From a virus (taxonomy: Duplodnaviria; Heunggongvirae; Uroviricota; Caudoviricetes): a stretch of 64,000 nt of DNA. Under the pieces are notes generated by a model. The model did not search any database. It saw only the letters and a program-made list of their open reading frames with translations, and was not told where the DNA came from. Below are positions 1-64,000 of this stretch, one piece after another. Positions within the stretch are counted from its first letter, which is position 1; each line of letters opens with the position of its first letter. The position numbers and the translations under genes are program-made. The DNA lies in IMG/VR virus record IMGVR_UViG_2721755676_000001. One strand, given 5' to 3'.

Positions 1-155
1 GTGCCGCTCGAAAGGTTGGTGCGACGGTAATGGTGGCGACGACTCACGAAGACCTGAAGAACGCGCTGCGCCCGGATATGCAGATCACCAAGCACTACAA
101 AGAACGCGTGAAGGTGGAATATCACAATGGTAGTCATGATGAGGTCCATTCATGA
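1..155 (+). CDS. hypothetical protein, 3' fragment (5' end outside window)
   Basis: Frame open from window edge to TGA at 153-155; stop overlaps the next ATG (ATGA). Confidence 0.3.
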   Translation, partial: AARKVGATVMVATTHEDLKNALRPDMQITKHYKERVKVEYHNGSHDEVHS

Positions 156-1042
156 CGGACATCATCATTAAACGCTACCGCCCTGAAGAGTTCCCGCGTC
201 ATCTGGACTTTCTGGAGCGAATGACTGTTACAAAGGGAACTGTAGAGGACTGGCACGCTCTTAAGTCGCTTCACTACAAAACAGACGGCAAACCTTTCGC
301 GCCAACTTACTATCGCTGCGAACTTGATGACCGTCTGGTGGGCGTCGTGGTTATGGCTTACCCGAAACTACTGCTGGCACCTCGCCACCGCATGTTTCCT
401 AAGTTGAAACCAACCACTAATACCACCGTGGCTAACCAGTACTGGGGTCGGTACGTGAATAACAACTTTGCGGTGATCAGTCGCTCAGTTGTGGATACTC
501 AGTATCGTGGCGTAGGCGTCTCTTATCGAATGATTAACCTGGTTAGCAGGATGCATGACCGGCCAATCATTGAGATCCAGTCCTCGATGAGCAAATACAA
601 TCCCTTCGCCATGAAAGCAGGGTTTAAGTTCATCCGCCCTGAGCGACCGAAGAGCTATGAAAGTGCACTGCGTGTATTCCAGCGCCATTTCCGTTCCGAC
701 CCGGGTGATAACGAGGCGATCGTCAAAGAGTTGTTCGCAATGAGCGAGTCTCGTCGTCGCCGTGCACTGCGTGATCTGGTGGCGGACTACCACAAGAACA
801 GTTCCCTGGCAAAAGCTGGGCGGAATCGTGGCACGACGATTCAGGACATTGCCGACAGTCTGGTGGACGAGGCCAGCATTGTGAAGCTGCTCAAGGACAT
901 TCACAATCTGAGCTTTACGTCTCCGTTGTATGGTGTGTATCGAAACCCTGACTTTGGTCGTCGACTGCCTGACACGCTGCCACTGCTGGCATTCGACAAA
1001 CAACCTTTGGATAAACCGTTAGAAATTGCTTTGCCGGCATAA
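152..1042 (+). CDS. GNAT-fold acetyltransferase-like protein (putative)
   Basis: ORF with upstream GAGG; motif QYRGVGVSYRMINLV resembles GNAT motif A (Q/R-x-x-G-x-G/A); function otherwise unknown. Confidence 0.5.
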   Translation: MTDIIIKRYRPEEFPRHLDFLERMTVTKGTVEDWHALKSLHYKTDGKPFAPTYYRCELDDRLVGVVVMAYPKLLLAPRHRMFPKLKPTTNTTVANQYWGRYVNNNFAVISRSVVDTQYRGVGVSYRMINLVSRMHDRPIIEIQSSMSKYNPFAMKAGFKFIRPERPKSYESALRVFQRHFRSDPGDNEAIVKELFAMSESRRRRALRDLVADYHKNSSLAKAGRNRGTTIQDIADSLVDEASIVKLLKDIHNLSFTSPLYGVYRNPDFGRRLPDTLPLLAFDKQPLDKPLEIALPA

Positions 1043-1051
1043 GGATTTGCC

Positions 1052-1318
1052 ATGACGTTAACCGATAAACAAAAGGACATCATCAAAACGCTCAATCTCG
1101 GTTATGAGCGAGGTCATCTACTTGACCTGGACGAATTGCTTGAAGTTTTGCCGTACAAGACAACCAAGCAAAGTATCCAGTTCTCAATTCGCGCTCTGAT
1201 AAAAAAGGGGCTGGTGGAGAAAGGGCATACGCGCCAACGCAGTGACAATCGCTATCACCGCCGAACTCTTGGGTTAACCACTTTAGGTCGAGCCAAAGCG
1301 AAGTTACTGGTGATGTAA
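1052..1318 (+). CDS. hypothetical small basic protein
   Basis: ORF with AAGGA RBS 8 nt upstream; same strand as neighbours. Confidence 0.55.
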   Translation: MTLTDKQKDIIKTLNLGYERGHLLDLDELLEVLPYKTTKQSIQFSIRALIKKGLVEKGHTRQRSDNRYHRRTLGLTTLGRAKAKLLVM

Positions 1319-1342
1319 TCGGTCTGGGAGCTTATTTAAAGA

Positions 1343-1397
1343 CCTGCTTCTGTATATATAAATAATAAGTAACTTATTAAATATATACGGAAGCAGG
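1343..1397. repeat. 55-bp near-palindromic element, copy 1 (17-bp inverted arms CCTGCTTCTGTATATAT / ATATATACGGAAGCAGG around AT-rich core AATAAGTAACTTATT)
   Basis: Read directly; near-identical second copy at 34357-34409. Confidence 0.8.
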
Positions 1398-1513
1398 CTT
1401 CGTAAGACATGCCAGACCTAATTAAACACCCCAGAAAACAAGTTGGTTAGCAGATGCAGTAAACAAGTTGTTTTAGAGCGCATGGACGCGCTCTGTGTGT
1501 TTTAGAGGGATCT

Positions 1514-2146
1514 ATGACGGTCGAAAAAGACGAGGTAAAAACTCGCCTGACACCAGCGGAGTGGGCCGAAGCTGAAGCCAAATGGACGTCAGGCGAATAT
1601 ACACTCTCAAAGCTGGAGGAAGAGTACGGCATTCGTCGTGAAACACTCTCCAGACATTTCAAAAAGCGAGGATTAGAGAAAGGCGCGGACTCTGTTGGGA
1701 AGATGGTTCGTGAGTCTCTTAAATCTGACGCAGAGCTTCGCGCTAAAGCCCGTGCGGAAAAGATAGAAGAACGTCGTACACGTTATGACGGCTGGGCGTA
1801 TGCGTTGGGGCAGATGGTGATGGTCGAAGTCACTACGGCCAAACGTGAGGGTAAGCCTTTAGGGGCGATTGAGGATTCTCTCAAGAGCTTACAGAGAGCC
1901 AGTAATACCCTTGCAAAATGCTTTGAAGTTTCGTCCAAAGCATTGGGCATGGATCATGCGGAAAATGACGAGGAAGAAATTCCGAACCTGGTATTTGGTG
2001 AGCTTACGCCTTCCCAGGTGGCGAAATTACGTCAGGAAGACGACGAGCCTGAAATCATCGATGACGAATTGCTTGAGACGTTGGAAGAAGAAGCTCTAAG
2101 CGAATTTGATGCGACAGATGATGGAAGTGAAGGGGAGGACGAATAA
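1514..2146 (+). CDS. putative terminase small subunit
   Basis: Immediately upstream of and stop-start overlapping the large terminase; acidic C-terminus; GAGGGA RBS; assignment by synteny only. Confidence 0.45.
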   Translation: MTVEKDEVKTRLTPAEWAEAEAKWTSGEYTLSKLEEEYGIRRETLSRHFKKRGLEKGADSVGKMVRESLKSDAELRAKARAEKIEERRTRYDGWAYALGQMVMVEVTTAKREGKPLGAIEDSLKSLQRASNTLAKCFEVSSKALGMDHAENDEEEIPNLVFGELTPSQVAKLRQEDDEPEIIDDELLETLEEEALSEFDATDDGSEGEDE

Positions 2147-3402
2147 TGGCAATCCCGTCCTCGCTCAGTCTTGTGCAACTGCATTCTGGACAGATGAAAG
2201 TCTTCCAGTCTCCGCATCGATTTAAAGTTGTTTGTGCTGGTCGACGCTGGGGAAAATCCCGGTTGTCGATCTCCACTATTATTCGTGCGGCGGCAAAGGA
2301 AAAAAAGCAAAGGGTCTGGTATGTCGCTCCTACTTACCAGATGGCTCGCCAGATTTTGTGGGACGATCTACAGGAAGTTCTGCCTCGTAAGTGGGTTAGG
2401 AAAAAGAACGACACCACGATGACAATCGTGTTGAAGAACGGTTCGGAGATCGCCCTCAAAGGTGCTGATAAGCCTGACACTCTGCGCGGCGTAGCGTTGC
2501 ATTTTGTAGTGCTTGATGAATTTCAGGATATGAAGGCTGACACCTGGTACAAGGTGTTACGACCTACTCTTTCATCGACACGCGGCGGTGCACTGATCAT
2601 TGGTACGCCAAAAGGCTTCTCGGAATTTCACAAACTGTGGACTATAGGCCAGAACGTAGAGCTGCAAAGAAAGGGACAGTGGAAGAGCTGGCAGTTTGTA
2701 ACTGCCGATTCTCCGTTTGTGCCTACGGCGGAAATTGAAGCTGCTAAGAACGATATGGACCCGAAATCGTTCGCTCAGGAGTACCTGGCGAGCTTTGAGA
2801 ACATGTCCGGGCGCGTTTACTACCCGTTCGATCGTAACGTGCATGTAAAACTGCTTCAGTTCAACCCTCGGTTGCCTATATGGGTAGGGCAGGACTTCAA
2901 CATTGACCCGATGTCTTCCGTAATTTTGCAACCTCAGCCAAATGGTGAGCTATGGGCAATTGATGAATTGGTGCTCTTTTCCTCTAACACGGCAGAAGTT
3001 TGTGATGAGCTTGAGAGACGCTTCTGGCGCTGGAAATCACAGGTAACGGTATTTCCAGATCCGGCAGGTGCTTATCGCCAACATGCTCGTGGGGAGTCTG
3101 ACGTAGACATATTCAAAGAGAAGGGATTCTTACGTGTCGATTATTCGAAAAAGCACCCGCCAATTGCGGATCGTGTTAATGCTGTTAACCGAATGCTGAT
3201 GTCCGCATCTGGAGATATCCGGCTGTATATCGATCCGAAGTGCAAGCATTTGATTGATTCACTGGAAAAAGTCATCTACAAGCCTGGAACACGAGATATG
3301 GATAAGACAGGTGGCATTGAGCATAGTGCAGACGCATTGGGCTATCCAGTACATCGTAGGTATCCAGTCAAAAACCGTGTTATTCTTGGTGGTTCTCGAT
3401 AG
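2146..3402 (+). CDS. terminase large subunit
   Basis: Walker A-like VVCAGRRWGKS and Walker B-like VVLDEF near N-terminus, nuclease-like C-terminal half; position before portal. Confidence 0.85.
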   Translation: MAIPSSLSLVQLHSGQMKVFQSPHRFKVVCAGRRWGKSRLSISTIIRAAAKEKKQRVWYVAPTYQMARQILWDDLQEVLPRKWVRKKNDTTMTIVLKNGSEIALKGADKPDTLRGVALHFVVLDEFQDMKADTWYKVLRPTLSSTRGGALIIGTPKGFSEFHKLWTIGQNVELQRKGQWKSWQFVTADSPFVPTAEIEAAKNDMDPKSFAQEYLASFENMSGRVYYPFDRNVHVKLLQFNPRLPIWVGQDFNIDPMSSVILQPQPNGELWAIDELVLFSSNTAEVCDELERRFWRWKSQVTVFPDPAGAYRQHARGESDVDIFKEKGFLRVDYSKKHPPIADRVNAVNRMLMSASGDIRLYIDPKCKHLIDSLEKVIYKPGTRDMDKTGGIEHSADALGYPVHRRYPVKNRVILGGSR

Positions 3403-3417
3403 GTAAGTAATTATCTA
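3398..3417 (+). promoter_or_regulatory. junction motif GATAGGTAAGTAATTATCTA (TAAGTA family; stop codons in all three frames)
   Basis: Read directly; 14 of 20 bp identical to site at 6821-6840. Confidence 0.4.
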
Positions 3418-3428
3418 AGGTTATTCAA

Positions 3429-5003
3429 ATGGAATTGAACGACAAACAAATTAAGGATCTGGTGGCGCGACGCCACCCGGAATACGAAAAGAAAAAAGAA
3501 CATTGGGACTTCCTCGCCAGCACTTACGCTGGCGGGCGTGGTTGGTTTACAGACAATATCTTTCGTTACTTTAAAGAGGGAGATCAGGAGTTTAAGGAGC
3601 GTGTTGAGCGTGCCTATCGCTTCAACCACACTCGTGAGGTGGTAAACCTCATCAACAAATATCTCTTTAAAGAAGACATTCATAGAAATATCGAAGAGGC
3701 ACCAGAGCAGATCCGCAATTTCTGGAAACGTGCGACTCGCCAGAATGCCTCTATTGACTCATTTATGGCCGCCATTGATTTGCAGTCGTCTATTTACGGT
3801 CGCATATGGGTTGTTGTCGATAGCACGATGAGTGGTGATGTTGAGTCAGTAGCTGACGAGAAAAAGAAAGATGCTCGCGCCTACGCCTACTGGATTTCAC
3901 CTCAGCAAATGCTGGATGTGGCATGGGACGACGACGGGAATATGTTATGGGCGTTAATTGTGGAAGTCGCTCGCGATGACGCAGACCCTTTTACTTCTAC
4001 AGGTCAGGAATACCAACGTTATCGTCTGTGGACACAAAACGAGTGGTATCTGTTCCGTGAGGAAGTGAAGAAGGGGGCTGGTGGAGCAGGTCGTCGTCAG
4101 GCAAAAGTTATTTTAGAGGACAGCGGTGAGCATAATCTCGGCGTAGTTCCTGTGTTTCCTGTTGATTGTATTGGAGAAAGTGAATCACCGTATTTCAGCC
4201 CATCGTTGATCGATGATATCGCTTATCTTGATCGTGCGGTTGCAAACTATCTGTCAAACCTTGATGCCATTATTCAGGATCAGACATTTAGCCAGTTGGC
4301 TATACCGGTACAGTCGCTTTTACCTGGTGATGAAAACCACACTAAAGTGCTTGAAATGGGCACAAAGCGAGTCTTCACCTACGATTCTGAAGGTGGAAAC
4401 CAGCCGTTTTATCTGTCACCAGACCCGAAACAAGCTCAGATGATCATCACTACGATTAAGACGGTGATTAACGAAATCTACCATTCAGTTGGTGTAGCTG
4501 GTGAGCGAACGAAGCAGGACAACGCACAGGGAATCGATAATTCATCTGGTGCCGCAAAAATGTATGACTTCCAGCGTGTAAATAGCTTGCTTGTCACAAA
4601 AGCAGAGCGTCTGGAAAGGGCTGAACGCCAAATCATGCTACTGGTTGCGAAATGGATGGGGGTAGATCTGGACGAAGACCACTCTTTAATTGCGTATCCA
4701 GAAAGTTTCGATATTCGTGGCCTTACTGATGAATTTTCTGTTGCCGAGAAACTGTCATTACTTCAGGCACCGGACTCTGTACGTCGTCACCAGATGGAAA
4801 TGCTTATTGAGAAGATTTTCCCGAACATTACTGAGGCGATGAAAAAGGAATTTGATAAAGATCTCTTGAATTTTCCTCCAAAAAATGATCTAAATACCCT
4901 TGAAAATAAGTCAGTACTTACTTATGATCGTGGTGCAGCCCAAGAAAGCGGGCAAGATCAACCCCGAGGGAATGGGGACTCATCTACTCAAGAGAACGAG
5001 TGA
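3429..5003 (+). CDS. portal protein (putative)
   Basis: 524-aa ORF directly after large terminase, followed by scaffold and capsid; AAGG RBS. Confidence 0.7.
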   Translation: MELNDKQIKDLVARRHPEYEKKKEHWDFLASTYAGGRGWFTDNIFRYFKEGDQEFKERVERAYRFNHTREVVNLINKYLFKEDIHRNIEEAPEQIRNFWKRATRQNASIDSFMAAIDLQSSIYGRIWVVVDSTMSGDVESVADEKKKDARAYAYWISPQQMLDVAWDDDGNMLWALIVEVARDDADPFTSTGQEYQRYRLWTQNEWYLFREEVKKGAGGAGRRQAKVILEDSGEHNLGVVPVFPVDCIGESESPYFSPSLIDDIAYLDRAVANYLSNLDAIIQDQTFSQLAIPVQSLLPGDENHTKVLEMGTKRVFTYDSEGGNQPFYLSPDPKQAQMIITTIKTVINEIYHSVGVAGERTKQDNAQGIDNSSGAAKMYDFQRVNSLLVTKAERLERAERQIMLLVAKWMGVDLDEDHSLIAYPESFDIRGLTDEFSVAEKLSLLQAPDSVRRHQMEMLIEKIFPNITEAMKKEFDKDLLNFPPKNDLNTLENKSVLTYDRGAAQESGQDQPRGNGDSSTQENE

Positions 5004-5024
5004 TAAGTAACAAAAGGAATTTTT

Positions 5025-5912
5025 ATGAATCTGTGGCAAATGCTTTTGGCCCGTCGTGGTCTGATGGATGTCGCTGAAGCGCATGAGCGTGGAGGCGCTG
5101 GCGGTGTAGCTGCTGATAATGAGCAGAGCACACAAGATCCTGACAAACAGGGTGAACAAAAAGAGCAGCCGAAGGGCGATGACGAATACGCTGGGATGAC
5201 TCAGGAAGAGTTACTGGCCGAACTTCGTAAAACCAAGAAAGCTGGTGCTGAACTGCTGAAGGAGAACATGAAGCGCAAAGAGAAAGAGCGCACATTGGCC
5301 GATCAGCTTGCTCAGTACGGTGATATCGACCCGGCGCGTGCTCGCCAGCTTTTAGAAGCTGAACAGGCCGCAGAAAATGCACGTCGTGAGGCGGAGCAAG
5401 CTGAACTGGAGCGTCGTGGTGAGTTCGATGCTGTTAAAAAACAGATGATCGAAGCACACCAGGCAGAGCTGGCACAGCGTGACGAACGTTATACAGCACT
5501 GGAAAGTGAAAACGCATCACTGAAATCTCAATTAGTCGAGATGACCGTGGGCGCTTCCTTCAGTAACTCTCTCTTCCTACGTGACAAAGTTCTGATGACC
5601 CCGGCAAAAGCCCGCGTGATCTACGGTTCTCATTTTGAAGTGGGTGAAGACGGTAGCGTAGTGGGTTATGACAAACCGGCAGGTCATAAAGAACGAGCTG
5701 TTCTGGTTGACGGTGAAGGTAAGCCGTTGCCGTTTGAATCCGCGATTGAACGCATTGTGCGGGCAGATCCGGAAGCTGACGCATTGATGCGTAGCGAAGC
5801 CAAGCAGGGTGTAGGCTCACATTCCAAATCGACCTACACAATATCCCAACCGAAGAACAAGTCGACTATGGATAAGTTGGCCTCCGGTCTGGGGAAAATT
5901 GGACTTAAGTAA
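5025..5912 (+). CDS. scaffolding protein (putative)
   Basis: Highly charged Ala/Glu/Gln-rich coiled-coil-like sequence between portal and capsid genes. Confidence 0.55.
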   Translation: MNLWQMLLARRGLMDVAEAHERGGAGGVAADNEQSTQDPDKQGEQKEQPKGDDEYAGMTQEELLAELRKTKKAGAELLKENMKRKEKERTLADQLAQYGDIDPARARQLLEAEQAAENARREAEQAELERRGEFDAVKKQMIEAHQAELAQRDERYTALESENASLKSQLVEMTVGASFSNSLFLRDKVLMTPAKARVIYGSHFEVGEDGSVVGYDKPAGHKERAVLVDGEGKPLPFESAIERIVRADPEADALMRSEAKQGVGSHSKSTYTISQPKNKSTMDKLASGLGKIGLK

Positions 5913-5937
5913 CATCTAAATCAAAGGGAATTGATAG

Positions 5938-6813
5938 ATGCCATTACTGCGTGAAGAAGCTGAAAAGCTGTCTAACAACGAACTTGAACAGGGTGTGATC
6001 GAAACTATCATCGATCGCGATGACCTGTTTGCCATCCTGCCTTTTATGAAAATTAATTCAAAGGCATATCTGTACAACCGTGAAAAAACGCTGAGCGAAG
6101 CTACTTTCATTGATGTGAACGACACCATCACCGAAGGTGCAGCAACCTTCGAAGAGAAAGTTGCGAAGCTGCGCATTCTGGCTGGCGACGTTGACGTCGA
6201 CAAATTCCTGGCTACCACTATGGCTGATACCAACAACCAGCTGGCTATCCAGGTTCGTCAGAAAGTCAAAGGTCTGGCTCGTGCCTTCCGTCGCAATCTG
6301 ATTGTTGGCGACTCCACCACTAACAACAAAGCCTTCGACGGTATTCCGAAGCTGATGCATGACGATCAGAAGATCGACATCTCCGGCGCATCCATGACTT
6401 TCTCTATGTTCGACGAACTGGTCGACGCAGTTAAAGATCTGGGCGCAGACTGCATCATGATGCGTTCTGAGCATCTTCGCGCATATCGTGCGCTGCTGCG
6501 AACTGTAAACGTAGGCCCGTCCGAAATCATGATGGAAAACTTCGGTCGACCAATGCTGTGCCATAACGGCGTTCCGTTTATCGTAAACGACTTCATCCCG
6601 ACCGATGCTGGCAAAGCAAGCATCTACTGCCTGCATCTGTCAGAAGAGAACGGCGTTACTGGTCTGTATGGCGGCGACAACGCAGGTATCGTTGTTGAAA
6701 ACATTGGTACTGTACAGAACAAAGACGCAGTACGTACCCGTGTGAAGTGGTACTGCTCTCTGGCGAATAAGCACGATAAGGCTATCGCTGCACTGACCAA
6801 TGTAAAAATTTAA
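5938..6813 (+). CDS. major capsid protein (putative)
   Basis: 291-aa ORF after scaffold, followed by strong intrinsic terminator; synteny. Confidence 0.65.
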   Translation: MPLLREEAEKLSNNELEQGVIETIIDRDDLFAILPFMKINSKAYLYNREKTLSEATFIDVNDTITEGAATFEEKVAKLRILAGDVDVDKFLATTMADTNNQLAIQVRQKVKGLARAFRRNLIVGDSTTNNKAFDGIPKLMHDDQKIDISGASMTFSMFDELVDAVKDLGADCIMMRSEHLRAYRALLRTVNVGPSEIMMENFGRPMLCHNGVPFIVNDFIPTDAGKASIYCLHLSEENGVTGLYGGDNAGIVVENIGTVQNKDAVRTRVKWYCSLANKHDKAIAALTNVKI

Positions 6814-6820
6814 TCAGTGT

Positions 6821-6840
6821 GGTAGATAAGTAATTATCTA
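6821..6840 (+). promoter_or_regulatory. junction motif GGTAGATAAGTAATTATCTA (perfect dyad TAGATAA-GTAA-TTATCTA)
   Basis: Read directly; TAG/TAA/TAA in three frames. Confidence 0.4.
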
Positions 6841-6847
6841 TGTTTAA

Positions 6848-6873
6848 GGGTGGGCTATACGCCCACCCTTTTT
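6848..6873 (+). terminator. intrinsic terminator (GGGTGGGC-TATAC-GCCCACCC + TTTTT)
   Basis: 8-bp GC-rich stem, 5-nt loop, T-run; directly after capsid gene. Confidence 0.75.
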
Positions 6874-6886
6874 GTAGGAGCAAGAA

Positions 6887-7807
6887 ATGCCAGAACAAAA
6901 GATGAAGATTACGGAAGAGGCATTTTCGGATTTTACGGGGCATATGTGCCGCGCCGGATTTACCAATTCTATCTCCGATGAACCTTTAACCGAGCGGCAA
7001 CAAAGTCAGCTATCTGCTTGTTTGCAGGCGGTTCCCTTCTCCCAATCCGTAAACATAACTCCGGCTTCACCATCAGTTTTGGTTGGGAAAACTGTTCAAC
7101 TTAGTGCAGGTATTAGTATGGGTAAGAGTGCCAGTTCATTCACCTGGAAGTCAGCCAATGATCAAATTGCAACCGTTAACGGCACTGGATTAGTAACTGG
7201 CGTAGCCCCAGGCAAAGTAAAAATTACTGCAACTGATCAGGAAACCCAGCTTTCCGCTTCAGTGGAAGTCACCGTAAATCCGGTAGCCGTTCAATCCGTA
7301 ACGGTAACGCCAGAATCAACGTCTGTTGAGAAAGGGAAATCAGTCAGTCTGAAAGCGAATGTTCAGCCGTCAAATGCGACGAATAAGGCTGTTACCTGGT
7401 CTTCCAAAAATGAAGATAAGGCAACGGTAGACCAGAGCGGGAACGTAACTGGTGTAGAAGTTGGCACTGCGACGATTGAGATCGTTTCCCAAGATGGTAG
7501 CAAAAAGGCAACTGCAACGGTGGAAGTAACTGCGCCTGTTGTGGCTGTTACAGGCGTCGAAATCGACCCAAATAGCACAACCGTTGAGGCAAACAAAACT
7601 GTTCAGCTGACCGCAAATGTCGAGCCGGCAGGAGCCACAAATAAAACCGTTACTTGGGAATCCAAAAATACCGAGTTTGCAACGGTGGACAGCGAAACCG
7701 GTGTTGTAACTGGTGTTGCGGCTGGCACTGCCACAATCGAGGTTACTACCCAAGATGGTAGCCACAAAGCGACAGCGACCGTAGAGGTCACTGCCGCACA
7801 GGAATAA
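6887..7807 (+). CDS. Ig-like (Big_2-type) repeat protein, probable head decoration/fibre
   Basis: Three tandem ~90-aa repeats ending in TVTGV..GTATIEV, characteristic of bacterial Ig-like group 2 domains. Confidence 0.7.
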   Translation: MPEQKMKITEEAFSDFTGHMCRAGFTNSISDEPLTERQQSQLSACLQAVPFSQSVNITPASPSVLVGKTVQLSAGISMGKSASSFTWKSANDQIATVNGTGLVTGVAPGKVKITATDQETQLSASVEVTVNPVAVQSVTVTPESTSVEKGKSVSLKANVQPSNATNKAVTWSSKNEDKATVDQSGNVTGVEVGTATIEIVSQDGSKKATATVEVTAPVVAVTGVEIDPNSTTVEANKTVQLTANVEPAGATNKTVTWESKNTEFATVDSETGVVTGVAAGTATIEVTTQDGSHKATATVEVTAAQE

Positions 7808-7813
7808 CCGACA

Positions 7814-7835
7814 TTGGGCGGCGAAAGCCGCCCAA
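7814..7835 (+). other. stem-loop with GAAA tetraloop (TTGGGCGGC-GAAA-GCCGCCCAA), no T-run
   Basis: Read directly; between Ig-like gene and next RBS. Confidence 0.35.
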
Positions 7836-7851
7836 GAGGAGAGAAAGCGTT

Positions 7852-8286
7852 ATGAAACCAGCAAAAATTGTTTTATTAGAACCGCAATTTTCCGGTTATT
7901 CGGGAATGCTGTGCGGCGTTCAGTTCGAGAACGGGGTATCCGTAGCGGAGTTGCCTTTTATCGATCAGCAGAGGATTTGTGCTTCAATGCGAGCGTCAAC
8001 AGTAGAGGGCAAAAATGTCTCTCCGTCTGCCGCATACAGTGATCGTGGTGAATTGACAGCAGACCTGATTACCGAGCCAGCAGCGCCTGACATTGTGCCA
8101 ATGAAACGTGGAACACCAGATGAACCGGCCAAACAGATCCAGGCTTTCACACGAGAAGAGCTGGAGTCAATTGCAGACAACGAAGGTATTGCCGGTCTAC
8201 GAATTATTGGTAATCAGGTTGGTGTCAAAGCGAAAGGAATTGTCGAAATGATTGACGGCATCCTGAAAGCACAAGGCGGTGAGTAA
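7852..8286 (+). CDS. hypothetical head-associated protein
   Basis: ORF with GAGGAGAG RBS; stop-start overlap with next gene. Confidence 0.5.
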   Translation: MKPAKIVLLEPQFSGYSGMLCGVQFENGVSVAELPFIDQQRICASMRASTVEGKNVSPSAAYSDRGELTADLITEPAAPDIVPMKRGTPDEPAKQIQAFTREELESIADNEGIAGLRIIGNQVGVKAKGIVEMIDGILKAQGGE

Positions 8287-9119
8287 TGGCGCAGATCGAC
8301 TCGTATCGTAGCGGTGAAGCTGTTTCCCTTTCATTTGCCTTCAACGTGCTGGATATCGAATCTGCTACCTACACAGTAAAGGACAGCACCGGGGCTATTC
8401 TCGTTGATGGCGAGCCGCTAGAAATTACCAGCGGTCAAATGTCGATCCCGGTTGTCGTGTCGGCTGAATATAACCAGCTCTCTGAGAAAGAGCGAGATCT
8501 GCGGTACGTCATTGTGAAGGCTGTTGCATCGGGTCTGACGCATGAAGAGCGGCAAATGTATGTTCTGCTGAATAGTTTTGAACTGTCGATACCAGAACAG
8601 TCGTTTGCAACTGTCGCTGATGCTCAAATGCAGGCGATCGATATGCTGAATGGGGACACTTTGCTGTCGGATGGTGAAGGCTTAATGCGCAAGCGTCTCA
8701 TTGAGGCTACCAGACGAATTAAAACTTTACCGTTCTCAATCCGCAAAATTCTACGTATCGACTTTGACCGATACGATCGCTCTCAAAATATGCTGAATGT
8801 GTATGACATTCCGTGGGGAGCAGATGGAGCGTACCGGCATGATTTAGTCGATTGGGAAAAGATGACGCAGGAGAAGTTTGAAGAGTTCCCTGACTACTTC
8901 AAAGAAGCGTTGATGCTTGCCGTTGTCAACGAAGCGTGTGAGATCGCAAATGGCAATGATGTAGCCGCAGCACGAGAGGATGGCATTTTGTCAGAGTCCA
9001 TCGGTGAAACAACCAACATGTACCGTACCGGTAAAGCTGCAAACGTGCATGTGGCTCGTAGTACCTGGCGCTTGCTGGTCAGTTACATCAACAACCGTAT
9101 GATTGTTCGCCGTGCGTAA
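8286..9119 (+). CDS. hypothetical protein (head-tail connector region)
   Basis: ORF translationally coupled to upstream gene; synteny. Confidence 0.5.
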   Translation: MAQIDSYRSGEAVSLSFAFNVLDIESATYTVKDSTGAILVDGEPLEITSGQMSIPVVVSAEYNQLSEKERDLRYVIVKAVASGLTHEERQMYVLLNSFELSIPEQSFATVADAQMQAIDMLNGDTLLSDGEGLMRKRLIEATRRIKTLPFSIRKILRIDFDRYDRSQNMLNVYDIPWGADGAYRHDLVDWEKMTQEKFEEFPDYFKEALMLAVVNEACEIANGNDVAAAREDGILSESIGETTNMYRTGKAANVHVARSTWRLLVSYINNRMIVRRA

Positions 9120-9198
9120 CGCCAGTCGCATTATTTACTTTTGGTCGAAAGGTTTTTTGGCCAGTAATGAGAGCGACCGACAACAACAGGGAGAGAGC

Positions 9199-9543
9199 AT
9201 GAATATTTCATGGCAAACAGAAATTGCGATATACCGATTTGGCGCAAAGAATGTTTACGGCGAGGCGCAATTGCAATTCGTCAGGAAGACGAATGTCGGC
9301 GTGGTTAAGTTCGAACAGAGTAATGAGAAATCGTCAGTTCGTGCTGATAGCTCTGGTAGTCGTGGTAAGGCGAGCCTGGAACTGTTTGATGCTGTGTTAG
9401 TTGTCCCTTTGGAAGCGGCTGTACAACTTGATGATGTACTGATCCTTGAAGGTCAAAAATTAAAGGTGTCCAGTGTTCATCGCCGCTGGGGGCTACGAGG
9501 AAGACCAGGGCATCTTGAAGTGGGGGCGAATATATGGGTCTGA
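9199..9543 (+). CDS. hypothetical protein (start trimmed to ATG with GGGAGAG RBS)
   Basis: Track ORF 9103-9543 overlaps previous gene; internal ATG at 9199 has a strong SD. Confidence 0.45.
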   Translation: MNISWQTEIAIYRFGAKNVYGEAQLQFVRKTNVGVVKFEQSNEKSSVRADSSGSRGKASLELFDAVLVVPLEAAVQLDDVLILEGQKLKVSSVHRRWGLRGRPGHLEVGANIWV

Positions 9544-10007
9544 AATACGATGCGCATCAGTTCAAACGTGCGGGGAATAGACTCAATAACAGCCAGAAAG
9601 CATTTAAGCGATATCTTATTCGGGACATGGAAAAGCTGGCGCGTTTGGTTGAGCGTCTCAGCCGTGCAATGGCCCCGCTGGAAACCGGATCTCTGGAGAC
9701 AGCCATCTTTGCCAGGGTGATTAAAGAAGGTTATTCAGGGCTGCGCATTGAGCTTTCTGTGTCTGGAGCAAAACCACGTCAGGGGCATCCGGGCGTAGAA
9801 GTCGGTGACTATGCTAAGTACATGGAGCTGGGTAAATACCGACTCGGTTATCTTTCTCGAATGAAGAACGTGACAAACCCACCAATTGCCGGTGTTAAAC
9901 CTCGTGTTGGGCCACACTTTCTGGAAAGAGCGGTGGAAATTAGCGAGAAGCAGTTCTCAGAAGCGATTCTTGAGGCTGCCAGAAAAGCCGGTTTTACGAG
10001 AGGTTAA
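9534..10007 (+). CDS. hypothetical protein (possible tail completion protein)
   Basis: ORF in head-tail joining region; synteny only. Confidence 0.45.
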   Translation: MGLKYDAHQFKRAGNRLNNSQKAFKRYLIRDMEKLARLVERLSRAMAPLETGSLETAIFARVIKEGYSGLRIELSVSGAKPRQGHPGVEVGDYAKYMELGKYRLGYLSRMKNVTNPPIAGVKPRVGPHFLERAVEISEKQFSEAILEAARKAGFTRG

Positions 10008-10008
10008 T

Positions 10009-10392
10009 GTGTTTATTGAAGCGTTTGCAAGTTTGATGCAGAAGGCAAAGATTGGCACGGTCGGGACTGACATTTTCTGTCACTACTTGCCTGCCAATGT
10101 GAAATCTGGCGTCCTGCTTATTAACCCAAATACCGGTATCAGCATCGATCATGAGCTACAGGGCTTTTACCACGAATCATTCACAATAATTGTGCGTGGT
10201 TCGTCAATTACTACGACGGTTGAGAAAGCCAATAAAATCATTGAGATGTTTCCAGTAGAGGAAACGGAATCTGGTGGTGTTTATTTTCGACTGGTACGAC
10301 CGATGGCGATGCCAATCATTTATCCCAAAAATGATGGAGCATTAATAGAAGCAGGCATTCCTGTTGAATTTGCTGGCTATTTATTGAATTAG
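10009..10392 (+). CDS. hypothetical protein (possible tail terminator), GTG start
   Basis: In-frame GTG at 10009 preceded by GAGAGG; longer track ORF from 9886 would overlap previous gene by 120 nt. Confidence 0.4.
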   Translation: MFIEAFASLMQKAKIGTVGTDIFCHYLPANVKSGVLLINPNTGISIDHELQGFYHESFTIIVRGSSITTTVEKANKIIEMFPVEETESGGVYFRLVRPMAMPIIYPKNDGALIEAGIPVEFAGYLLN

Positions 10393-10466
10393 GTTAATCG
10401 GTAGGTATATACTTACTGTTAGCGCAATGAATGCGTAGAATTAACGGAAAAAGGAGTTTTCCATCA

Positions 10467-11213
10467 ATGTCTAATACCCATGTAAAAAACATCAAACTTG
10501 GTGCCTGTAAGGTGTCGTTTGGTGGTGTGGATTTGGGTTACACCAAAGGTGGTGTTCAGGTTGAAATCGCAACCGAAACGCTGAAAGTGACCGTAGACCA
10601 GCTGGGCCAGACCACGATCTCCGAGCTGATCCAGGGCCGTAACATCACCATTACTGCGCCGCTGGCTGAATCCGTGTTGAAAAACATGGTCGATCTGATG
10701 CCAGGTTCCACGCTGAGTTCTGGCGAAGATATCGTAACCATCACGTCTGCGCAGGGAGTGAACCTGATCGACGTTGCGAAAGAGTTGGTGCTGACCCCGC
10801 AGGATGCGACGGATTATGTTCTGACCATCCCTAAAGCAGCAACCGCGGGTAACTTCACCATGACCTACCAGTCTGACGACGTTCGCGTGTTCTCAGTTGA
10901 GTTTTCCGCTTACCCGGACGACGCTGGCGTGTTGGGGAAAATGAGCCTCCCAAAGCCGGTTGAGAGCGTCACGCTGACCCCGTCTTCACCGACCGTAAAA
11001 GTGGGCACTAAAGTTCAATTGAGCGCAACCTTCACCCCGGCCGATGCAACCAATAAGACTGGCGTGTGGAGCTCTGATGCGACTGATAAAGCGACCGTAG
11101 ATCAGAACGGACTGGTAACTGGTAAAGCTGTCGGTTCAGCCAATATCACCTTCACAACTAATGACGGTGCCAAGAAGGCGACCAAAGCCGTCTCTGTAAC
11201 TGCCGCAAGCTAA
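10467..11213 (+). CDS. major tail protein with C-terminal Ig-like domain (lambda gpV-like architecture)
   Basis: ATG at 10467 with AAGGAG 10 nt upstream; C-terminal Big_2-like segment; position before G/GT chaperones and tape measure. Confidence 0.7.
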   Translation: MSNTHVKNIKLGACKVSFGGVDLGYTKGGVQVEIATETLKVTVDQLGQTTISELIQGRNITITAPLAESVLKNMVDLMPGSTLSSGEDIVTITSAQGVNLIDVAKELVLTPQDATDYVLTIPKAATAGNFTMTYQSDDVRVFSVEFSAYPDDAGVLGKMSLPKPVESVTLTPSSPTVKVGTKVQLSATFTPADATNKTGVWSSDATDKATVDQNGLVTGKAVGSANITFTTNDGAKKATKAVSVTAAS

Positions 11214-11228
11214 ATTGTGATAACCCAA

Positions 11229-11248
11229 GAGGCCCATGGATGGGCCTC
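11229..11248 (+). other. stem-loop GAGGCCC-ATGGAT-GGGCCTC after major tail gene (no T-run)
   Basis: Read directly. Confidence 0.3.
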
Positions 11249-11274
11249 TGTATGAGTTTAAAAGGATTTAAACC

Positions 11275-11592
11275 ATGACCAAATTACTCGATCTCGACTC
11301 CATTCTGCCGCCGAAAAAAAGCATCAAATTTGGTGGCAAAGAATATCCCATCGTTGAAATGACCGTCGGCCTCTTTGTTTCCATCAAGCAGATGGAAGGC
11401 AAAGATCTCATGAACATGACTCCTGTTGAGCAAGTGACAGCTTATGCAGATCTGGTTCGTAAGGTTATCCCTTCAGTACCTGACGAAGTTCTTGAAAAAC
11501 TGACTGTTCCGCAACTCCAGCAGATCTTCACCTTCGCTATGGAAGTGATTGATGAAGAAAACGAAAAAGCGGCTGGCGAAGGGGCAAAGTAA
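11275..11592 (+). CDS. tail assembly chaperone (lambda gpG-like)
   Basis: 105-aa acidic ORF between major tail and tape measure genes; AAGGA RBS. Confidence 0.6.
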   Translation: MTKLLDLDSILPPKKSIKFGGKEYPIVEMTVGLFVSIKQMEGKDLMNMTPVEQVTAYADLVRKVIPSVPDEVLEKLTVPQLQQIFTFAMEVIDEENEKAAGEGAK

Positions 11593-11672
11593 TTTCCCGC
11601 GATGAATCCGGGACAAGGACCGTCTCAATAGATCTCGGATTCTATTTCAGTCGTGTAGTTGCTCACTACGCC

Positions 11673-11942
11673 GTGTCGCCATTAGAGCTACTGAACGTTC
11701 CTCTCACGATGTTCTGGATGCTCAGTCGCAATATAGACCGTCTGCGTGCGGAAGAGGATGTCCGCAACTTACAAGTCGCTCGTGCGTCCCAGGCGGATGG
11801 CGAGGCTGTGAAGGCGTTCATGGAGGGTTTGCAACTCAGGATTGGAAGACCAGTCGTAACAGATAAAGTCTACGATCCAAGCCAGGATAAGGCAGACCCT
11901 GACGCCAAAGAGCAACTGATGCAAATATTTGGCAGAGGATGA
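11673..11942 (+). CDS. tail assembly chaperone frameshift extension (gpT-like; frame open from 11556)
   Basis: ORF in the -1 frame relative to the G-like gene; -1 frame is open from 11556 and overlaps the G gene's last 36 nt; ends just inside tape measure start. Confidence 0.5.
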   Translation: MSPLELLNVPLTMFWMLSRNIDRLRAEEDVRNLQVARASQADGEAVKAFMEGLQLRIGRPVVTDKVYDPSQDKADPDAKEQLMQIFGRG

Positions 11943-11949
11943 CAAGGGA

Positions 11950-14900
11950 ATGTCACAAAACGTAGAGTTTATCCTGTCGCTGGAAGACAAACAGTTTACA
12001 GCGTCAATCGATCGTGCGGGGAAACTGCTTACTCGATTTGGTGAGCAGGTAACAAAGCCTGCTCAAAAAATCCAAACCTTTGAACGCTCTTTGGGTTCGG
12101 TCGCCCGTATCATTGGCGTTCTGGAAAGCAAGCTCGATTCTACGGCAGATAAACTACAGGATGTAGCTGCCGGTTTTGAGCTTGCTTCAGATGCTACGCG
12201 TAAAATGCGTGGCAACATCACCAGCCTCAATTCTGGTCTTAAAGCCCTGATTGAGCGCGTCGATACGACAACTTCTTCAGTAGATAAACTCACCGCGTCA
12301 TTACGTAAAGTGCAATCAGAGCTAAATGATTTCTCTGATTGGGCGACCTATGCAAGCAAAAGCGCAAGCCGCTTTGGTACGGAGGTCAAAGAAGCCTCTG
12401 CGTCCGTGAGTGGCATGAATACGCGCCTTAATACCACGACGAAGCGACTCAGTAATTGGGGTGTCACAACGAGTCAGGCTGCCGAGGGACTGAAAAAGGT
12501 TCGTGAGCAGATGGACGAAGTTATCGGACGTCAGCAACTGATTAGCAAGCCGGTACGCGTTCGTACATCTGGAAGTGGCGATGGTGGCAGCGGGCGGCGT
12601 AGCGGCTCTGGCCATAGCGATAAAAGTAACGAAGGAGGTATGTTCTCTGGCCTTCGTGGCAACATTTTCCTGCTTGGCGAGATCGGAGATGCAGCCAGAA
12701 CGGTTACTGACATCATGTTTGGGTGGCAGAAGCCTATTGTTGAAGCTGCGGCCGAAATGGAACGTATGCGGGTGATGCTTCGAGGGTTGAATAAGGAGAA
12801 GTCCAACCCGGGCCAGGCTGCCGCTGATGATATGAAGTACATCGTAGACATGGCTCAAAATGCGCCGTTCGCGATGCAGGCGTTAACAGATTCCTTCGTG
12901 AAGTTTCGTTCTGCTGGCTTAGATCCAACCGATGGCTCTCTGAAGGCGCTGGTGGACTCCGTTGCTCGTTTTGGTGGTGATAGTGAGCTGTTGAAACGTG
13001 CGGCTGTGGCCGTTCAGCAGATGTCCGGTAAGGGCGTCGTGTCAATGGAAGAGCTACGTCAGCAATTAGGTGAAGCCGTTCCTAACGCGATGCAGGCAAT
13101 GGCAGACGCCGCAGGCATCACTATGGGGGAACTGACTAAAGCCGTTGCCAGCGGTACGGTTGAGGCAAAACAGGCGTTGTCTCTGATGTTTGTTGGTCTG
13201 CGTGCGGAGAATGAGAACGCAGCGAAAGACATGATGCAAACCTACACAGGTGCGCTGGCGCAACTTCAGACGTCATTCACGTTATTTGCTGATCGGGTTG
13301 GTCAGGCCGGATATCTGGATTCTCTATCGAAGGGGATGAAAGAACTGGCTTCAATCATGAATAGCGCCGAAGGGATTTCGTTTGCCAATTCTTTAGGTTC
13401 GGGGTTAACAACGGCAATCGATGGGTTGCGTCAGCTTGCTCAATGGTTAGCAAAGAACCAAGAGCTGGTAATTAATCTCGGTAAGGTCGTGGCCGCGATG
13501 GTTGCGTTCAAACTGATGCGAGCATGGATCATGGGGGTAGTTGGCGCTGGGAGCCAGATGGTTAGCACCTTTGCCACGATGGCGACCGCCATACAGACTC
13601 CATTTAACCTCGGCGCTACAGCAGTAACTCGATTCAATCGTGCGGCACGTATGGGGCTGGCTCCGATCCCCTCTCTTATTTTCGCCATCCGTGGGGCGAT
13701 TACGGGGCTTAAAGGCGCTTTTGCTGGCCTGACTGCGTTTATTGCGGCGAATCCGATAGGTTTTGTTTTCACTGCTGCAATGACCGCTGTTGCTGGCTTA
13801 ATCACGTATATGACCATGCTTCGTAGCGAAACTTCAAAGGTCGTTGACGAGATTAGGAAAATACCAGAAGCGATGACGGCGGCTAAACGTGCACAGATGG
13901 CCGAGTATAAAGCGCGTCTTGAGCAACAAATCACGCAAAAGGAACAAGAGTTAAAATCTGGCGAAAAGGTGGTTTATGGGCCGGGTATGGCCGGAACTAC
14001 AGTAAAGATTAATCATGATGAACGTAAGCGAATAGAAAATGAGCTAAATGAACTTCGTAAGAAACGCGATAAAACCAATGAAACTATTGCCAGAGGGGAT
14101 TTGGCTGTAGCCAAACGTCTGGCAAAAGAGACGGCAGAATCCCAGATAGAGAAAATACTCGAAGAGAATAGAGACTTTGCGGCAACGTTCGTGAAAGCTC
14201 GTCAGGAGGCTCTGGAGAAAATCCAGAAAATCAAGGATGACGGTTCACTTTCGGATGACGAAAAGAACAAGCTATTGGCACCGTTACGTGAAACGGTAAA
14301 CAAAAGCTATCTGGAGCCTGCGCAAAAACTGGTTGATTCACTTTCTTCTCGTAAGAATGCGACCGAGAAGCAAATCGCGACTCTTAATGATCAGCTTGAA
14401 AAAGCGAAAAAGGAAGGAAATACCGAGCAGATTCAGAAACTGCAAGGAAGTATTCGTGGCTATCAGGAGCATTTGGAAGTCGTTGCTCAGGAACTGACTC
14501 AGGCAGAGTTTAAGAGGGATAACGCGGCCAAAAGTGGTAATGGCTTAGTGTCAATCAATGGAGATGTTCTGGGGTTAGGTACAACTGATAAAGCTGCTCA
14601 GAAGGCGCTGGCGCAATATATGCGAAACCAGATGGATTCTGCGACTTATCAGCGTACTTTGCCTGACGGCACTCCGATGATGGACTTCGAAGGTAAGCCG
14701 ATTATTGGGCCTAAACAACTCAAGACGCAGCTTAATTTGCAGAAAGCATCCAGCGCCAGCTCTCTGGAGAAAATGAGCGATGAAGAGCGTGCCGCAGCCA
14801 TTGCTGCACTAACTAAAGCTCGTGAACAGGATGCAGCAGCTGCCGAGAAAGCAGCCCAACGATCAGCTAACGCCTCGCAGCGTGCGGCCAAGAAGGAACA

Positions 14901-16506
14901 GGCAGCGCAACAGAAACTGGCAGCCGGATACCAGAAGGCTCTGGACAAAGCCGATCAGCTTATGGGGCAAATGGGTGAAAGCTCTAAGGCTACGGTATCG
15001 TTTGATCAGTCTCTTCGCGATACAACGAAATCGCTGACAGATTTGGCTAATGCGGTTCCTAACGAGTTCATCACTCAAGAGATGATCGACAAGGCGAAAA
15101 AACGTCTTGAAGACCTCAAAAATGCGACACCTGAATATCGCGAGATGTTTAATCGCCGCAATGTTGAGCAGATGATCTCCACTTGGGCACCGGAGGCGGA
15201 TTCCATTATTAGTGCTGGCTATACGCCGTCTCGCGAAGAGAAAGTTGCTGATTTCGAAGACACCTACAACCGCAATCTCAAAGCGTTGATAGAACTTCGT
15301 GATAAGGCGTCTGATCCTAAAGTTGTGGCGCTTTATACAAAGAAAATCAATCAACTGATTGCTGCTGGCAATACCGCGCTTATTAAAGAGACGGGGACTG
15401 CGACGCAGAAGTTGGCACTGGAATACGAAAACCTGGCAGAGCAGATCGAAAGCACCTGGACTGATTTGTTTAGTGGCTTAACTGATGTCCTGACTGATTT
15501 CGTTATTAACGGGAAGATGAGCTTCTCCAGCCTATCTCAGTCCATTTTGAAAGATATCACCAATATGGTCGTGAAGTCGCAGATCACGCTGCCTCTAATG
15601 AACATGTTGGGGATGGGAACCACCGCAGCTGGTAGTTCACAGAGTGGTAATTTGCTGACCGGGGTTGCTTCCGCCGTTGCCAATCAAGGGGTACGAATGG
15701 GCAACACTGTTAACGGCGACAAGTCGGTAGGAGAAGCCACGAAGGAGACGTCCAGTTCGGTAACTGGATTGGGGCAAACAACACAGCAGACCACCAGCGC
15801 AATTGGCACTGCAACAAATGCGATTGGTAGCTGGGTATCAGGGCTATTTGATAGCACTGAAGCCAAAGATGCCGAGACAAAAGCCGTGAAGGACTCCATC
15901 TTCTCGATGCAGAACCTCAGCTCTGTTACCGGCGCGCTGTCTGCCGCGTTTGCAATGCTTGGAGCTAATGCTTCCGGCTCTGGTAATAAGTGGTTGAGTT
16001 TTGGAGCAACGGTTGCATCTGGTCTTGTTTCAGCTTGGGCTGGCGGTGGTTTCGACAGCGTGACATCAAGCTCTGCTAAAACCGCAACCAGCAGTGTGGC
16101 TGACGGAACTAAAGGCATTCCTGCAATCCCGAAGTTTGCAAATGGAGGAATATTCGGAAAAGACGGCGTGATCCCGCTCCGTGCATACCAGAAAGGCGGT
16201 ATTGCTAACTCGCCTCAATTAGCGTTGTTTGGGGAAGGTTCTATGAATGAGGCGTATGTTCCATTGCCTGATGGCCGAACAATCCCTGTAACGCTCAGTA
16301 CCGATGGTATGAGTGGAGGCGGAAATGTTCTTTCTCCTGTATCAATTGAGATCAACGTCCATAGTGACGGTAGCACGACAGAATCCGGCGATACAGAAAG
16401 CATATGGAACAATGCCGCTCAACGGATGAAAGCAATCGCGCTTGAGACTATCGCTCAAGAGAAACGCCCTGGCGGATCACTCAACCCAAACACTCAACGT
16501 AACTAA
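11950..16506 (+). CDS. tail tape measure protein
   Basis: ~1500-aa mostly helical/coiled-coil protein after G/GT chaperones; ATG at 11950 (track ORF starts at TTG 11929). Confidence 0.85.
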   Translation: MSQNVEFILSLEDKQFTASIDRAGKLLTRFGEQVTKPAQKIQTFERSLGSVARIIGVLESKLDSTADKLQDVAAGFELASDATRKMRGNITSLNSGLKALIERVDTTTSSVDKLTASLRKVQSELNDFSDWATYASKSASRFGTEVKEASASVSGMNTRLNTTTKRLSNWGVTTSQAAEGLKKVREQMDEVIGRQQLISKPVRVRTSGSGDGGSGRRSGSGHSDKSNEGGMFSGLRGNIFLLGEIGDAARTVTDIMFGWQKPIVEAAAEMERMRVMLRGLNKEKSNPGQAAADDMKYIVDMAQNAPFAMQALTDSFVKFRSAGLDPTDGSLKALVDSVARFGGDSELLKRAAVAVQQMSGKGVVSMEELRQQLGEAVPNAMQAMADAAGITMGELTKAVASGTVEAKQALSLMFVGLRAENENAAKDMMQTYTGALAQLQTSFTLFADRVGQAGYLDSLSKGMKELASIMNSAEGISFANSLGSGLTTAIDGLRQLAQWLAKNQELVINLGKVVAAMVAFKLMRAWIMGVVGAGSQMVSTFATMATAIQTPFNLGATAVTRFNRAARMGLAPIPSLIFAIRGAITGLKGAFAGLTAFIAANPIGFVFTAAMTAVAGLITYMTMLRSETSKVVDEIRKIPEAMTAAKRAQMAEYKARLEQQITQKEQELKSGEKVVYGPGMAGTTVKINHDERKRIENELNELRKKRDKTNETIARGDLAVAKRLAKETAESQIEKILEENRDFAATFVKARQEALEKIQKIKDDGSLSDDEKNKLLAPLRETVNKSYLEPAQKLVDSLSSRKNATEKQIATLNDQLEKAKKEGNTEQIQKLQGSIRGYQEHLEVVAQELTQAEFKRDNAAKSGNGLVSINGDVLGLGTTDKAAQKALAQYMRNQMDSATYQRTLPDGTPMMDFEGKPIIGPKQLKTQLNLQKASSASSLEKMSDEERAAAIAALTKAREQDAAAAEKAAQRSANASQRAAKKEQAAQQKLAAGYQKALDKADQLMGQMGESSKATVSFDQSLRDTTKSLTDLANAVPNEFITQEMIDKAKKRLEDLKNATPEYREMFNRRNVEQMISTWAPEADSIISAGYTPSREEKVADFEDTYNRNLKALIELRDKASDPKVVALYTKKINQLIAAGNTALIKETGTATQKLALEYENLAEQIESTWTDLFSGLTDVLTDFVINGKMSFSSLSQSILKDITNMVVKSQITLPLMNMLGMGTTAAGSSQSGNLLTGVASAVANQGVRMGNTVNGDKSVGEATKETSSSVTGLGQTTQQTTSAIGTATNAIGSWVSGLFDSTEAKDAETKAVKDSIFSMQNLSSVTGALSAAFAMLGANASGSGNKWLSFGATVASGLVSAWAGGGFDSVTSSSAKTATSSVADGTKGIPAIPKFANGGIFGKDGVIPLRAYQKGGIANSPQLALFGEGSMNEAYVPLPDGRTIPVTLSTDGMSGGGNVLSPVSIEINVHSDGSTTESGDTESIWNNAAQRMKAIALETIAQEKRPGGSLNPNTQRN

Positions 16507-16511
16507 CTATC

Positions 16512-16533
16512 GACTGCCCCGACCGGGGCAGTC
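16512..16533 (+). other. stem-loop GACTGCCCC-GACC-GGGGCAGTC after tape measure gene (no T-run)
   Basis: Read directly. Confidence 0.3.
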
Positions 16534-16548
16534 TCACAAGGATGTGAG

Positions 16549-16884
16549 ATGGAAAGACAAACGTTTAATTGGTATCCAGATTACGAATCTGAAAAGAGCG
16601 TAAAACCGAATGTAACGGTACTTAATTTTGGTGATGACTACGAGCAGCGACAGGCTCAAGGTCTTAATCGTATTAAAGAAGAATGGTCGTTAACCTTTAC
16701 CAGGTCATACAACGAAATTAATGCAATCGATGATTTCCTGACTGAGCGATCAGGTGTTGAATCGTTCTATTGGGTTAATCCAAGAGGCAAGCAGATTGTA
16801 GTTGTATGTGACAGTCATACGGTCAAGCGATATCAGGGGTACTGTGTCTTAACTGCTACATTCAGACAAGTATTTGAGGCTTAA
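16549..16884 (+). CDS. minor tail protein (lambda gpM-like)
   Basis: 111-aa ORF first after tape measure, as in lambda M-L-K-I-J order. Confidence 0.7.
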   Translation: MERQTFNWYPDYESEKSVKPNVTVLNFGDDYEQRQAQGLNRIKEEWSLTFTRSYNEINAIDDFLTERSGVESFYWVNPRGKQIVVVCDSHTVKRYQGYCVLTATFRQVFEA

Positions 16885-16890
16885 GCATCT

Positions 16891-16913
16891 GGATAAGTAA
16901 GTACTAATTTACT
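16891..16913 (+). promoter_or_regulatory. junction motif GGATAAGTAAGTACTAATTTACT
   Basis: Read directly; TAA in all three frames. Confidence 0.4.
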
Positions 16914-16966
16914 ATCATTGTGGCGCTGACAGGATGTTAGCGCCTACTTATTTCAAGGATGAAACA

Positions 16967-17665
16967 ATGGGAATTAAAGCTGATATTCAGAGCTTATCTC
17001 CCTCTGCACTCATTGAGTTGTTCGTACTGGATATGTCGAACACAACTTCAGGGGGGAAGCTATTCTTCCACGCCGGAACAAACGAACTGATGCAACCGGT
17101 CGTCTGGCAAGGAGTGACATACGAGCCGTGGCCAATCAAAGCATCAGGCTTTGACAAAACTGGCCAGGGAACGTTGCCACGTCCAAAAATTCAGGTATCG
17201 AACTTTGCCGGAACCGTCTCTGCGGAAGTTCAGGCGAACGACGATCTTGTTGGCTGCCGCATTATTCGCAAGATGACGCTGGCTCGCTTCCTCGATGCCG
17301 TTAATTTTAAAGATGGTAATCCAACAGCAGATCCAAACCAACATTTCCCGGATGAAATGTGGTTTATCGAACAGAAAACGCTCGAAACTCATCAGGTTGT
17401 CGAGTTTGAGTTGTCCAGTGTGTTCGATTTGATGGGGGTGCAACTGCCGTATCGTCAGATCATTAAAAACACCTGCCCGTGGAAATACCGAGGGCCAGAA
17501 TGCGGCTATACCGGTCCATATTTCGACAAAAATAACCAGCAGACGTCTATGTCTGGTGCTGATTACTGCACAAAACGTTATGACGCCTGTAATGCGCGTC
17601 GGAATTATTTTGCCAACGGAGTGATCCATTTTGGCGGGTTTATTGGAGCTACGCGATATGGGTAA
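16967..17665 (+). CDS. minor tail protein (lambda gpL-like)
   Basis: Cys cluster CPWKYRGPECGY in C-terminal part, as in gpL-type proteins; ATG 16967 with AAGGA RBS. Confidence 0.75.
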   Translation: MGIKADIQSLSPSALIELFVLDMSNTTSGGKLFFHAGTNELMQPVVWQGVTYEPWPIKASGFDKTGQGTLPRPKIQVSNFAGTVSAEVQANDDLVGCRIIRKMTLARFLDAVNFKDGNPTADPNQHFPDEMWFIEQKTLETHQVVEFELSSVFDLMGVQLPYRQIIKNTCPWKYRGPECGYTGPYFDKNNQQTSMSGADYCTKRYDACNARRNYFANGVIHFGGFIGATRYG

Positions 17666-18455
17666 TAAAGCAATCCCTGAGCTTGGCTCTGATGTTATGC
17701 AGCAAATCTATCTCTGCGCCATAAATCGCTACCCTAATGAAGCGTGTGGCTTTCTGGTGAGAACTAATGGCGACAAATATCGCTTTATGGAAGCGCGAAA
17801 TGTTTCGGAGAACCCGCAGAACACTTTTGTAATGCACGTTGACGACATTATGGCGGCAGAGGATGCGGGTGATGTTATCGCAATCTGGCATTCACATACT
17901 GATGAATCAGCAGAAGCATCTGATGCCGATCGTGCAGGCTGTGAAGCGACGGAAGTTCCGTGGATGATTCTGGCTATTCGCAAGAATGTTGAGGGAGATG
18001 CCCCTTTCCATTTTAGCGAGATGAATGTGATCACACCTGATGGTTTCGAAATGCCATACCTGGGTAGACCGTATGTATTTGGCGTATTCGATTGCTGGAT
18101 GTTGTGTCGGGACTATTTGAAGCGTGAGTTTAACGTCGAACTAAACCCGAACGCACACCTGCATATTCCATCGTGGTACACCGGCGATAACGACATTCTC
18201 GATCAGAACTACCGTAACGAGGGATTGGTGCGTCTTGCGCCCGGAACAGAGCCTCAACGTGGGGACGTATTCTTTATCCAATACGGAAAAATGCCTGACC
18301 ACTGTGCGGTTTATATCGGCGATGGAATGATTCTTCATCACCAGATCGACCGCCTTAGTTGTCGTGCTTATTACGGCGGGATGTATCAGAAACATACGAC
18401 GCATCACTTGCGTCACAGAGACTTGCTCAAGGGAGATGAGACGTGTCTGAGTTAG
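17658..18455 (+). CDS. tail assembly protein (lambda gpK-like; JAB/MPN plus NlpC/P60-like)
   Basis: JAMM-like H-S-H-x7-S-x2-D (IWHSHTDESAEASDAD); ATG 17658 with GGAG RBS overlapping L stop. Confidence 0.75.
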   Translation: MGNKAIPELGSDVMQQIYLCAINRYPNEACGFLVRTNGDKYRFMEARNVSENPQNTFVMHVDDIMAAEDAGDVIAIWHSHTDESAEASDADRAGCEATEVPWMILAIRKNVEGDAPFHFSEMNVITPDGFEMPYLGRPYVFGVFDCWMLCRDYLKREFNVELNPNAHLHIPSWYTGDNDILDQNYRNEGLVRLAPGTEPQRGDVFFIQYGKMPDHCAVYIGDGMILHHQIDRLSCRAYYGGMYQKHTTHHLRHRDLLKGDETCLS

Positions 18456-19036
18456 TTCATGTGCAGCTTGGCGGCCCTATGGCCAAACATTTTGGCCGCC
18501 ACTGGCATCTAAAGGTGCGCAATACAAAACAGGCTCTGGATTTAATTGAGGCCAACAAGCCTGGGTTTAAAGCATGGATGAAGCGCAACATCAAAACCTA
18601 TGACAGATACCACATCCAGATCACCAATAAACAGGGCCACAAGTGGTCTGTGGACGAGAGTGAATATCAGATGATGGGGCAGTCTGACAACATAGCCAAA
18701 ATCCGCATTACCCCTGTTCCGCGAGGAAGCGGCGGTTCTGCTTTTGGGTGGTTTCAGACGGTAGTAGGAGCCGCTTTGTTGGTTGTATCGGCGGTAATGA
18801 TGCCCGCTCTTGCGCCTCTCGGTTTGTCACTGATGATGGGCGGTATAGCGCAAATCATATCTCCGCAAGCCACTAACGAAAGTGTGAGGCAGGCGGATAA
18901 CTCGAACTCTTATTACTTTGATGGACCTCAAAACACAACAAACCAGGGGAACCCTGTACAGCTTATCTATGGCGAGGAAATTTTAGTTGGCTCACAGGTC
19001 GTGAGTTCTTCTATCACCATCGACCAGCTTATGTAA
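18443..19036 (+). CDS. tail assembly protein (lambda gpI-like)
   Basis: GTG start with GGGAGA RBS; hydrophobic/Gly-rich C-terminus; position between K and J. Confidence 0.65.
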   Translation: MSELVHVQLGGPMAKHFGRHWHLKVRNTKQALDLIEANKPGFKAWMKRNIKTYDRYHIQITNKQGHKWSVDESEYQMMGQSDNIAKIRITPVPRGSGGSAFGWFQTVVGAALLVVSAVMMPALAPLGLSLMMGGIAQIISPQATNESVRQADNSNSYYFDGPQNTTNQGNPVQLIYGEEILVGSQVVSSSITIDQLM

Positions 19037-19047
19037 TCAAGGATTTT

Positions 19048-22000
19048 TTGGACATGGAACAGTTCAAGAAGAAAAAATTACCGCTTCTTATTGCCGGTGC
19101 TGGTGGCAAGAAAAGTAAAAGCTCCAGCCGTACCCCGGTTGAAGCTGATGATACTGTCAATTCTCGTGCTATGGCAGCCATCCTCGACCTTCTTGGCGAG
19201 GGGGTTATCGGTGGCCTGGTAAATGGCGCAAAGTCGATCTTCATCGACGATTTACCGATCTTGAATGAAGATGGCTCTTCCAACTTCAGCGGTATTACAT
19301 GGGATTTTCGTGACGGCTCACAAGACCAGACGCCAATGGCTGGTTTTGATTTTGTTGAAACGCCTAAGTCCGTAAATATTCAGCTTAAAAAAACACACGA
19401 CGTTACGGTTTCAATCGATAACGATGAAGCTGATCGCGTTCGTGTCATCATGAAATTCCCCTCTTTACGTAGCGTTGATAAAAGCTCTGGCGATACAAAT
19501 GGCACTACGGTGAAGTACAAATTCCAGATCGCCAACGCAGACGCAACATTTTCTGATGTAGTGGCAGAAGGTGAGAAAAGCGTTGATATCACGCTAACGG
19601 CAAAGAAAACCGGCGTGTATTACCGTAGCTATGAGCTGAAACTGCCTAAGCCTGGTCGTGCATACAAGGTTAGGGTGATTCGTCTTACAGATGATAATAG
19701 TAGCCAGTACCTCTACAACGACACATGGGTTGATTCCATCGGTGAGATTGTCGACACGCCAATGAACTACCCTAACTCTGCTCTTGTTGGCTTGAAGGTC
19801 AATTCAGAGCAGTTTGGTAGCACAATGCCTTCCCGTTCGTATTTGGTGCGCGGTATCAAAATCCGAGTACCGTCAAACTACAACGAATACACCAATACTT
19901 ATGTCGGCGTATGGGACGGTACTTTTAAGCTGTTGTCTTCTTCAAACCCTGCGTGGATTCTCTACGATTTGCTTACCAATACTCGGTATGGTCTTGGGCA
20001 ATTTGTGTCGGAATCCATGATTGACCTCGGCCAGCTCTACCAGATTGGTCGATATTGTGACGAGGAGGTCGATGATGGCTTTGGGGGTAAAGAGAAACGT
20101 TTTGCAATCAATACGCAGATCACTAGCCGACAGGATGCATACCGATTAATTCAGGATATTGCCGGTGCATTCCGCGGCATGGTGTTTTGGGCTGGTGGCA
20201 TGGTTAACATCATGCAGGATAGCCCATCAGATCCGGTAATGATGTTTACCAACTCCAACGTCAAAGATGGACTGTTTACCTATAAAGGTTCTGCGCGTAA
20301 AGATCGCCCATCCGTTGCGCTCGTAACCTACAACAACAAGGAGGACGGTTATAAGCAAAATATCGAGTACGTTGAAGATCAGGACGCAATGCGCCGTTAT
20401 GGTGAGCGTAAAACAGAAGTCGTAGCATTTGGATGTACAAGCCGAGGCCAGGCTCACCGAGTTGGTTTGTGGCTTTTGTATACCGCCAGAATGGAGTCGG
20501 ATGTAATTACATTTACTGCCGGCTTAGACGCCTCATTTCTGATGCCTGGTGAAACCGTTCTGATTCAGAACAAATATCGTGCAGGTAAACGTAACTCCGG
20601 TCGAATTGTGGAGTTTACCAAAAACAGCATCACTCTCGATGCGCCTGTGTCGTTAGCTAAAAGCGGCAGCTTTATTCGGATATTGAATCAGGAAGGCAAA
20701 ATCGTTGAACGCGATGTTCTTGAAACTGGCGAAAACATAACAAAGGTTACGTTTTCAAAAGCCCTGTCGTCAGCGGAAACGCCTGTTTTGAACGGTGTCT
20801 GGACAATTACAGAACCAGATCTCGAACCTATGCGCGTTCGCATCGTTAACATCGCACAGGGGGAAACGCCGGGTAGCTTTGACATCACCGCTGTTGAGAA
20901 CAATCCGTCTAAATATGAGGCAATCGACAATGGTGCAACGCTGATCCCGCAGAATACGACGGTATTGGACCCAACTTACTCCAAGCCATCTAATCTGCAA
21001 ATCACTGAAGGGACTTATCTCTCAAGCCCGGGCAACCTGTCAGTAAAACTGACTGCAACATGGGAAGGGAAGTCTCCAGAGTATTGGATCAGTTGGCGAC
21101 GTTCTGATGAAAACAATGTATCGAACTGGCAATCGGCGCGTGTAACCGAAGAGCAATACGAAATCGTTAATGTCGCGGAGAATGGACGCTACGACTTCCA
21201 GCTGTATGCGGTTTCATTCAACGGTAAAAAAACAGAGATTATCAGTACCGTTTATCAGGTGTTGGGCACAATGACACCGCCTGATGCCCCAACGTCATTA
21301 ACGGCCGTTGGAGACTATCGTAATGTGATACTGAATTGGGTTAATCCAGATTCGGTAGACCTTGATCACATTAATGTTTACGCATCCCAGACCAACAATC
21401 TGGATACGGCGAAACTGATCGCAGAGTCTGCAAGCACCACCTTTACACATGCTGGTCTTGGGGATAGCGAAACGTGGTATTACTGGGTTCGAGCATCGAA
21501 CAAGCGAGGTATGTTAAGCCCTCCGAACTCAAACTTGGGTACAGAGGCGACAACTCGCGATGTACTGTCGTTCCTGGCTGGCAAAATTACATCTTCCGAG
21601 CTTGGTCAGGCTCTGCTTGAGGACATCAACAGCAAAGCCTCTCAAGAAGCAGTTGACGAGTTAAATGAGCATATCAACCAGAGCGTCGAATCTTTAGAGG
21701 GGGCGGTAAACGACGTTAAGGAAGATATAGCTGAATTAGATAAGCAGTTCAGCGATAACCTCGCGGATTTTGAAATAAAATTCAACGAGCGTAGCGATGC
21801 TTTGGAGAACGCACAAACCGAGCTTAAAGGTGAGGTTTCGGCAACGATTGACAAGGTCAATGAAGCGTTTGAAAAAATTGATGCTACTGATGCTGCAATT
21901 GTTGAAATCGAAAACACCGTATCTGAACACGATAAAGCTCTCGCTAATACAGTCGAGGCAATAAAGGCTGCAAGAGATGAAGCGGCGGCTCTTATTGCTA

Positions 22001-23778
22001 AGGAAAGCGAGGCTCGTGTTGAAGGCGATGCTGCAAACGCTAAACAACTGGAAGTGTTGCAGTCAACGGTAGAGGAAAGCTCCGCTGCCGTTGAAGAAAT
22101 GAAAAAGACGGTTGCAGAGGTCGATCGTGCCAGTGCAGAACTGACTACGAACATTGAGGCGTTAGCCAAAACAAATATTGACCTGGCTCTTCGTCAAGAT
22201 GAAGACCAGCACAAGCAGATGGTCAATAACGCGAAGATCGCAACAACACAGAAAACCTTTGCTGATGATATGTCTGCAATGGCCACGAAGGTTGAGGAAA
22301 TTCGCGTAGAAATTGGCGAAGACATTAAGGCCAGTATTCTGGAAGAGTCCACCGCTCGTGCCGATGGCGATGAAGCGTTGGCAAAGCGTGTCACTCAGCT
22401 GCAATCTAAGTTTGAAGGAGATATCAGCGCGGCGATTAGTACAGAGCAGGAGGCTCGTACATCTGCCGATGAAGCTCTGACGACACAAATCACTCAGCTT
22501 GAGTCGAAAGTAAGCAACGATATCGTCGCAGCTATTAAGGAAGAGCAAGAAGCCCGAGCAACGGAAGATTCGGCTCTGGCAAGCCAGATCACCCAACTTC
22601 AGGCAAAGGTTGATGATGATATTTCTGCTGCAATACGTAGTGAGCAGGAGGCCCGAGCAAGCGGGGACTCTGCGTTAGCCAAACAAATAAACCAGCTTCA
22701 GTCAAAGGTTGACGGTGATATATCCGCTGCCATCACTCAGGAGCAGGAGGCCAGAGCAAGTGCTGACCAGGCGCTCTCACGAGAAATTAACAGCCTGCGA
22801 GCACAAACCGGAACTGATATTGCCGCAGCGGTTGCTGTAGAGACAAAAGCAAGGACTGATGCCGATAGTGCATTGTCTACCCAGATTACGTCTCTTACAG
22901 CAAAAGCTAATGATCTCAAGGCGTCTCTTGCCAGAGAAACAACGGCTCGTGCAGATGGTGATACCGCTTTAACAAAAGAGGTTTCAAGTTTAAAAGCACA
23001 GACAGCGAAAGATATTAGTGCGGCCGTTGCAGTTGAAACGCAGGCTCGAACTGATGCTGACTCGGCGTTGTCGTCTCAGATCACCAAGCTGACCTCTCAA
23101 TACAAAGAGGATATTAAAGCGGCTGTAGCAACCGAAACGAAAACACGTACAGAGCAAGATGCTGCATTGGCGACTCAAATCACAAACTTAGAGTCTCAAA
23201 CGGCAGCCAACATTTCCGCGGCGGTCACAACTGAAACGACAGCGAGAACGCAGGCAGATAATGCTCTGAGTGGGCGAATCGATACTCTGAAAGCAGAGGT
23301 GAATGGAAATACCGCGACAATTCAACAGCAGGCAACAGCTATTGCTGATACCAACAAAAAAGTGTCAACCGCGTGGACGTTGAAAATGGAGACTTCAACG
23401 AGCGGAGGGCAGAAGTATGTTGCCGGTATTGCGCTTGGTATTGACACCACTGGGCTATCTCAGTTTTTGGTTCAGGCGGACAGGTTTGGTTTGGTCAACT
23501 CTGTTAACGGGAAGATCACAACGCCATTTGTTATCGAAAACAGTATCGCCTATATGAATGGAGCGTATATCAAGGATGGCACAATCACCAATGCAAAAGT
23601 AGGCGATCTGCAATCTACCAATTTTGTTAGCGGTAGATCTGGATGGCGATTCGGCAAAAATGGAACGCTTGAGATCAACGGTAATAGCGGCGGCAATGGG
23701 CGATTGGTTATAAATGGTCAGCGGATTGACGTTTATGACGATAACAACGTCTTACGAGTAAGAATTGGCCGTCTGTGA
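19048..23778 (+). CDS. central tail fibre / host specificity protein (lambda gpJ-like)
   Basis: Recognisable gpJ-type blocks (YPNSALVGLKVNSEQFGS, VPSNYN, GVWDGTFK, FGCTSRGQAHRVGLWL, KYVAGIALGIDT..LSQFLV) recalled from lambda J. Confidence 0.9.
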   Translation: MDMEQFKKKKLPLLIAGAGGKKSKSSSRTPVEADDTVNSRAMAAILDLLGEGVIGGLVNGAKSIFIDDLPILNEDGSSNFSGITWDFRDGSQDQTPMAGFDFVETPKSVNIQLKKTHDVTVSIDNDEADRVRVIMKFPSLRSVDKSSGDTNGTTVKYKFQIANADATFSDVVAEGEKSVDITLTAKKTGVYYRSYELKLPKPGRAYKVRVIRLTDDNSSQYLYNDTWVDSIGEIVDTPMNYPNSALVGLKVNSEQFGSTMPSRSYLVRGIKIRVPSNYNEYTNTYVGVWDGTFKLLSSSNPAWILYDLLTNTRYGLGQFVSESMIDLGQLYQIGRYCDEEVDDGFGGKEKRFAINTQITSRQDAYRLIQDIAGAFRGMVFWAGGMVNIMQDSPSDPVMMFTNSNVKDGLFTYKGSARKDRPSVALVTYNNKEDGYKQNIEYVEDQDAMRRYGERKTEVVAFGCTSRGQAHRVGLWLLYTARMESDVITFTAGLDASFLMPGETVLIQNKYRAGKRNSGRIVEFTKNSITLDAPVSLAKSGSFIRILNQEGKIVERDVLETGENITKVTFSKALSSAETPVLNGVWTITEPDLEPMRVRIVNIAQGETPGSFDITAVENNPSKYEAIDNGATLIPQNTTVLDPTYSKPSNLQITEGTYLSSPGNLSVKLTATWEGKSPEYWISWRRSDENNVSNWQSARVTEEQYEIVNVAENGRYDFQLYAVSFNGKKTEIISTVYQVLGTMTPPDAPTSLTAVGDYRNVILNWVNPDSVDLDHINVYASQTNNLDTAKLIAESASTTFTHAGLGDSETWYYWVRASNKRGMLSPPNSNLGTEATTRDVLSFLAGKITSSELGQALLEDINSKASQEAVDELNEHINQSVESLEGAVNDVKEDIAELDKQFSDNLADFEIKFNERSDALENAQTELKGEVSATIDKVNEAFEKIDATDAAIVEIENTVSEHDKALANTVEAIKAARDEAAALIAKESEARVEGDAANAKQLEVLQSTVEESSAAVEEMKKTVAEVDRASAELTTNIEALAKTNIDLALRQDEDQHKQMVNNAKIATTQKTFADDMSAMATKVEEIRVEIGEDIKASILEESTARADGDEALAKRVTQLQSKFEGDISAAISTEQEARTSADEALTTQITQLESKVSNDIVAAIKEEQEARATEDSALASQITQLQAKVDDDISAAIRSEQEARASGDSALAKQINQLQSKVDGDISAAITQEQEARASADQALSREINSLRAQTGTDIAAAVAVETKARTDADSALSTQITSLTAKANDLKASLARETTARADGDTALTKEVSSLKAQTAKDISAAVAVETQARTDADSALSSQITKLTSQYKEDIKAAVATETKTRTEQDAALATQITNLESQTAANISAAVTTETTARTQADNALSGRIDTLKAEVNGNTATIQQQATAIADTNKKVSTAWTLKMETSTSGGQKYVAGIALGIDTTGLSQFLVQADRFGLVNSVNGKITTPFVIENSIAYMNGAYIKDGTITNAKVGDLQSTNFVSGRSGWRFGKNGTLEINGNSGGNGRLVINGQRIDVYDDNNVLRVRIGRL
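22342..23305 (+). repeat. ~10 tandem 99-bp (33-aa) coding repeats inside the gpJ-like gene (unit ~ EQEARAsADsALstQItqLqsKvddDISAAI)
   Basis: Periodic protein sequence read from translation. Confidence 0.8.
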
Positions 23779-23807
23779 TGGTGGAAAAAAAATTTTATAT
23801 CGGTAAA

Positions 23808-23831
23808 AATAGGTAAGTATCTACTTAATAG
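23808..23831 (+). promoter_or_regulatory. junction motif AATAGGTAAGTATCTACTTAATAG
   Basis: Read directly; upstream of side tail fibre gene. Confidence 0.35.
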
Positions 23832-23871
23832 CGGGCAAGGATAGCCCGCCAAATCAAGGAGCATATTCAAC

Positions 23872-26800
23872 ATGTGGTACAGGGAAGGTACTATCACATT
23901 TACACAGGGCAGCAATACTCTGGTTGGGGCAGGGACAGCCTGGAACGTAACAGCTAATGGTGTGTTGCCGGGGATGATCGTCATTGGCCCCGACAATAAG
24001 CTGTATGAGATCAAGCGCGTAACCAGTGATACGAACATTGTTCTCTCAGAACCTTATACCGGCGAAACTCAGTCTGAAGTTCCGTGCCGAATCATTACGA
24101 CCTATGAAGGCGACTTAACACAGTTTAGCGCGCGCTTTACTGCGCTAATGTCGCGTATGTCGGCTGATTCCAAGTCCATACGCAGTTGGTTGACTGCGCT
24201 GGATGAGGTGACAATCGAGCGTGAAGACGGTACAGAAGTGACCGTTAAGCCGCTAATGCAGATCGCCAACGAGCACAACGAAAACGTTGAGTGGTATAAA
24301 AATAACACTGACGCGATTGATGCTGCTGGCGACAAAGCTCGTGAGGCGGCGGCCAGTGCTGCCGCAGCAGCAAAAAGCGCCAATGCCGCTGGAGAAAAAG
24401 CCTCTCAAGCGTCTCAAAGTGCATCCGCTGCGGCATCCTCACAAAGTGCCGCAAGTGCGAGTGCAACTGCTGCGAAAAAATCTGAAACGAATGCTGCAGC
24501 GTCACAAAAATCTGCAGCCACTTCTGCATCCACCGCGACCACGAAGGCGTCAGAAGCTGCCACCTCAGCCCGGGATGCGGCGGCCTCAAAAGAGGCAGCG
24601 AAATCATCAGAAACGAACGCATCCTCAAGCGCCAGTAGTGCCGCTTCCTCGGCAACGGCGGCAGGAAATTCCGCGAAGGCGGCAAAAACGTCCGAGACGA
24701 ACGCCAGGTCTTCTGAAACGGCAGCGGGACAGAGCGCCTCAGCTGCGGCAGGCTCAAAAACAGCGGCTGCGTCGTCTGCCAGTGCCGCGTCAACAAGTGC
24801 CGGGCAGGCCTCAGCCAGTGCCACCGCCGCCGGAAAATCGGCAGAAAGTGCCGCATCGTCTGCTTCAACAGCCACAACGAAGGCTGGCGAAGCCACTGAA
24901 CAGGCCAGCGCAGCAGCGAGGTCTGCTTCCGCAGCGAAGACATCCGAAACGAACGCGAAAGCGTCGGAAACCAGCGCAGAATCCTCAAAAACGGCTGCCG
25001 CATCGTCCGCCAGTTCGGCGGCGTCATCGGCATCATCGGCGTCTGCTTCAAAAGATGAGGCGACCAGACAGGCGTCAGCAGCGAAGGGCAGCGCCACGAC
25101 GGCATCCACGAAAGCAACAGAGGCGGCAGGCAGTGCGACGGCAGCATCTCAGAGCAAAACTGCTGCTGAATCCGCTGCGACTCGTGCGGAAGCTGCTGCT
25201 GATCGTGCTGAAGAGATTGCCGGTGCAGTTGCGATGGAAGACGCAAGCCTTACAACTAAAGGTGTTGTGAAACTTAGCAGTGCTGTCGACAGCACCAGTG
25301 AATCGCTGGCCGCAACGCCAAAAGCAGTTAAAGCAGCCAATGACAATGCGAATAGCAGGGTGCCATCTAACCGAAAAGTTAACGGTAAAGCACTGACTGC
25401 GGATATCAAATTAACGCCGAAAGATATTGGTACTTTAAATTCAGTAACGATGTCTTTCTCTGGCGGGGCAGGGTGGTTCAAACTGGCTACGGTTACCATG
25501 CCACAAGCGAGTTCCATCGTTTACATCGCATTGATTGGTGGCGCTGGTTACAACGTCGGCTCCCCACATCAGGCAGGCATTTCAGAACTGGTTCTACGAG
25601 CAGGCAATGGAAACCCCAAAGGGATTACAGGTGCTTTGTGGAAGCGTACAGCTGTCGGATTAACGAATTTCGCCTGGATCAACACATCCGGCGATACATA
25701 TGATATTTACGTTGAGATTGGCAATTATGCGACTCGTGTAAATATCCATTGGGATTGTACTGCAAATGCGACAGTTTCTATTTATACCTCGCCAACATAT
25801 TCAGCGAGTAAGCCTTCCAGCGTTACCGATGGTGTTGTTTATACGATGTATAGCACACATCAGAAACCGACGCCGTTAGATATTGGAGCACTGCCAACAA
25901 CCGGAGGAACAGTTTCAGGTCCGTTGTCTGTTACAGGTGGATTAACTGGTTCATTGAATGGTAATGCAAGTACAGCCACGAAATTGCAGACGGCAAGATC
26001 TATCGGTGGAGTTGTTTTCGACGGTTCTGCAAATATTAACCTTCCAGGTGTAAACACTACGGGTAATCAGAACACCACTGGTAATGCTGCAACTGCTACA
26101 AAACTTCAGACTGCAAGAAAAATATCCGGTGTTCCATTTGATGGTTCTACTGATATCACTTTAACCGCTGCGCATGTTGCCGCTTTCGCAAGAAGGGCAA
26201 CAGGGTCATATGCGGATGCTGATGGTGGCGTGCCGTGGAATGCTGAATCTGGTGCTTACAATGTAACTAGAACAGGCGACAGTTATATTCTTGCCAACTT
26301 TTATACCGGTGTAGGTAGTTGCCGGACCCTGCAGATGAAGGCGCATTACAGAAATGGAGGTCTGTTCTACCGTTCCTCAAGAGATGGCTATGGTTTTGAA
26401 AGTGGTTGGGAGCAGGTTTACACGACTGGATTTATGCCTCAGCCGGCTGATATAAACGCGCCAACCGCTGCCGCTGGATGGTTAAATAGTGGTAACGGAA
26501 CGGCATTTACGACTGCTCAATTTATAACTTGGCTAAATAATCAGGGGGCATTTACAAACAAACATTGGATCGCACGGTGCTCATGGGCTTACGCCAACAA
26601 TAATTATATAGACGACACTGGTTGCGGTAGGATCGATCTATCTGGTTCCGTGATTGAGGTGTTTAGTAATAAGGCAACAAGCCACTACACTATTCGTGTT
26701 ACAACGACAACAACATCGGGTCATGGTGGTGTTAACAATGCGGAATTTATTTATGTGTACAATGGAAGTGATTATGCACCAGGCTGGCGTCGTTCTTATA

Positions 26801-28170
26801 ACACTAGAAACAAACCAACAGCTTCTGATGTAGGAGCATTATCGCTTTCTGGAGGAGCGTTAACTGGCGGATTAACTGCTGCTGGCGAGATTATTTCAAA
26901 ATCGGCGAATGGTCTGCGCATTGCCTACGGAAACTACGGATTCTTTATCCGAAACGATGGTTCAAGCACATACTTCATGTTGACCGATTCGGGTAACAGC
27001 CTGGGAACCTATAATAGTTTAAGGCCGCTTATCATTAACAATGCCAATGGTGCTGTTAGGATCGGTAATGGACTCAATGTTACTGGCGGCATCAATGGTA
27101 GTTTGAACGGTAATGCTTCAACAGCTACGAAGTTGCAAACAGCGAGAAACATCAATGGTGTTAAGTTTGATGGTTCAGGCGATATCAACATTAATACATT
27201 GGTATCTCGTGGCCGAGTTACGGCGTTAAGCGGCTCTACTCAAGGCACTGCTGGCATTCAAATGTATGAGGCGTACAACAATAGCTACCCGACCACGTAT
27301 GGCAACGTATTGCACATGAAAGGTGCGAGTGCTGCTGGTGAGGGCGAGTTGCTTATTGGCTGGAGTGGTACGAGCGGTGCACATGCGCCAGTTTTCATTC
27401 GCTCACGAAGAGATAACACAGGTGCAGCATGGTCAGCGTGGGCGCAGGTATATACCGCTAAGGATTCAATCCCTGGTGTGAATACAACTGGTAATCAGAA
27501 CACTACTGGTAATGCCGCAACCGCCACAAAATTGCAGACAGCAAGGAAAATTGCTGGTGTGGCGTTTGATGGCTCTGCCGATATAACTTTGACTGCGGCT
27601 AACCTTAATGCTTACACGAAAACAGAGGTAGCAAACCTTCTAAGCTCCTATGCAAGCAGATCATCACTGACAGGCTATAGTGGCAACCTGGATATTGTTG
27701 CTGAAACACTGGTTGTCAAATCAGGCGGTAGTGGAGGGTTTGCTATATGGGATATTGGCACAACTACTAGCGGTGCCAATATGTACATTGATCCAAACCC
27801 AGGTATCAATACAGTTTGGCGTTCAACGTCTTCAAGGCGCTATAAAAAGGATATTGAAACATTACAAGATCGATATGCTGATGAACTTTTGTCATTAAGA
27901 CCTGTTTGGTATCGTTCAATTTGTCGAGGTGACCGAAAGGATTGGGGGTATTACGGCCTTATTGCTGAAGAGGTTGGTGAGATTGCCCCGCAATATGTCC
28001 ATTGGCGTGAACCAACAAATAATGATTCTCCAGAAGATATTTCCTCAAATGGTATGGTCGCTGAAGGAGTGATGTATGAGCGTTTGGTTGTACCACTCAT
28101 TCATCATATTCAGCAATTGACCAAAAGGGTTGAGGAGCTTGAAACGAAGTTAAATTCACCTAAAGAATAA
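23872..28170 (+). CDS. side tail fibre protein (Stf-like) with C-terminal intramolecular chaperone (peptidase S74-like) domain
   Basis: Long Ala/Ser/Thr-rich segment (ASEAATSARDAAASKEAAKSSETNASSSA...) as in lambdoid Stf; repeated NTTGNQNTTGNAATATKLQTARKI modules; C-terminal SSRRYKKDIETL..GYYGLIAEEV; AAGGAG RBS. Confidence 0.85.
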   Translation: MWYREGTITFTQGSNTLVGAGTAWNVTANGVLPGMIVIGPDNKLYEIKRVTSDTNIVLSEPYTGETQSEVPCRIITTYEGDLTQFSARFTALMSRMSADSKSIRSWLTALDEVTIEREDGTEVTVKPLMQIANEHNENVEWYKNNTDAIDAAGDKAREAAASAAAAAKSANAAGEKASQASQSASAAASSQSAASASATAAKKSETNAAASQKSAATSASTATTKASEAATSARDAAASKEAAKSSETNASSSASSAASSATAAGNSAKAAKTSETNARSSETAAGQSASAAAGSKTAAASSASAASTSAGQASASATAAGKSAESAASSASTATTKAGEATEQASAAARSASAAKTSETNAKASETSAESSKTAAASSASSAASSASSASASKDEATRQASAAKGSATTASTKATEAAGSATAASQSKTAAESAATRAEAAADRAEEIAGAVAMEDASLTTKGVVKLSSAVDSTSESLAATPKAVKAANDNANSRVPSNRKVNGKALTADIKLTPKDIGTLNSVTMSFSGGAGWFKLATVTMPQASSIVYIALIGGAGYNVGSPHQAGISELVLRAGNGNPKGITGALWKRTAVGLTNFAWINTSGDTYDIYVEIGNYATRVNIHWDCTANATVSIYTSPTYSASKPSSVTDGVVYTMYSTHQKPTPLDIGALPTTGGTVSGPLSVTGGLTGSLNGNASTATKLQTARSIGGVVFDGSANINLPGVNTTGNQNTTGNAATATKLQTARKISGVPFDGSTDITLTAAHVAAFARRATGSYADADGGVPWNAESGAYNVTRTGDSYILANFYTGVGSCRTLQMKAHYRNGGLFYRSSRDGYGFESGWEQVYTTGFMPQPADINAPTAAAGWLNSGNGTAFTTAQFITWLNNQGAFTNKHWIARCSWAYANNNYIDDTGCGRIDLSGSVIEVFSNKATSHYTIRVTTTTTSGHGGVNNAEFIYVYNGSDYAPGWRRSYNTRNKPTASDVGALSLSGGALTGGLTAAGEIISKSANGLRIAYGNYGFFIRNDGSSTYFMLTDSGNSLGTYNSLRPLIINNANGAVRIGNGLNVTGGINGSLNGNASTATKLQTARNINGVKFDGSGDININTLVSRGRVTALSGSTQGTAGIQMYEAYNNSYPTTYGNVLHMKGASAAGEGELLIGWSGTSGAHAPVFIRSRRDNTGAAWSAWAQVYTAKDSIPGVNTTGNQNTTGNAATATKLQTARKIAGVAFDGSADITLTAANLNAYTKTEVANLLSSYASRSSLTGYSGNLDIVAETLVVKSGGSGGFAIWDIGTTTSGANMYIDPNPGINTVWRSTSSRRYKKDIETLQDRYADELLSLRPVWYRSICRGDRKDWGYYGLIAEEVGEIAPQYVHWREPTNNDSPEDISSNGMVAEGVMYERLVVPLIHHIQQLTKRVEELETKLNSPKE

Positions 28171-28182
28171 ACAACTTCAATC

Positions 28183-28205
28183 GGGGCTGGAGCTAAACCA
28201 GCCCC
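28183..28205 (+). other. stem-loop GGGGCTGG-AGCTAAA-CCAGCCCC after tail fibre gene (no T-run)
   Basis: Read directly. Confidence 0.3.
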
Positions 28206-28230
28206 TGCTTAAAAGTATAAGGATATATTT

Positions 28231-28485
28231 ATGAGCTATGGTGCACAGGTTTGGTCGCCATCAAGACAGGAGATGGTCAATGCGTTGGCCCCTGTTTATT
28301 ACCTCGATTATTTTACTCCCTCTGGTTCAGGAAGTAGAACATATGAGGTTGAGGCGGGATTGGGAATCGACTATTACATAATGGACGTAACCAATGGAAA
28401 GTACACAAGTCTTACGGTTTCTGGAAATACCATTTCGTGGTCTGGAGCTAGTGGTAATTTAAACATATTGGTTTTTCAAAAATAA
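28231..28485 (+). CDS. hypothetical protein (AT-rich cargo gene)
   Basis: ORF with AAGGA RBS; visibly lower GC than flanking structural genes. Confidence 0.5.
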   Translation: MSYGAQVWSPSRQEMVNALAPVYYLDYFTPSGSGSRTYEVEAGLGIDYYIMDVTNGKYTSLTVSGNTISWSGASGNLNILVFQK

Positions 28486-29093
28486 TGTACGGAAGCAAGA
28501 TATATCGATCTGACGGGAAGGTCTGGATGTCTCCTTCTTTGTCTCCTATCGTTTTTCAGAGAAAGCAGGTTGTTTCTTTGTCCGGCGGGACAGAGTTTAA
28601 CACCAAAATATCTCCAGATCGTTCACCGATTATTTTTGTTGCCTATTCGAAAGCTGTTTCATTAATAGCCAACAGAATAGTGCGTAACAACCAGGTGATT
28701 TACAGTTTCGGAGGTCGGGGTAGCGACTCTAGTGCCACGATATACGTATTTTCGAAAGGTATAGCCAAAAAAGAAACTTGGGGCATGAGTTTTTTCAATG
28801 CACAAGGGGGGGAAATCTATAATACGGCAAATATCCCACTTTCATTTACCTTTCTTAATAATACGGAGTGGAACAGCTCTGGAGGGCATGTTTTTGATTA
28901 CCCTCCAGCGATAATCCCAACATATGCGAATGTGTTCGCTGTTCCAGTACCGGGCGGAGCCATGACAATGGTTTATGGATATGCGGCGTATGGAAATACT
29001 GTTAGCTCGATATTCGTAAACCAACTTAATGGCGGCCATAGTTTTAGCGTAAATGGCAGAGTACCGGTAATAAATAGAAATCTGTATAACTGA
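28485..29093 (+). CDS. hypothetical protein (AT-rich cargo gene)
   Basis: ORF start overlaps upstream stop (TAATG). Confidence 0.5.
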   Translation: MYGSKIYRSDGKVWMSPSLSPIVFQRKQVVSLSGGTEFNTKISPDRSPIIFVAYSKAVSLIANRIVRNNQVIYSFGGRGSDSSATIYVFSKGIAKKETWGMSFFNAQGGEIYNTANIPLSFTFLNNTEWNSSGGHVFDYPPAIIPTYANVFAVPVPGGAMTMVYGYAAYGNTVSSIFVNQLNGGHSFSVNGRVPVINRNLYN

Positions 29094-29100
29094 TGAGTAA

Positions 29101-29334
29101 ATGATGAAAAGATTATTTCTAACAATAGCTGTTGTTCTCTCTCTTACTGGCTGCCAGAAATTGCCGACACCTATATGTTATGGTGAAGCTATCATTGGTG
29201 GACAGGAGACAGTCATACCCATATATGCTGTTAAAAAAGTGAACGACTATACCTTATACAAAGCGGGTAGCATCTATAACTGGCGATGGGTTGGAGTAGG
29301 TGCTTTCTCATCAATCGGTTGCAATGCTGAATGA
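29101..29334 (+). CDS. small lipoprotein (candidate Cor/Llp-like superinfection-exclusion protein)
   Basis: Signal peptide with lipobox LSLTGC; 77 aa; located directly after tail fibre genes. Confidence 0.5.
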   Translation: MMKRLFLTIAVVLSLTGCQKLPTPICYGEAIIGGQETVIPIYAVKKVNDYTLYKAGSIYNWRWVGVGAFSSIGCNAE

Positions 29335-29354
29335 TAGGTAAGTACACACCTACA
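29334..29354 (+). promoter_or_regulatory. junction motif GATAGGTAAGTACACACCTAC
   Basis: Read directly; ~50 nt upstream of lysis cassette. Confidence 0.35.
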
Positions 29355-29403
29355 ACAAAAGGGTGAAATGTGATATAAATCCGCCATCCCGATTTGACTT
29401 TTC

Positions 29404-29739
29404 ATGGAGGAAAACATGTCGAACGAGATGGCGGGCGTTACAACAGAGCAAGTTGAGCGTATTGCCGCGATCGTTGCTCGGGAGGTTGTTGGCAAATTAG
29501 GTAAAGAGCTACGTGAAGAAATTGGCCAGGAGGTCAATGATCAGCTGAAAACCTACTTTGGTGATATGACCCCGGCGCAACATAGTATTCAACACTCCAA
29601 TCTGGACAAACTCCTTAACCGGTTAGATTCCATCTCAAGTGGGTTCTTTGGCGGCATTGTTTCTAAAATAACGTCGTTCATTATTACCGCACTGCTTTTG
29701 GGGTTAGCCGCGTATGGCGTAAAAAGTGGACTGCAATAA
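29404..29739 (+). CDS. membrane protein, putative holin (single C-terminal TM helix)
   Basis: GGAGG RBS; hydrophobic ITSFIITALLLGLAAYGV; first gene of lysis-like cassette; assignment by position. Confidence 0.4.
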   Translation: MEENMSNEMAGVTTEQVERIAAIVAREVVGKLGKELREEIGQEVNDQLKTYFGDMTPAQHSIQHSNLDKLLNRLDSISSGFFGGIVSKITSFIITALLLGLAAYGVKSGLQ

Positions 29740-29752
29740 CAGGAGATCAAGG

Positions 29753-30445
29753 ATGAAGACTCCGAGAGGCATTCGTAATAATAACCCCGGTAATCTTGAT
29801 AAAGGATCACCGTGGCAAGGTCTGGTTGCGAATCCAGACGAACCGCGCTTTTGCACGTTTAAAGACCCTGTTTGGGGGATTCGTGCGCTGGCGGTGACTC
29901 TAATTACCTACCACGATAAACGTCGCGCAAAAGACGGCTCAAGTATCGATACCATTCGTGAAGTTATTGAACGCTGGGCACCGCCGAATGAAAACAATAC
30001 TGACGCCTACATTAATGAGGTGTCTAAAGCCGTTGGTGTAACCGCAGACATGATCATCGATCTGCATGATTACGACATCCTTCGACCTTTGGTTGAGGCA
30101 ATCATTCGCCACGAGAATGGCCGAGGCCCGCTAAAAACGCTGAACACCTGGTATGCGGCAGAAGTTATTGAGGAAGGTCTGCGTCGAGCTGGCGTTGTTA
30201 AGCCGGTGAAAACCGTGAAGGCTGTTCCTGTAACTAAAGAAACCGCAGGCGCAACTGTTACAGCAGGTATTGGTCTGGCGCAGCTGGCCGATGTTATGCC
30301 GCAGGTTTCCGCTGCTATGGATAAAGCACAAGGTCATATCTCTAGCGGGGATACAGTACGCATCATCTTCGGTATTGCCACTATTGTTGTGGCAGGATTC
30401 ATTGCCTGGTCGCAGGTAAGAAAACACCAGAAAGGGATGGTCTAA
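29753..30445 (+). CDS. putative endolysin / cell-wall-active protein with C-terminal membrane anchor (family not recognised)
   Basis: ATG 29753 with CAGGAG RBS; conserved-looking N-terminal GIRNNNPGNL block; C-terminal TM IIFGIATIVVAGFIAW; sits between holin-like and spanin genes. Confidence 0.4.
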   Translation: MKTPRGIRNNNPGNLDKGSPWQGLVANPDEPRFCTFKDPVWGIRALAVTLITYHDKRRAKDGSSIDTIREVIERWAPPNENNTDAYINEVSKAVGVTADMIIDLHDYDILRPLVEAIIRHENGRGPLKTLNTWYAAEVIEEGLRRAGVVKPVKTVKAVPVTKETAGATVTAGIGLAQLADVMPQVSAAMDKAQGHISSGDTVRIIFGIATIVVAGFIAWSQVRKHQKGMV

Positions 30446-30446
30446 T

Positions 30447-30698
30447 ATGCTAGGCAGCCTGATGACAAAGCTAAAAGTTGCTTTGATTACGCTGGCTGCC
30501 GTTCTTTTCGTTCTGGTCGGCGCTTACACGATGGGCGGAAATGCGGCGCGACGAGCAATGGAAGAGAAGGCAAAACAGGAAGACAGGAAACGACTTCAAA
30601 GCACAGTGGATGTCAAAAATGAAACGGTTAATGAAGTGCGGCAAAAAGATGCCTCTGGTGTTCATCGCGAGCTGTTTGATAAATGGGTGCGTGATTAA
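30447..30698 (+). CDS. i-spanin (Rz-like), N-terminal TM plus charged helical periplasmic part
   Basis: N-terminal TM VALITLAAVLFVLVGAY followed by charged region; o-spanin-like lipoprotein ORF overlaps in another frame. Confidence 0.6.
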   Translation: MLGSLMTKLKVALITLAAVLFVLVGAYTMGGNAARRAMEEKAKQEDRKRLQSTVDVKNETVNEVRQKDASGVHRELFDKWVRD

Positions 30699-30846
30699 GA
30701 CGCAGGCTCCAGGCGTGCTATTCTGCGATGCTGCAAATCCTATCTATGTGAGTAGAGAGGATTTTATGACTGAGGAAACGGAGCGACAGTTGCTTATCCA
30801 CAATACGATAGGTGAAAGGCTGTGTGAGTGGGGGCACCTGAACTGA
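30619..30846 (+). CDS. o-spanin (Rz1-like lipoprotein), overlapped architecture
   Basis: Starts inside i-spanin in the +1 frame and extends beyond it; MKRLMKCGKKMPLVFIASCLINGC has signal peptide and lipobox-like NGC; start codon uncertain (30610/30619/30631). Confidence 0.45.
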   Translation: MKRLMKCGKKMPLVFIASCLINGCVIKTQAPGVLFCDAANPIYVSREDFMTEETERQLLIHNTIGERLCEWGHLN

Positions 30847-31070
30847 GTCGATGATTGATGAGTGGTCTCAGTTTACCTTTTATCCTAAAGATGGCATCTT
30901 CACTCATATACACGCCTGTTCACTCAAGCTCATGTTGAATCATTTAGTAATTTGATGTAGATTTATTAGGCATCCACGTAAGTGGGCACATACAGGCTAC
31001 GCATCCTCGTAGCCTTCAACCCCGAGAGGGGTGCCGCAATGACACTTGTGTTAACGGCTAAGGTGGATAT

Positions 31071-31490
31071 ATGCTAAATTATCATGACAATACGCGTTCT
31101 ATGCAGACGATCCGCACCAATACTGCGGTCATCGACAGCTTTCCTATGCGTATTCACAACAGTGAAGACGCAGTAGAAGTGCGACGTATGTTGTGCCGTG
31201 AATCAGCTAACCGCCAGCACTTCATCGTCACTTTTAAGAGCGATGTGGCGCGTGCCGAAAAGATCTCTAATTCTACGTCACTGGTTAAACCGTTGGCCGA
31301 GGTTGTCGCTAACGGTAAACGAACCTCTTTTGTTTTAGATGTTGCTGAACAATATCCTGACTTGAAGTGTTTAGATCGTGATATTTCTTCACGAATCAAA
31401 CAAGTTGTAGAGTCTTTTATGAAGAAATTCTGTAAAATCGATGATATGGAACCATCAACGGCACAGAATACTTCATGGCACCATCTCTAA
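31071..31490 (+). CDS. hypothetical protein (first gene of two-gene cargo operon)
   Basis: AAGGTGGA RBS; preceded by 220-bp AT-rich non-coding region. Confidence 0.5.
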   Translation: MLNYHDNTRSMQTIRTNTAVIDSFPMRIHNSEDAVEVRRMLCRESANRQHFIVTFKSDVARAEKISNSTSLVKPLAEVVANGKRTSFVLDVAEQYPDLKCLDRDISSRIKQVVESFMKKFCKIDDMEPSTAQNTSWHHL

Positions 31491-32248
31491 TTGGTCAGGC
31501 GAACAGATTAATCCCTGAAATAGAAGACTACAGCAAGGTCTTGTCTGAAATGCCGAGAGCGACGAGAATTATCGCTCTCGGTGAGTTCTATTTTATCTCC
31601 CGAGGTTTCGATCTAATTCGATTTACCGAATACGAGCTTGTTGATTCGGCCTATGAACGCTGTATTGTTGGCGAGTGTCTTGAGTCATGTGATCCTGATT
31701 ACCAAGAGCAGGAAGTTAAGCGACTCAAACGTGCTGGTTACACACCTCTTGAGATAGGAGCAGAAATTGAATCCTACAAGTTGCATGTGGGGCAGCCAGT
31801 CCAAACAGTCTTCCGCGTGGCCTACTGCGAGTTTCCAATCAAGGATAAATCTGGAGTAAAAGTCAGCGCCAAGCAGATTAGAGGGGTTTTTACTCATGCT
31901 GATTATATGGGATTAGGCATCGCAAGTTTTGCTTACCTTTATCTCGTAGATAAGTATCAGTACTTGGTTTGCGATACGTTACAGACGGTAAAAGGCGCAA
32001 CTCTTTGGGCTGTGAGTATGCGCAAACATGGACTGGTCGAAATTTACGATACGAAGAACGAAAATTTTATAGAGGAATTGGGTGAGGATGCCTGTGGCGT
32101 AAGTGGTTTTATTCCGTGGGATATCGGTAAGTCTGACGGAGGCCAGATGCGAAGACGTGAAGAGTGGGGGACTAATAAAATCAATCTCACCCCAGGTGCT
32201 TGTACTCATATAGTGAACATTCTGACTAAACGATCTATGAATCAATAA
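31475..32248 (+). CDS. hypothetical protein, possible GNAT-like fold
   Basis: Overlaps upstream gene by 16 nt; segment IRGVFTHADYMGLGIASFAYLYLV weakly GNAT-like; followed by intrinsic terminator. Confidence 0.45.
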   Translation: MAPSLIGQANRLIPEIEDYSKVLSEMPRATRIIALGEFYFISRGFDLIRFTEYELVDSAYERCIVGECLESCDPDYQEQEVKRLKRAGYTPLEIGAEIESYKLHVGQPVQTVFRVAYCEFPIKDKSGVKVSAKQIRGVFTHADYMGLGIASFAYLYLVDKYQYLVCDTLQTVKGATLWAVSMRKHGLVEIYDTKNENFIEELGEDACGVSGFIPWDIGKSDGGQMRRREEWGTNKINLTPGACTHIVNILTKRSMNQ

Positions 32249-32249
32249 A

Positions 32250-32269
32250 CCCGCTACGGCGGGTTTTTT
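32250..32269 (+). terminator. intrinsic terminator (CCCGC-TACG-GCGGG + TTTTTT)
   Basis: GC stem plus 6-T run immediately after stop at 32248. Confidence 0.7.
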
Positions 32270-32397
32270 GTTATTAAGCCCCCCCTATGTACCTATCATT
32301 AAACCTTTACACCGCAGCCGTAGGCATTTAGGCTATATCACATATAAGAAAACAAGTTGTTTCAGACGATAATTATATACGCAAAGGGAACTCTCCA

Positions 32398-33066
32398 ATG
32401 ACCAAGATCTTTGTGGTTGGCGGCACAAAGGGCGGGCCTGGCAAATCCACCGTTGCCCAGCAAATTGCCGTTTGCCTGAAAGTCAAAAAGAAGAAGAAGG
32501 TTTATATTACCGATATAGATATTCAGCGCACGACAACGAGCTGGTGTGAAGACCGTCGACAGAACGAAGACCTTGAGCTGATTCCTTTTGCATACGTTCA
32601 GGATGACATCATTAAGCACCTAAAATCGCTTCAGGGTAGAGCTGAGTTTGTAGTGGTAGATGCTGGTGGCTTCGACTCCGAAATTCAGCGACAAGCGATG
32701 CTGATGGCTGACGTTATCATTATCCCGCTGCGTCCTAAGCGTCGTGATTTGAAATCTTTACGTGACATCGATCCTATTATCGACAATGTTCGCAATGTAA
32801 ACGATAAAGTGAAGGTCCGCGCGGTCATGAACCAGTGCCCGGCTTTGCCATCACAAGTGTCTCGCATTCTGGCGGCTAAAGAGATTGTTGAGACGTTTGG
32901 AATCGAGTCTGCGCCAGTCAATCTATATAACCGCAACGTCTATGATGATGCGGAAGAGTCTGGTCGTTCTATCTTTGAAATGACCGGTAGCGAGCGCGAC
33001 AAAAAGGCGGAAGCCGAGTTTGAAGAATTTGTAGATTATCTGTTGAGTCTGGAGGAAGAAGAATAA
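32398..33066 (+). CDS. ParA/MinD-family partition ATPase (small type Ib-like)
   Basis: Deviant Walker A GGTKGGPGKST at N-terminus; 222 aa without N-terminal HTH; AAAGGGA RBS. Confidence 0.8.
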   Translation: MTKIFVVGGTKGGPGKSTVAQQIAVCLKVKKKKKVYITDIDIQRTTTSWCEDRRQNEDLELIPFAYVQDDIIKHLKSLQGRAEFVVVDAGGFDSEIQRQAMLMADVIIIPLRPKRRDLKSLRDIDPIIDNVRNVNDKVKVRAVMNQCPALPSQVSRILAAKEIVETFGIESAPVNLYNRNVYDDAEESGRSIFEMTGSERDKKAEAEFEEFVDYLLSLEEEE

Positions 33067-33425
33067 TGTCCATGAAAATGGGTGACCTAGCAAAGCGCAA
33101 AGAGCCTGATGCACCGGCTAAGAACACAACTCCTTTGCGCCAACCAGTCAGACCACAGGGACGCCCGACTCGTGGCAAAGAGAAAATTAAAAGCCGCACA
33201 ATGTCACTGGAGGACGAATACTTCGAACTGCTGGAGATGATGAAGTTCATCCCTCGCTTCGAGAAGTTCACTCGTTCTGACGTGATTCGAGCAGCCATTT
33301 TCCATCTGGCAGAGAAGTCACCGCAGGAAATCGAGGACATCGTGAAATTGAATGAGGCGATCACCGCTGCCGATGTCACGATGCGTACCGATGAAATCAA
33401 ACGAGAGTTGATGAAGAAAGGTTAA
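33066..33425 (+). CDS. small ParA partner protein (putative ParG/ParB-like centromere-binding protein)
   Basis: 119-aa basic protein translationally coupled (TAATG) to the ParA-like gene; role inferred from synteny. Confidence 0.45.
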   Translation: MSMKMGDLAKRKEPDAPAKNTTPLRQPVRPQGRPTRGKEKIKSRTMSLEDEYFELLEMMKFIPRFEKFTRSDVIRAAIFHLAEKSPQEIEDIVKLNEAITAADVTMRTDEIKRELMKKG

Positions 33426-33430
33426 AAATC

Positions 33431-33461
33431 ATGCATTGGCGCGTACATTGCGCCAATGCAT
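33431..33461. terminator. 12-bp perfect stem-loop (ATGCATTGGCGC-GTACATT-GCGCCAATGCAT) between convergent genes; possible bidirectional terminator
   Basis: Read directly; no strong T-run. Confidence 0.45.
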
Positions 33462-33477
33462 AACTACAGTGTCAGCT

Positions 33478-34245
33478 TTATGCCGCGCTAACACTATGTT
33501 CAGTCCTAACCACCCCAACCTTCACAAAAGGGCTACCGTAGCTTGGTGGCTTCTTGATTAATTTGCCTACATACAGTTTTCTAATATGCTCATCGGCTAT
33601 TCTGCCAACAAATTCATAACGTTTTGTGTCGGGGCCAAGAGCTATATCCCTTGTAAAGTACTGCTGAGAACCGGCTTTGACCCAGCATTCAATCTGATAA
33701 ACTTCCATTATCAGCCCACCATATGTAGCGTAGGCATATTTGAGATTCTCGTCTCTTGGAACCTTTGCCCATACGCCACGCGTAGCTTCATATAATGCCA
33801 GAGCGGACATTCCTGACTTGTAGGTGCTGTTTAGCAGGAAGGCAAGACCGGCGTGCTCAGGAGCAATTTCAGTTTCCTCTTGCAGCACTAAGTGATGGTA
33901 GGCGTCCAGTGATATTCTGCCCATCATGGAACCACTTCCTCGTACCTTATTCGTAAGCTCTCCGACCCCCATAAGGTCGATGCATGTCGCCTCAACAAGT
34001 TTGGCTGTGGTTTCATCCATACCATGACGAAGTATATCTATGCCTAATTTTTTATTAGCCAAAAGTTCTTTGATCCGCATGGATTTGGGAGAGTCATCGG
34101 GATACTTGATGTGATCGAGACAACGAGTCGATTTGCCTTTTCCTATGTAAAACGGTCTTTTCATCTTGTCTTCTGTATCATAGAGACAGTAAACATAGTA
34201 TTTAGCCTTATCCAATGATCTCGCGTATACCGATAAATCGTCCAT
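33478..34245 (-). CDS. GIY-YIG domain endonuclease (homing-endonuclease-like)
   Basis: N-terminal YYVYCLYD...PFYIGKGK matches GIY-x10-YIG; lone minus-strand gene among plus-strand genes. Confidence 0.75.
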   Translation of the reverse strand: MDDLSVYARSLDKAKYYVYCLYDTEDKMKRPFYIGKGKSTRCLDHIKYPDDSPKSMRIKELLANKKLGIDILRHGMDETTAKLVEATCIDLMGVGELTNKVRGSGSMMGRISLDAYHHLVLQEETEIAPEHAGLAFLLNSTYKSGMSALALYEATRGVWAKVPRDENLKYAYATYGGLIMEVYQIECWVKAGSQQYFTRDIALGPDTKRYEFVGRIADEHIRKLYVGKLIKKPPSYGSPFVKVGVVRTEHSVSAA

Positions 34246-34356
34246 TATTGCATCTCTTTGCTACTGACTAATGCGTTCTATTTTACACATAAGTTTTTAA
34301 TCAATTTAACAGGCTCAAAGTGTAGAGCTTCTGGGCGTCTAAGACGACAAGTTATG

Positions 34357-34409
34357 CCTGCTTCTGTATATAAATAATAAGTAACTTATTAAATATATAC
34401 GGAAGCAGG
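34357..34409. repeat. 53-bp near-palindromic element, copy 2 (identical to 1343-1397 except one TA unit)
   Basis: Read directly; lies in divergent intergenic region before replication module. Confidence 0.8.
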
Positions 34410-34492
34410 TCTTTTAAAAGACACCACCAGAACAACTCCCTTCCGTTTCCACTTCCAAAAACTGCCACCAGTCGCTATCATCCGCTCATTGT

Positions 34493-34510
34493 GATAAGTA
34501 AGTAACTACC
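34493..34510 (+). promoter_or_regulatory. junction motif GATAAGTAAGTAACTACC
   Basis: Read directly; TAA in three frames; 16 nt upstream of ATG 34526. Confidence 0.4.
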
Positions 34511-34525
34511 AACTAGGTGAGCCAC

Positions 34526-35266
34526 ATGAGCCAAATCTTTTTCGATACCATCGACAACGACCAGTACGACTTCATGACAGAGTGGAATACCGCTGTTATG
34601 GACAAGTGGGTCGCTGAAAACATTGGTTTGTCGCGCTGTAAAGACGAGGCTGAACTCTTCGAGACGAAGTGGTTTGATTACCGCGACATGCATCCTCTCA
34701 TGGCCACCTGTCTTTTTACGGAGGCATACAAACGTCAGTACTCAAATATCATGCTGACGCACGGTCGCGAACACTTTGAAACAGCTCCGTTCACCACCGG
34801 GTTAAAACGCCTGCCTTATCAGGAGTTGTCGACTGCCAATAAAACGTCGCTATGGAAAGCACGCCAGTTTGCGGATCGCTATTGCTGCTCATACGACTAC
34901 TTTATCTCCACCGTTCTTTCCGCAGCTGCACGACGGCTGTGGGACAAGCTGCCGCGCCCACAGCATTTATGGCAGCCAGAACTGATTGAGATATTTGAAG
35001 AGAAATTAGCCAGACGCGCAACAACCCGTCTGGATGACTCTCTGGTTAGCTTTAAGCATATGGGAGACATGCAGTTCAACCCGATTCAGGAAAGCTATTT
35101 TGAGTGGATTCTGGAGCGTTTGCGCACCATCCCTCGCAGCAAGCGCATACGCGCAATTTTCTCCGCTATCTGGCTAATGGAAATCGTTCCAGAGCGCCTT
35201 ATTTCCGCCCACTTTCCAGAAGAACTGGAAGAAGCACGGCGGTTTATTGATCCCCTATCTAATTAA
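34526..35266 (+). CDS. hypothetical protein (first gene of replication module)
   Basis: ATG 34526 with AGGTGA 5 nt upstream (track ORF begins at GTG 34517). Confidence 0.55.
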   Translation: MSQIFFDTIDNDQYDFMTEWNTAVMDKWVAENIGLSRCKDEAELFETKWFDYRDMHPLMATCLFTEAYKRQYSNIMLTHGREHFETAPFTTGLKRLPYQELSTANKTSLWKARQFADRYCCSYDYFISTVLSAAARRLWDKLPRPQHLWQPELIEIFEEKLARRATTRLDDSLVSFKHMGDMQFNPIQESYFEWILERLRTIPRSKRIRAIFSAIWLMEIVPERLISAHFPEELEEARRFIDPLSN

Positions 35267-35309
35267 CTAATACTAGAAAACAATTTGTTTAAAAAACAAA
35301 GGAAAGCAC

Positions 35310-36650
35310 ATGACCGAACTTTGCCATACAGGACGCGGGCTGTCCGAAGAGTTTGATGAAGATTTCCAGAACAGACTGACGGCATATTTTTGTCGTGATC
35401 ACGAGTTTCTTACTCGTGCGGGAGATCTGGTTGTGCCTAGCCAATTTGCCAATGCGGCCAATGCCATATTGGTTAATATGGTTTCGGGCTATTACCGTAT
35501 GTACAAGAGCGCGCCCTCTTCATCTGCAATTCTGGATATGCTTAAGCGTGCGAAACGCGATAAGACTATCCGTGAGGAACTATTCGCCGATGTTGTTGCT
35601 GCGTTTAAGCGCATTCTTGCAGAAAAATTGTCCGATACCTCGTACATGGTTGACCAGGTATCAACCTTCGCAAAAAGTGTAGCGTTTGATGATGCTCTGA
35701 TTAAGGCTGCTGAACTGAAAGAGAAAGGCGACTTTCACGGGGCGATGGCAATCATGGCCAAGGTTCAGCAGATTGGATCGAACGAAGCGACCGGAATCTA
35801 TGACTACTACACCTCCGCAAGTGAGCGATTGAAAGCGCGTGAATATGAGGCTTCAGAGGAGTATGTACCAAACAGTATTACAACTGGACTCCCTCTTCTC
35901 GATAGGTTGCTGTACCAAAAAGGCTGGGCAAAGCGCGAAATGGTGCTCTTCATGGGGTTCGCTAAATCCGGTAAATCGACCGCAATGGGTGAGTTTTCCA
36001 TAAACGCAACACTTGCTGGCTACAATGTTCTGTATCTCTCGCTGGAGGTTCACACCACCATTTTATCCGACCGTTTTGATGCAAGATTGTCGGAGACGGA
36101 AATGTCCAAGCTGGTGGAACGGCGCGATGAGGTTCATCGTAAGTTGGCAGAGTTGGGAGCCACGAAGGGGATTGGTAGTTTGTGGGTGGTTGAGCGTCCG
36201 TCAGGAAGTATGTCACCGGCAGATCTGGACCGTATGCTTAACAGCATGAAAGCCAATGGCATGGTGCCTGACATGGTTGTTGTCGACTACGCAGATTTGA
36301 TGCGTGCCAGTTATGATCTTCGTGATGATCGCGCCAACATTCGTAGTATCTACACCGATTTACGTGCTCTTTATGACAAGCATAACGTTGCTGGGATCAC
36401 GGCATCGCAGACAAACCGTGAAGGTGGCGCGTCAGAAGTTGCCACAATGATGCACGCTGCCGACAACATCGAAAAAGTACGTATTGCTGACCTGGTAATA
36501 ACGATCAACAAAACCGAAGAAGAAGAAGCGAAAGGAGAGGCTCGTCTCTACTTTGCTGGTTCACGTAACCAGCAGGGAGGGATCAGCATTCGCGTTAAAC
36601 AAAACCTCGAACAAATGCGCTTCATTGAGCGAATCTTAGACGTTACCTAA
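35310..36650 (+). CDS. replicative DNA helicase (DnaB-like)
   Basis: Walker A MGFAKSGKST and Walker B VVVDYADLM in C-terminal RecA-like domain; AAAGGAAAG RBS. Confidence 0.8.
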   Translation: MTELCHTGRGLSEEFDEDFQNRLTAYFCRDHEFLTRAGDLVVPSQFANAANAILVNMVSGYYRMYKSAPSSSAILDMLKRAKRDKTIREELFADVVAAFKRILAEKLSDTSYMVDQVSTFAKSVAFDDALIKAAELKEKGDFHGAMAIMAKVQQIGSNEATGIYDYYTSASERLKAREYEASEEYVPNSITTGLPLLDRLLYQKGWAKREMVLFMGFAKSGKSTAMGEFSINATLAGYNVLYLSLEVHTTILSDRFDARLSETEMSKLVERRDEVHRKLAELGATKGIGSLWVVERPSGSMSPADLDRMLNSMKANGMVPDMVVVDYADLMRASYDLRDDRANIRSIYTDLRALYDKHNVAGITASQTNREGGASEVATMMHAADNIEKVRIADLVITINKTEEEEAKGEARLYFAGSRNQQGGISIRVKQNLEQMRFIERILDVT

Positions 36651-36655
36651 AAAAT

Positions 36656-36680
36656 AAGCGTGGAGAACACCTCCACGCTT
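36656..36680 (+). other. 10-bp stem-loop (AAGCGTGGAG-AACAC-CTCCACGCTT) right after helicase stop
   Basis: Read directly; contains the GTG that the ORF track uses as primase start. Confidence 0.4.
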
Positions 36681-36731
36681 GATTCATTGGTGAAACAACT
36701 TTTCTTTTGCCAAACCACAAAAGAAAAACAC

Positions 36732-37913
36732 ATGAGCCTTTATGTTATATCAACATTTAGGTTGGTCACAATATTGCCTGTTAAAAGTGGAATTATCGTG
36801 AGCGAGCTGAAAGAGCTAATTACCGAATTAGATTTTGAACAATGGTTGGATACTGAAGGTATCGTTTATCGACGTGGAGGCGTGAGTACTCGCGGTCGTG
36901 AAGTGAATATCAAGGAGTGTCCGGTATGTGGCAGCTCCAACTGGAAGGTATATTTCAATCTGACCAGTGGCGTCGGTAAATGCTTCGCTGGTGATCATCC
37001 CGAAGAGATTCAGTTCAATAAGCTGGTCTTCCTCAAGCACTACAGCGGCAAATCACGACGACAGTTCGAGGAATATGTGCAGAACGCCCTTCTTTCCCAG
37101 GGGTGGGCACCAAAGAAAGAAGAGCTAGTGCTTGCAAGCACAGTCGAGTTAGAGGGGCCAGTTGCACTCCCTCGTCATTACGAGCTTCCTATAGATGGCC
37201 GTCTTCCAGACTATCTGGTTGAACGAAACATATCGCCTGAAATGGCAAAGTATTTTGACCTACGATACTGCGTCGAAGGCAAGTACGCCTATGTAGATCC
37301 GTATACAGATCAGGTTAAAGGACAGATATTCGATATGCGAATACTGATACCGGTTTACGATCTGGATGGGGTAATGAAGACATTTCAGGGACGAGACATT
37401 ACCGGTACAGCAGAACGCCGCTACCTCTTTCCTATGCAACTTCCAGCTTCAGGTAAGTTTCTCTACAACGGCCATAATGCAGTCGGCAAACAGACTGTAG
37501 TTGTCTGTGAGGGGGCGTTCGATGTTATGGGGGTTAAACGAGCTATTTTTGACGAAGAAACATTACGTGATTACGTGGAACCAATAGGAACGTTCGGGAT
37601 GCATCTATCTGGTAACACCACTCAGGATGCAGAAGATCAGTTAGGCGCGTTCCTGACGCTCAAGGCGCGTGGGTTACGTAATGTGATCATGATGTGGGAT
37701 AGTGAAAAGCAAGCTATACGCAACACTATGGCCGCAGCCAGGCGACTGACCAGTATCGGTCTTAATGTCAAAGTTGCGTGTTTGGGTGAGGAAGGACTCG
37801 ACCCGGGCGGTGCAACGCCAGAACAAATTATCAAAGCCTATTATCGGGCAAAACCGTATACCAAACAGTTGGAGTTGCAAAGCAAGGTTTTGGGCATTAA
37901 GGCTCTATCATAA
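36732..37913 (+). CDS. DNA primase (zinc-finger plus TOPRIM)
   Basis: Zn-ribbon CPVCGSSNWKV...GKCFAGDH; TOPRIM-like VVVCEGAFDVMG and MMWDSEKQA; start uncertain (36732 ATG or 36798 GTG). Confidence 0.7.
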   Translation: MSLYVISTFRLVTILPVKSGIIVSELKELITELDFEQWLDTEGIVYRRGGVSTRGREVNIKECPVCGSSNWKVYFNLTSGVGKCFAGDHPEEIQFNKLVFLKHYSGKSRRQFEEYVQNALLSQGWAPKKEELVLASTVELEGPVALPRHYELPIDGRLPDYLVERNISPEMAKYFDLRYCVEGKYAYVDPYTDQVKGQIFDMRILIPVYDLDGVMKTFQGRDITGTAERRYLFPMQLPASGKFLYNGHNAVGKQTVVVCEGAFDVMGVKRAIFDEETLRDYVEPIGTFGMHLSGNTTQDAEDQLGAFLTLKARGLRNVIMMWDSEKQAIRNTMAAARRLTSIGLNVKVACLGEEGLDPGGATPEQIIKAYYRAKPYTKQLELQSKVLGIKALS

Positions 37914-37927
37914 CAATCACCTTTAAA

Positions 37928-37949
37928 ATAAGTAGATGATTACTTATCT
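37928..37949 (+). promoter_or_regulatory. dyad motif AATAAGTAGATGATTACTTATC (ATAAGTA / TACTTAT arms)
   Basis: Read directly; upstream of 37989 gene. Confidence 0.35.
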
Positions 37950-37988
37950 TTCTGTGAGAATACTTTCATCTGTTAGCTAGGAGTTGGT

Positions 37989-38771
37989 ATGAAAGACGAA
38001 ATTCAGAAATTAGCCTGCGACATCATTGATAAAACTGGTTTAGAAATCAGCGAGAGCAATCGGCTAGACATCATTGAAAAAGCCGTAAAAACAGCAATGG
38101 ATCATATCGCCACTCGTTTGGTCGAGATCCCGCTACCGGGGCTACCTTATCTGAAGGTTAAGTTACACGTATGGGGTGAACCTTCTTGTGCACGGCGTTC
38201 TGCATTAGTTGTTTTTATTAGCAAAGAAAACCCGATCAGTCTTAAAGTGCAGGTTGGGGCATGGATGGATGGCAAAGTGATCTACACAAATACCGTTTTT
38301 TGTGCGTCAAATGACAGTATTATTGAAGAGGCTATTCAAGAATCACTTCTAACTATGCATAGCTTATTTTTGCTGGAAGACAAGCAAAACTACGAAGAGT
38401 ACTTGCGGTCGATAAAAGGTGAGAGAACATTGTCACTTAAAGCCGATTTCGTTACCCCGACAAACCTGTTGGAAGTCTTGCTTAATAAAGGGGCTAATGA
38501 TGCCGTAAATGTAATCAGAGAGAGTGAGTATGCGTCTCTTTGCGACATGTGCAAAAGCCAGTTGGATCTGGTGCATATCGTTATTGATGCTGGGAAGGCA
38601 TGTGATGGCGTAATGGCGGAGTTTGCTGGGAAGATGGTCAGGATTGCTAACGAATTACCGATGATAGAGCAAGAGGCTAAATCATACGCCACCAATCATG
38701 TCACAGAGCTTCTTGTCCCCTATCGCTTAGAAAGCGATCAGCGCAAGATGATTAGCTGGGGAAGTTGGTAA
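37989..38771 (+). CDS. hypothetical protein
   Basis: ORF with AGGAG RBS. Confidence 0.55.
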   Translation: MKDEIQKLACDIIDKTGLEISESNRLDIIEKAVKTAMDHIATRLVEIPLPGLPYLKVKLHVWGEPSCARRSALVVFISKENPISLKVQVGAWMDGKVIYTNTVFCASNDSIIEEAIQESLLTMHSLFLLEDKQNYEEYLRSIKGERTLSLKADFVTPTNLLEVLLNKGANDAVNVIRESEYASLCDMCKSQLDLVHIVIDAGKACDGVMAEFAGKMVRIANELPMIEQEAKSYATNHVTELLVPYRLESDQRKMISWGSW

Positions 38772-38826
38772 GCTCTCAGTGTGTCGTTTTTTACGCAAAT
38801 AATGATAGGTAAGCACAAGATTATTT

Positions 38827-39309
38827 TTGGCGGTAATTGTGAAAGCTGATTTGTCAAAAATCCCCTCTATTTCAGGAAATAATGGTTATTCACTTCGTTG
38901 TGAGGAAGTAAAGATAAACGGTGAGTCGGCATATTGCAGCTACTCCGTTTGCCAGCACACCATTCTTGCCTTCAAAGAAAACCGTCTTCCTCGAACTTCA
39001 TTCCAGTCGTGCGCAACCGCTATCAAAGCAGGCAAATGCAAGGCGTTAAAAATGATGGTTGAAGAGATTCGTAAAGGAGAATCTCTGTATTTCGAAGATA
39101 TGACCGCGCTCATTAAGGAGGTTGAAGAACGGAATAAACAAGCCAGAACTTTAAAACGAAAACGTGACAGTGTAACGATTAATAGCATGGTTAAGAAGAG
39201 CACCACATCACAAACAGCGATCACTGACGTGTATGCGGCGTTGCTTGAAGAAACAACAAAAGAAACACATGAGCAAATCGATCAACATATGGAGGTAAAA
39301 CAACAATGA
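38827..39309 (+). CDS. hypothetical Cys-containing protein (start uncertain, TTG/GTG)
   Basis: ORF with no in-frame ATG near 5' end; stop overlaps ligase start. Confidence 0.4.
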   Translation: MAVIVKADLSKIPSISGNNGYSLRCEEVKINGESAYCSYSVCQHTILAFKENRLPRTSFQSCATAIKAGKCKALKMMVEEIRKGESLYFEDMTALIKEVEERNKQARTLKRKRDSVTINSMVKKSTTSQTAITDVYAALLEETTKETHEQIDQHMEVKQQ

Positions 39310-40628
39310 AAAAGTTGATCGCACTTAAGCATAAGCTGGACGAAATGAAAGCTATGGGAACCAATGCAAAAAAAGAGGCATTGGCCAACATGGATGACTT
39401 TGAACAAAGCATGGTTTCATTGATGCTCAACCCTTTCATCCGTTTTGGGGTAAAGAAATACAAAGTGGCAGAGCCGCTTAGTGAGTCCATCCCAAGTGAC
39501 GAAAAAGCCATTGATGTACTGAATAAGCTGGCCTCTCGCGAGCTAACGGGGAACGCAGCAATAGCAGCTGTTGAGTCTATCGTGGCGTCAATGTGCGCCG
39601 ATGGGCAGGACGTGTTCCGTCGTTTCCTCTTAAAAGACCCGAAAGCAGGTGTTGGGATTAGCCTATGCAACAAGGTTTTTGAAAATCCCATTCCGAAATT
39701 CGAGGTGCAGCTGGCGTCAACGTATAAAGAAAAAGGCGACAAATACCCCTTCAAGCCAAATCCTAAAGCAAAATGGCCGATGATTGGCAGTCTTAAGCTC
39801 GATGGTTTGCGAGTAATTTGCGAGGTTATTGTTGACGAGGAAGAGGTTAACTTCCTTTCTCGTACTGGTAATCCAATCACGTCTCTCGATCACCTAAAGC
39901 CAGCCATGCTCGAATTAGGCAAACTTTCAGGCCACAAACACATCTTCTTCGATGGCGAAGGAACTGCCGGTTCATTTAACCAGTCCGTATCTGCATTGCG
40001 CAAAAAGAACGTGCAGGCAATTGGCGCTATTTATCATATTTTCGACTTCTTCCTACCGGAATGGCGAGCACAGGCTAAATCCAAAGAGTATGCAAAGACA
40101 GGTATGAAGCTGAAAGAGCGCCTGGCTATGCTGGTGGCGTTGTTCAAAAACGATCGCAGTGAAGGCTACACACAAGACATTCACCTGCATCCGTTCTATA
40201 TCATCCATAGCCACGAAGACTTCATCGAACGCTTCATGAAACGCCTGGACGATAACGAAGAAGGGGAGATGGGCAAAGATCCGAACTCTGTTTACGAGTT
40301 TAAACGTACCCGCAGCTGGTGGAAGTTAAAAGACGAAGATTCAGAAGATGGTGAAATTATCGACTTTGAGCCGGGCGATCCGGACTCTGGTTTTGCCAAC
40401 ACGCTTGGAAAAATTGTTATTCGCCTTGAAAACGGTGTGATTGTTCGTGCGAGCGGCATTAAGCATAAATATCTGGACGAGATCTGGAACAACAAAGAGA
40501 AGTACCGTGGTCGTATTGTCGAGGTTCATTGTCACGAGAAAACACCTGATGGCAGCTTACGCCACCCACGACTGAAATGGCCGCGTTGCTTACGCGATAC
40601 CGAAGATCGAATCGGAGATAAAGAATGA
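39306..40628 (+). CDS. ATP-dependent DNA ligase
   Basis: Adenylation motif KLDGLR (KxDGxR); size ~440 aa; GGAGG RBS. Confidence 0.7.
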   Translation: MKKLIALKHKLDEMKAMGTNAKKEALANMDDFEQSMVSLMLNPFIRFGVKKYKVAEPLSESIPSDEKAIDVLNKLASRELTGNAAIAAVESIVASMCADGQDVFRRFLLKDPKAGVGISLCNKVFENPIPKFEVQLASTYKEKGDKYPFKPNPKAKWPMIGSLKLDGLRVICEVIVDEEEVNFLSRTGNPITSLDHLKPAMLELGKLSGHKHIFFDGEGTAGSFNQSVSALRKKNVQAIGAIYHIFDFFLPEWRAQAKSKEYAKTGMKLKERLAMLVALFKNDRSEGYTQDIHLHPFYIIHSHEDFIERFMKRLDDNEEGEMGKDPNSVYEFKRTRSWWKLKDEDSEDGEIIDFEPGDPDSGFANTLGKIVIRLENGVIVRASGIKHKYLDEIWNNKEKYRGRIVEVHCHEKTPDGSLRHPRLKWPRCLRDTEDRIGDKE

Positions 40629-40840
40629 TCGTATTAAGTAAAAGGGAGAAAGAAACGCTTCATGAAATCAGTAAGTGGCCGGAGTTCCCTGAGTACTGGA
40701 AGCCTAAAACGCGAGCTAAGTTAGAGCGTTTAGGGTTGGTTGCAAACGTTTCTGAAACGTGGTGCTCGGCCAACTACCAGTTAACTGATAAAGGGAAAGT
40801 ATTGCTACAGCAATTAGTAGAATCAGGAGTGTTAAAATGA
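40625..40840 (+). CDS. hypothetical small protein
   Basis: Translationally coupled (ATGA overlaps) with ligase and next gene. Confidence 0.5.
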   Translation: MIVLSKREKETLHEISKWPEFPEYWKPKTRAKLERLGLVANVSETWCSANYQLTDKGKVLLQQLVESGVLK

Positions 40841-40989
40841 TTCCATACATCTCATTAGCTTTTATGGGTGGCTTCCTTATCGGCTTCGGCATCTGTCGTG
40901 ATTTAATTAAGCAGGAACTTAAAACCAAAACACTGTGCATCGGAAAGCGTGTGTATCGGGTAGTTCATGAAACAAAGGTTAGAAAATGA
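40837..40989 (+). CDS. small membrane protein (50 aa; not in ORF track)
   Basis: ATG 40837 overlaps upstream stop, stop overlaps next ATG at 40986; hydrophobic LAFMGGFLIGFGI. Confidence 0.4.
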   Translation: MIPYISLAFMGGFLIGFGICRDLIKQELKTKTLCIGKRVYRVVHETKVRK

Positions 40990-41276
40990 GCAATTTAACT
41001 TCTTGGGACTGGTGGTTGGCCACCTATTTCTTAGCGGCCGGAGTCGCATTCGCCTTTTACGTAGGTCAGTTAGTCGTAAAACTGCTGCTGATTAAATTTG
41101 CCAGTCATAAACGTATCGATGATGGTCTGTGGCGTCTTGGCACCCTGGTGGAAACTCGCTACGGGCAACTTAAGGAGAACGAAACCATTACTATCCAAGC
41201 GAAACGGTTCACTGCCACCATCACAAGAACACCTAGTCGTAGAGTGGCATTGATCAAAAAAGTCACAACCGAATAA
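40986..41276 (+). CDS. small membrane protein
   Basis: N-terminal TM WWLATYFLAAGVAFAFYVGQLVV; coupled to upstream ORF. Confidence 0.5.
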   Translation: MSNLTSWDWWLATYFLAAGVAFAFYVGQLVVKLLLIKFASHKRIDDGLWRLGTLVETRYGQLKENETITIQAKRFTATITRTPSRRVALIKKVTTE

Positions 41277-41285
41277 AAACATATT

Positions 41286-41313
41286 GATAAGTATTTACTT
41301 ACTTATCTTTTAT
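41286..41313 (+). terminator. stem-loop GATAAGTA-TTTACT-TACTTATC followed by TTTTAT (weak terminator; also a TAAGTA-family site)
   Basis: Read directly. Confidence 0.4.
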
Positions 41314-42054
41314 GTATAAGATGACTTTGTTTTCGTTGAGACGCGACTGTTTGAACTTAAATACAAGTGCAAACGAAGAAGTCTATCTGGCAGTAGCCTA
41401 ATAAGCCAAACACCAGCGAGGTCAGTTTCCAGCCTCGTTACCGAAATGGGACACACTGAGCGAGTGTGATTGCAGAACGCAGGAGGGAACATGAATGTTC
41501 CCTCCGATGAAGTAACAGAATGGGCGGTTGGTATATTTTCAACTCCATATGACTCCCGGATTCTTAGCCACTGACCGCCCATCCTGTTACGTCATTTTGT
41601 TCAATTATGTCGTTTATACTGGGTTAAAAAGCGGCGACGTAGCCCGGCTGGTATGGTTAGCCAGCACACAACGTTGAGGCCATTACATTTTTATCAATTC
41701 TAAGGTTCTATTCACAGAGATACCGGCGAGCGTTGATATGTAACATGTTGGGCAAACATTCAATCGGAGTAGTGGCCTCAACGTTGTGAAGACAGGATTG
41801 TTGTGTAGGTTTAACCACTGTTGCCATTGGTGCCTGTTTTCACAACAAATGATTCCATACATCACATTGTATAAATTACAAAGTAGGTGCTGTCCTCAGA
41901 AACATCATCTACTTAAAGATTTTGCCTTCTACTATTGAGCGAAGTCGAAAGCGTCTGGCACTAACGAAAAGTGCAAGTAGCGGTGCGTTTCCTGGCAGAA
42001 ACTAAACCGTTGCGATTGGCACTGTTGAGTAATAAATACTGGCAGTGCTGAATT

Positions 42055-42126
42055 GATGGTGTAGCTCAGCGGTAGAGCAGTTGGCTGTTAACCAACTGGT
42101 CGGTGGTTCGAATCCACCCACCATCG
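42055..42126 (+). tRNA. tRNA-Asn (anticodon GTT)
   Basis: Cloverleaf folded by hand: acceptor GATGGTG/CACCATC, anticodon loop CTGTTAA, T-arm GGTGG-TTCGAAT-CCACC, discriminator G then CCA. Confidence 0.85.
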
Positions 42127-42134
42127 CCAATTTA

Positions 42135-42218
42135 GGGGAGTTAGTCCGTAGGGGCAGCGGAGTAGACTGTAAATCTACTGTCATGGCGACTCGGGTGGTT
42201 CGACTCCATCACTCCCCA
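42135..42218 (+). tRNA. tRNA-Tyr (anticodon GTA), long variable arm
   Basis: Acceptor GGGGAGT/ACTCCCC, anticodon stem GTAGA/TCTAC with loop CTGTAAA, long variable arm, TTCGACT T-loop, CCA encoded. Confidence 0.8.
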
Positions 42219-42225
42219 CCAAATT

Positions 42226-42298
42226 GCCGGTTTAGCTCAGTTGGTAGAGCGCCTGCCTTGTAAGCAGGATGTCAGCGGTTCGAGTCCGCTAACCGGCA
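42226..42298 (+). tRNA. tRNA-Thr (anticodon TGT)
   Basis: Acceptor GCCGGTT/AACCGGC, D-arm GCTC-AGTTGGTA-GAGC, anticodon loop CTTGTAA, T-arm AGCGG-TTCGAGT-CCGCT, CCA encoded. Confidence 0.85.
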
Positions 42299-42525
42299 CC
42301 AATACAACGATAAGATCATTACGGTTAATCGTCGTTCATGTGCACAATGACTGGTCGAAAGGTAGTGATCTTACCGTTGTGGTGGATTCGCAGACTGATG
42401 CGATAGCTTTCTTGGATGTTAGGGAAATGCGGCCGCAAATCTTCCCTTTCGCGAGCGGTGATCGTCCGTAGTCCTAATTGGCTGCACCGTATGCCGGAGA
42501 TTCAGTACCGGCCACCACAACGGCC

Positions 42526-42609
42526 GGAGAGTAGGGAGCATGGTGCTCAAGCGGTCTTGAAAACCGTCCCATTGCGCAAGCGATGATGGTTCGATTCCAT
42601 TACTCTCCG
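42526..42609 (+). tRNA. tRNA-Ser (anticodon TGA), long variable arm
   Basis: Acceptor GGAGAGT/ACTCTCC, anticodon loop CTTGAAA, long variable arm, T-loop TTCGATT, discriminator G, CCA encoded. Confidence 0.7.
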
Positions 42610-42789
42610 CCAGACACAGCGTTGAGCGGTTTGGCCTTTTAATCACCCAGATTAAGACTCCGCTAACATAAACCAGACCGCTCAACGCTGTGATAGACAA
42701 TTACGGCAGACGTTCTTAACCATAGCTTGCTAACATCCTAGCAACACTTTTTTCAGCGCAAAATTCAAAGGGGCTTCGGCCCCTTTTTG

Positions 42790-43686
42790 TTAATGATTAT
42801 CTAGGTATGCTATTAACTCATTTTTAATGATAAGTGAATATTCTAAAATCTCACCTAGTAAATATTCTGCTTTTTTAAAATGCCAACCCATATAGCCTAA
42901 TTTTTCTGAAGGTCCTTCTAACAACATTATAATATCGCTGTCTTTCTCTTTGGCAATGTATTGTCTTATTTCTATCTCAAAATTATTTCTTGTCTTCCCA
43001 CTTATTGATGATTCATCCAAAACTTTAGTTATAAACTTTTCCGTGTCGATGAACTTTCCTGCATTATGCACAATTGTATGTCTTAGCAGCTCAATTAAAG
43101 TGATCTCGAAACGATAGTTTTTACCTATCTTGTTATTTATTTCTACGTCTCTAAAATTGGGTAACTTTCTTCTAAATACTTTCAGGATTTTTTTTGGTGC
43201 TTTATTATTTCTTTTTATCGCATTGTAGTAGGTTTCCATGTCTCCATTTTGTTCGATCTGAACATTTTTAAATTCACTAGGTTGCCAAAAATGGTCATGA
43301 ATACTCACTGTATGGGCATATATTTTCTTAATATAGTCTTCAAACAATTCATATGCTTCGGTTATAACCCATTGATACTGTTTATTTTTTAACACTTCAC
43401 ATAACTTTATCTTCTCTGAAAGATCTGTTCTAGTATGCCCAATTCCAAATGTTGAACCTGTATATGGATTTGAGCATGTATGGTTTGCTAACGTTGTCCC
43501 GCATGTTAATGGGAAAGTATTATTAGCATCTAGATTTTGTACGTTTTCAAGTGTATGCTTAAATCGCTTTATGTTGTCTTTCGTTGTAACATTTATATGA
43601 CCTAACAAGTCACAACGTAAAATTATTTCATTTCTTAAATCAGTGAATATTTTTTCGACAAAAGAACCTGATGGGTTTTCAATCAT
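42790..43686 (-). CDS. hypothetical AT-rich protein with HEPN-like R-x4-H motif (candidate abortive-infection/defence protein)
   Basis: 298-aa minus-strand ORF, Lys/Asn/Ile-rich, AGAGG RBS; motif RHTIVH; directly flanks tRNA cluster. Confidence 0.5.
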   Translation of the reverse strand: MIENPSGSFVEKIFTDLRNEIILRCDLLGHINVTTKDNIKRFKHTLENVQNLDANNTFPLTCGTTLANHTCSNPYTGSTFGIGHTRTDLSEKIKLCEVLKNKQYQWVITEAYELFEDYIKKIYAHTVSIHDHFWQPSEFKNVQIEQNGDMETYYNAIKRNNKAPKKILKVFRRKLPNFRDVEINNKIGKNYRFEITLIELLRHTIVHNAGKFIDTEKFITKVLDESSISGKTRNNFEIEIRQYIAKEKDSDIIMLLEGPSEKLGYMGWHFKKAEYLLGEILEYSLIIKNELIAYLDNH

Positions 43687-43861
43687 CTAAACCTCTACGA
43701 AAATCTTACCTATAAGACAGTCCTTAATGTAATCTGTTTTCTCCACTACTTCAAATTACCTCACAATCTATTGATAGGTGACTACCTACTTACATACAAA
43801 GTTGATTTATAGTATAGTCCCTCTGTTGCGTATTAGTATTTTAAAAGGCATCTGTTAAGTT

Positions 43862-44107
43862 ATGACGATCACTATCTACGGACGAGATAACTGCTCATAC
43901 TGCAAACGTGCGGTCGAGCTGGCGAAGCAACTAAAGGGACATGGCTACGGTGATTATAAGTACATCGACATCACCACTGCCGGTATCGATAAGGAAAAAC
44001 TTAGCGAAATTGTTGGAAAACCGGTAGAGACTATCCCCCAGGTGCTGATCGATGGCCAGCCGATTGGCGGATACACAGAGATGGCATCTTTCGTAAGTTT
44101 CTTATAA
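43862..44107 (+). CDS. glutaredoxin (NrdH/Grx-like)
   Basis: 81 aa with CSYC active site near N-terminus and glutaredoxin-like C-terminal GG motif. Confidence 0.8.
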   Translation: MTITIYGRDNCSYCKRAVELAKQLKGHGYGDYKYIDITTAGIDKEKLSEIVGKPVETIPQVLIDGQPIGGYTEMASFVSFL

Positions 44108-44144
44108 GTAAAGGCCACATCTTTGTATATATAGTACATATAAC

Positions 44145-44170
44145 AAAAAAGGCCCATGTGGGCCTTTTTC
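44145..44170. terminator. bidirectional intrinsic terminator (AAAAAA-GGCCC-ATGT-GGGCC-TTTTT)
   Basis: GC stem flanked by A-run and T-run between convergent genes. Confidence 0.65.
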
Positions 44171-44198
44171 ATAACTTCTAGCTAATCACTACAGAGGC

Positions 44199-44335
44199 TT
44201 AAAGACCACTTCACCCTTGCGTTCAGCTTCAGCTTTAGCAGTCATGAATCGTTTGATCATTTCGACTTTGCTAGCATGGATAGTTTTAAAATCAATCTTC
44301 CCTTTGTTTTGGGTAGTGTTGTGTTCGTATCGCAT
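44199..44335 (-). CDS. hypothetical small protein (45 aa; not in ORF track)
   Basis: Minus-strand ORF ATG 44335 to TAA 44199, overlapping the 3' end of the upstream minus-strand gene by 44 nt. Confidence 0.25.
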
Positions 44336-44846
44336 AGGAAGCTCCGTCATTTAAATAAGTTAGGCCACGCTCTTGTGTAAATCTCTTCACATATCTCTTG
44401 TATGTGGCCATCAGTTCTTCGCGTTCTGCCGCAAAGAATAAAATCTGTATGCCTTCATTGTCGGCAACTTTGAGCATTAAGTCAACTAAAGTACCGTAAA
44501 GGTATTGAAGTTCACCTAAAGTAAGATTAAAAGACCCTTCGGGTTTGGCAAATACGTTAATTGGCTCTTCCGCTCCAAGAGCAGCATTCTGGAGCTGTTC
44601 TTGCTGCCTGTCAAGTTGAATCATGTCCACAAAACTAACGACAGATACACACAACCCATAAACATCAGCACCTAACATATTATGCATAGTTTCTGCGGCA
44701 ACAGGATCTAAAGAAGGAGGGCAAAAGACTAAACGGTATCTAGCCTTACGAGCTTCATTGCCAGAGAAAACAAAGTCTATATCTAAATATGACAGATCAC
44801 CCGGCAATGAAGCCAAACCAGGTGTAACCAACTTATGCAAGTGCAT
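44292..44846 (-). CDS. hypothetical protein
   Basis: 184-aa minus-strand ORF divergent from the recombinase gene. Confidence 0.5.
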   Translation of the reverse strand: MHLHKLVTPGLASLPGDLSYLDIDFVFSGNEARKARYRLVFCPPSLDPVAAETMHNMLGADVYGLCVSVVSFVDMIQLDRQQEQLQNAALGAEEPINVFAKPEGSFNLTLGELQYLYGTLVDLMLKVADNEGIQILFFAAEREELMATYKRYVKRFTQERGLTYLNDGASYAIRTQHYPKQRED

Positions 44847-44985
44847 CTGTCTCGAATCCCTCTTTATTAGTATAAGTTGTCTTATTGTACCCTACCAAAC
44901 GTTTATATGCATTGTTATGTATTATTTTGATTTTCAATATTACCTCCTAGAACGAAGGGTAGATTTCAAAAAACGCATCCTTAAT

Positions 44986-45012
44986 GATTCCATACCTACT
45001 ATGTATGGAATC
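44986..45012. repeat. perfect 10-bp inverted repeat GATTCCATAC-N7-GTATGGAATC in recombinase upstream region
   Basis: Read directly. Confidence 0.7.
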
Positions 45013-45113
45013 ATTAGTGAAAATGAGTTACTTTTACTCTTGATCCTATAAGAATCTATGCCTAATATACTGTTTACTTATACAGTGAATCGGCGTAACT
45101 CGGTGATTGTCAT

Positions 45114-46217
45114 ATGAAAAATAGCTTTGACAGAGCACGCGCTGCGGAGAACACCTCAAAAGAGGCGATAGAGTATCTCGAAAGAGCATCTCAAATGCAG
45201 GCCGTTATGATCTCCCAGGTCAGCAATGACATGAGATTCTCGGACGCATTCATGTTATTCACTCGCTTATCTCTGCTGATAACCAGACGTCGGCCAGAGA
45301 TCGCTGTTCATTGTATTTTGATACATGTTTTGCCGCACATTGCCGATGTAAAAGTAAGTGACATTAATAGGTTCATGGTGAACCAACTGGTCAACCCACT
45401 AATACTGGATGGCAAAATTGTTATGGGCCGCCGCGTTTTCTCTCTGATGAAGCAGTTCCTTAGCTGGTGCGCCTTCCAGGGGATGATAGACGTGTCACCG
45501 TTAAACGATATGTCACTAAACAAAGTTGCCGGTGGCGCAAAGCCCACACCTCGCGAGCGGAAGCTGACCGACGCAGAGGTATGGGTGTTCTGGAATATAT
45601 GGGACTACTTCAATGTGTGCGCTGGTACAAAATGGGCGGCCAGGCTGTGTCTTGTATCCGCAAGACGACCTGACGAAGTACTGCGGGCTAAAAAAAGTGA
45701 GTTCAATCTTAAGCGTGGGGTTTGGAATCAAGGCAAGAGGAACAAATCTGCCCGTGAGCATTCTCTGCCTTTAAGCTCATTAATGCGCACTTGTATTGAA
45801 GAGTTGTTCGAATATGGTAAAGACAGCCAGTGGCTCGTGCCTTCGAATAAAAAAATCGGGAAAGACCTTCCTATGTCTAAAGTGGCAATAGCCCAGGCAT
45901 TACGTCGTATTCTGGAACGACCAGAACTGATGGAGCTTGAGCCATTTACACCCCGAGACTTGCGCCGTACTGCGCGTAGTTACTTCCCAGCATTAGGCAT
46001 AAGCCAGGAGGTATCACGCAAAATCATGAACCACAGTCTTGAGGGGATAGATCGAGTCTACGACCGGCACGATTATATGGACGAGATGCGAGACGCCTTA
46101 GAAAGTTTCTCGACGTACATCGCATCAATCGTAGAGCAACCGGATTTAGACGAAATTGACCACAAATTCAAGGGAGATCGTCTATCAACAGAGCTTATTC
46201 GTGTAAATTTTTCATAG
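45114..46217 (+). CDS. tyrosine recombinase / integrase family protein
   Basis: C-terminal catalytic-region pattern TPRDLRRTARS...IMNHSLEGIDRVYDRHDY (R, H, Y positions); upstream Arg ARRPDEV; GGTGA RBS. Confidence 0.65.
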   Translation: MKNSFDRARAAENTSKEAIEYLERASQMQAVMISQVSNDMRFSDAFMLFTRLSLLITRRRPEIAVHCILIHVLPHIADVKVSDINRFMVNQLVNPLILDGKIVMGRRVFSLMKQFLSWCAFQGMIDVSPLNDMSLNKVAGGAKPTPRERKLTDAEVWVFWNIWDYFNVCAGTKWAARLCLVSARRPDEVLRAKKSEFNLKRGVWNQGKRNKSAREHSLPLSSLMRTCIEELFEYGKDSQWLVPSNKKIGKDLPMSKVAIAQALRRILERPELMELEPFTPRDLRRTARSYFPALGISQEVSRKIMNHSLEGIDRVYDRHDYMDEMRDALESFSTYIASIVEQPDLDEIDHKFKGDRLSTELIRVNFS

Positions 46218-46598
46218 AGACTTTATGGCCTCAACAACCTTTTGTGATGCGCCTTTCTCTTTACCGAATCGCTCGTTATATGCAGCAAGAACCTGTTTTT
46301 CGTCCTCGTTAAGAGGAGCGGTGCCTTCTTTGTATAAAAATGCTGCGAGTTCAGGTTGGCGTTCTTCCAGCACCATCATCATAAGACGACTTGGCTCAAT
46401 ACCCAGCGCCAGCGCCAACGGACGAACCTTATCGATAGGCAAAGGAATTTTGCCACTTTTAATTAAAGAAAGGTTGTTGGCATTTTTATAACCAATAAGT
46501 CTGGCTATTTGGGCCTGACTCATAGGTGAGGATTCAATCAGCCCTGCGATAAAAGCAGCATAGCGACTTTCTATAAATTCAATCTTGTTGTCAGACAT
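46212..46598 (-). CDS. XRE-family helix-turn-helix transcriptional regulator (putative repressor)
   Basis: HTH-like MSQAQIARLIGYKNANNLSLIKSGK; convergent with recombinase gene; AAAGG RBS. Confidence 0.7.
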   Translation of the reverse strand: MSDNKIEFIESRYAAFIAGLIESSPMSQAQIARLIGYKNANNLSLIKSGKIPLPIDKVRPLALALGIEPSRLMMMVLEERQPELAAFLYKEGTAPLNEDEKQVLAAYNERFGKEKGASQKVVEAIKSL

Positions 46599-46626
46599 TG
46601 TTACAACCTTTGCGCGTTCAATTCTC

Positions 46627-46640
46627 TCTGGTAAGTGCTT
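46627..46640. promoter_or_regulatory. perfect 14-bp palindrome GGTAAGTGCTTACC (candidate operator) upstream of the XRE regulator gene
   Basis: Read directly; 29 nt upstream of the regulator start codon; shares GTAAGT half-site with the genome-wide motif. Confidence 0.5.
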
Positions 46641-46848
46641 ACCGATATTACATCAAAGGTTAGGGTTGTAAAGCTATTATCATTTTTTCGATAGGCACTT
46701 AAAAGACCGGTTAAAGGCCATTGCACGGAGAAAAATTAGCCCAAAACAGGTAAGAAAATTAACTTGCATATGATATGAATGTATTCAGTATTGATATAAA
46801 TTTTAGTAGTATTCCTTACCATAGTATAAGTTAGAATGGATTGATTGA

Positions 46849-47061
46849 ATGAACACCACTATTTCCAGCCTAATCGCTCTTGAGATCGGACACGTACAGA
46901 AATTAGCTGATGAGTGTGTAGCTGACATCCTCACCGATCTACCGAATGAGCAGATTCAGGTTGGTGTGAATGACACAACTGGCTTTATATTCGAACTTAA
47001 CAACAAACGCTTCACGCTTCTCAATATCGGCTCCGGGTCTTTAGCCGTCAGAATCTGTTAA
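46849..47061 (+). CDS. hypothetical small protein divergent from the repressor (Cro-like position)
   Basis: 70-aa ORF preceded by TATAAGTTAG; followed by stem-loop at 47074-47106. Confidence 0.35.
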   Translation: MNTTISSLIALEIGHVQKLADECVADILTDLPNEQIQVGVNDTTGFIFELNNKRFTLLNIGSGSLAVRIC

Positions 47062-47159
47062 CCCCTCTTCTCCCTGCGCGAATGGCTTAGTTCCCTGTTC
47101 GCGCAGTGCTACATTAAACACACTAGTAAATAATTTGTTTTCATAACAAAGGATTAGCC

Positions 47160-49268
47160 ATGTCTAAAAAACGTTCCATCAAAGAGGTTCAGGACTTCCG
47201 TGACAGTGTAAAACGAGTAGTCGCTCTCCTTTCAGGTAAAAACATCCCTGTTGCAGAACGAGGGGACGACGCTTATGTACGCTATAACGATGATGGAGAG
47301 CCAATTCTCGTAAACATCCCATCAATCCCGGATAACGCAACACCGGCATTGATGAATGCTGTGCGCGGATTTCTCGATCATGAGGTTGCTCACATTTTGT
47401 TTACCGATATTCGTGTGTCCAACAAAATGAGAGAAAAAGGACGCGTTCCTTCCTGGTCGCTATGGAATGCCTTAGAAGACGTGTTCATCGAGCGAAAAAT
47501 GGGTCAGGTCTTTAACGGAACAAGACGTAATCTGATGGCAACTCAGCGCCTTATAATCGAAAAAGTCTTTAAACCAAAGGCTTCAGAGGCTATTGCTTAT
47601 TGTGGCAAAGATCAGCGCGCGCTTTTTCTAAACTTCTTTCTCTGTCCGGTTGTAAGAGCCTGGGATGGCCAAGCACCGTTCGTAGATTTCATGGATGAAC
47701 ATTGGCCTGTCATTGAGAAACCAATTTCATTATTAAAAGAACATGGTATCGATGTGGCCGTGCGTAACATGTCTTGCACCGAGGATTGTGTAAAGGTGGC
47801 TGCGACCATAGCTAAGATCCTCAAAGACACTGAAAGTGAAAGCAAAGGTAAGGAGTCAGCTCCGGGAAAAACTTCCGATCCTTCAGACGCTGACCAGACG
47901 GATGCCTCTGGAGAAAACAATGAAGACAACGAAGATCATGAGACTCCCTCAGTGTTAGATAATCACAAATCTATCAAATCAGAATCACATAGTAAGTACA
48001 AACATGATAATAACGACAGTGATGATTCAGATAATTCTGAATCATCAGAAACAATATTCGATGATACAGAAAATGATAAAGAGGTATCAGATTCTGATGC
48101 TTCTGATAACGCGGCGTCAGAATCATTAACCGCTGACCACGAAAAAAGAAAAACGACAGAAGACGGCTCTTCAGATATCCCAACTCCGTCAAAAATGAGT
48201 CTGGAAGAGGCTTTAGAGGAGCTGGATAGCATAGAAGATGAAGTCGGAGGCATGACAGAAGATGCTCTATCCGAAACGATTAAAAGCGAGTTAACAGAAA
48301 GCTCGAAAAGCGAATACAGGCCATACAATCGCTCATACGACTTCATCGGCTCGATTGATCAGGCAGAAGCCCATATCAAACGGCTTATTAAAACATTCTC
48401 CGATATTGATTTGGGAGGATATCCAATCAGCCGCTATCGCATCGTTCCTGAAGGCAACCAGCTCTTCGACAAATATATTGAAAAGCATCTTTCGTCAGGT
48501 GTTTCGTCGACGCTGGCAAAAGACCTGGAGCGAGCAATAGCAAGCAGAAACAGAGTTCAGTTTATACCGGGCCAGCGTCGGGGGCGCATTCATGGTTCTA
48601 GTATCTACAGATTAGCAATGAATGATGCTCGCGTGTTTCGTAAAAAAGAAGAATCTAAAGCCGTTAACGCCTGTGTTCAACAAGTGATTGATTTATCAGG
48701 TTCAATGAGTGGTATAACGATTAAACTGGCTCTTGCAAGTGCATATACCATCGCCGATGCCCTTGATCGAATAAATGTTCCCAACATTATCACCGGCTTC
48801 ACTACATTTGGTAGTCATATGGCGGCAGGAGAACTTAAGGCTGTCAAGTATGAGTTCTCTCGCTTTGAATCTTTAATGCTACCTATCATCAAAAATTGGA
48901 ATGAAAAGGTAAATTCTCGCGAAGTTCGCTCACGTATGGGGTGCGTAGGCTACACATTCCCACTTCTTAATAACGTGGATGGTGAAAGCATAGCCAGCCT
49001 TGCATCGTTATTTTCCGGTCGCATGGAGGACAGGAAGATCATGCTTGTTCTGAGTGATGGCGCGCCGTGGGCTGTTGGGAGAGGTTTTGACGCTCATTTG
49101 CGTTCAGTTGCGAAGCAAATTGAAACGCAGACTGATATTGATTTGATGGCAATTGGCATCATGACTGACGCACCGGAGAAATTTTACTCAAATCATGCCC
49201 TGGTAACGAGCGTTGATAGTCTTGGTTCATCTGTAGTTACTGAACTATCTCGTATCATTTTAAAGTGA
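47160..49268 (+). CDS. CobT-like protein with C-terminal von Willebrand A domain
   Basis: MIDAS motif VIDLSGSMSG in C-terminal domain; long acidic Asp/Ser/Glu-rich linker; paired with downstream AAA+ ATPase. Confidence 0.7.
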   Translation: MSKKRSIKEVQDFRDSVKRVVALLSGKNIPVAERGDDAYVRYNDDGEPILVNIPSIPDNATPALMNAVRGFLDHEVAHILFTDIRVSNKMREKGRVPSWSLWNALEDVFIERKMGQVFNGTRRNLMATQRLIIEKVFKPKASEAIAYCGKDQRALFLNFFLCPVVRAWDGQAPFVDFMDEHWPVIEKPISLLKEHGIDVAVRNMSCTEDCVKVAATIAKILKDTESESKGKESAPGKTSDPSDADQTDASGENNEDNEDHETPSVLDNHKSIKSESHSKYKHDNNDSDDSDNSESSETIFDDTENDKEVSDSDASDNAASESLTADHEKRKTTEDGSSDIPTPSKMSLEEALEELDSIEDEVGGMTEDALSETIKSELTESSKSEYRPYNRSYDFIGSIDQAEAHIKRLIKTFSDIDLGGYPISRYRIVPEGNQLFDKYIEKHLSSGVSSTLAKDLERAIASRNRVQFIPGQRRGRIHGSSIYRLAMNDARVFRKKEESKAVNACVQQVIDLSGSMSGITIKLALASAYTIADALDRINVPNIITGFTTFGSHMAAGELKAVKYEFSRFESLMLPIIKNWNEKVNSREVRSRMGCVGYTFPLLNNVDGESIASLASLFSGRMEDRKIMLVLSDGAPWAVGRGFDAHLRSVAKQIETQTDIDLMAIGIMTDAPEKFYSNHALVTSVDSLGSSVVTELSRIILK

Positions 49269-49363
49269 ACAAAACAGCCTTTACGATAAGTAACCACTTA
49301 CGATATATAATGATATATTTATATAAGAAGTTGAACGCTCATTAGAGAACAAAGGAAAAACGC

Positions 49364-50599
49364 ATGACGACTACTGCACTGCAAAATGAAAAAAATCCTT
49401 CTGATTACCTTGTTTGCAAGTGGTGCGGCAAATCATTTCACTATTTTAAGTCCCATGTAGCCAATGGTAATTGCGAGGGCATTCCTGAGTCAGTAAAAGA
49501 TGCCGATCCTGACACCGTACTGAAAATGTACACAACGCAGTTTCCAGATGAACCAACGCTATCGAAAAAGGCACTTGATGCAATTCAAGCTAAACGTGCC
49601 GAGCAAAAAAGCGAAATGGCCAAATCTTCTGGCTTGACCAGTAGCCCTGGCTACACAGGCACAGTTGAGTACAAGACAGATCTGGTCGCAGCTCACGAAC
49701 TGCTAAACGTAACAGTGGAAGAACTCGGAACAAAACGTGGGACGCCGCTCATGGTTAGCGTCAACGTCAATACGCCGTATCCAGAGTTCGTTCCCGAAGT
49801 GAAGAAAGGCTACGTATATGGCGACTTCGAACTGATCAAAGATATTTTCATGATGCTTGAACTTGGCATACCTGGCTATTTGTGGGGTCATGCAGGAACA
49901 GGCAAATCGTCATTGCCTACACAGCTATGTGCTTTGCTCAATCGTCCGTTGATCCGTGCCCAACATACAGCATCAATGGAAGAGGCACATGTTACGGGGC
50001 AAATTCTGGCGCGTGATGGCTCTACGTATTTCGAACCTGGCTTGCTTGCGCTCGCAATGAAGCATGGCTGGGTTTACCTCGCGGATGAATACGACTTTGC
50101 GTTTCCACAAATTCTTGGCGTGTATCAGCCAGTGCTGGAAGGTGAAGCGTTGGTCATCAAAGAGGCAACTCCAGAATGGCGTCGCATTACTCCGCATGAA
50201 CGGTTTGCTTTCATTGGCACTGGCAACACGAACGGATCTGGTGATGAAACCGGCTTGTACCAGGGTACAAACATCCAGAACGCCGCGAACTTTTCGCGTT
50301 TTGGCATCGTTTCGAATGTGAAATACATGAGCAAAGACGCAGAGATCAACATGTTGACAAATGCAGGCATCGTGGATGAATACGCTGAAAAGATGGTTAA
50401 GTTTGCCGGTATCGTTCGCGATGGATACGAAGAACACCTCATTAGTCAGCCAATTGGCCCTCGTGAACTTTTGTTGTCGGCCAAGATTGGAATGATGCGA
50501 GGCGACTTTGTGACAGGTATTGAGCGTTCTTTCATTAACAAACTCCCTTCAGCTTCTGCACAAGCGGCTCGTGAAGTTGTTCAAAAAATATTTGGTTAA
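49364..50599 (+). CDS. CobS/MoxR-like AAA+ ATPase
   Basis: Walker A GHAGTGKSS, Walker B VYLADEYD; AAAGGAAA RBS. Confidence 0.75.
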   Translation: MTTTALQNEKNPSDYLVCKWCGKSFHYFKSHVANGNCEGIPESVKDADPDTVLKMYTTQFPDEPTLSKKALDAIQAKRAEQKSEMAKSSGLTSSPGYTGTVEYKTDLVAAHELLNVTVEELGTKRGTPLMVSVNVNTPYPEFVPEVKKGYVYGDFELIKDIFMMLELGIPGYLWGHAGTGKSSLPTQLCALLNRPLIRAQHTASMEEAHVTGQILARDGSTYFEPGLLALAMKHGWVYLADEYDFAFPQILGVYQPVLEGEALVIKEATPEWRRITPHERFAFIGTGNTNGSGDETGLYQGTNIQNAANFSRFGIVSNVKYMSKDAEINMLTNAGIVDEYAEKMVKFAGIVRDGYEEHLISQPIGPRELLLSAKIGMMRGDFVTGIERSFINKLPSASAQAAREVVQKIFG

Positions 50600-50601
50600 T
50601 C

Positions 50602-50805
50602 GTGCGTAAAGGATGTTTCGGCTCTCTTATCGCTGCTTCTGAAACTGGTAAGGCTTGTCTGGTGTGTCCAGACAAGCCCGATTGTCACCAATCAGCAAAA
50701 GAAGTTGCGATTTCGATGCATGGGAAGTTCGTAGGCTTCCCCAATGACAAAATCAAAAAAACCAGAAAGGTAAAAACACATGAAGGCACTGATGGTTCGA
50801 ACTGA
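50602..50805 (+). CDS. hypothetical small Cys-rich protein
   Basis: 67-aa ORF with C-x13-C-x2-C-x5-C pattern; overlaps polymerase start. Confidence 0.35.
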   Translation: MRKGCFGSLIAASETGKACLVCPDKPDCHQSAKEVAISMHGKFVGFPNDKIKKTRKVKTHEGTDGSN

Positions 50806-53800
50806 CTTCTCACTTGGGGAGTCGGCTCTAAAAGCAGAAAACGCGGTGAAGATTGCCAGAGAAGCTGGCTACACCGCTGTAATTTCAGCAGATAGCATGA
50901 ATATTGCGAGCGTTATTCCACTACAACGTGCCGCTGGTGACGACATGGCGGTTATTTGTGGTGTGAAACTAAACATTGTTGATGATCCCACATACGAGCA
51001 CCGGGCTAAACTTGCTAAAGAATCTATGAGATGTATGGAATCATTAGAGCGAGGACGTAACTACTCGTTTACCGCTCTAATTAAAAATGAGAAAGGATAT
51101 CGCGACATCTGCGAACTAATGACGGCGGCCAACACACGAGAACAGTTCTACTTTGTACCGCGTCTCTCGCTCGAACAGTTGGTTTCTACATATGCCAAAG
51201 GCAACATCATCCTGCTTACTTCCGACATCGGTAGCGTGTTCCAACGCAACGATTTTGCAAAAATCATAAGCACACTGATTACAGCGGGTGGAAAAGACAA
51301 CTTCTATAGTGTGGTTTATCCGCACCCTACCCCATTCTACGACCAGATTAACGTCCGGGCGATGAAAGTCGCCAGCGCATTGAAAATAGAGCCAGTGGCG
51401 TTCTATCCCGCTTATTACGAATCGATCGACGATGCAGACATTAAAGACATTGCGCACATGGTTACGAACAACATCAAAATCGACCAGCCGCATCGTCTGC
51501 GTATCCCCCACCAGCGAGATAACGCCGTCAATGGTCGCCGCCATCTCCTTGAGGCGCTTAAAGCCTTCTCCGTTCGCATGGATGTGCCGGTAACAGCTGC
51601 AATGGCCTCAACAACGCAGGATACCATTATCGATGCCTGCACATGGCGCTGGCATGAATTGCCGCCAGCACTGCCAAAGATGGCAGACGACGAGCCTGCA
51701 ACGCTGATGAAACTGGCTGTTGCAGGGCTGCGTAAACGTCTTACCACAAAAGAGTTTGGCTACACACCACCTGCTTCTGAGAACAGGGTTTATGTTGAGC
51801 GGCTAAAGTACGAAATGGACACGCTGACTCGCCTGGGATTCTGTGGTTACTTCCTGATGGTGCGCGATCTGATGAATCATAGTTGTGAAACTGGCATTCC
51901 CGTTGGGCCTGGTCGTGGTTCCTCTGCCGGTTCTCTGGTGGCGTGGTGCATAGGCATAACCAACGTCGACCCAATCCGTCACGGTCTTCTGTTTGAGCGT
52001 TTCATCAACCCTGAGCGTCTCGACTTGCCGGATGCGGACTTGGACTTCAGCCAGGCACGTCGCCATGAGGTGATCGAGTATCTGAATGAACGCTACGGCG
52101 AAGATTACGTTGCAGGCATTCCGAACTTCACCTACCTGGGCGCAGCCTCTGCACTACGTGACACCGCTCGTATTTATGGTGTGGAGTCCGCAGATATGGC
52201 GGTATCAAAAGAGCTGAAGAACGTCGAGGATGATAGCCTTCCATTGGAAGAGCTGCGCGAACAACTGGCAAGTCTCGACAAATACGCAACAAAATATCCT
52301 GATGCATTCAATGCAGCCTGCAAGTTACAAAGTCTTATGCGTGGCTTTGGTAGACATGCGGCAGGGATGATCGTAGCAGGTGTTCCTCTGACAGAACGTA
52401 CACCGGTTGAACGCCGTGGTGACGCGCGTTGTATCGCATTTGACAAGCGTTACTGCGAGGCTATGGGCCTAATTAAACTGGACGTACTTGGTCTGGCAAC
52501 TCTCGATTTGCTCGATAGTGCAAAACGCTACATAAAAGAGAACACAGGTGAAGATATCAATCTTGATGCCATTTCTCTTGAAGATCGCAAGGTGCTGGAT
52601 GGTTTTGCTGCTGGGTACACTCAAGGTGTTTTCCAGCTTGAATCAGGCCCAATGCGCAAGCTGCTTAAAGATTTAGGTGGTGGAATTGAGCCAATGAGCT
52701 TTAAAACGGTTGTTGCTACGACTGCGCTCTTCCGGCCGGGGCCAATTCAGTCAGGCATGTTGGATGACTATGTTTCTGTAGCCAAAGGCTTTATGACGCC
52801 GGAATCATTACACCCCGTTCTTGATGAACTTACCGCAGAAACAAATGGCGTGATTCTCTATCAGGAACAGACGATGAACGCGACTCGATTGCTTGCTGGC
52901 TTCACAATGGCTGAAGCTGACGGCGTTCGTAAAGCGATCGGCAAAAAAGACATGGAAAAAATGAAGAGCATGGGCGAGAAGTTCATCGTTCAGGCTCAAG
53001 CTGGCTGGATAGACGTTGAGCTGGAAGATGGCACTACACAGCGCATTCACCGTGCGGAACATTTTAAATGCGAAGACGGAACTCTGAAAACTGTCGAAGA
53101 GGCACTTGAGTACGGCGCAAAACTACCTATAAACGCAGTACGCGTTACAGCGTCACATCCAGGGCTATCAGAGATGAAAGCGAAGGAGATCTGGACCGCA
53201 TTCGAAAAGAATGGTGCCTACCAGTTCAACAAATCACACTCTGTTGCTTACTCCTTAATCAGTTATCAATCTATGTGGTTGAAAACTCATTATCCCGCGG
53301 AGTTCTTCGCTGCTGCTCTCACTATTCTTGGCGAAGATAAACACCAGGGGCTGGTTAAAGATGCGCTGACCTATGGTATTCGCGTATTGCCACCAGACGT
53401 TAACGTGTCATCTAACCGAATCGAGATCCGCACGCTTGAAGATGGCAGCCAGGTGCTGTATGCGCCCTTCTCTGCTGTGAAAGGGTGTTCTGAGAATGGC
53501 TGCCAAGCCATCATGAGAGCGCGAGAAAAAGTTGGCGGCAAATTCGAGTCACTGGCGCAATTCGAAGAAGCTGTCGAGAAACGTGCCTGTAATAGTCGAG
53601 TGCGCGAATCGCTGCAAAAAGTAGGGGCGTTTGCATCCATCGAGCCAGGCAGTCTGCCAGCAACTGATCCAGAGCGCCTACGCGACCAGGCTGAATTGAT
53701 GGGAAACCTTGTCATAGATGCAGTTAAAGCCTCACGTCCGTTTGAGATGAACCCCAAACGTTCGGCTGAAATTAACGTACTCATGACGCGGATGGCGGCT

Positions 53801-54298
53801 GAAATGGGCTTAGGTGATGAACTAATCCGCCCCAGCATTGGTATTAAGCCGAAAATCATGATCATTCTGGACAATGCGAACGGCAATGATGCTCGAACCG
53901 GTTACTTTATGGAGAACGGATACGACGACTTTAAGGCCAAGCTATTGACGGCTGGAGATTTACGCATGGGCGATCTCTATGTCACAGGTGTTTGCAAGAA
54001 GGTTAAAGACAAAGAAAAAGACTACACCAAAGACGAGATCGGCCAGTTCACCGACTTTATGCGTGAAGAGATCAATCTGGTGCGTCCGACCTATGTGCTG
54101 ACGTGTGGCAGCCGGGCAACTTCATTGTTTAACAACAAAAACAAGCCATCCGATTTGGTCGGCAGGAAGGAGTATCTTCCAGACCTTGACGTTACTGTCT
54201 TTTACGGGTTTAACCCCAACATTCTTTACTTCAGACCTGAAGAGGGAGAACGACTAGAAGCGATATTAGCCGACGTAGCAGAAACCATTAAGACGTGA
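50780..54298 (+). CDS. DNA polymerase III alpha subunit-like (DnaE-type) replicative polymerase
   Basis: N-terminal PHP-like domain; block GYFLMVRDLMNHSCETGIPVGPGRGSSAGSLVAWCIGITNVDP...LLFERFINPER closely matches the conserved DnaE polymerase core. Confidence 0.9.
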   Translation: MKALMVRTDFSLGESALKAENAVKIAREAGYTAVISADSMNIASVIPLQRAAGDDMAVICGVKLNIVDDPTYEHRAKLAKESMRCMESLERGRNYSFTALIKNEKGYRDICELMTAANTREQFYFVPRLSLEQLVSTYAKGNIILLTSDIGSVFQRNDFAKIISTLITAGGKDNFYSVVYPHPTPFYDQINVRAMKVASALKIEPVAFYPAYYESIDDADIKDIAHMVTNNIKIDQPHRLRIPHQRDNAVNGRRHLLEALKAFSVRMDVPVTAAMASTTQDTIIDACTWRWHELPPALPKMADDEPATLMKLAVAGLRKRLTTKEFGYTPPASENRVYVERLKYEMDTLTRLGFCGYFLMVRDLMNHSCETGIPVGPGRGSSAGSLVAWCIGITNVDPIRHGLLFERFINPERLDLPDADLDFSQARRHEVIEYLNERYGEDYVAGIPNFTYLGAASALRDTARIYGVESADMAVSKELKNVEDDSLPLEELREQLASLDKYATKYPDAFNAACKLQSLMRGFGRHAAGMIVAGVPLTERTPVERRGDARCIAFDKRYCEAMGLIKLDVLGLATLDLLDSAKRYIKENTGEDINLDAISLEDRKVLDGFAAGYTQGVFQLESGPMRKLLKDLGGGIEPMSFKTVVATTALFRPGPIQSGMLDDYVSVAKGFMTPESLHPVLDELTAETNGVILYQEQTMNATRLLAGFTMAEADGVRKAIGKKDMEKMKSMGEKFIVQAQAGWIDVELEDGTTQRIHRAEHFKCEDGTLKTVEEALEYGAKLPINAVRVTASHPGLSEMKAKEIWTAFEKNGAYQFNKSHSVAYSLISYQSMWLKTHYPAEFFAAALTILGEDKHQGLVKDALTYGIRVLPPDVNVSSNRIEIRTLEDGSQVLYAPFSAVKGCSENGCQAIMRAREKVGGKFESLAQFEEAVEKRACNSRVRESLQKVGAFASIEPGSLPATDPERLRDQAELMGNLVIDAVKASRPFEMNPKRSAEINVLMTRMAAEMGLGDELIRPSIGIKPKIMIILDNANGNDARTGYFMENGYDDFKAKLLTAGDLRMGDLYVTGVCKKVKDKEKDYTKDEIGQFTDFMREEINLVRPTYVLTCGSRATSLFNNKNKPSDLVGRKEYLPDLDVTVFYGFNPNILYFRPEEGERLEAILADVAETIKT

Positions 54299-54423
54299 TC
54301 CCATAAACATGGCCTCTATGGCCATGTTTTCTCTTATCCCCTCATATCCCCTATCCTCGAACTCCTTGCCTTATCATCACAATGATATAATCAATATAAG
54401 ATGATAAGTAAAAAGGAAAGCAC

Positions 54424-54855
54424 ATGATCACCGATATTTACGAGAAAATAATGTCTGATCTCGAGTTTGACCGAGACAATCTGGAGGAAGTCTGGCGTAG
54501 ACAACCCCGCCTTTTAATGGAGTATGGCTCAAAACTCGCTCATGCAGAAAGAAGTGTCGCAGAGGCAAAACTTAACCTTGAAGCTGTTGAAGCAAAGCTA
54601 TACGACACAGAGCGTAAGAACTTGAGTATGAACGGCATTAAGTTCAACGAATCTGTACTGGACGCTAAGGTTAAAACAAACCCACAGTATCTGTCTAAAA
54701 GGCAGAAGTTGGATGAAGCACGGCACATCGCAGACATATACAAACATGCTGTCGCCGCCTTTTCGCATCGCCGAGACATGATCGTTCAGGCGTCAAAGAT
54801 GGCCATCGTTGAATTAGAGCGATTAGGCTCTGAACGCTTTATTACTCCCCGTTGA
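54424..54855 (+). CDS. hypothetical helical protein (speculatively a recombination mediator)
   Basis: 143-aa ORF with AAAGGAAAG RBS; no secure motif. Confidence 0.45.
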   Translation: MITDIYEKIMSDLEFDRDNLEEVWRRQPRLLMEYGSKLAHAERSVAEAKLNLEAVEAKLYDTERKNLSMNGIKFNESVLDAKVKTNPQYLSKRQKLDEARHIADIYKHAVAAFSHRRDMIVQASKMAIVELERLGSERFITPR

Positions 54856-54860
54856 TTTTT

Positions 54861-54889
54861 GATAGATAATAAGTAAGTACTGATCTATC
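54861..54889 (+). promoter_or_regulatory. dyad motif GATAGATAATAAGTAAGTACTGATCTATC
   Basis: Read directly; 7-bp inverted arms GATAGAT/ATCTATC around TAAGTAAGTA core. Confidence 0.4.
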
Positions 54890-54972
54890 ATTTAACAGCT
54901 CGAAAGAGCCACGAATGAACGAAAGCCCAACGCGCATAGCGCCATCGGCCAAATCACAACAAGGAGAAACAC

Positions 54973-56001
54973 ATGTCTAAGACATTACTTGATTTGCTTA
55001 ACAAAACTCGTGAAGACATTGCCGCCAAACGTGGTAACAACGTTGATCTGACTCGCTTAAAAGACGGCGTCAACTATATCCGCATCTTCCCGAATAAAGA
55101 CGACCCAAACGGTAAGTTCTTCCAGACTTTCGGTATGCACTACGTTAAGTATCAGAACGAGGAAGGTAAAGAAGCAACCAACGCTTATATTTGTGAGCAA
55201 CATACTCACGGTCGCGCTTGTCAGCTATGCGAAATGGTGATGGAAGGTCGCGCTCGTCACAAGGGTAACAAAGCAATGGAAGAACGCATCGGTCAAATGC
55301 GTGCCACTCCTCGCTACCTGGTCAACGGCATTCTTTCTGCTCGTGAGGATTTCGCAGATGCTGAGAAATGCCAGTTAATCGAGCTGCCGTCTACTGTATT
55401 CGATGATATCTGCAAAGCAATCACCGAAGACATCGCTGATGATATCGGCAATCCACTGAGCAAAGAGGAAGGCTACGCATTCCTGATTAAACGTACTGGC
55501 TCTGGTCGCGATACCAAATATGACGTCTCGCCTAAGCGTAAAGTCTACAAAGGCGATATCGAAGATAAATTCTGGAATACCCAGCATGATCTGATCGCAT
55601 ACGCAAATCAGGCTGATGAAACTCGTCTTCTGTCGACAGTTCGCACTATGGGTCGTCTGATTGGCATCGCTGCACCAACTGCCGCAGCATCTGCACCAGC
55701 AATTTCCTCAACCGCGAAAACATCGGCTGCGGCACTACCTGGATTTGGCTCTGTCACTGGTCATACGGAGGGTGCGACGGCTGTAGCTACCGCTCATACC
55801 CCAGCTTCTGAACCAACCAGTCTGGTTGATGAAGAAATCCTCCGTGCCGTTGAAACTGAATTTAAACCAGAAGCAAGTTCCGCTGCCGTTGCAGTATCAG
55901 TCAAAGAGTCTGAAGCAGTCGCAGCGACATCTGTAGCAGCCGCATCTGCGACGGAAGATGAAGGTCTGGATGACCTACTGAGAGAGCTGGACTCTCTGTA
56001 A
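54973..56001 (+). CDS. putative single-stranded DNA-binding protein (gp32-like zinc-binding type)
   Basis: Cys/His cluster CEQHTHGRACQLCEM; acidic C-terminal tail EDEGLDDLLRELDSL; position in replication module. Confidence 0.5.
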   Translation: MSKTLLDLLNKTREDIAAKRGNNVDLTRLKDGVNYIRIFPNKDDPNGKFFQTFGMHYVKYQNEEGKEATNAYICEQHTHGRACQLCEMVMEGRARHKGNKAMEERIGQMRATPRYLVNGILSAREDFADAEKCQLIELPSTVFDDICKAITEDIADDIGNPLSKEEGYAFLIKRTGSGRDTKYDVSPKRKVYKGDIEDKFWNTQHDLIAYANQADETRLLSTVRTMGRLIGIAAPTAAASAPAISSTAKTSAAALPGFGSVTGHTEGATAVATAHTPASEPTSLVDEEILRAVETEFKPEASSAAVAVSVKESEAVAATSVAAASATEDEGLDDLLRELDSL

Positions 56002-56017
56002 TCCCATTACGTGACCA

Positions 56018-56046
56018 GTAAGGCGTCTACGGACGCCTTACTTTTT
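56018..56046 (+). terminator. intrinsic terminator (GTAAGGCGTC-TACG-GACGCCTTAC + TTTTT)
   Basis: 10-bp stem plus T-run directly after SSB-like gene. Confidence 0.75.
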
Positions 56047-56061
56047 GGAAGGAATGTACCG

Positions 56062-57006
56062 GTGAATTATCTCTTCGTAGATGGCAATAGCCTGGGTTAT
56101 TACCACCAACAATCTGACAAATTGCACAACGGCGAAATGGAAGTACAGGCTGCTTTCGGCTTTGTTAAGAACGTCCGTCGTTATGCCTCCATCCTCCATG
56201 CCCGACCTATGATTCTTTGGGATGGATTTAGTGACAAGCGTCGCGACTTTTACCCGGACTACAAAGCAAATCGCGACGACGATCCTGATATGAAAAAGAT
56301 GAAGGAAGGCTTTGCTATCCAGAAGCCATACATCCTCAAAATGATGACCGCGCTTGGAGTTACCCAACTCATTGCAAAAGATGCAGAAGCGGATGATCTG
56401 GCCGGGCTGCTGGTATCCCGCATGGCAGCGCAGCCAACCGTTGAACACATCTATCTGTTAACAGGCGATAGCGACTGGCTTCAGTTAGTTCGCGAAAACG
56501 TAAGCTGGGTAAGCCTGCGTGAAGACGCCAAAAACAAGCAGGTTAATTTTGAGCAATTTGCGGAGCTGACAGGATTCGCTACTCCTCGCGCATTTTTGGA
56601 AGCAAAAGCATTACAAGGCGATAAATCGGACAACATTAGCGGTGTTGGTGGCATTGGTGCTGGCGGTGCGAAAGAGCTGCTGCATGAATGGGGAAGTGTC
56701 GCAACGATGGTACGCGGCATCAACGACGGCTCAATCGTGGTTGACAAAGGACGCCATAAGACCGCCTTCAACAAACTAGCGAAGAATGCCTTCAACGAGA
56801 AAACAGGCTGTCGAATGCTCGAAGCGTTCAAGAGAAACATCACGCTAATGAACCTGATTGAGACGAAGTTTCCGCCTACCGAAATCGAAACAATCAAAGG
56901 CAATCGTGACGTGAAAGCATTCGAGCAACTGTGCTACGAGCTGAATTTCCGTTCGTTCCTTGAAGACCTTGAAGTGTTTGTTCTTCCATTCGAAAGGTAT
57001 TGCTAA
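56062..57006 (+). CDS. 5'-3' exonuclease / flap endonuclease (Pol I N-terminal domain-like)
   Basis: N-terminal LFVDGNSLGYY and H3TH-like GDKSDNISGVGGIGAGGAKELL; GTG 56062 with GGAAGGA RBS (track ORF start at 56011 lies inside the terminator). Confidence 0.75.
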   Translation: MNYLFVDGNSLGYYHQQSDKLHNGEMEVQAAFGFVKNVRRYASILHARPMILWDGFSDKRRDFYPDYKANRDDDPDMKKMKEGFAIQKPYILKMMTALGVTQLIAKDAEADDLAGLLVSRMAAQPTVEHIYLLTGDSDWLQLVRENVSWVSLREDAKNKQVNFEQFAELTGFATPRAFLEAKALQGDKSDNISGVGGIGAGGAKELLHEWGSVATMVRGINDGSIVVDKGRHKTAFNKLAKNAFNEKTGCRMLEAFKRNITLMNLIETKFPPTEIETIKGNRDVKAFEQLCYELNFRSFLEDLEVFVLPFERYC

Positions 57007-57272
57007 TGCTTAAATCGATTATCAATGGCGCTACAACCACCCCTGCCCAACTGGCAAAAGAGATTGTCTTTTATCACGGTGAGTACGCTGTCATCGCACT
57101 GCCGTCAATTCTAGGCGCTGCCGGAATGAAAGCGACAGATCGCGAGTTTGGATTAGTCAGCGAGCAGGTCGTAAAAATCCTCGCTCGTGTATCCAGACTC
57201 CTTAACCACGATGCGATTGTATTCGACGAATCCGCCGCTTTAAAACGAATCAACGAAACAAAAGGAGCCTGA
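57006..57272 (+). CDS. hypothetical small protein
   Basis: ATG overlapping upstream stop (TAATG); AAGG RBS. Confidence 0.45.
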   Translation: MLKSIINGATTTPAQLAKEIVFYHGEYAVIALPSILGAAGMKATDREFGLVSEQVVKILARVSRLLNHDAIVFDESAALKRINETKGA

Positions 57273-57274
57273 TC

Positions 57275-58348
57275 ATGGCAAAAGGAAAATCCGCACTGGC
57301 ACTTGCTCTGAAAAAGAAAATCGGTAGCAACGACGAAATTCAGAAAGTAACTCATTGGATTGATACAGGCTTTCCACCGTTAAACAAAGCTATTTCTGGT
57401 CGTTACGATGGCGGCTTCCCATGTGGTCGTATCGTCGAAGTATTCGGTCCTCCAAGTGCAGGGAAAACGTTCCTTGCAACAGCAGCGATGATCTCCGCTC
57501 AAAAACAAGATGGTCTGGCGGTATTCCTCGATCATGAAAACAGTTTTGACGTTGGCCTGGCTGTAGCCAATGGCCTGAACGCAGATGAGGATGACGGTCA
57601 GTGGGTCTACAAACAGCCGGATACCTTCGAAGACTCCGTAGAGCTGATCGGCACAATCCTCAAGCTGGTGCGCGACGAAGAGCTTATTCCGGAAACAGCC
57701 CCTATCTGCATCGTAGCCGACTCTCTGGCGTCGATGGTTCCGAACTCGAAGGCTGAGAAGTTCGACAAGATGGCAGAAGGCACTGCGAAGGACAAAGATC
57801 AGCTGAACATGAACGACAACACGGCGCTGGCGCGCGCGACAAGTGCGAACTTCCCTACTCTGGCGCTTTGGGCGCGTAAGTACAACGCGTGCATCATCTT
57901 CTTGAACCAGGTGCGTACCAAAATTGGTGTGATGTTTGGCGATCCGACTACGTCTCCGGGTGGCGACTCTCCGAAGTTCTACGCGTCGGTGCGCATCCGT
58001 CTGGGTGCATCCGTCATGAAGGATGGCAAAGAGAAGATCGGACAGGACGTTGGCGCCGAGTGCATTAAAAACAAAGTCGCGCCTCCGTTTGGCAAATGCT
58101 CATGGAAATTCTACTTCGACCCGACTCGCGGGCTGGACGTCGTCGAGTCTCTGGTTGAATACATGCTGGAGGAAGGATACCTGCCCAAGAGCGCCAGCGG
58201 GCGTGTGGAAATTGGCGAGAAGAAATACACCAAATCACAGATCGTCGAGATGTACCGGGAGAAGCCATTAGCTGAAATCATTGCTGCGTTACAGGCAATA
58301 GATGACAGGCGCGAGAAGACATCACCGACAGATGAATTAGAAGATTAA
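57275..58348 (+). CDS. RecA-family recombinase (RecA/UvsX-like)
   Basis: Walker A GPPSAGKT, Walker B ICIVADSLAS, RecA-like FLNQVR block; AAAAGGAG RBS. Confidence 0.85.
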   Translation: MAKGKSALALALKKKIGSNDEIQKVTHWIDTGFPPLNKAISGRYDGGFPCGRIVEVFGPPSAGKTFLATAAMISAQKQDGLAVFLDHENSFDVGLAVANGLNADEDDGQWVYKQPDTFEDSVELIGTILKLVRDEELIPETAPICIVADSLASMVPNSKAEKFDKMAEGTAKDKDQLNMNDNTALARATSANFPTLALWARKYNACIIFLNQVRTKIGVMFGDPTTSPGGDSPKFYASVRIRLGASVMKDGKEKIGQDVGAECIKNKVAPPFGKCSWKFYFDPTRGLDVVESLVEYMLEEGYLPKSASGRVEIGEKKYTKSQIVEMYREKPLAEIIAALQAIDDRREKTSPTDELED

Positions 58349-58353
58349 TTTTC

Positions 58354-58378
58354 AGGCGTCCGAATGGACGCCTTTATA
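58354..58378 (+). terminator. putative terminator (AGGCGTCC-GAAT-GGACGCCT + TTATATCTT)
   Basis: 8-bp stem, weak U-tract. Confidence 0.5.
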
Positions 58379-58438
58379 TCTTGAAAATATATAAGCACTT
58401 ACTTTTCATCTACATACAATAGCCACATAGGAAAACAC

Positions 58439-58639
58439 ATGATCAAACTCTATCTGATGGCAGTGGCTACAGGTATATCTGTAGTTTTCATCTACTGTTT
58501 GCTGGTTCCGTCGCTGATCTCGGCTAAAAGCGATATTGCCGTAATGCTTGGAATCATTGTTGCTTTTGGCGCTCCTGTTATCGGCTTTAATGTTGGTCGT
58601 AACTTTCTGAAGTCACTAATTAATTCGAAGGGGAAGTAA
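58439..58639 (+). CDS. small two-TM membrane protein
   Basis: 66 aa with two hydrophobic segments; AGGAAAA RBS. Confidence 0.45.
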   Translation: MIKLYLMAVATGISVVFIYCLLVPSLISAKSDIAVMLGIIVAFGAPVIGFNVGRNFLKSLINSKGK

Positions 58640-58642
58640 GTA

Positions 58643-58834
58643 ATGAAGAAAGGTTTACTGGCAGTGATCGTGGCTGCTGTTTGCACAATGGGTCTTACAG
58701 GCTGCGATCGTGTTGAGCCTGGGTACGTTGGCATCAAAGTAAACAAATTGGGTGAAGACAAAGGTATCGGTGAAGTTGTCGGCGTTGGCCGTCAGTGGAC
58801 TGGTCTGAATACCGAGCTGTACACCTCTCTTTAA
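58643..58834 (+). CDS. small lipoprotein (short or truncated)
   Basis: Signal peptide with lipobox LTGC; only 63 aa; GGGGAAG RBS. Confidence 0.45.
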   Translation: MKKGLLAVIVAAVCTMGLTGCDRVEPGYVGIKVNKLGEDKGIGEVVGVGRQWTGLNTELYTSL

Positions 58835-58847
58835 GTCATCTTAAATG

Positions 58848-58895
58848 ACTCTGAGGTGTCTGTTAAACCTGTGGCGATTCAGTCTATTAAACCTG
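58848..58895. repeat. tandem direct repeat, 2 x 24 bp (GTCTGTTAAACCTGTGGCGATTCA / GTCTATTAAACCTGTGGCGATTCA)
   Basis: Read directly; one mismatch between units. Confidence 0.85.
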
Positions 58896-59066
58896 TGGCG
58901 ATTCACTTTATGGTGTCATAAACTTAAATCTAGCGCCGGGTAGAACAAGTTAATCGAACGATGTAGCGGCCATTTAGGCGTTACAGAAAGAACAGAATTT
59001 TAAATTTATAGTGAAGCCGTTGCAGCAACTTTGTGGGGTGCAACCAACACTGAACAGGAAAAGAAA

Positions 59067-61496
59067 ATGGATCATAGTGTACATAACAAGCTCATCTCAT
59101 TTATATGGAACATTGCCGACGACTGTTTACGTGATGTGTACGTTCGCGGTAAGTACCGCGATGTGATTTTACCTATGGTGGTATTACGACGTTTAGATAC
59201 GTTACTTGAACCCACCAAAGAAGCCGTGCTTGAAGAGGTCAAGTTCCAAAAAGAAGAGATGCAAGCCACGGAGCTTGATGATGAACCATTGAAGGCGGCT
59301 AGTGGTTATGTTTTTTACAATACATCTAAATGGACCCTGAAATCCCTGTTCAACACCGCAACGAATAACCAACAGATATTACTCGCCAACTTTGAAGAGT
59401 ACCTGCTTGGCTTTAGCGATAATGTTAAAGAAATCATTGAATGCTTTAACCTCAAGTCGCAAATTCGTCACATGGCCTCAAAGCAAGTCCTTCTTGATGT
59501 CGTCGAAAAGTTTGTTTCCCCTTACATCAACTTAACTCATGAAACGATCGAAGACCCAGATGGCAACAAGATGCCAGCCCTTACTAACCTGGGTATGGGG
59601 TACGTGTTCGAAGAGTTGATCCGTAAGTTCAACGAGGAGAATAACGAAGAAGCCGGTGAGCACTTTACACCTAGGGAAGTGATTGAGCTGATGACACACT
59701 TGGTTTTTGACCCAGTGAAAGAGCAGCTACCATTGACCATGACCGTTTACGACCCTGCGTGTGGTAGCGGTGGTATGCTCACTGAATCTCAAAACTTCAT
59801 TGAAGAGAAATACCCGAACGACAGCCGAGATATTTACCTTTACGGCAAAGAGATCAATGACGAGACCTACGCGATTTGTAAATCGGACATGATGATCAAA
59901 GGTAACAACCCTGAGAACATCAAGGTAGGCTCAACCTTGTCTACCGACGAGTTTGCGGCTTCTCGCTTTGACTTTATGTTGTCTAACCCGCCATACGGTA
60001 AGAGTTGGGCGTCTGAACAGAAGTACATTAAAGACGGCAGCGATGTGATTGACCCGCGTTTTAAGGTTAGCCTGAAAGACTATTGGGGAAATCTCGAAGT
60101 GGTGGATGCCACGCCACGTTCGAGTGATGGCCAGCTGCTTTTCTTAATGGAGATGGTCAACAAGATGAAAGATCCGAGCGTAAGTCCATTAGGCAGCCGG
60201 ATTGCCTCTGTTCATAACGGCTCATCGCTCTTTACCGGTGATGCGGGCGGTGGCGAAAGTAATATTCGTCGCTTCATCATTGAAAACGACATGCTAGATG
60301 CCATCGTTCAGTTACCTAATAACCTGTTCTATAACACTGGCATTACCACTTACATTTGGGTGTTGAACAACAATAAACCTGAGGCGCGTAAAGGTAAGGT
60401 GCAATTAATTGATGCCAGCTTGCTCTACCGTAAGTTGCGCAAGAACTTAGGTAACAAAAACTGCGAATTTGCGCCTGAGCACATCACGGAAATTACCGAT
60501 ACTTACCTCGCGTGTAAGGATGTTGAAAGAGCACTGGATGCAAACAATGATCCTGTTGGCATCGCCAGTAAGGTATTCAGCAATGACGATTTTGGCTACT
60601 ACAAAGTCACTATCGAGCGCCCAGATCGCCGCAAAGCCAAGTTTACTCAAGATGCCATAGCCCCACTGCGTTTTGATAAGCAACTTAGTGAAGTGATGGA
60701 GTACGTGTACGCAGAGCACGGCGAACGTGTTTACGAAAAAACTGGCTACGGGTCAGATCAGAAAAAGAGCTTCTTAAAATCCATCGAGAAAGACATTCTT
60801 TCTTGGTGTGAAGATAACGACATCAGTCTCAATGCTAAGGCTAAGGCCAAACTGCTTGATGTGAAACACTGGCTGGCGCTAAAAGCATTGCTTGAAACTG
60901 CACAAACGCTGATGGCTGACATCGGTAGCATTGAATTTGATGACTTCAATAGCTTTAAAACCCAAGTTGATAAATCGCTAAAAGCCCATGCTATTAAGCT
61001 TTCAGCACCTGAGAAAAATGCCATTCTTCACGCGGTGAGCTGGTATGACGAAACCGCCAAGAAAGTGGTTAAAAAGGTAGTTAAATTAACGGGTGATAAA
61101 TTAAACGACCTGCTGGAGCGCTATGAGTGTGAAGTCGCTGACTTGCCAGATTTTGGTTATTACCCCGTTCCTTCAGCAGAAGGCGGTAAAAAAGGCGAGT
61201 ATATCACTTACGAGACCAATTCAGACCTGCGAGATACAGAATCTGTTCCATTAAAGCAAAGCATTTACCAGTACTTCCTAGATGAAGTGAAGCCTCATGT
61301 CGATGAAGCATGGATAAACCTAGATACGGTAAAAATTGGCTATGAAATCAGCTTCAATAAGTATTTCTACCGTCATAAACCGCTGCGTAGTTTAGAAGAG
61401 GTTGCAACCGACATCATCAACCTAGAACAAAAAGCCGAAGGTCTCATTGCGCAGATATTGGGTGTTAAAGTGGCGGAAGCTCAGGGAGAAGCGTAA
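59067..61496 (+). CDS. hsdM: Type I restriction-modification system methyltransferase subunit (HsdM), long form
   Basis: N6-adenine methyltransferase motif IV NPPYG (MLSNPPYGKSW) and SAM-binding region DPACGSGGML; followed by HsdS; ATG 59067 with AGGAAAAG RBS. Confidence 0.85.
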   Translation: MDHSVHNKLISFIWNIADDCLRDVYVRGKYRDVILPMVVLRRLDTLLEPTKEAVLEEVKFQKEEMQATELDDEPLKAASGYVFYNTSKWTLKSLFNTATNNQQILLANFEEYLLGFSDNVKEIIECFNLKSQIRHMASKQVLLDVVEKFVSPYINLTHETIEDPDGNKMPALTNLGMGYVFEELIRKFNEENNEEAGEHFTPREVIELMTHLVFDPVKEQLPLTMTVYDPACGSGGMLTESQNFIEEKYPNDSRDIYLYGKEINDETYAICKSDMMIKGNNPENIKVGSTLSTDEFAASRFDFMLSNPPYGKSWASEQKYIKDGSDVIDPRFKVSLKDYWGNLEVVDATPRSSDGQLLFLMEMVNKMKDPSVSPLGSRIASVHNGSSLFTGDAGGGESNIRRFIIENDMLDAIVQLPNNLFYNTGITTYIWVLNNNKPEARKGKVQLIDASLLYRKLRKNLGNKNCEFAPEHITEITDTYLACKDVERALDANNDPVGIASKVFSNDDFGYYKVTIERPDRRKAKFTQDAIAPLRFDKQLSEVMEYVYAEHGERVYEKTGYGSDQKKSFLKSIEKDILSWCEDNDISLNAKAKAKLLDVKHWLALKALLETAQTLMADIGSIEFDDFNSFKTQVDKSLKAHAIKLSAPEKNAILHAVSWYDETAKKVVKKVVKLTGDKLNDLLERYECEVADLPDFGYYPVPSAEGGKKGEYITYETNSDLRDTESVPLKQSIYQYFLDEVKPHVDEAWINLDTVKIGYEISFNKYFYRHKPLRSLEEVATDIINLEQKAEGLIAQILGVKVAEAQGEA

Positions 61497-62818
61497 TGGA
61501 GCGTTTAGCATTGATGCCGAAATATGAGGATTATGTAGATTCTGGAGTTGAATGGTTAGGGGATTTACCGAGCCATTGGGACGCAGTAAAAATGAAGTTT
61601 CTTTTCAAAGATACGTCGATGAAAAACAAGCCTAACGAAACTTTATTATCTGTTACACAAAGTCAAGGTGTTGTTCCCAGAGAGTGGGTAGAAAACAGAA
61701 TGGTTATGCCATCTGGCAATCTAGAAAGCTTCAAGTTCATTGCAAAAGGTGACTTTGCTATAAGCCTTCGTTCCTTTGAAGGTGGTTTGGAGTATTGTCA
61801 TCATGATGGAATCATAAGCCCTGCTTATACGGTGTTAAAAACTAAGAAAGATTATCTACTTGCAGGATATTACAAATATTTGTTTAAAAGTCAGACTTTT
61901 ATTTCAGAGTTACAAACATCGATTGTAGGGATTCGTGAAGGAAAAAACATCAGTTATGAGGAGTTGCAATATTCACTTCTTCCTATTCCGGCTGAAGAAG
62001 AACAAACCCGTATCGCCAACTTCCTCGACAAGAAAACCGCTCTAATCGACGAAGCGATTTCGATCAAAGAGCAGCAAATTAGCCTGCTGAAAGAGCGTAA
62101 GCAGATCATCATCCAACAGGCGGTGACCCAAGGGCTTGATCCCAATGTGCCAATGAAAGACTCCGGTGTGGATTGGATTGGTAAGATTCCAGCGCATTGG
62201 GACGTTAAGAGGTTAAAATATCTTGGTAAATCGATCATTGGGTTAACTTATTCGCCAAATGATTTAAGTGATGAAAAAGGCGGAACTCTAGTTGCGCGAT
62301 CATCAAACTTATACGAAGGGAAGTTTAAGTATGGTGAAAAGGAAAATGTTTATATCAATTGCTTTATTCCTGAGCACTTAAAGCTTAAAAAAGGTGATAT
62401 TTTGATATGCTCCAGGAATGGAAGTCGAGACCTAATTGGCAAGTGTGCATTTGTATCTGACGCTGATGAGGGAAACAGCTTCGGGGCCTTTACTACGGTA
62501 TTCAGATCTAAACACAATGAGTATTTATTTTGCATTCTAAATAGTGATGTTTTCAAAATGTTATCAGGGACATTTCTTACATCAACAATTAATCAGCTTA
62601 CAGTGGGGAATCTTAATAGCATTTTTGTGCCTTTCCCCCCTTCTAAAAATGAACGAGATGGAATTATTACGTACATTAACAGATTAAATGGTGATGTTGA
62701 GCGAGCTATAGAGTATCAAAAAATAAAAATCGAAAAGCTTAAAGAATATAAAACCACCCTGATCAACAGCGCCGTGACAGGAAAAATCAAGATCACCCCA
62801 GAAATGGTTGAGCAATAG
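61496..62818 (+). CDS. hsdS: Type I restriction-modification system specificity subunit (HsdS)
   Basis: Two target-recognition-domain halves separated by conserved helical spacers (EEQTRIANFLDKKTALID and NERDGIITYINRLNGDVE); coupled to hsdM (TAATG). Confidence 0.85.
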   Translation: MERLALMPKYEDYVDSGVEWLGDLPSHWDAVKMKFLFKDTSMKNKPNETLLSVTQSQGVVPREWVENRMVMPSGNLESFKFIAKGDFAISLRSFEGGLEYCHHDGIISPAYTVLKTKKDYLLAGYYKYLFKSQTFISELQTSIVGIREGKNISYEELQYSLLPIPAEEEQTRIANFLDKKTALIDEAISIKEQQISLLKERKQIIIQQAVTQGLDPNVPMKDSGVDWIGKIPAHWDVKRLKYLGKSIIGLTYSPNDLSDEKGGTLVARSSNLYEGKFKYGEKENVYINCFIPEHLKLKKGDILICSRNGSRDLIGKCAFVSDADEGNSFGAFTTVFRSKHNEYLFCILNSDVFKMLSGTFLTSTINQLTVGNLNSIFVPFPPSKNERDGIITYINRLNGDVERAIEYQKIKIEKLKEYKTTLINSAVTGKIKITPEMVEQ

Positions 62819-62827
62819 GAAGCGAAT

Positions 62828-63991
62828 ATGTTCACGGTAAATCATCAGACCAACAGGATTAGTCCGGTTAAGACGAAGAGATTCAGTGAGTTGGGCTTTA
62901 CTGAGCGCAAAAATCTTCAGGAATGGTTGGCACACGAGCCTTCCGCACTGGGTGAAGAGCTGCTGATTATTCAAAAAGAGTTCGATGGCTTTGATGACAC
63001 CCGTGAACGCTTAGATTTACTGGCACTGGATAAAGATGGCAACTTGGTCATTATTGAAAACAAGCTGGACGACAGTGGCCGCGATGTGGTGTGGCAGGCG
63101 CTTAAATATGCCTCCTACTGCGCAAGTTTAACCAAAGCGCAAATCGTTGAAATTTACCAGCAGTACTTAGACCGCTATGAGCCTGTAACAGGAGAGGTTG
63201 ACTTGTTTAATACCCCTGCAAGTGCCTCTGCTAGAATATGTGAGTTTTTGGATGCGCCCGATCTCGATGAGTTAAAGCTCAACCTGGGTAACAGCCAGCG
63301 CATTATGTTAGTTGCGGCAAACTTTCGCAAAGAAGTGACCAGCACCGCGCTGTGGTTATTGGGTCAAGGCATTAGCATTGCCTGCTTCAAAATCACGCCT
63401 TATTCACTGGGTGAACAGCTACTGATTAATATTGACCAGATCATTCCAACGCCAGAAGCGAAAGAGTTGATGATCGGCATTAATGCCAAGGAAGCGGAAG
63501 AAAAAACCACCGAAGTGGTACTAAAAAACCGCCATACCGTGCGTCGCGAGTACTGGGAGCGTGCCTTAGAGGCGTTTCAGAAAAGCTCTTGCCAACTCTA
63601 TAACAACATTAGCCCAAGCAAAGATCATTGGTTATCAGCAGGCTCAGGGCTAAGTGGATGTCCGTATAACCTGATATTTCTGCAAAAAGAGCTTCGAGTA
63701 GAGCTTTGGATCAGCCGTGGGGTTACCGAAGAGAATAAATACCTTTTTGATTTGTTGAGTCAGTCCAAACAAGACATTGAGCATACTTTTGGTGCAGAAC
63801 TTGAGTGGATGAGGCTGGATGAGAAGAAATCTTGCCGTATCCAGTTTTCGACCAAAGCTGACGGGTTTAACAAAGAGACTTGGCCCCAAGCGGTTGCGTG
63901 GCACTTAGAGCAGATGACAAAGTTAGAAAAAGCCTTAAAAGGACCGCTGCAAAAAGCGGCTGAGGCAATGAAACAGAAGAATTTTGATTAA
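62828..63991 (+). CDS. hypothetical protein with PD-(D/E)xK nuclease-like N-terminal motif, embedded in R-M locus
   Basis: Motif LDLLALDKDGNLVIIENK resembles D...E-x-K restriction-endonuclease-fold signature; AGGAAG RBS; sits where accessory genes often lie between hsdS and hsdR. Confidence 0.45.
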   Translation: MFTVNHQTNRISPVKTKRFSELGFTERKNLQEWLAHEPSALGEELLIIQKEFDGFDDTRERLDLLALDKDGNLVIIENKLDDSGRDVVWQALKYASYCASLTKAQIVEIYQQYLDRYEPVTGEVDLFNTPASASARICEFLDAPDLDELKLNLGNSQRIMLVAANFRKEVTSTALWLLGQGISIACFKITPYSLGEQLLINIDQIIPTPEAKELMIGINAKEAEEKTTEVVLKNRHTVRREYWERALEAFQKSSCQLYNNISPSKDHWLSAGSGLSGCPYNLIFLQKELRVELWISRGVTEENKYLFDLLSQSKQDIEHTFGAELEWMRLDEKKSCRIQFSTKADGFNKETWPQAVAWHLEQMTKLEKALKGPLQKAAEAMKQKNFD

Positions 63992-64000
63992 GGGAACTTA

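What the first reader, a model, noticed from the sequence alone, without database searches (positions are those of the whole stretch)
54424..58348. Recombination-dependent replication toolkit (SSB, flap nuclease, RecA-like recombinase)
A gp32-like zinc-binding SSB with acidic tail, a 5'-3' exonuclease and a RecA/UvsX-like recombinase are clustered with a small helical protein (54424-54855) that could be a recombination mediator. This resembles the replication strategy of large virulent phages, unusual beside a lambda-type tail and an XRE repressor, and suggests a mosaic genome.
Basis: partly seen in the sequence, partly recalled or inferred. Interest (0 to 1): 0.4.

Follow-up and report, generated by a model that had tools for sequence, protein, structure and literature searches.

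The report
Phage-plasmid recombination and replication gene cassette

Summary
Window 54424-58348 carries five co-oriented genes:
- a 143-aa helical protein;
- a gp32-family SSB with a Cys/His zinc motif and an acidic LDDLL tail;
- a T5-type 5'-3' flap nuclease;
- a RecA-family recombinase.

The helical protein's predicted fold matches T4 UvsY specifically (Foldseek top 19 PDB hits, TM up to 0.81/0.93).

The window is an E. coli SSU5/pHCM2/pLF82-type phage-plasmid. The block is 99.7% identical to known plasmids and matches 810 plasmid records. In phage Cyrano it is already annotated "UvsY / SSB T4 gp32-like / Exonuclease / RecA".

The gene order is kept in 71 of 73 close relatives. At 30-45% protein identity it is also kept in about 110-kb siphoviruses such as Pseudomonas phage nickie and Rhizobium phage RHEph10. 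There it sits in the same CobT-CobS-DnaE ... SbcD-SbcC block. It is therefore an old lineage trait, not a recent mosaic.

The recombinase is RecA-type (32% identical to E. coli RecA), not UvsX-type.

The most likely role is T4-style presynaptic filament loading for recombination-dependent replication and repair during lytic growth. This is inferred, not tested.

Already known; low interest.

The parts
54305..54329 (+). Terminator-like hairpin (AAACATGGCC-tctat-GGCCATGTTT, then a T-rich run) just after the dnaE stop. It marks the upstream boundary of the cassette.
   Evidence: Pattern scan and sequence. Consensus match only; function inferred.
54370..54408 (+). Candidate promoter for the mediator gene: an extended -10-like TGATATAAT (54383-54391) inside a perfect 9-bp inverted repeat, CTTATCATC / GATGATAAG (54370-54378 and 54400-54408).
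   Evidence: Read from the sequence. The inverted-repeat word is not enriched elsewhere in the window. Inferred, untested.
54424..54855 (+). UvsY-fold recombination mediator candidate (143 aa, four helices, two of them long).
   Evidence: AF2 pLDDT 91.6. The Foldseek PDB top 19 hits are all T4 UvsY chains, TMq 0.65-0.81 (0.72-0.81 for the top 15), TMt up to 0.93; the best non-UvsY hit has TM 0.51. phrog_2058 2.9e-69 and phrog_231 'UvsY-like' 1.1e-4. 8 of 47 relatives hit Pfam UvsY. No Pfam or NCBIfam hit for this protein itself.
54856..54972 (+). Conserved 117-nt spacer and leader before the SSB gene. It holds a promoter-like TAGATA-17-TATCAT (54863-54891) and a small conserved stem (GCC..GCGC-nnn-GCGC..GGC).
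   Evidence: Promoter scan. Alignment of 17 relatives and RNAalifold show limited covariation: C-G to U-A at one pair in two sequences. Weak evidence.
54973..56001 (+). gp32-family single-stranded DNA-binding protein (342 aa). It has a Cys/His zinc motif, an Ala/Ser/Thr-rich linker and an acidic LDDLL C-terminal tail.
   Evidence: Pfam PF08804 1.7e-66 over profile positions 1-208 of 208. phrog_1192 7e-116. Zinc motif aligned to T4 gp32. Tail compared with the T4 gp32 translation.
56019..56048 (+). Hairpin TAAGGCGTC-tacg-GACGCCTTA followed by CTTTTTGG, directly after the SSB stop. Possible attenuator or terminator that sets SSB apart from the downstream genes.
   Evidence: Read from the sequence. 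It resembles the hairpin after recA. The pattern scan did not call it; inferred.
56062..57006 (+). 5'-3' exonuclease / flap endonuclease (314 aa from GTG 56062; the ORF opens at 56011).
   Evidence: PF02739 1.1e-24 and PF01367 5e-12. Best solved relatives are T5 D15 flap endonuclease (2.3e-15) and Pol I 5' nuclease domains. The acidic motifs VDG, W-D, EADD, GDSD and GDxSDN align with T5's. Below all NCBIfam equivalog cut-offs.
57006..57272 (+). orf88: a small conserved helical protein of unknown function. Its ATG overlaps the nuclease stop (TAATG) and it ends 2 nt before the recA ATG, which suggests translational coupling.
   Evidence: phrog_2207 5.1e-54. The 36 homologues come only from enterobacterial SSU5-like elements. 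AF2 pLDDT 81, four helices. No PDB fold match: best E=2.1, TM<0.45. Junction sequences.
57275..58348 (+). RecA-family recombinase (357 aa), intein-free allele. It has Walker A GPPSAGKT (58-65), a conserved L2 region VRTKIGVMFGDPTTSPGGDSPKFY and an acidic C-terminus.
   Evidence: PF00154 9.7e-43. 32% identity to E. coli K-12 RecA over 291 aa, E=2e-41. PDB E-values: RecA 1e-30 to 1e-35, T4 UvsX 7.7e-6. TIGR02012 scores 156.5 bits against a cut-off of 325.3.
58354..58373 (+). Terminator-like hairpin AGGCGTCC-gaat-GGACGCCT followed by TTATATCTT. Downstream boundary of the cassette.
   Evidence: Best-ranked terminator-like site in the scan; sequence.
47160..54298 (+). Upstream context that travels with the cassette: CobT-like VWA protein (47160-49268), CobS-like AAA+ ATPase (49364-50599), a small ORF (50602-50805) and the DnaE-type Pol III alpha (50780-54298) with a weak C-terminal UDG-family-4-like region.
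   Evidence: Pfam; NCBIfam; UDG hint. The same order is found in distant loci and phages.

Best explanation
The region is the recombination cassette of an E. coli SSU5/pHCM2/pLF82-type phage-plasmid. This is a roughly 105-115-kb temperate siphovirus that is kept as a low-copy plasmid.

Identities (shown):
- a UvsY-fold mediator;
- a gp32-family zinc SSB with an acidic tail;
- a T5/Pol I-type flap nuclease;
- a lineage-specific 88-aa protein;
- a divergent RecA-family ATPase.

These genes lie directly downstream of the element's own DnaE polymerase.

Proposed mechanism (inferred by analogy with T4 UvsX/UvsY/gp32):
1. During lytic growth, DNA ends are resected to single strands. The element's SbcCD-like nuclease and/or the 5'-3' nuclease would do this.
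2. The gp32-like SSB coats the single strand.
3. The UvsY-like protein helps the RecA-type recombinase displace SSB and form a filament.
4. Strand invasion creates D-loops. These prime replication by the element's helicase, primase and DnaE, and they also repair broken forks.
5. The result is concatemers for packaging.
6. The flap nuclease, with the element's ligase and RNase HI, also trims primers and flaps. A RuvC-like resolvase encoded elsewhere clears the branches.

In the plasmid state, RepA-driven replication would suffice.
For: Element identity: 99.7% identity to E. coli plasmids and 810 matching plasmid records. 96-97% identity to E. coli phages Cyrano, PhiR41_1 and CMS-2020a, and 83% to SSU5. 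The window is collinear with Cyrano from terminase to RecA.

Gene identities.

Functional linkage by conserved neighbourhood:
- 71 of 73 close IMG/VR loci keep uvsY-gp32-exo-orf88-recA.
- Distant viral contigs at 31-50% identity keep cobS-dnaE-uvsY-like-gp32-exo-recA.
- Phages nickie and RHEph10 keep it too, followed by SbcD/SbcC-like genes.

The rest of a T4-like recombination-dependent replication set is present in the same element type. This includes SbcD/SbcC-like, RuvC, NrdAB, ThyA, DHFR, a 3'-5' exonuclease and RNase HI, plus helicase, primase and ligase.

Operon-like layout: hairpins bound the block, and exo-orf88-recA are tightly coupled.

The T4 gp32 tail motif LDDLL is retained. In T4 this tail mediates partner binding (established knowledge).
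Against: - No experiment on these genes was found in the searchable literature. The replication-priming role rests entirely on analogy.
- The mediator has no significant direct sequence match to T4 UvsY. hhalign of the family against T4 UvsY gives probability 5.7%, and PDB sequence searches find nothing. Homology therefore rests on fold, on weak bridging profile hits and on gene context.
- The recombinase is RecA-type, and no UvsY-RecA partnership has been demonstrated.
- No gp59-like helicase loader or UvsW-like helicase was identified.
- The element also has a RepA replicon, so recombination need not initiate replication.
Confidence: 0.6

Rival explanations
1. Replisome accessory and repair kit only. 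The SSB and flap nuclease serve the DnaE replisome (lagging-strand coating and Okazaki primer removal). The RecA/UvsY-like pair only repairs breaks and restarts forks. Lytic replication starts from an origin (theta, then rolling circle) without needing recombination.
For: The cassette directly follows dnaE. The same element encodes helicase, primase, ligase and RNase HI and a RepA replicon. The nuclease's closest solved relatives are replication flap endonucleases, T5 D15 and Pol I.
Against: The tight, deeply conserved linkage of mediator, SSB, nuclease and recombinase with SbcCD-like and RuvC-like genes mirrors the full T4 recombination-dependent replication set. That is more than a minimal repair pair. 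The two readings are not exclusive.
Confidence: 0.3
2. Plasmid-state function. The cassette mainly serves the prophage-plasmid. It would allow recombinational repair after host restriction or other damage, copy-number amplification, or spread of the element's own homing elements. It would not serve lytic growth.
For: Homing elements sit in or near these genes in relatives. There is a 422-aa intein in RecA in 20 of 73 loci, an HNH endonuclease insertion in dnaE, and variable cargo in the dnaE-uvsY spacer. Homing needs homologous recombination (established knowledge).
Against: The same cassette is present in relatives annotated only as phages, with no plasmid partition or repressor genes listed in the fetched stretches (nickie, RHEph10). 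The lifestyle of these phages was not checked here. Inteins and homing endonucleases commonly target conserved replication and recombination genes whatever the genes do.
Confidence: 0.07
3. Recent mosaic: the cassette was captured from a T4-like virulent phage (or recA from the host) and joined to a lambda-like temperate backbone.
For: The family names (gp32, UvsY, UvsX-like PHROG) point to T4-like phages. UvsX/RecA recombinases are statistically tied to large virulent phages (PMC2896510).
Against: - Direct similarity to T4 proteins is marginal: gp32 BLASTP E=0.064, UvsY 18% identity.
- RecA is only 32% identical to host RecA.
- GC content of 54-58 kb (0.47-0.50) is within the window's range.
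- The cassette is syntenic with CobT-CobS-DnaE and SbcCD across deeply diverged siphoviruses.
- It belongs to the persistent genome of the supergroup (PMC7969092).
Confidence: 0.03

Closest known systems
Escherichia phage Cyrano (pLF82, OV696614), Salmonella phage SSU5, S. Typhi pHCM2-type phage-plasmids (SSU5 supergroup)
   Same: Same element type and the same cassette: 96% (Cyrano) and 83% (SSU5) nucleotide identity over 54424-58348, and 99.7% to E. coli plasmids such as NZ_CP022167. Cyrano annotates the genes as UvsY recombination mediator, SSB T4 gp32-like, Exonuclease and RecA. Gene order is identical.
   Different: - The window's recA lacks the 422-aa intein that Cyrano's has.
- Its dnaE lacks the HNH insertion seen in NZ_CP022167.
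- The dnaE-uvsY spacer is empty, where Cyrano has hicAB.
- Downstream, a type I restriction-modification locus replaces Cyrano's stomatin-like region.
Bacteriophage T4 presynaptic system: UvsX / UvsY / gp32 (with gp46/47, RNase H, gp49)
   Same: It shares a gp32-family zinc SSB with an acidic LDDLL tail and a UvsY-fold mediator. It also has a RecA-superfamily recombinase and a 5'-3' nuclease. Mre11/Rad50-like and resolvase genes lie elsewhere in the element.
   Different: - The recombinase is RecA-type, not UvsX-type.
- The polymerase is DnaE (family C), not gp43 (family B).
- The nuclease is nearest to T5 D15 and Pol I, and no T4 RNase H structure appears among its PDB sequence matches.
- In T4 the genes are scattered: uvsY near 115 kb, gene 32 near 147 kb. 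Here they form one cassette.
- The host element is a temperate siphovirus-plasmid.
- Sequence identity to the T4 proteins is below about 20%.
About 110-kb siphoviruses: Pseudomonas phage nickie (Nickievirus) and Rhizobium phage RHEph10 and relatives
   Same: Same order: CobT-CobS-(x)-DnaE-[UvsY-like 'hypothetical']-SSB-5'-3' exonuclease-RecA-...-SbcD-like-SbcC-like. The UvsY-like proteins are 29-38% identical to the window protein.
   Different: - orf88 is not detected in the distant loci, and different small ORFs occupy the exo-recA interval in RHEph10.
- nickie's mediator is a 426-aa long form with an extra N-terminal part.
- The hosts are not enterobacteria.
- Whether these phages are temperate or plasmid-borne was not checked.
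Bacterial RecA with RecFOR/SSB loading
   Same: The RecA core is conserved: Walker A and B, the L2 loop, and 32% identity to E. coli RecA.
   Different: - It scores below the NCBIfam RecA equivalog cut-off (156.5 against 325.3).
- It has an insertion in the L1 region and a different C-terminal domain.
- Its partners are a gp32-type SSB and a UvsY-fold protein, not an OB-tetramer SSB and RecFOR.

Membership tests
gp32 family SSB (Pfam PF08804) | Significant full-length match to the family profile | tested here: met
   224.7 bits against a cut-off of 26.8, E=1.7e-66, profile positions 1-208 of 208.
gp32 family SSB (Pfam PF08804) | Cys/His zinc-binding subdomain. The T4 ligands His64, Cys77, Cys87 and Cys90 are recalled from the literature. 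| tested here: met
   C-x2-H-x-H-x3-C-x2-C (YICEQHTHGRACQLC) aligns with T4 TCSSTHGDYDSCPVC by BLASTP. The equivalent of His64 is ambiguous (GMHYV). Metal binding itself was not tested.
gp32 family SSB (Pfam PF08804) | Acidic C-terminal tail that recruits partner proteins | tested here: met
   The last 20 residues, AASATEDEGLDDLLRELDSL, carry 7 acidic and 1 basic residue. They share LDDLL with the T4 tail DDTDLDDLLNDL. Partner binding was not tested.
gp32 family SSB (Pfam PF08804) | Basic N-terminal cooperativity motif (T4 KRKST) | tested here: inconclusive
   The N-terminus MSKTLLDLLNKTREDIAAKRGNN has no clear (K/R)3(S/T)2 motif.
UvsY recombination mediator (Pfam PF11056 / T4 UvsY, PDB 4ZWQ-4ZWT) | Significant sequence match to the UvsY profile or to T4 UvsY | tested here: not met
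   No Pfam hit for the window protein at E<=1. hhalign of the family against T4 UvsY gives probability 5.7%. PDB sequence searches are negative. Only weak bridges exist: phrog_231 at 1.1e-4, and 8 of 47 relatives hit PF11056, best 7e-5.
UvsY recombination mediator (Pfam PF11056 / T4 UvsY, PDB 4ZWQ-4ZWT) | UvsY fold: about 137 aa and four helices, two of them long | tested here: met
   AF2 pLDDT 91.6 with helices at 2-13, 20-69, 76-84 and 87-139. The top 19 Foldseek PDB hits are all UvsY, TMq 0.65-0.81 (0.72-0.81 for the top 15), TMt up to 0.93, rmsd 1.2-3.2 A for the top 15 and up to 5.4 A overall; the next fold has TM 0.51. This is a predicted structure, not a solved one.
UvsY recombination mediator (Pfam PF11056 / T4 UvsY, PDB 4ZWQ-4ZWT) | ssDNA-binding basic residues in the LKARLDY motif (T4 K58/R60, recalled from the literature) | tested here: inconclusive
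   MAFFT places T4 ALKA-RLDYY against NLEAVEAKLYD. A K/R before an invariant Tyr (Y60) is conserved in the family, but the register is uncertain at 18% identity.
UvsY recombination mediator (Pfam PF11056 / T4 UvsY, PDB 4ZWQ-4ZWT) | Heptameric ring; binds gp32 and the recombinase; stimulates filament assembly on SSB-coated ssDNA | not testable with these tools
   Needs biochemistry or multimer modelling. Gene context next to gp32 and RecA is conserved.
5'-3' exonuclease / flap endonuclease (Pfam PF02739 + PF01367) | Both domains above gathering score | tested here: met
   87.5 bits against 34.3, and 46.6 bits against 40.
5'-3' exonuclease / flap endonuclease (Pfam PF02739 + PF01367) | Conserved metal-binding carboxylates. 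The T5 residues D26, D68, E128, D130, D153, D155, D201 and D204 are recalled from the literature. | tested here: met
   In the alignment to T5 D15 (5hmm, 1exn), VDG, LWD/LGD, EADD, GDSD/TDGD and GDKSDN/GDLGDN line up. Activity was not tested.
RecA (Pfam PF00154; NCBIfam TIGR02012 equivalog) | Match to the RecA domain profile | tested here: met
   PF00154 scores 146.9 bits against a cut-off of 27.
RecA (Pfam PF00154; NCBIfam TIGR02012 equivalog) | Score above the equivalog cut-off, i.e. an orthodox bacterial RecA | tested here: not met
   TIGR02012 scores 156.5 bits against a cut-off of 325.3, and identity to E. coli RecA is 32%. It is a divergent phage RecA-family recombinase, not a copy of host recA.
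UvsX (T4-type recombinase) | Closer to UvsX than to RecA | tested here: not met
   T4 UvsX (3io5) 7.7e-6 and UvsX (9gbg) 4.2e-9, against bacterial RecA at 1e-30 to 1e-35. The broad PHROG 97, labelled 'UvsX-like', does include it.
SSU5 supergroup phage-plasmid | Near-identity and collinearity with known members, with phage structural, plasmid and replication modules present | tested here: met
   Window 1381-26119 aligns with Cyrano 1-24758 at 96.5%, and so on. Integrase, HTH repressor, CobT/CobS and DnaE are present. The RepA region lies outside the window.

The most novel reading that the evidence does not exclude
UvsY-fold mediators are not confined to T4-like phages and UvsX partners. A very large family is the dedicated loader of RecA-type recombinases onto gp32-coated DNA in DnaE-encoding siphoviruses and phage-plasmids of about 100-120 kb. 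The family has 3444 cluster representatives at E<=1e-3, nearly all labelled 'hypothetical', and some carry a long acidic N-terminal extension. On this reading, SSU5-type phage-plasmids switch from RepA plasmid replication to T4-style recombination-dependent replication on induction.
Probability: 0.4. Interest if true: 0.45.

Novelty: already known. Interest (0 to 1): 0.2.

Why it matters
SSU5-type phage-plasmids are very common in clinical E. coli, Klebsiella, Salmonella and Yersinia: 810 plasmid records match this cassette. They can carry resistance genes, so how they replicate and recombine is of practical interest.

The sequence and its annotation are not new. The work here adds three things:
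- Structural support that the usually 'hypothetical' 143-aa protein has the UvsY fold.
- The recombinase is RecA-type rather than UvsX-type.
- The cassette is an ancient syntenic module shared with distant siphoviruses of about 110 kb, rather than a mosaic patch.

The functional claim, recombination-dependent replication in a temperate phage-plasmid, remains untested. It is a reasonable target for genetics.

Tried and rejected
- Direct sequence routes from the 143-aa protein to UvsY all failed. These were phmmer and hmmsearch against PDB with the single sequence and with two family profiles, and hhalign of the family against T4 UvsY. Only the fold search and weak bridging hits link them.
- phmmer of the SSB against PDB found nothing at E<=0.01. 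BLASTP against T4 gp32 gave E=0.064. Membership therefore rests on the Pfam profile.
- The 9-bp inverted-repeat word upstream of the mediator gene is not enriched in the window: 22 matches with one mismatch against 15.5 expected. No regulon motif was established.
- The orf88 fold search gave only non-specific helical hits, so its function stays unknown.
- The wide alignment A2 could not seed a locus scan because it has no conserved stretch. Closer queries were used instead.
- The N-terminal extensions of the long UvsY-like forms have no Pfam domain.
- Literature searches found no experimental study of these genes in SSU5-type elements and no report of the RecA intein. One preprint id listed could not be opened.
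- The idea of recent capture from T4 or from the host was considered and rejected. See the rival explanations.

Full report
**What is there.** ORF listing confirms five co-oriented genes on the + strand at the coordinates given.

| Coordinates | Length | Product |
|---|---|---|
| 54424-54855 | 143 aa | small helical protein |
| 54973-56001 | 342 aa | SSB |
| 56011/56062-57006 | 314 aa from 56062 | 5'-3' nuclease |
| 57275-58348 | 357 aa | recombinase |

Profile searches assign three of them without ambiguity:
- SSB: gp32 family PF08804, E=1.7e-66, whole profile.
- Nuclease: PF02739 (1.1e-24) and PF01367 (5e-12).
- Recombinase: RecA PF00154, 9.7e-43.

PHROGs agree: SSB 7e-116, exonuclease 2e-65, UvsX-like recombinase 4.6e-92. 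The 143-aa and 88-aa proteins have no Pfam or NCBIfam match. They belong to PHROGs of unknown function. The 143-aa protein also gives a weak hit to phrog_231, 'UvsY-like recombination mediator' (1.1e-4).

**What element this is.** The 3.9-kb region matches known elements as follows.

| Match | Identity |
|---|---|
| E. coli plasmids CP057685, NZ_CP022167, NZ_CP080257 | 99.7% |
| E. coli phages Cyrano, PhiR41_1, CMS-2020a | 96-97% |
| Salmonella phage SSU5 | 83% |
| Klebsiella phage-plasmids | about 79% |

In all, 810 plasmid records match, from Klebsiella, Escherichia, Enterobacter, Yersinia, Salmonella and others.

The window is collinear with Cyrano (pLF82), a demonstrated SSU5-like siphovirus phage-plasmid with about 5.5 copies per cell (PMC9928086). 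The shared order runs from terminase through lambda-like tail genes (M, L, K, I, J), lysis genes, parA, helicase, primase, ligase, tRNAs, integrase, HTH repressor, CobT, CobS and DnaE to this cassette.

Cyrano's depositors already annotate the four genes as 'UvsY recombination mediator', 'SSB T4 gp32-like', 'Exonuclease' and 'RecA'. Pfeifer et al. list RecA-like proteins among the persistent genes of the SSU5 supergroup (PMC7969092). The finding is therefore a correct reading of an already known, already annotated module.

**The small helical protein.** Close homologues exist only in SSU5-like elements. A profile of them finds 3444 cluster representatives at E<=1e-3 in the 1.84-billion-protein library. 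Many of these have an additional N-terminal part of about 200 aa.

An AlphaFold model built on 18 homologues is confident: pLDDT 91.6, with helices at 2-13, 20-69, 76-84 and 87-139. Foldseek against the PDB returns T4 UvsY chains as the top 19 hits.
- TM normalised by the query is 0.72-0.81 for the top 15 and falls to 0.65 by rank 19; normalised by the target it reaches 0.93.
- Rmsd is 1.2-3.2 A for the top 15 (up to 5.4 A for ranks 16-19), over 130-141 columns.
- Probability is 1.00, at 13-17% identity.
- The first non-UvsY hit has TM 0.51.

Sequence evidence is weak but points the same way. Of 47 diverse family members, 8 hit Pfam UvsY (best 7e-5), and no other Pfam family recurs. Direct comparisons to T4 UvsY are not significant. 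I therefore call it a UvsY-fold protein and a probable remote homologue. Profile membership was tested and not met for this sequence.

**The SSB.** Besides the profile match, the sequence shows a Cys/His cluster, YICEQHTHGRACQLC. BLASTP aligns this with the T4 gp32 zinc cluster TCSSTHGDYDSCPVC. A long Ala/Ser/Thr-rich linker follows, then an acidic C-terminus ...EDEGLDDLLRELDSL. The T4 gp32 C-terminus is ...DDTDLDDLLNDL. From established T4 work, that tail recruits replication and recombination partners.

**The nuclease.** Its nearest solved relatives are T5 D15 flap endonuclease (2.3e-15) and the 5' nuclease domains of Pol I. The carboxylate motifs are aligned. It falls below every NCBIfam equivalog cut-off.

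The likely start is GTG 56062, behind a GGAAGGA site. The longer ORF start at 56011 lies upstream of a 9-bp hairpin, TAAGGCGTC-tacg-GACGCCTTA, which is followed by CTTTTT.

**The recombinase.** It is RecA-type.
- Bacterial RecA structures score 1e-30 to 1e-35. T4 UvsX scores 7.7e-6 and two other phage UvsX proteins about 1e-9 to 1e-10.
- Identity to E. coli K-12 RecA is 32% over 291 residues. Walker A, the Walker B region and the L2 loop are conserved. There is an insertion around L1, and both termini differ.
- It scores less than half the NCBIfam RecA equivalog cut-off.

It is therefore neither a recent copy of host recA nor a UvsX orthologue.

**Organisation.** Terminator-like hairpins flank the cassette at 54305-54329, after dnaE, and at 58354-58373, after recA. 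A similar hairpin follows the SSB gene.

Two candidate promoters were read from the sequence:
- An extended -10-like TGATATAAT (54383-54391) inside a 9-bp inverted repeat lies before the mediator gene.
- A promoter-like TAGATA-17-TATCAT (54863-54891), whose -10 is conserved in relatives, lies before the SSB gene.

The nuclease stop overlaps the orf88 start (TAATG), and orf88 ends 2 nt before the recA ATG. All regulatory readings are inferences from consensus matches.

**Conservation.** Among 73 IMG/VR relatives with enough flanking sequence, 71 have the order uvsY-gp32-exo-orf88-recA.

Much more distant viral contigs keep cobS-dnaE-uvsY-like-gp32-exo-recA. In these, the mediator is 31-37% identical, RecA 40-50% and DnaE 36-39%. 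The gp32, nuclease and RecA identities in one such contig were confirmed by Pfam.

Among cultured phages, homologues of the mediator occur in Rhizobium phages (RHEph10 and relatives), Pseudomonas phages (nickie and relatives) and a Xanthomonas phage. All have genomes of 106-122 kb, and all annotate the gene as 'hypothetical'. In nickie and RHEph10 the order is CobT-CobS-...-DnaE-[mediator]-SSB-exonuclease-RecA-...-SbcD-like-SbcC-like. That matches the order in Cyrano and in NZ_CP022167.

The cassette is therefore part of an old, vertically kept DNA-metabolism block of a clade of large siphoviruses. The SSU5-type phage-plasmids are its enterobacterial members; whether the distant phages are temperate or plasmid-borne was not checked here. 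GC content gives no sign of a foreign patch.

**How it most likely works.** The shown part is the identity of the parts and their conserved linkage. The inferred part follows the T4 paradigm.
1. DNA ends or gaps are resected by the SbcCD-like nuclease or the 5'-3' nuclease.
2. The SSB coats the single strand.
3. The UvsY-fold protein helps the RecA-type recombinase replace the SSB.
4. Strand invasion primes DnaE-based replication and restarts forks, giving concatemers for packaging.
5. The flap nuclease, ligase and RNase HI mature lagging strands, and the RuvC-like enzyme resolves branches.

The main rival keeps the same biochemistry but denies a role in initiating replication. I found no experimental test either way.

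**Verdict.** It is wrong about UvsX-likeness and about mosaic origin. The feature is already known and annotated, so interest is low. The residual value lies in two points. One is structural support for a very large, mostly unannotated UvsY-fold family paired with RecA-type recombinases. The other is the untested proposal that these clinically common phage-plasmids use recombination-dependent replication.

Noticed in passing
window 57464-57469 (codons K64|T65 of recA); compare L001 14831-17170: In phage Cyrano and in 20 of 73 IMG/VR relatives, recA carries a 422-aa in-frame insert between K64 and T65 of the Walker A motif (GPPSAGK|C...|T). The insert starts with Cys and is annotated in plasmids as a LAGLIDADG homing endonuclease, so it is an intein. 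The window has the empty allele. I found no paper describing this intein.
   Followed up: partly
window 50780-54298 (dnaE); compare L002 5975-6709: About a dozen of the 73 relatives have roughly 0.73-0.8 kb extra inside dnaE, judging by the dnaE spans. In NZ_CP022167 an HNH endonuclease gene sits there (an intron or a free-standing homing element). The window's dnaE is uninterrupted.
   Followed up: partly
window 54299-54423: The dnaE-uvsY spacer is a cargo hotspot. It is 129 bp in the window but 550-2543 bp in many relatives; Cyrano has a hicA/hicB toxin-antitoxin pair there.
   Followed up: partly
window 53930-54295 (DnaE residues about 1050-1170): The C-terminus of the DnaE polymerase gives weak hits to uracil-DNA glycosylase family 4 (TIGR00758 3e-7, PF03167 1.4e-3; both below cut-off). 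The RHEph10 homologue is annotated the same way. This may be a DnaE-UDG-like fusion replacing the usual OB/tau-binding end.
   Followed up: partly
window 57006-57272: orf88 is a conserved 88-aa helical protein wedged between the flap nuclease and recA, with overlapping or abutting start and stop codons. It is restricted to enterobacterial SSU5-like elements and has no fold match. It could be a lineage-specific modulator of RecA or of the nuclease.
   Followed up: partly
window 56019-56040 and 58354-58373: Two similar GC-rich hairpins (AAGGCGTC-tacg-GACGCCTT and AGGCGTCC-gaat-GGACGCCT) follow the SSB gene and recA. They may act as an attenuator and a terminator that set expression levels within the cassette.
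   Followed up: no
window 54856-54972: The leader of the SSB gene is highly conserved across relatives. It contains a small stem (GCC..GCGC-nnn-GCGC..GGC) with one compensatory change in two distant sequences. This recalls T4 gene 32 translational autoregulation, but the evidence is thin.
   Followed up: partly
P0087, P0118; L172 8158-9438 (phage nickie gp100): Many members of the UvsY-fold family are 300-430 aa long. They have an acidic, low-complexity N-terminal extension with no Pfam domain. It begins with DDLxxLL-like motifs that resemble the gp32 acidic tail.
   Followed up: partly
window 59031-64000: A type I restriction-modification locus (hsdM 59031-61496, hsdS 61496-62818) and a DUF4268 gene (62828-63991) follow the cassette. 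In NZ_CP022167 hsdR comes next. This locus replaces the stomatin-like region of phage Cyrano, so it is defence cargo in a variable spot.
   Followed up: partly
window 47160-50599: CobT-like (VWA) and CobS-like (AAA+ MoxR-type) genes always precede dnaE in this module, even in distant phages. Databases label them 'porphyrin/cobalamin biosynthesis', yet they travel with the replication genes. Their real role in these phages is unclear.
   Followed up: no

Follow-up and report, generated by a model that had tools for sequence, protein, structure and literature searches.

The 64,000 nucleotides analysed here (the whole stretch, hereafter the window) carry a phage-like region followed by the genes of a restriction-modification (R-M) system, and a tandem pair of 24-bp repeats lies between the two. 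This arrangement raises the question of whether the pair is a working site of the replicon or the scar of a mobile-element boundary. A preliminary description made from the sequence alone had placed both possibilities side by side, the working sites being iterons, a partition site or an attachment site. The evidence presented below makes it highly probable that the region is the left boundary of a captured R-M block and that the repeats are insertion sequence (IS) termini left there by successive IS events.

The window belongs to the E. coli phage-plasmids of SSU5/pHCM2/Cyrano type. Its identity to members of this group exceeds 99%, as with pRHB17-C18_2 (L001), and the phages Cyrano and SSU5 match it at 85-91% identity up to 58822, the point at which DNA homology with Cyrano, SSU5 and pHCM2 stops. 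In Cyrano, RecA is followed by a membrane-protein gene of 201 nt, a 'stomatin-like' gene of 831 nt, hypothetical genes and finally RepA. In the window, a recA-like gene (57275-58348; Pfam RecA, 1e-42) is followed on the plus strand by an intrinsic-terminator-like backbone element (58354-58383), made of a hairpin at 58354-58373 with a stem of 8 bp (6 GC pairs) and a loop of 4 nt and of the T-rich tail TTATATCTTG. A terminator had been announced behind the recombinase operon, and so had two small membrane or lipoprotein genes, both of which are present. The first, taken from the list of open reading frames (58439-58639, plus strand), encodes a hydrophobic protein of 66 aa without a match in Pfam or NCBIfam. 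It belongs to the backbone as the partner directly upstream of an SPFH gene, and the same 201-nt gene is labelled 'membrane protein' in Cyrano (CYRAN_56) and in RefSeq plasmids. The second is a 63-aa frame at 58643-58834.

This 63-aa frame starts as the 5' remnant of an SPFH/Band-7 (stomatin-like) lipoprotein gene (58643-58821, plus strand) comprising codons 1-60, with a signal peptide and the lipobox LTGC. Three IS-derived codons follow SPFH codon 60 and the stop is reached at 58832-58834. The stub is identical at 57 of 60 positions to residues 1-60 of a 276-aa Cyrano protein, which is intact and matches Pfam Band_7 at 2.6e-30 over residues 23-209; the copy in the window encodes residues 1-60 only and lacks a complete Band_7 domain. 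Cyrano thus carries an 831-nt SPFH gene at the place of the 60-codon stub, which RefSeq flags as a pseudogene ('SPFH domain-containing protein, missing C-terminus'). The earlier suspicion that the lipoprotein may be a fragment is borne out by these first 60 of 276 codons. The 63-aa frame is a gene fragment that takes its last three codons and its stop from foreign DNA, and it should be annotated as a pseudogene fragment.

The SPFH gene is cut at 58821/58823 and joined, with 1 bp of overlap, to the interior of an IS. The break at 58822 is an illegitimate junction and not an IS tip, so that the mechanism of entry is not readable from the left junction. A comparison of relatives for presence or absence of the R-M block, which the preliminary description had proposed, returned the picture of an indel: Cyrano, SSU5, pHCM2 and pMT1 have an intact SPFH gene and no R-M block.

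The DNA to the right of this break can be traced to its source. Read from 58881 to 58822 on the minus strand, the window corresponds to nt 1-60 of a full-length IS of 1229 bp (IS_A; 3060 to 1832 in record L005), with 59 of 60 positions identical. This remnant holds the left inverted repeat (IRL) and the 5' leader of the element, has its outer tip at 58881 and ends 5 bp short of the orfA start codon (ATG). In L005, the stretch of about 60 nt lies directly upstream of the start codon of the transposase gene. The OrfA of IS_A matches Pfam HTH_Tnp_1 at 1.9e-19 and NCBIfam transpos_IS3 over its N-terminal part. RefSeq labels the L005 element 'IS3 family transposase, programmed frameshift', and public annotations of the 1229-bp IS say only 'IS3 family transposase'. 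Its IRL (TGAATCGCCACGGGTTTAACAGACAC) and right inverted repeat (IRR; TGAATCGCCACAGATAATCTAGACAC) are identical at 19 of 26 positions when compared by eye, and its tips are TG...CA. The element is widespread, since single IS_A ends were found at about 1,650 places in 1,194-1,228 of 5,426 E. coli genomes, in unrelated contexts and up to 16 times per genome. Moreover, the approximately 60 nt past the breakpoint also match many unrelated phages, plasmids and chromosomes. A promoter-like site was seen on the minus strand inside the IS_A remnant, from 58866 to 58838.

The repeats begin within this remnant. Over 57-61 kb, Tandem Repeats Finder reported a single array with a period of 24, 2.0 copies and 95% matches, and the units lie at 58858-58881 and 58882-58905, identical at 23 of 24 positions. 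The tandem 24-bp pair with one mismatch described earlier therefore exists, but it had been placed at 58848-58895 and its true site is 10 nt to the right. Copy 1 (GTCTGTTAAACCTGTGGCGATTCA; 58858-58881, minus strand) is the outermost 24 nt of the left inverted repeat of IS_A, its reverse complement being TGAATCGCCACAGGTTTAACAGAC. Copy 2 (GTCTATTAAACCTGTGGCGATTCA; 58882-58905, minus strand) is a lone 24-nt terminus, of the IRL kind, that comes from the same IS type and, compared by eye, has one mismatch to copy 1, two to the L005 IRL and five to the IRR. The junction reads GGCGATTCA|CTTTATGGTGTC. The 24-bp repeats are two terminal inverted repeats of one IS3-family type set head-to-tail, and copy 2 is a second IRL-type terminus with nothing beyond its 24 nt. 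Each of the IS remnants in the window retains a single end of its element. Among the options raised at the start, the scar of a mobile-element boundary is the one upheld by this match to an IS3-family terminal inverted repeat.

A 19-nt core of the repeat has 2 matches in 64 kb against 0.04 expected by chance. The search for further copies that had been suggested was run, and no third copy of the unit occurs in the window at up to 4 mismatches. These counts bear on the idea that the repeats are a functional element of the backbone, be it iterons, a parS-like partition site or an attachment site, an idea that is extremely improbable. In form the pair does look like such a site, with two direct units of about 24 bp located in non-coding DNA on a plasmid-like replicon. 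However, the window holds just two copies, and the rep gene is about 10 kb off, beyond the R-M block, as read in the near-identical L001. Four relatives without the cassette, Cyrano, SSU5, pHCM2 and pMT1, have the backbone and its rep region in common with the window. In the flanking regions sampled, the unit is missing from the matches to all four and from the Cyrano locus, and native Providencia and Vibrio cassettes lack it as well. The unit also accompanies the R-M cassette on 37 E. coli chromosomes, and it is the tip of a multi-copy IS. Iterons and a partition site were rejected on the copy number, the distance to rep and the absence from these four relatives. An attachment site was rejected because the two block ends do not carry the same repeat, the right end being an IS911-like IRR without a matching repeat. 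All three options thus fall, since the unit is an IS3-family tip that is absent from cassette-free relatives and travels with the cassette.

Two further candidates were considered for the repeat. A Tn7-like or Mu-like end with tandem transposase-binding sites was suggested by the TGT... start and by the tandem units of about 22-24 bp, and was set aside because the unit matches an IS3-family tip; furthermore, the Vibrio cassette that stands beside tnsD/tnsE has no 24-bp unit. The unit also bears a weak resemblance to ERIC ends, and an ERIC/REP-type intergenic repeat was no longer considered after this terminus had been recognised on a full-length IS.

The outer tip of copy 2 marks the passage into the DNA of the cassette. 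When the sequence right of copy 2 was scanned against one genome per species, two Providencia genomes were found. These two genomes, Vibrio gigantis p1 and a plasmid of Shewanella aestuarii match the window only from 58904/58906 on, and both the Vibrio and the Shewanella plasmid have a WYL gene in their annotation. In the Providencia, Vibrio and Shewanella records, an intact WYL gene runs straight through the point that corresponds to 58905/58906. In the window, the last 15 codons and the stop of this WYL-domain regulator gene are left (58906-58953, plus strand; frame-0 translation LYGVINLNLAPGRTS before the stop). They match the C-terminus of a 307-aa Providencia ORF (Pfam WYL, 5.5e-14; PADLOC WYL) that is recognised in PADLOC by generic WYL models only, and the corresponding gene of V. 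gigantis p1 is annotated 'WYL domain-containing protein'. Because the relatives match the window only right of 58904/58906 and have an intact WYL gene there, the outer tip of copy 2 (58905/58906) is an original, true junction between an IS end and its target, where the IS insertion cost the WYL gene all but these 15 codons.

Behind the WYL remnant comes the native WYL-hsdM intergenic leader of 113 bp (58954-59066, plus strand), which is 100% identical to that of Providencia sp. PAZ2 and nearly identical in V. gigantis p1, and which contains the palindrome GTTGCAGCAAC at 59019-59029. Identity between Providencia and the window is 97.7% over 1498 bp from 58904, a stretch that takes in the leader and ~1.3 kb at the 5' end of hsdM. 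The AT-rich spacer reported ahead of hsdM is found here, as 58906-59066 has a GC content of 40.4% and hsdM starts at 59067. In V. gigantis p1, the intact cassette WYL-hsdM-hsdS-DUF4268-hsdR directly follows Tn7-like tnsD/tnsE genes. The edge of the cassette is thus not where the preliminary description implied, but consists of three nested breakpoints at 58822, 58882 and 58906.

The cargo itself is a type I R-M system, with HsdM and HsdS encoded in the window and HsdR known from the annotation of relatives. On the plus strand, hsdM encodes the methyltransferase subunit (59067-61496; Pfam HsdM_N and N6_Mtase; PADLOC MTase_I, 3.5e-268) and is followed by hsdS for the specificity subunit (61496-62818; Pfam Methylase_S; PADLOC Specificity_I, 4e-104). 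A DUF4268 gene (62828-63991; Pfam DUF4268, 1e-39; PADLOC candidate PDC-S11, 1.8e-182) is located between hsdS and hsdR. The latter lies past the window end and is annotated in the near-identical L001 and also in L004 and L011. The order hsdM-hsdS-DUF4268-hsdR is common to L001, L004 and Vibrio. The stretch 61562-62020 of the window, in hsdS, is unaligned to the otherwise near-identical L001.

Base composition and codon usage had been proposed to set the R-M genes apart from the phage-like region. A GC-window analysis recovers part of the compositional shift, namely a modest drop from 46.9% in the backbone to 43.1% in the block, but the lower value lies within the range of 5-kb backbone windows (41.2-49.9%) and the local GC fall starts around 58200-58400, before the junction. 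The 'visibly different codon usage' of hsdM did not hold up: by their distance to the pooled backbone, hsdM, hsdS and the DUF4268 gene fall in the middle of the range spanned by 31 backbone genes. Of the backbone subsets matched in size to the pooled R-M genes, 13% are no closer to the backbone pool than the latter. The insert could not have been recognised as foreign by its composition alone. The sampled Providencia loci have 43% GC, which is compatible with a low-GC origin of the block.

The right end of the block was read in L001. Compared with Cyrano, a foreign block of about 8.9 kb, formed by hsdM-hsdS-DUF4268-hsdR and IS debris, replaces 1,058 bp of backbone in one lineage of SSU5-type E. 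coli phage-plasmids. Homology between L001 and Cyrano breaks off at 21823 and is found again from about 30740-30751, and the missing backbone comprises 650 bp at the 3' end of the SPFH gene, a spacer and the 5' part of the CYRAN_58 homologue. The hsdR stop codon is at L001 30031 and homology to chromosomal copies persists to about 30124, after which L001 enters the middle of an IS911-like orfB within the 13-bp microhomology GAGCTGGGGCTGG. The element, of which the 3' half of orfB remains, ends at its IRR tip at L001 30739, and the backbone resumes inside the CYRAN_58 homologue. Its assignment to IS911 is based on an identity of ~89-91% to curated K-12 IS911A fragments. The right end is a bona fide junction between an IS tip and the backbone. 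No further copy of the 24-bp unit was found in L001.

Among complete E. coli records, 56 have the 48-bp tandem junction, once each; 37 of them are chromosomes and 19 are plasmids. The junction occurs only with this hsdM leader, which is present in an equal number of records. Among 5,426 E. coli genomes, the head-to-tail pair of IS ends was seen only at this locus. In E. coli genomes and PLSDB plasmids, two classes of left boundary were met, SPFH::IS at 58822 in phage-plasmids and an IS911-like IRR at about 58836-58840 elsewhere, besides the native WYL contexts. The identical SPFH::IS junction is present in all the cassette-carrying phage-plasmid records listed (about 20), one of which has an additional upstream deletion. 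In the chromosomal copies listed, and in two other plasmids, an IS911-like IRR is inserted 42 nt inside the IS_A remnant. The chromosomal versions thus retain 42 nt of IS_A versus 60 nt in the phage-plasmid, and this shorter remnant means that they are not the direct donors. Finally, a phage-plasmid, pM160133_p3, has a single hybrid 24-bp unit. Two copies are the rule in every one of the 37 chromosomes and in almost every plasmid, so that the one-copy allele is derived and represents a secondary collapse by unequal exchange.

From the identity of the pieces, their breakpoints and the inheritance pattern read in these records, an order of events can be proposed. In a donor replicon, the 3' end of the WYL gene would have received one IS copy, and a second copy of the same IS would then have inserted within this one, oriented alike and at 24 nt from the tip. 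The block between IS copies, with the IS911-like element downstream of hsdR, may subsequently have entered the phage-plasmid by IS911-like activity or by recombination. Deletions would finally have taken most of the IS, about 1 kb of the left backbone and, on the right, the 5' half of the IS911-like element. Adjacent deletions are a common outcome of IS3-family elements (PMC11708052).

The second of these steps has a competitor in which a single IS insertion was followed by a local 24-bp duplication of its terminal repeat, through slippage or unequal exchange, without any second IS. This is possible, though clearly less probable than not. The two units differ by 1 nt only, and the hybrid unit of pM160133_p3 illustrates that unit number does change by unequal exchange at this very place. 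In addition, no remnant of the first IS interior is there to prove nesting: no form was found in which the interior of the first IS continues beyond the second, nor was a complete IS_A met upstream of the cassette in E. coli genomes or PLSDB plasmids. Against this, the tract is exactly 48 bp long and its right edge coincides with the junction of IS tip and target at 58905/58906, which is automatic under nesting; a random 24-bp duplication would be expected to hit this edge in about 1/24 of cases. Moreover, the edges of the unit (G..., with T before and C after) are devoid of slippage-type microhomology, and the two-copy state is shared almost throughout the chromosomal and plasmid copies, the one-copy allele being derived. 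A local duplication is less favoured than nested insertion, which we infer, because the tract ends exactly at the IS tip and because its edges lack microhomology.

Nested insertion can also be set against what is known of IS elements that target their own ends. IR-targeting by IS911 and IS30 is alike in that an IS end comes to lie beside an end of the same type, and end-targeting has been documented in the IS3 family (PMC9333248). It differs in that here the tip of one IRL meets a second IRL at its inner edge, with both IRLs pointing the same way. The classical IS911/IS30 IR-targeted insertion, which yields tip-to-tip IRL-IRR junctions unlike this pair (PMC9333248), was rejected. The direct IRL-IRL arrangement fits an insertion inside a resident IS, or a duplication, and not classical IR-targeting.

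A further issue is whether the scar has acquired a role. The pair of IS ends, together with the loss of the WYL gene, might drive or deregulate hsdM transcription, or might attract IS insertions beside the cassette, but such a co-option is very unlikely. It draws on the native operon, whose WYL regulator gene is missing except for 15 codons, on reports that IS911 and IS30 insert beside their own ends (PMC9333248), on the chromosomal copies in which the IS911-like element sits 42 nt inside the same remnant, and on the stable inheritance of the arrangement in 56 records. Nevertheless, a neutral scar is expected to be stably inherited, and the loss of a unit in one lineage had no visible effect. 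A consensus scan of 58300-59120 returned no sigma-70 promoter on the plus strand, and the native 113-bp leader is unchanged, so that hsdM may keep its own signals. In a bolder form, for which the chance is slim, the IS-end pair and the WYL loss would not be neutral in that the R-M operon would be freed from native repression, and the pair might even act as a transposase-binding hotspot that draws in more IS insertions and shuffles the cassette between chromosome and phage-plasmid.

WYL-domain regulators of the BrxR/CapW type are located upstream of defence operons. The native operons considered here are alike, as a 307-aa WYL gene stands directly before hsdM with its conserved 113-bp leader in Providencia, Vibrio and Shewanella, and the window differs by its 15 remaining WYL codons. 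In parallel, R-M systems and IS-mediated gain and loss have been reported in the E. coli/Shigella clade of SSU5-supergroup phage-plasmids (bioRxiv 10.1101/2025.09.12.675607). The present case resembles these accessory defence modules by its SSU5/pHCM2/Cyrano-type backbone with type I R-M cargo, and adds the base-level anatomy of a cassette that has lost its own WYL gene and has taken the place of the SPFH gene's 3' part and of the 5' part of the next gene, the CYRAN_58 homologue. It is likewise similar to solo IS3-family terminal-repeat remnants beside plasmid or island cargo, with a TG...CA-tipped repeat of a multi-copy IS at the junction of backbone and cargo and with the nearby truncations and adjacent deletions typical of IS activity; it differs from them by two termini of the same kind placed head-to-tail without a spacer. 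IS remnants at cargo boundaries, adjacent deletions by IS and R-M systems on SSU5-supergroup phage-plasmids are already described. The scar is ordinary mobile DNA, and the head-to-tail pairing of IS ends is its only slightly unusual feature, adequately explained by nesting or duplication.

The main value of the analysis is that a repeat resembling an origin or an attachment site is shown to be IS debris, and that one capture of a defence system by an SSU5-type phage-plasmid becomes readable base by base. The conserved phage SPFH gene is naturally knocked out in at least about 20 sequenced plasmids, which indicates that this gene is dispensable for plasmid maintenance. Finally, these phage-plasmids carry a captured type I R-M operon without its WYL-domain regulator, and the effect of this loss on expression is testable.

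Inside hsdS, the specificity gene of the type I restriction-modification (R-M) cassette hsdM-hsdS-DUF4268-hsdR, a stretch of about 460 bp (window 61562-62020) gave no alignment to the near-identical E. coli phage-plasmid pRHB17-C18_2 (L001), identity elsewhere being about 99%. The same stretch differs in the chromosomal copy of the cassette as well. A swapped target-recognition domain, and with it a different R-M specificity, would fit these differences.

Ahead of hsdM, the native leader carries a palindrome of 11 bp, GTTGCAGCAAC, with another GCAAC motif after it (59019-59045), and this region is kept in Providencia and Vibrio. The palindrome may have served the lost WYL-domain regulator as an operator. 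The DUF4268 gene (62828-63991, 387 aa) lies between hsdS and hsdR in every cassette copy, in E. coli as in Vibrio, the place taken by PrrC in prr-type type I loci. Its protein matches the PADLOC phage-defence candidate PDC-S11 (1.8e-182) and, weakly, a NucS endonuclease model.

Variation is also found outside the cassette. The region 42400-44983 diverges from L001, being only about 77% identical over 42486-43997 and unaligned over 43997-44983, while the DNA on either side matches at 95-98% identity. The phage-plasmid has a second variable region here. The recA-like gene (57275-58348) is uninterrupted and encodes 357 aa. In the related phage Cyrano and in many related phage-plasmids, an insertion of about 1.26 kb is present inside this gene, at a point corresponding to approximately 57466 in the window. 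In Cyrano, recA and the insertion are annotated together as a single 2340-nt RecA coding sequence, and elsewhere the insertion is annotated separately as a "LAGLIDADG family homing endonuclease". These annotations suggest that the window carries at this point an empty homing site for an intein or intron. Positions 15171-16225 of L001 exceed the corresponding window region (52965-53225) by about 800 bp, and the additional DNA includes an annotated HNH endonuclease gene (L001 15398-16132). The insert appears to interrupt the region matching a 1172-aa open reading frame of the window (50780-54298), and the HNH gene would then be one more mobile endonuclease whose presence varies between phage-plasmids that are otherwise near-identical.

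In the E. coli DLI.6n chromosome (L004), the cassette sits amid a pile-up of mobile elements (8505-12006 and 20337-20700). Its upstream side holds a 5' fragment that is IS629-like by its ends, together with a group II intron and a 3' fragment of an IS911-like element. On the downstream side, IS30 interrupts an IS911-like 5' part, an IS911::IS30 arrangement that is also annotated in CP4-6 of K-12. In Vibrio gigantis p1 (L011, 5215-17635), Tn7-like tnsD and tnsE genes are directly followed by the intact WYL-hsdM-hsdS-DUF4268-hsdR cassette, and owing to this position the cassette may travel as Tn7-like cargo in marine hosts.

Follow-up and report, generated by a model that had tools for sequence, protein, structure and literature searches.

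The 64,000-nucleotide stretch of viral DNA analyzed here (the window) carries at its end the first three genes of a predicted complete Type I R-M operon, hsdM-hsdS-(387-aa nuclease)-hsdR, in which the four genes form one tightly spaced unit and the last begins just outside the window. The embedded 387-aa protein is a member of the phage-defense candidate family PDC-S11 and, as such, a candidate defense nuclease. The operon is accessory cargo of a phage-plasmid; probably, although far from certainly, the embedded gene encodes an autonomous, modification-dependent second nuclease.

The Type I operon and its subunits

The earlier note, made from the DNA letters alone, had recognized a Type I R-M locus in three open reading frames, all of which were confirmed on the + strand (Table 1). 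The M, S, and R subunits are supported by matches in Pfam, PADLOC, and NCBIfam; family-match E-values from 1e-39 to 1e-268 set chance open reading frames aside. The hsdM gene could start either at 59031 (TTG), yielding 821 aa, or at 59067 (ATG, the RefSeq start), yielding 809 aa. Its product combines the HsdM_N domain (aa 10-149, E 7.6e-23) with a gamma-class N6-adenine methyltransferase domain (N6_Mtase, aa 177-487, E 2e-60), retains intact motif I (DPACGSG at 229) and motif IV (NPPY at 307), and matches the PADLOC MTase_I model PDLC03029 with an E-value of 3.5e-268. Given that its score against TIGR00497 (108 bits) falls under the equivalog cutoff of 243, this HsdM represents a divergent subfamily. 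Solved HsdM structures of 500 to 540 aa align to the long form only until ∼aa 488, so that its true excess over the standard length is ∼250 to 290 aa, acceptably close to the ∼300-aa C-terminal extension of an ∼810-aa protein that had been noted before. The C-terminal region has a confidently predicted fold (pLDDT 87, from an alignment of database homologues), for which a comparison with the PDB revealed no counterpart. A tie between the long form of HsdM and the nuclease was considered and rejected, as 24 of the 40 embedded nuclease homologues are found in other Type I families, where most HsdMs consist of 500 to 580 aa.

Table 1. Features of the operon and of the junction on its left side (window positions)
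Feature	Coordinates	Strand	Description
SPFH/stomatin-like gene, 5' remnant	58643..58821	+	Cut by the island; left insertion junction
IS3-family terminal remnant (inverted-repeat end)	58822..58881		60 bp; parent insertion sequence ∼1.2 kb
Tandem duplicate of the IS terminus	58882..58905		24 bp, GTCTATTAAACCTGTGGCGATTCA; repeat search, family D3
brxR (WYL-domain regulator), final ∼48 nt	58906..58953	+	Remainder of the gene gone
hsdM, long form	59067..61496	+	809 aa; HsdM_N, N6_Mtase, and ∼320-aa C-terminal region
hsdS, specificity subunit	61496..62818	+	440 aa
Embedded nuclease gene	62828..63991	+	387 aa; NucS-like PD-(D/E)xK N terminus, helical linker, C-terminal DUF4268 (aa 238-372); PADLOC PDC-S11
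Spacer to hsdR, first part	63992..64000	+	14 nt as a whole, with AAGGGA ribosome-binding site

The stop codon of hsdM and the start codon of hsdS overlap in the sequence TAATG, which makes the previously suggested translational coupling of the two genes plausible. HsdS matches the PADLOC Specificity_I models throughout (aa 7-434, E 4e-104); the Pfam domain Methylase_S is recognized in the second target-recognition domain only. A comparison of copies fits the pattern of a Type I specificity subunit: the target-recognition domains differ from those in the ICE-borne and other E. coli copies, and the central part of the gene (61996-62202) and both of its ends are conserved.

No hsdR gene is present inside the window. 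Extension of the sequence, as the earlier note had advised, placed it immediately beyond the edge: in NZ_CP015915.1, an intact hsdR gene coding for 1005 aa starts at window-equivalent position 64006, 6 bases past the window end. In the analyzed segment of the source record, it occupies positions 20707-23724 and begins 14 nt after the stop codon of the 387-aa gene. Its product contains the Pfam domains HSDR_N, ResIII, SWI2_SNF2, and a T1R_D3-like region, matches the PADLOC REase_I model, and carries the motifs D155...E169xK171, GSGKS319, and DEAH431, that is, the N-terminal PD-(D/E)xK nuclease and the SF2 helicase/translocase typical of HsdR. The successive spacings in the operon are -1, 9, and 14 nt; the gap between hsdS and the 387-aa gene, previously given as 10 nt, is thus one nucleotide shorter. 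An E. coli copy without the DUF4268 gene was considered as an alternative hsdS-hsdR cassette but was rejected, being an IS3-truncated copy.

The embedded 387-aa nuclease and its family

The 387-aa gene is preceded by an AGGAAG ribosome-binding site. The nuclease-like D...E-x-K motif that had been noticed near the N terminus of its product lies in the segment LDLLALDKDGNLVIIENK, which corresponds to residues 62-79, and belongs to the catalytic constellation D63, E77 (within IIENK), K79, Q90, and Y94. The AlphaFold2 model of the protein (pLDDT 94.4) reveals a restriction-endonuclease-like alpha-beta core with the D...(D/E)xK triad of the PD-(D/E)xK superfamily, and the top structural match of this domain is NucS/EndoMS. 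A search of the PDB with the single sequence gave no match; in the family-profile alignment, these five residues fall on D160, E174, K176, Q187, and Y191 of NucS. They are retained in 58 or 59 of the 59 homologues compared (30 to 60% identity), 44 of which have the catalytic Glu exactly at residue 77. The structure and profile searches have thus turned a motif-level suggestion into a NucS-like nuclease domain with aligned and practically invariant catalytic residues.

The C-terminal DUF4268 domain (PF14088) is recognized with 136 bits against a gathering cutoff of 27. In PADLOC, also proposed earlier as a way to check the locus, the protein matches the PDC-S11 model PDLC04913 over aa 1-383 and positions 1-373 of the 375 in the profile (604.5 bits, E 1.8e-182), and seven more PDC-S11 models match it as well. 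What defines the PDC candidates of PADLOC is that they sit inside loci for BREX, DISARM, or Type I R-M (“guilt-by-embedding,” Payne et al., bioRxiv 10.1101/2024.01.29.577857). No experimental validation, either under the name PDC-S11 or for the 387-aa protein itself, was found in the accessible literature.

The neighborhoods of homologous genes, collected with a 15-sequence alignment and compared in 80 species genomes, agree with the initial view of an accessory defense gene embedded between hsdS and hsdR. At least 40 of the 80 species-level homologues are located between hsdM/S and hsdR genes, in two distinct Type I families and often at a distance of 0 to -3 nt from hsdR. Next to at least 35 of the 80, no Type I partner was detected by single-sequence phmmer, which makes such counts upper bounds. 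Homologues outside Type I operons adjoin genes for Type III R-M, ZorC/ZorD-like, NERD, and Schlafen/AlbA_2 proteins. The 387-aa gene itself belongs to mobile elements and defense islands; between Vibrio, Proteus, Alteromonas, and E. coli, its copies are 97 to 100% identical.

Phage-plasmid carrier and insertion junction

The window is 100% identical to part of pSLy3 of E. coli (NZ_CP015915.1), a 114-kb circular plasmid, so that the cargo status proposed in the earlier note can be assigned to a particular carrier, an SSU5-type phage-plasmid. The rest of the window includes genes for the terminase, portal, capsid, tape measure, and tail fiber proteins, as well as DnaB, primase, ligase, DnaE, gp32, and RecA. 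The plasmid also has a replication gene of its own type (RepB), and in its flanks the backbone shares 88% identity with phage Cyrano and 79% with SSU5. This combination of structural and replication genes with backbone homology predicts, from gene content, membership in the SSU5 supergroup.

The left junction of the island consists of remnants of several genes and elements (Table 1). In RefSeq, the truncated SPFH gene is a pseudogene without its C terminus; the corresponding gene of Cyrano is intact (831 nt), and its homology to the window ends at 58822. The adjacent 60-bp remnant is 100% identical to the terminus of an IS3-family element that is intact in E. coli MSB1_9D, and it occurs in ∼1,200 of 5,426 E. 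coli genomes. Similarity to the module of the ICEs sets in at 58906, which corresponds to position 6133 of the ICE locus, within brxR (5212-6180). The ancestral ICE version carries this BrxR/WYL regulator upstream of the module, and no coding capacity for BrxR was found in the pSLy3 copy. A promoter scan upstream of hsdM detected no + strand site and nothing that exceeded the shuffled sequences.

The module shares 94 to 96% identity with SXT/R391 ICE cargo, and cargo of this type is its ultimate origin. It entered the phage-plasmid by an IS-associated rearrangement in which the SPFH gene was broken and the BrxR regulator lost.

Function of the embedded gene and comparison with known systems

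In the scheme that probably applies, HsdM2S1 would methylate both host DNA and the phage-plasmid at the site that HsdS specifies, leaving incoming unmethylated DNA to be cleaved by HsdR, as in classical Type I restriction. The 387-aa protein, with its NucS-like catalytic domain, long helix, and DUF4268 as the probable DNA or modification sensor, would work independently of the Type I complex in a modification-dependent, Type IV-like manner, cutting those phage DNAs whose hypermodified bases hide them from Type I restriction. Because hypermodified DNA would escape the Type I enzyme and be cut by the nuclease, the two could cover complementary targets. Of the earlier proposal that the gene is a separate anti-phage or abortive-infection component, the first part fits this scheme, whereas direct DNA-targeting restriction seems likelier than abortive infection.

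This assignment draws on the homologues, at least 35 of 80, next to which no Type I system was detected, and on the properties of DUF4268 proteins. GmrSD Type IV enzymes repeatedly carry this domain as an addition (PMC4619093, PMC5714182). Two DUF4268 nucleases, MdgA and MdgB, each protect E. coli from T4 as the only defense gene expressed, yet give no protection from T4-GT7; purified MdgA cleaves modified T4 DNA, and its E77A mutant is dead (PMC12366544; BioProject PRJNA1262520). The domain name and the residue number of the catalytic Glu make a circumstantial case for homology of the 387-aa protein to MdgA, by analogy with which it is probably modification dependent. MdgA was stated to be without homology to known defenses (Cell Host Microbe 2025, PMC12366544), which could, but need not, conflict with the PDC-S11 match.

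Other readings of the gene were weighed against the same data. The protein could be a modification-independent DNA nuclease, similar to Shedu, Hachiman HamA, or Cap4, with DUF4268 responding to free DNA ends, to intermediates of replication, or to some other sign of infection. This is unlikely, as the similarities to those proteins are confined to the PD-(D/E)xK core, whereas DUF4268 is specifically linked to GmrSD enzymes and to the modification-dependent MdgA and MdgB.

A PrrC-like guard, in which the Type I complex keeps the nuclease latent until an Ocr/Stp-type anti-restriction protein inactivates the complex, leading to DNA degradation and abortive infection, would account for the exact prrC position of the gene, as in EcoprrI (hsdM-hsdS-prrC-hsdR; PMC12707154), its translational proximity to both neighbors, and the recurrence of the embedding, often at 0 to -3 nt from hsdR, in two Type I families. 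Nevertheless, such a guard is improbable: the homologues without a detectable Type I partner include some that adjoin genes of Type III R-M or of a Zorya-like type, protection by MdgA or by MdgB needs no other defense gene, and the nuclease is not bound to the long form of HsdM. Membership in PrrC itself was rejected, since the PADLOC matches at E≤0.01 are to PDC-S11 and PDC-S18 only, with no PrrC model among them, and the fold is of the PD-(D/E)xK DNA-nuclease type.

The very tight operon spacing and the conserved embedding in two unrelated Type I families are also what one would expect if the nuclease were functionally coupled with the Type I complex. That the nuclease is not autonomous but wired to this complex, either as a guard freed by anti-restriction proteins or as an effector recruited by the methyltransferase core, is decidedly improbable; if it were, the recurrent insertion between hsdS and hsdR would reflect a mechanistic partnership and the locus would be a DNA-nuclease analogue of PrrC on a temperate phage-plasmid. 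Finally, it is scarcely credible that the gene encodes a housekeeping endonuclease of NucS/EndoMS mismatch repair, or a selfish homing nuclease, for which the operon is just a landing site: some UniRef entries are titled “Endonuclease NucS” and there is a weak NCBIfam NucS match (E 1.8e-5), but its 23.9 bits compare with an equivalog cutoff of 216 for NF003270, and it covers only the nuclease half of the profile (118-201), the N-terminal DNA-binding domain of NucS being absent. Orthology to NucS was rejected on both score and architecture, while the catalytic domain remains NucS-like; the mobile elements, defense islands, and cross-genus identity described above argue for accessory cargo rather than core repair.

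The locus is real, ordinary, and already catalogued, and the kind of system is not new: RefSeq has annotations for its genes, PADLOC lists the family in a catalogue whose published basis includes embedding within Type I operons, and SSU5-type phage-plasmids with R-M systems are known from an earlier report (bioRxiv 10.1101/2025.09.12.675607). It offers a clean natural example of layered defense, in which a Type I system shares one operon with a nuclease that is a candidate for modification dependence, and the two travel together among SXT/R391 ICEs, chromosomes of E. coli, and a temperate phage-plasmid. A phage could in this way equip its lysogen against competitors with unmodified as well as hypermodified DNA. 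The locus also provides an E. coli-native test case for the function of PDC-S11 and its possible identity with MdgA. Moreover, the E. coli and phage-plasmid lineage has lost the BrxR repressor, and this loss amounts to a natural experiment in how such modules are regulated.

Among known systems, EcoprrI-PrrC has its genes in the same order, hsdS and hsdR being separated by an effector foreign to the Type I system; PrrC, however, is an ABC-ATPase-like tRNA-Lys anticodon nuclease under R-M guard, in contrast to the PD-(D/E)xK DNA-nuclease type of the 387-aa protein. From PDC-S11 there is no detectable difference, the gene being a single-gene cassette in a Type I operon. BrxU, a GmrSD Type IV enzyme in the pEFER BREX island, similarly places a modification-dependent nuclease with complementary coverage beside a methylation-based system, and the ancestral ICE module, too, had a BrxR/WYL gene upstream, lost in pSLy3; BrxU differs in its DUF262/HNH nuclease fold and in its BREX rather than Type I R-M host system. 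In the E. coli immigration control region (hsdRMS, mrr, and mcrBC), modification-dependent nucleases are likewise co-located with a methylation-based system. NucS/EndoMS (PDB 2VLD, 5GKE) shares the nuclease-domain fold and the D...ExK...Q...Y active site, whereas the 387-aa protein has DUF4268 instead of the N-terminal domain and a defense and mobile-element context. MdgA, to which the protein may be equivalent, has the same nuclease and DUF4268 architecture with the catalytic Glu at 77, and both families are spread widely across phyla. MdgA came from a metagenomic insert and acts as a single-gene defense, as the 387-aa protein would from within a Type I operon.

Carrier element and Type I operon

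The region matches plasmid pSLy3 of E. coli 210205630 (NZ_CP015915.1, 114,472 bp, circular) at 100% identity. The window encodes phage structural proteins (terminase, portal, major capsid, tape measure, and tail fibre), replication and repair proteins (DnaB-like helicase, primase, ligase, DnaE, gp32-like SSB, 5'-3' exonuclease, and RecA), and four tRNAs; a RepB plasmid initiator lies directly downstream of it in the source record. Because of these phage genes, RepB, and island flanks sharing 88% identity with Escherichia phage Cyrano and 79% with Salmonella phage SSU5, the element can be assigned to the SSU5-type phage-plasmids, a carrier that fits the description of the locus in an earlier note as phage-borne cargo. 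R-M systems on such phage-plasmids have been reported before (bioRxiv 10.1101/2025.09.12.675607). The RecA gene is uninterrupted here. At the corresponding position Cyrano carries ~1.26 kb of inserted sequence, and in many sister plasmids a LAGLIDADG homing endonuclease is annotated beside the island; the presence of an intein/intron-type element thus seems to vary within this backbone. The Cor and LEM-3-like genes may provide additional exclusion or selfish functions.

Coordinates of the island and of other features of the window
Feature	Position (nt)	Strand	Product	Details
Cor superinfection-exclusion lipoprotein gene	29104-29334
LEM-3-like GIY-YIG nuclease gene	33478-34245	-
tRNA cluster	42055-42612			Asn, Tyr, Thr, Ser
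Lowest-GC kilobase	43001-44000			33.8% vs ~47%; after tRNA cluster; holds minus-strand hypothetical gene
RecA gene	57275-58348		357 aa	compared with Cyrano, L009:3710-6049
Truncated SPFH gene	ends 58821			left junction, first
60-bp end of 1.2-kb IS3-family element	58822-58881			left junction
24-bp duplicate of IS3-family terminus	58882-58905			left junction
Tandem 24-bp duplication	58858-58905			GTCTGTTAAACCTGTGGCGATTCA / GTCTATTAAACCTGTGGCGATTCA
Last 48 nt of brxR	58906-58953			left junction, nearest hsdM
hsdM	59031 (TTG) or 59067 (ATG) to 61496	+	821 or 809 aa	ORF listing; Pfam HsdM_N + N6_Mtase
In-frame extension from TTG	59031-59066			36 nt 5' of annotated ATG
HsdM C-terminal extension	60528-61493		aa 488-809
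hsdS	61496-62818	+	440 aa	ORF listing; Pfam Methylase_S
hsdS target-recognition domains	61560-61995, 62203-62726
Embedded nuclease gene	62828-63991	+	387 aa	ORF listing; Pfam DUF4268
hsdR	window-equivalent start 64006 (off-window, NZ_CP015915.1)		1005 aa	HSDR_N, ResIII/SWI2_SNF2, T1R_D3-like

The three co-directional genes of the earlier note are all present. The stop codon of hsdM and the start codon of hsdS overlap in TAATG, in keeping with the proposed coupling, and the third gene does follow hsdS directly, although across 9 nt rather than 10, with an AGGAAG ribosome-binding site in the gap. The absence of hsdR from the 64-kb window was borne out; extending the sequence into the source record, a check that had been proposed, revealed an intact hsdR 14 nt past the 387-aa gene, its product retaining D155...E169xK171, GSGKS, and DEAH. 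HsdM contains both DPACGSG and NPPY, and the Type I system looks complete and undamaged. The ATG is the RefSeq start of hsdM and is preceded by a purine-rich stretch (AGGAAAAGAAA) better than that of the upstream TTG.

The methyltransferase domain of HsdM ends at aa 487 (Pfam). The C-terminal extension is real, but its size, previously put at roughly 300 aa, amounts to an excess of ~250-290 aa. It is predicted confidently (pLDDT 87), has neither a Pfam family nor a structural counterpart in PDB, and belongs to a long HsdM recognised over its whole length as a subfamily (PADLOC PDLC03029, phrog_34860).

Copies of the module diverge mainly at the hsdS target-recognition domains, which vary between islands that are elsewhere 97-99.5% identical (E. 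coli plasmids, chromosomes, and ICEs). Conservation within hsdS is limited to its central part and its ends, a pattern that suggests frequent specificity swapping.

The embedded 387-aa protein

The locus is an already catalogued arrangement: its genes are in RefSeq, and the defence-system search proposed earlier matched the 387-aa protein over its full length to the PADLOC candidate family PDC-S11 (E 1.8e-182). The PDC catalogue was assembled from families found embedded within BREX, DISARM, or Type I R-M loci (Payne et al., bioRxiv 10.1101/2024.01.29.577857). Pfam places DUF4268 at aa 238-372 (136 bits), and a search among 1.84 billion cluster representatives returned 5,541 related clusters, mostly of the same full-length architecture.

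E26, D63, K79, Q90, and Y94 are shared by all 59 members of an alignment (30-60% identity), and E77 by 58; 44 of the members, this protein included, have the catalytic Glu at residue 77. An AlphaFold model built on this alignment (pLDDT 94.4) gave EndoMS and NucS as Foldseek matches. In a profile search of PDB sequences, residues 62-95 aligned with NucS 159-192, so that D63/E77/K79/Q90/Y94 fall on NucS D160/E174/K176/Q187/Y191, which are its active-site residues. Based on this conservation, fold match, and residue alignment, the protein is predicted to be a NucS-like PD-(D/E)xK nuclease followed by a long helix and DUF4268. The profile and structure searches thus agree with the nuclease call of the earlier note, whose motif peptide LDLLALDKDGNLVIIENK corresponds to residues 62-79; both its observation and its interpretation are supported. 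The protein shares with NucS the nuclease domain and the D/E/K/Q/Y residues but lacks the NucS N-terminal domain and has DUF4268 instead. An orthologue of NucS is ruled out by that missing domain and by a sub-threshold NCBIfam match to the nuclease half (23.9 bits versus a cutoff of 216).

History and mobility of the island

The island replaces ~1.07 kb of the Cyrano backbone, comprising the 3' two-thirds of an SPFH/stomatin gene and most of a 417-nt ORF. At its left junction, the IS3-family terminal inverted repeat is duplicated in tandem, adjoining the brxR remnant. Beyond hsdR on the right, outside the window, is an IS911-like element split by a group II intron (ltrA; L001:23781-26705). In E. 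coli chromosomal copies (e.g., strain 20), the module is 99% identical and the IS911-like::intron unit is upstream of hsdM (L095:5788-8936). Judged from sequence, the plasmid and chromosomal modules are circular permutations, a relationship suggesting that the module travelled as a circular, IS-associated unit.

Among 5,426 complete E. coli genomes, 63 carry the module, at 43 places on chromosomes and 23 on plasmids. In PLSDB, at least 24 plasmids match 80% or more of a query that crosses the left junction, and the junction is continuous in each of the 15 that were listed. SXT/R391-type ICEs in Alteromonas genomes and in several metagenomes carry the four-gene module between rumAB and traI. 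There a BrxR/WYL regulator comes before it, and two unknown genes and then a CBASS operon (SAVED-HNH effector and SMODS cyclase; L002:14102-19495) come after it. The two proteins, of 361 and 183 aa, have no Pfam or PADLOC match; neither their genes nor the CBASS operon were carried into the phage-plasmid. An upstream BrxR is found only in the module's closest relatives, so its absence here is a secondary loss. A promoter scan found no convincing replacement upstream of hsdM.

Autonomous action versus guard function

Proteins 97-100% identical to the 387-aa protein are found in Vibrio, Providencia, Proteus, Morganella, Alteromonas, Marinomonas, Salmonella, and E. coli. When one genome per species was scanned (80 loci, neighbours detected by phmmer), the gene lay between hsdM/S and hsdR of the same long-HsdM family at 16 loci and of other Type I families (most HsdMs 500-580 aa) at 24, in the latter often spaced 0 to -3 nt from hsdR. 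Type I genes were at one flank only at 5 loci, mostly contig ends; 3 had another arrangement, and at 32 phmmer detected no Type I genes. Neighbours sampled at Type I-free loci included Type III mod/res, ZorC/ZorD-like proteins, a NERD nuclease, and a Schlafen/AlbA_2 protein; one further homologue lies directly downstream of a Type I system. By this classification, the family resides in defence islands and strongly, though not obligatorily, favours the hsdS-hsdR slot. Specific coupling to the long HsdM is ruled out by the 24 homologues in other Type I families.

DUF4268, predicted to bind DNA, is linked to Type IV restriction through GmrSD enzymes, which often carry it as an extra C-terminal domain (PMC4619093, PMC5714182). 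The DUF4268-containing nucleases MdgA and MdgB each shielded E. coli from T4 but not from unmodified T4-GT7; MdgA was protective against Mu as well, and the purified enzyme preferentially degraded T4 DNA (PMC12366544). The E77A substitution inactivates MdgA (PMC12366544), and the catalytic Glu of the 387-aa protein is likewise residue 77. Given these parallels, this PDC-S11 protein probably belongs to the MdgA family and is most likely a modification-dependent nuclease acting alone. The main alternative, a guard similar to PrrC, would account for a gene position identical to that of prrC; it is unlikely, as the protein has no similarity to PrrC, many homologues occur without a detected Type I system, and MdgA and MdgB are active stand-alone. 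Being native to E. coli, the locus is a convenient setting in which to examine what PDC-S11 does and whether the nuclease is autonomous or coupled to the Type I complex. As an MdgA-type enzyme, the nuclease would act independently on modified DNA and complement the Type I enzyme, following the same logic as hsdRMS with mcrBC/mrr in the E. coli immigration control region and BREX with BrxU (PMC12707154).
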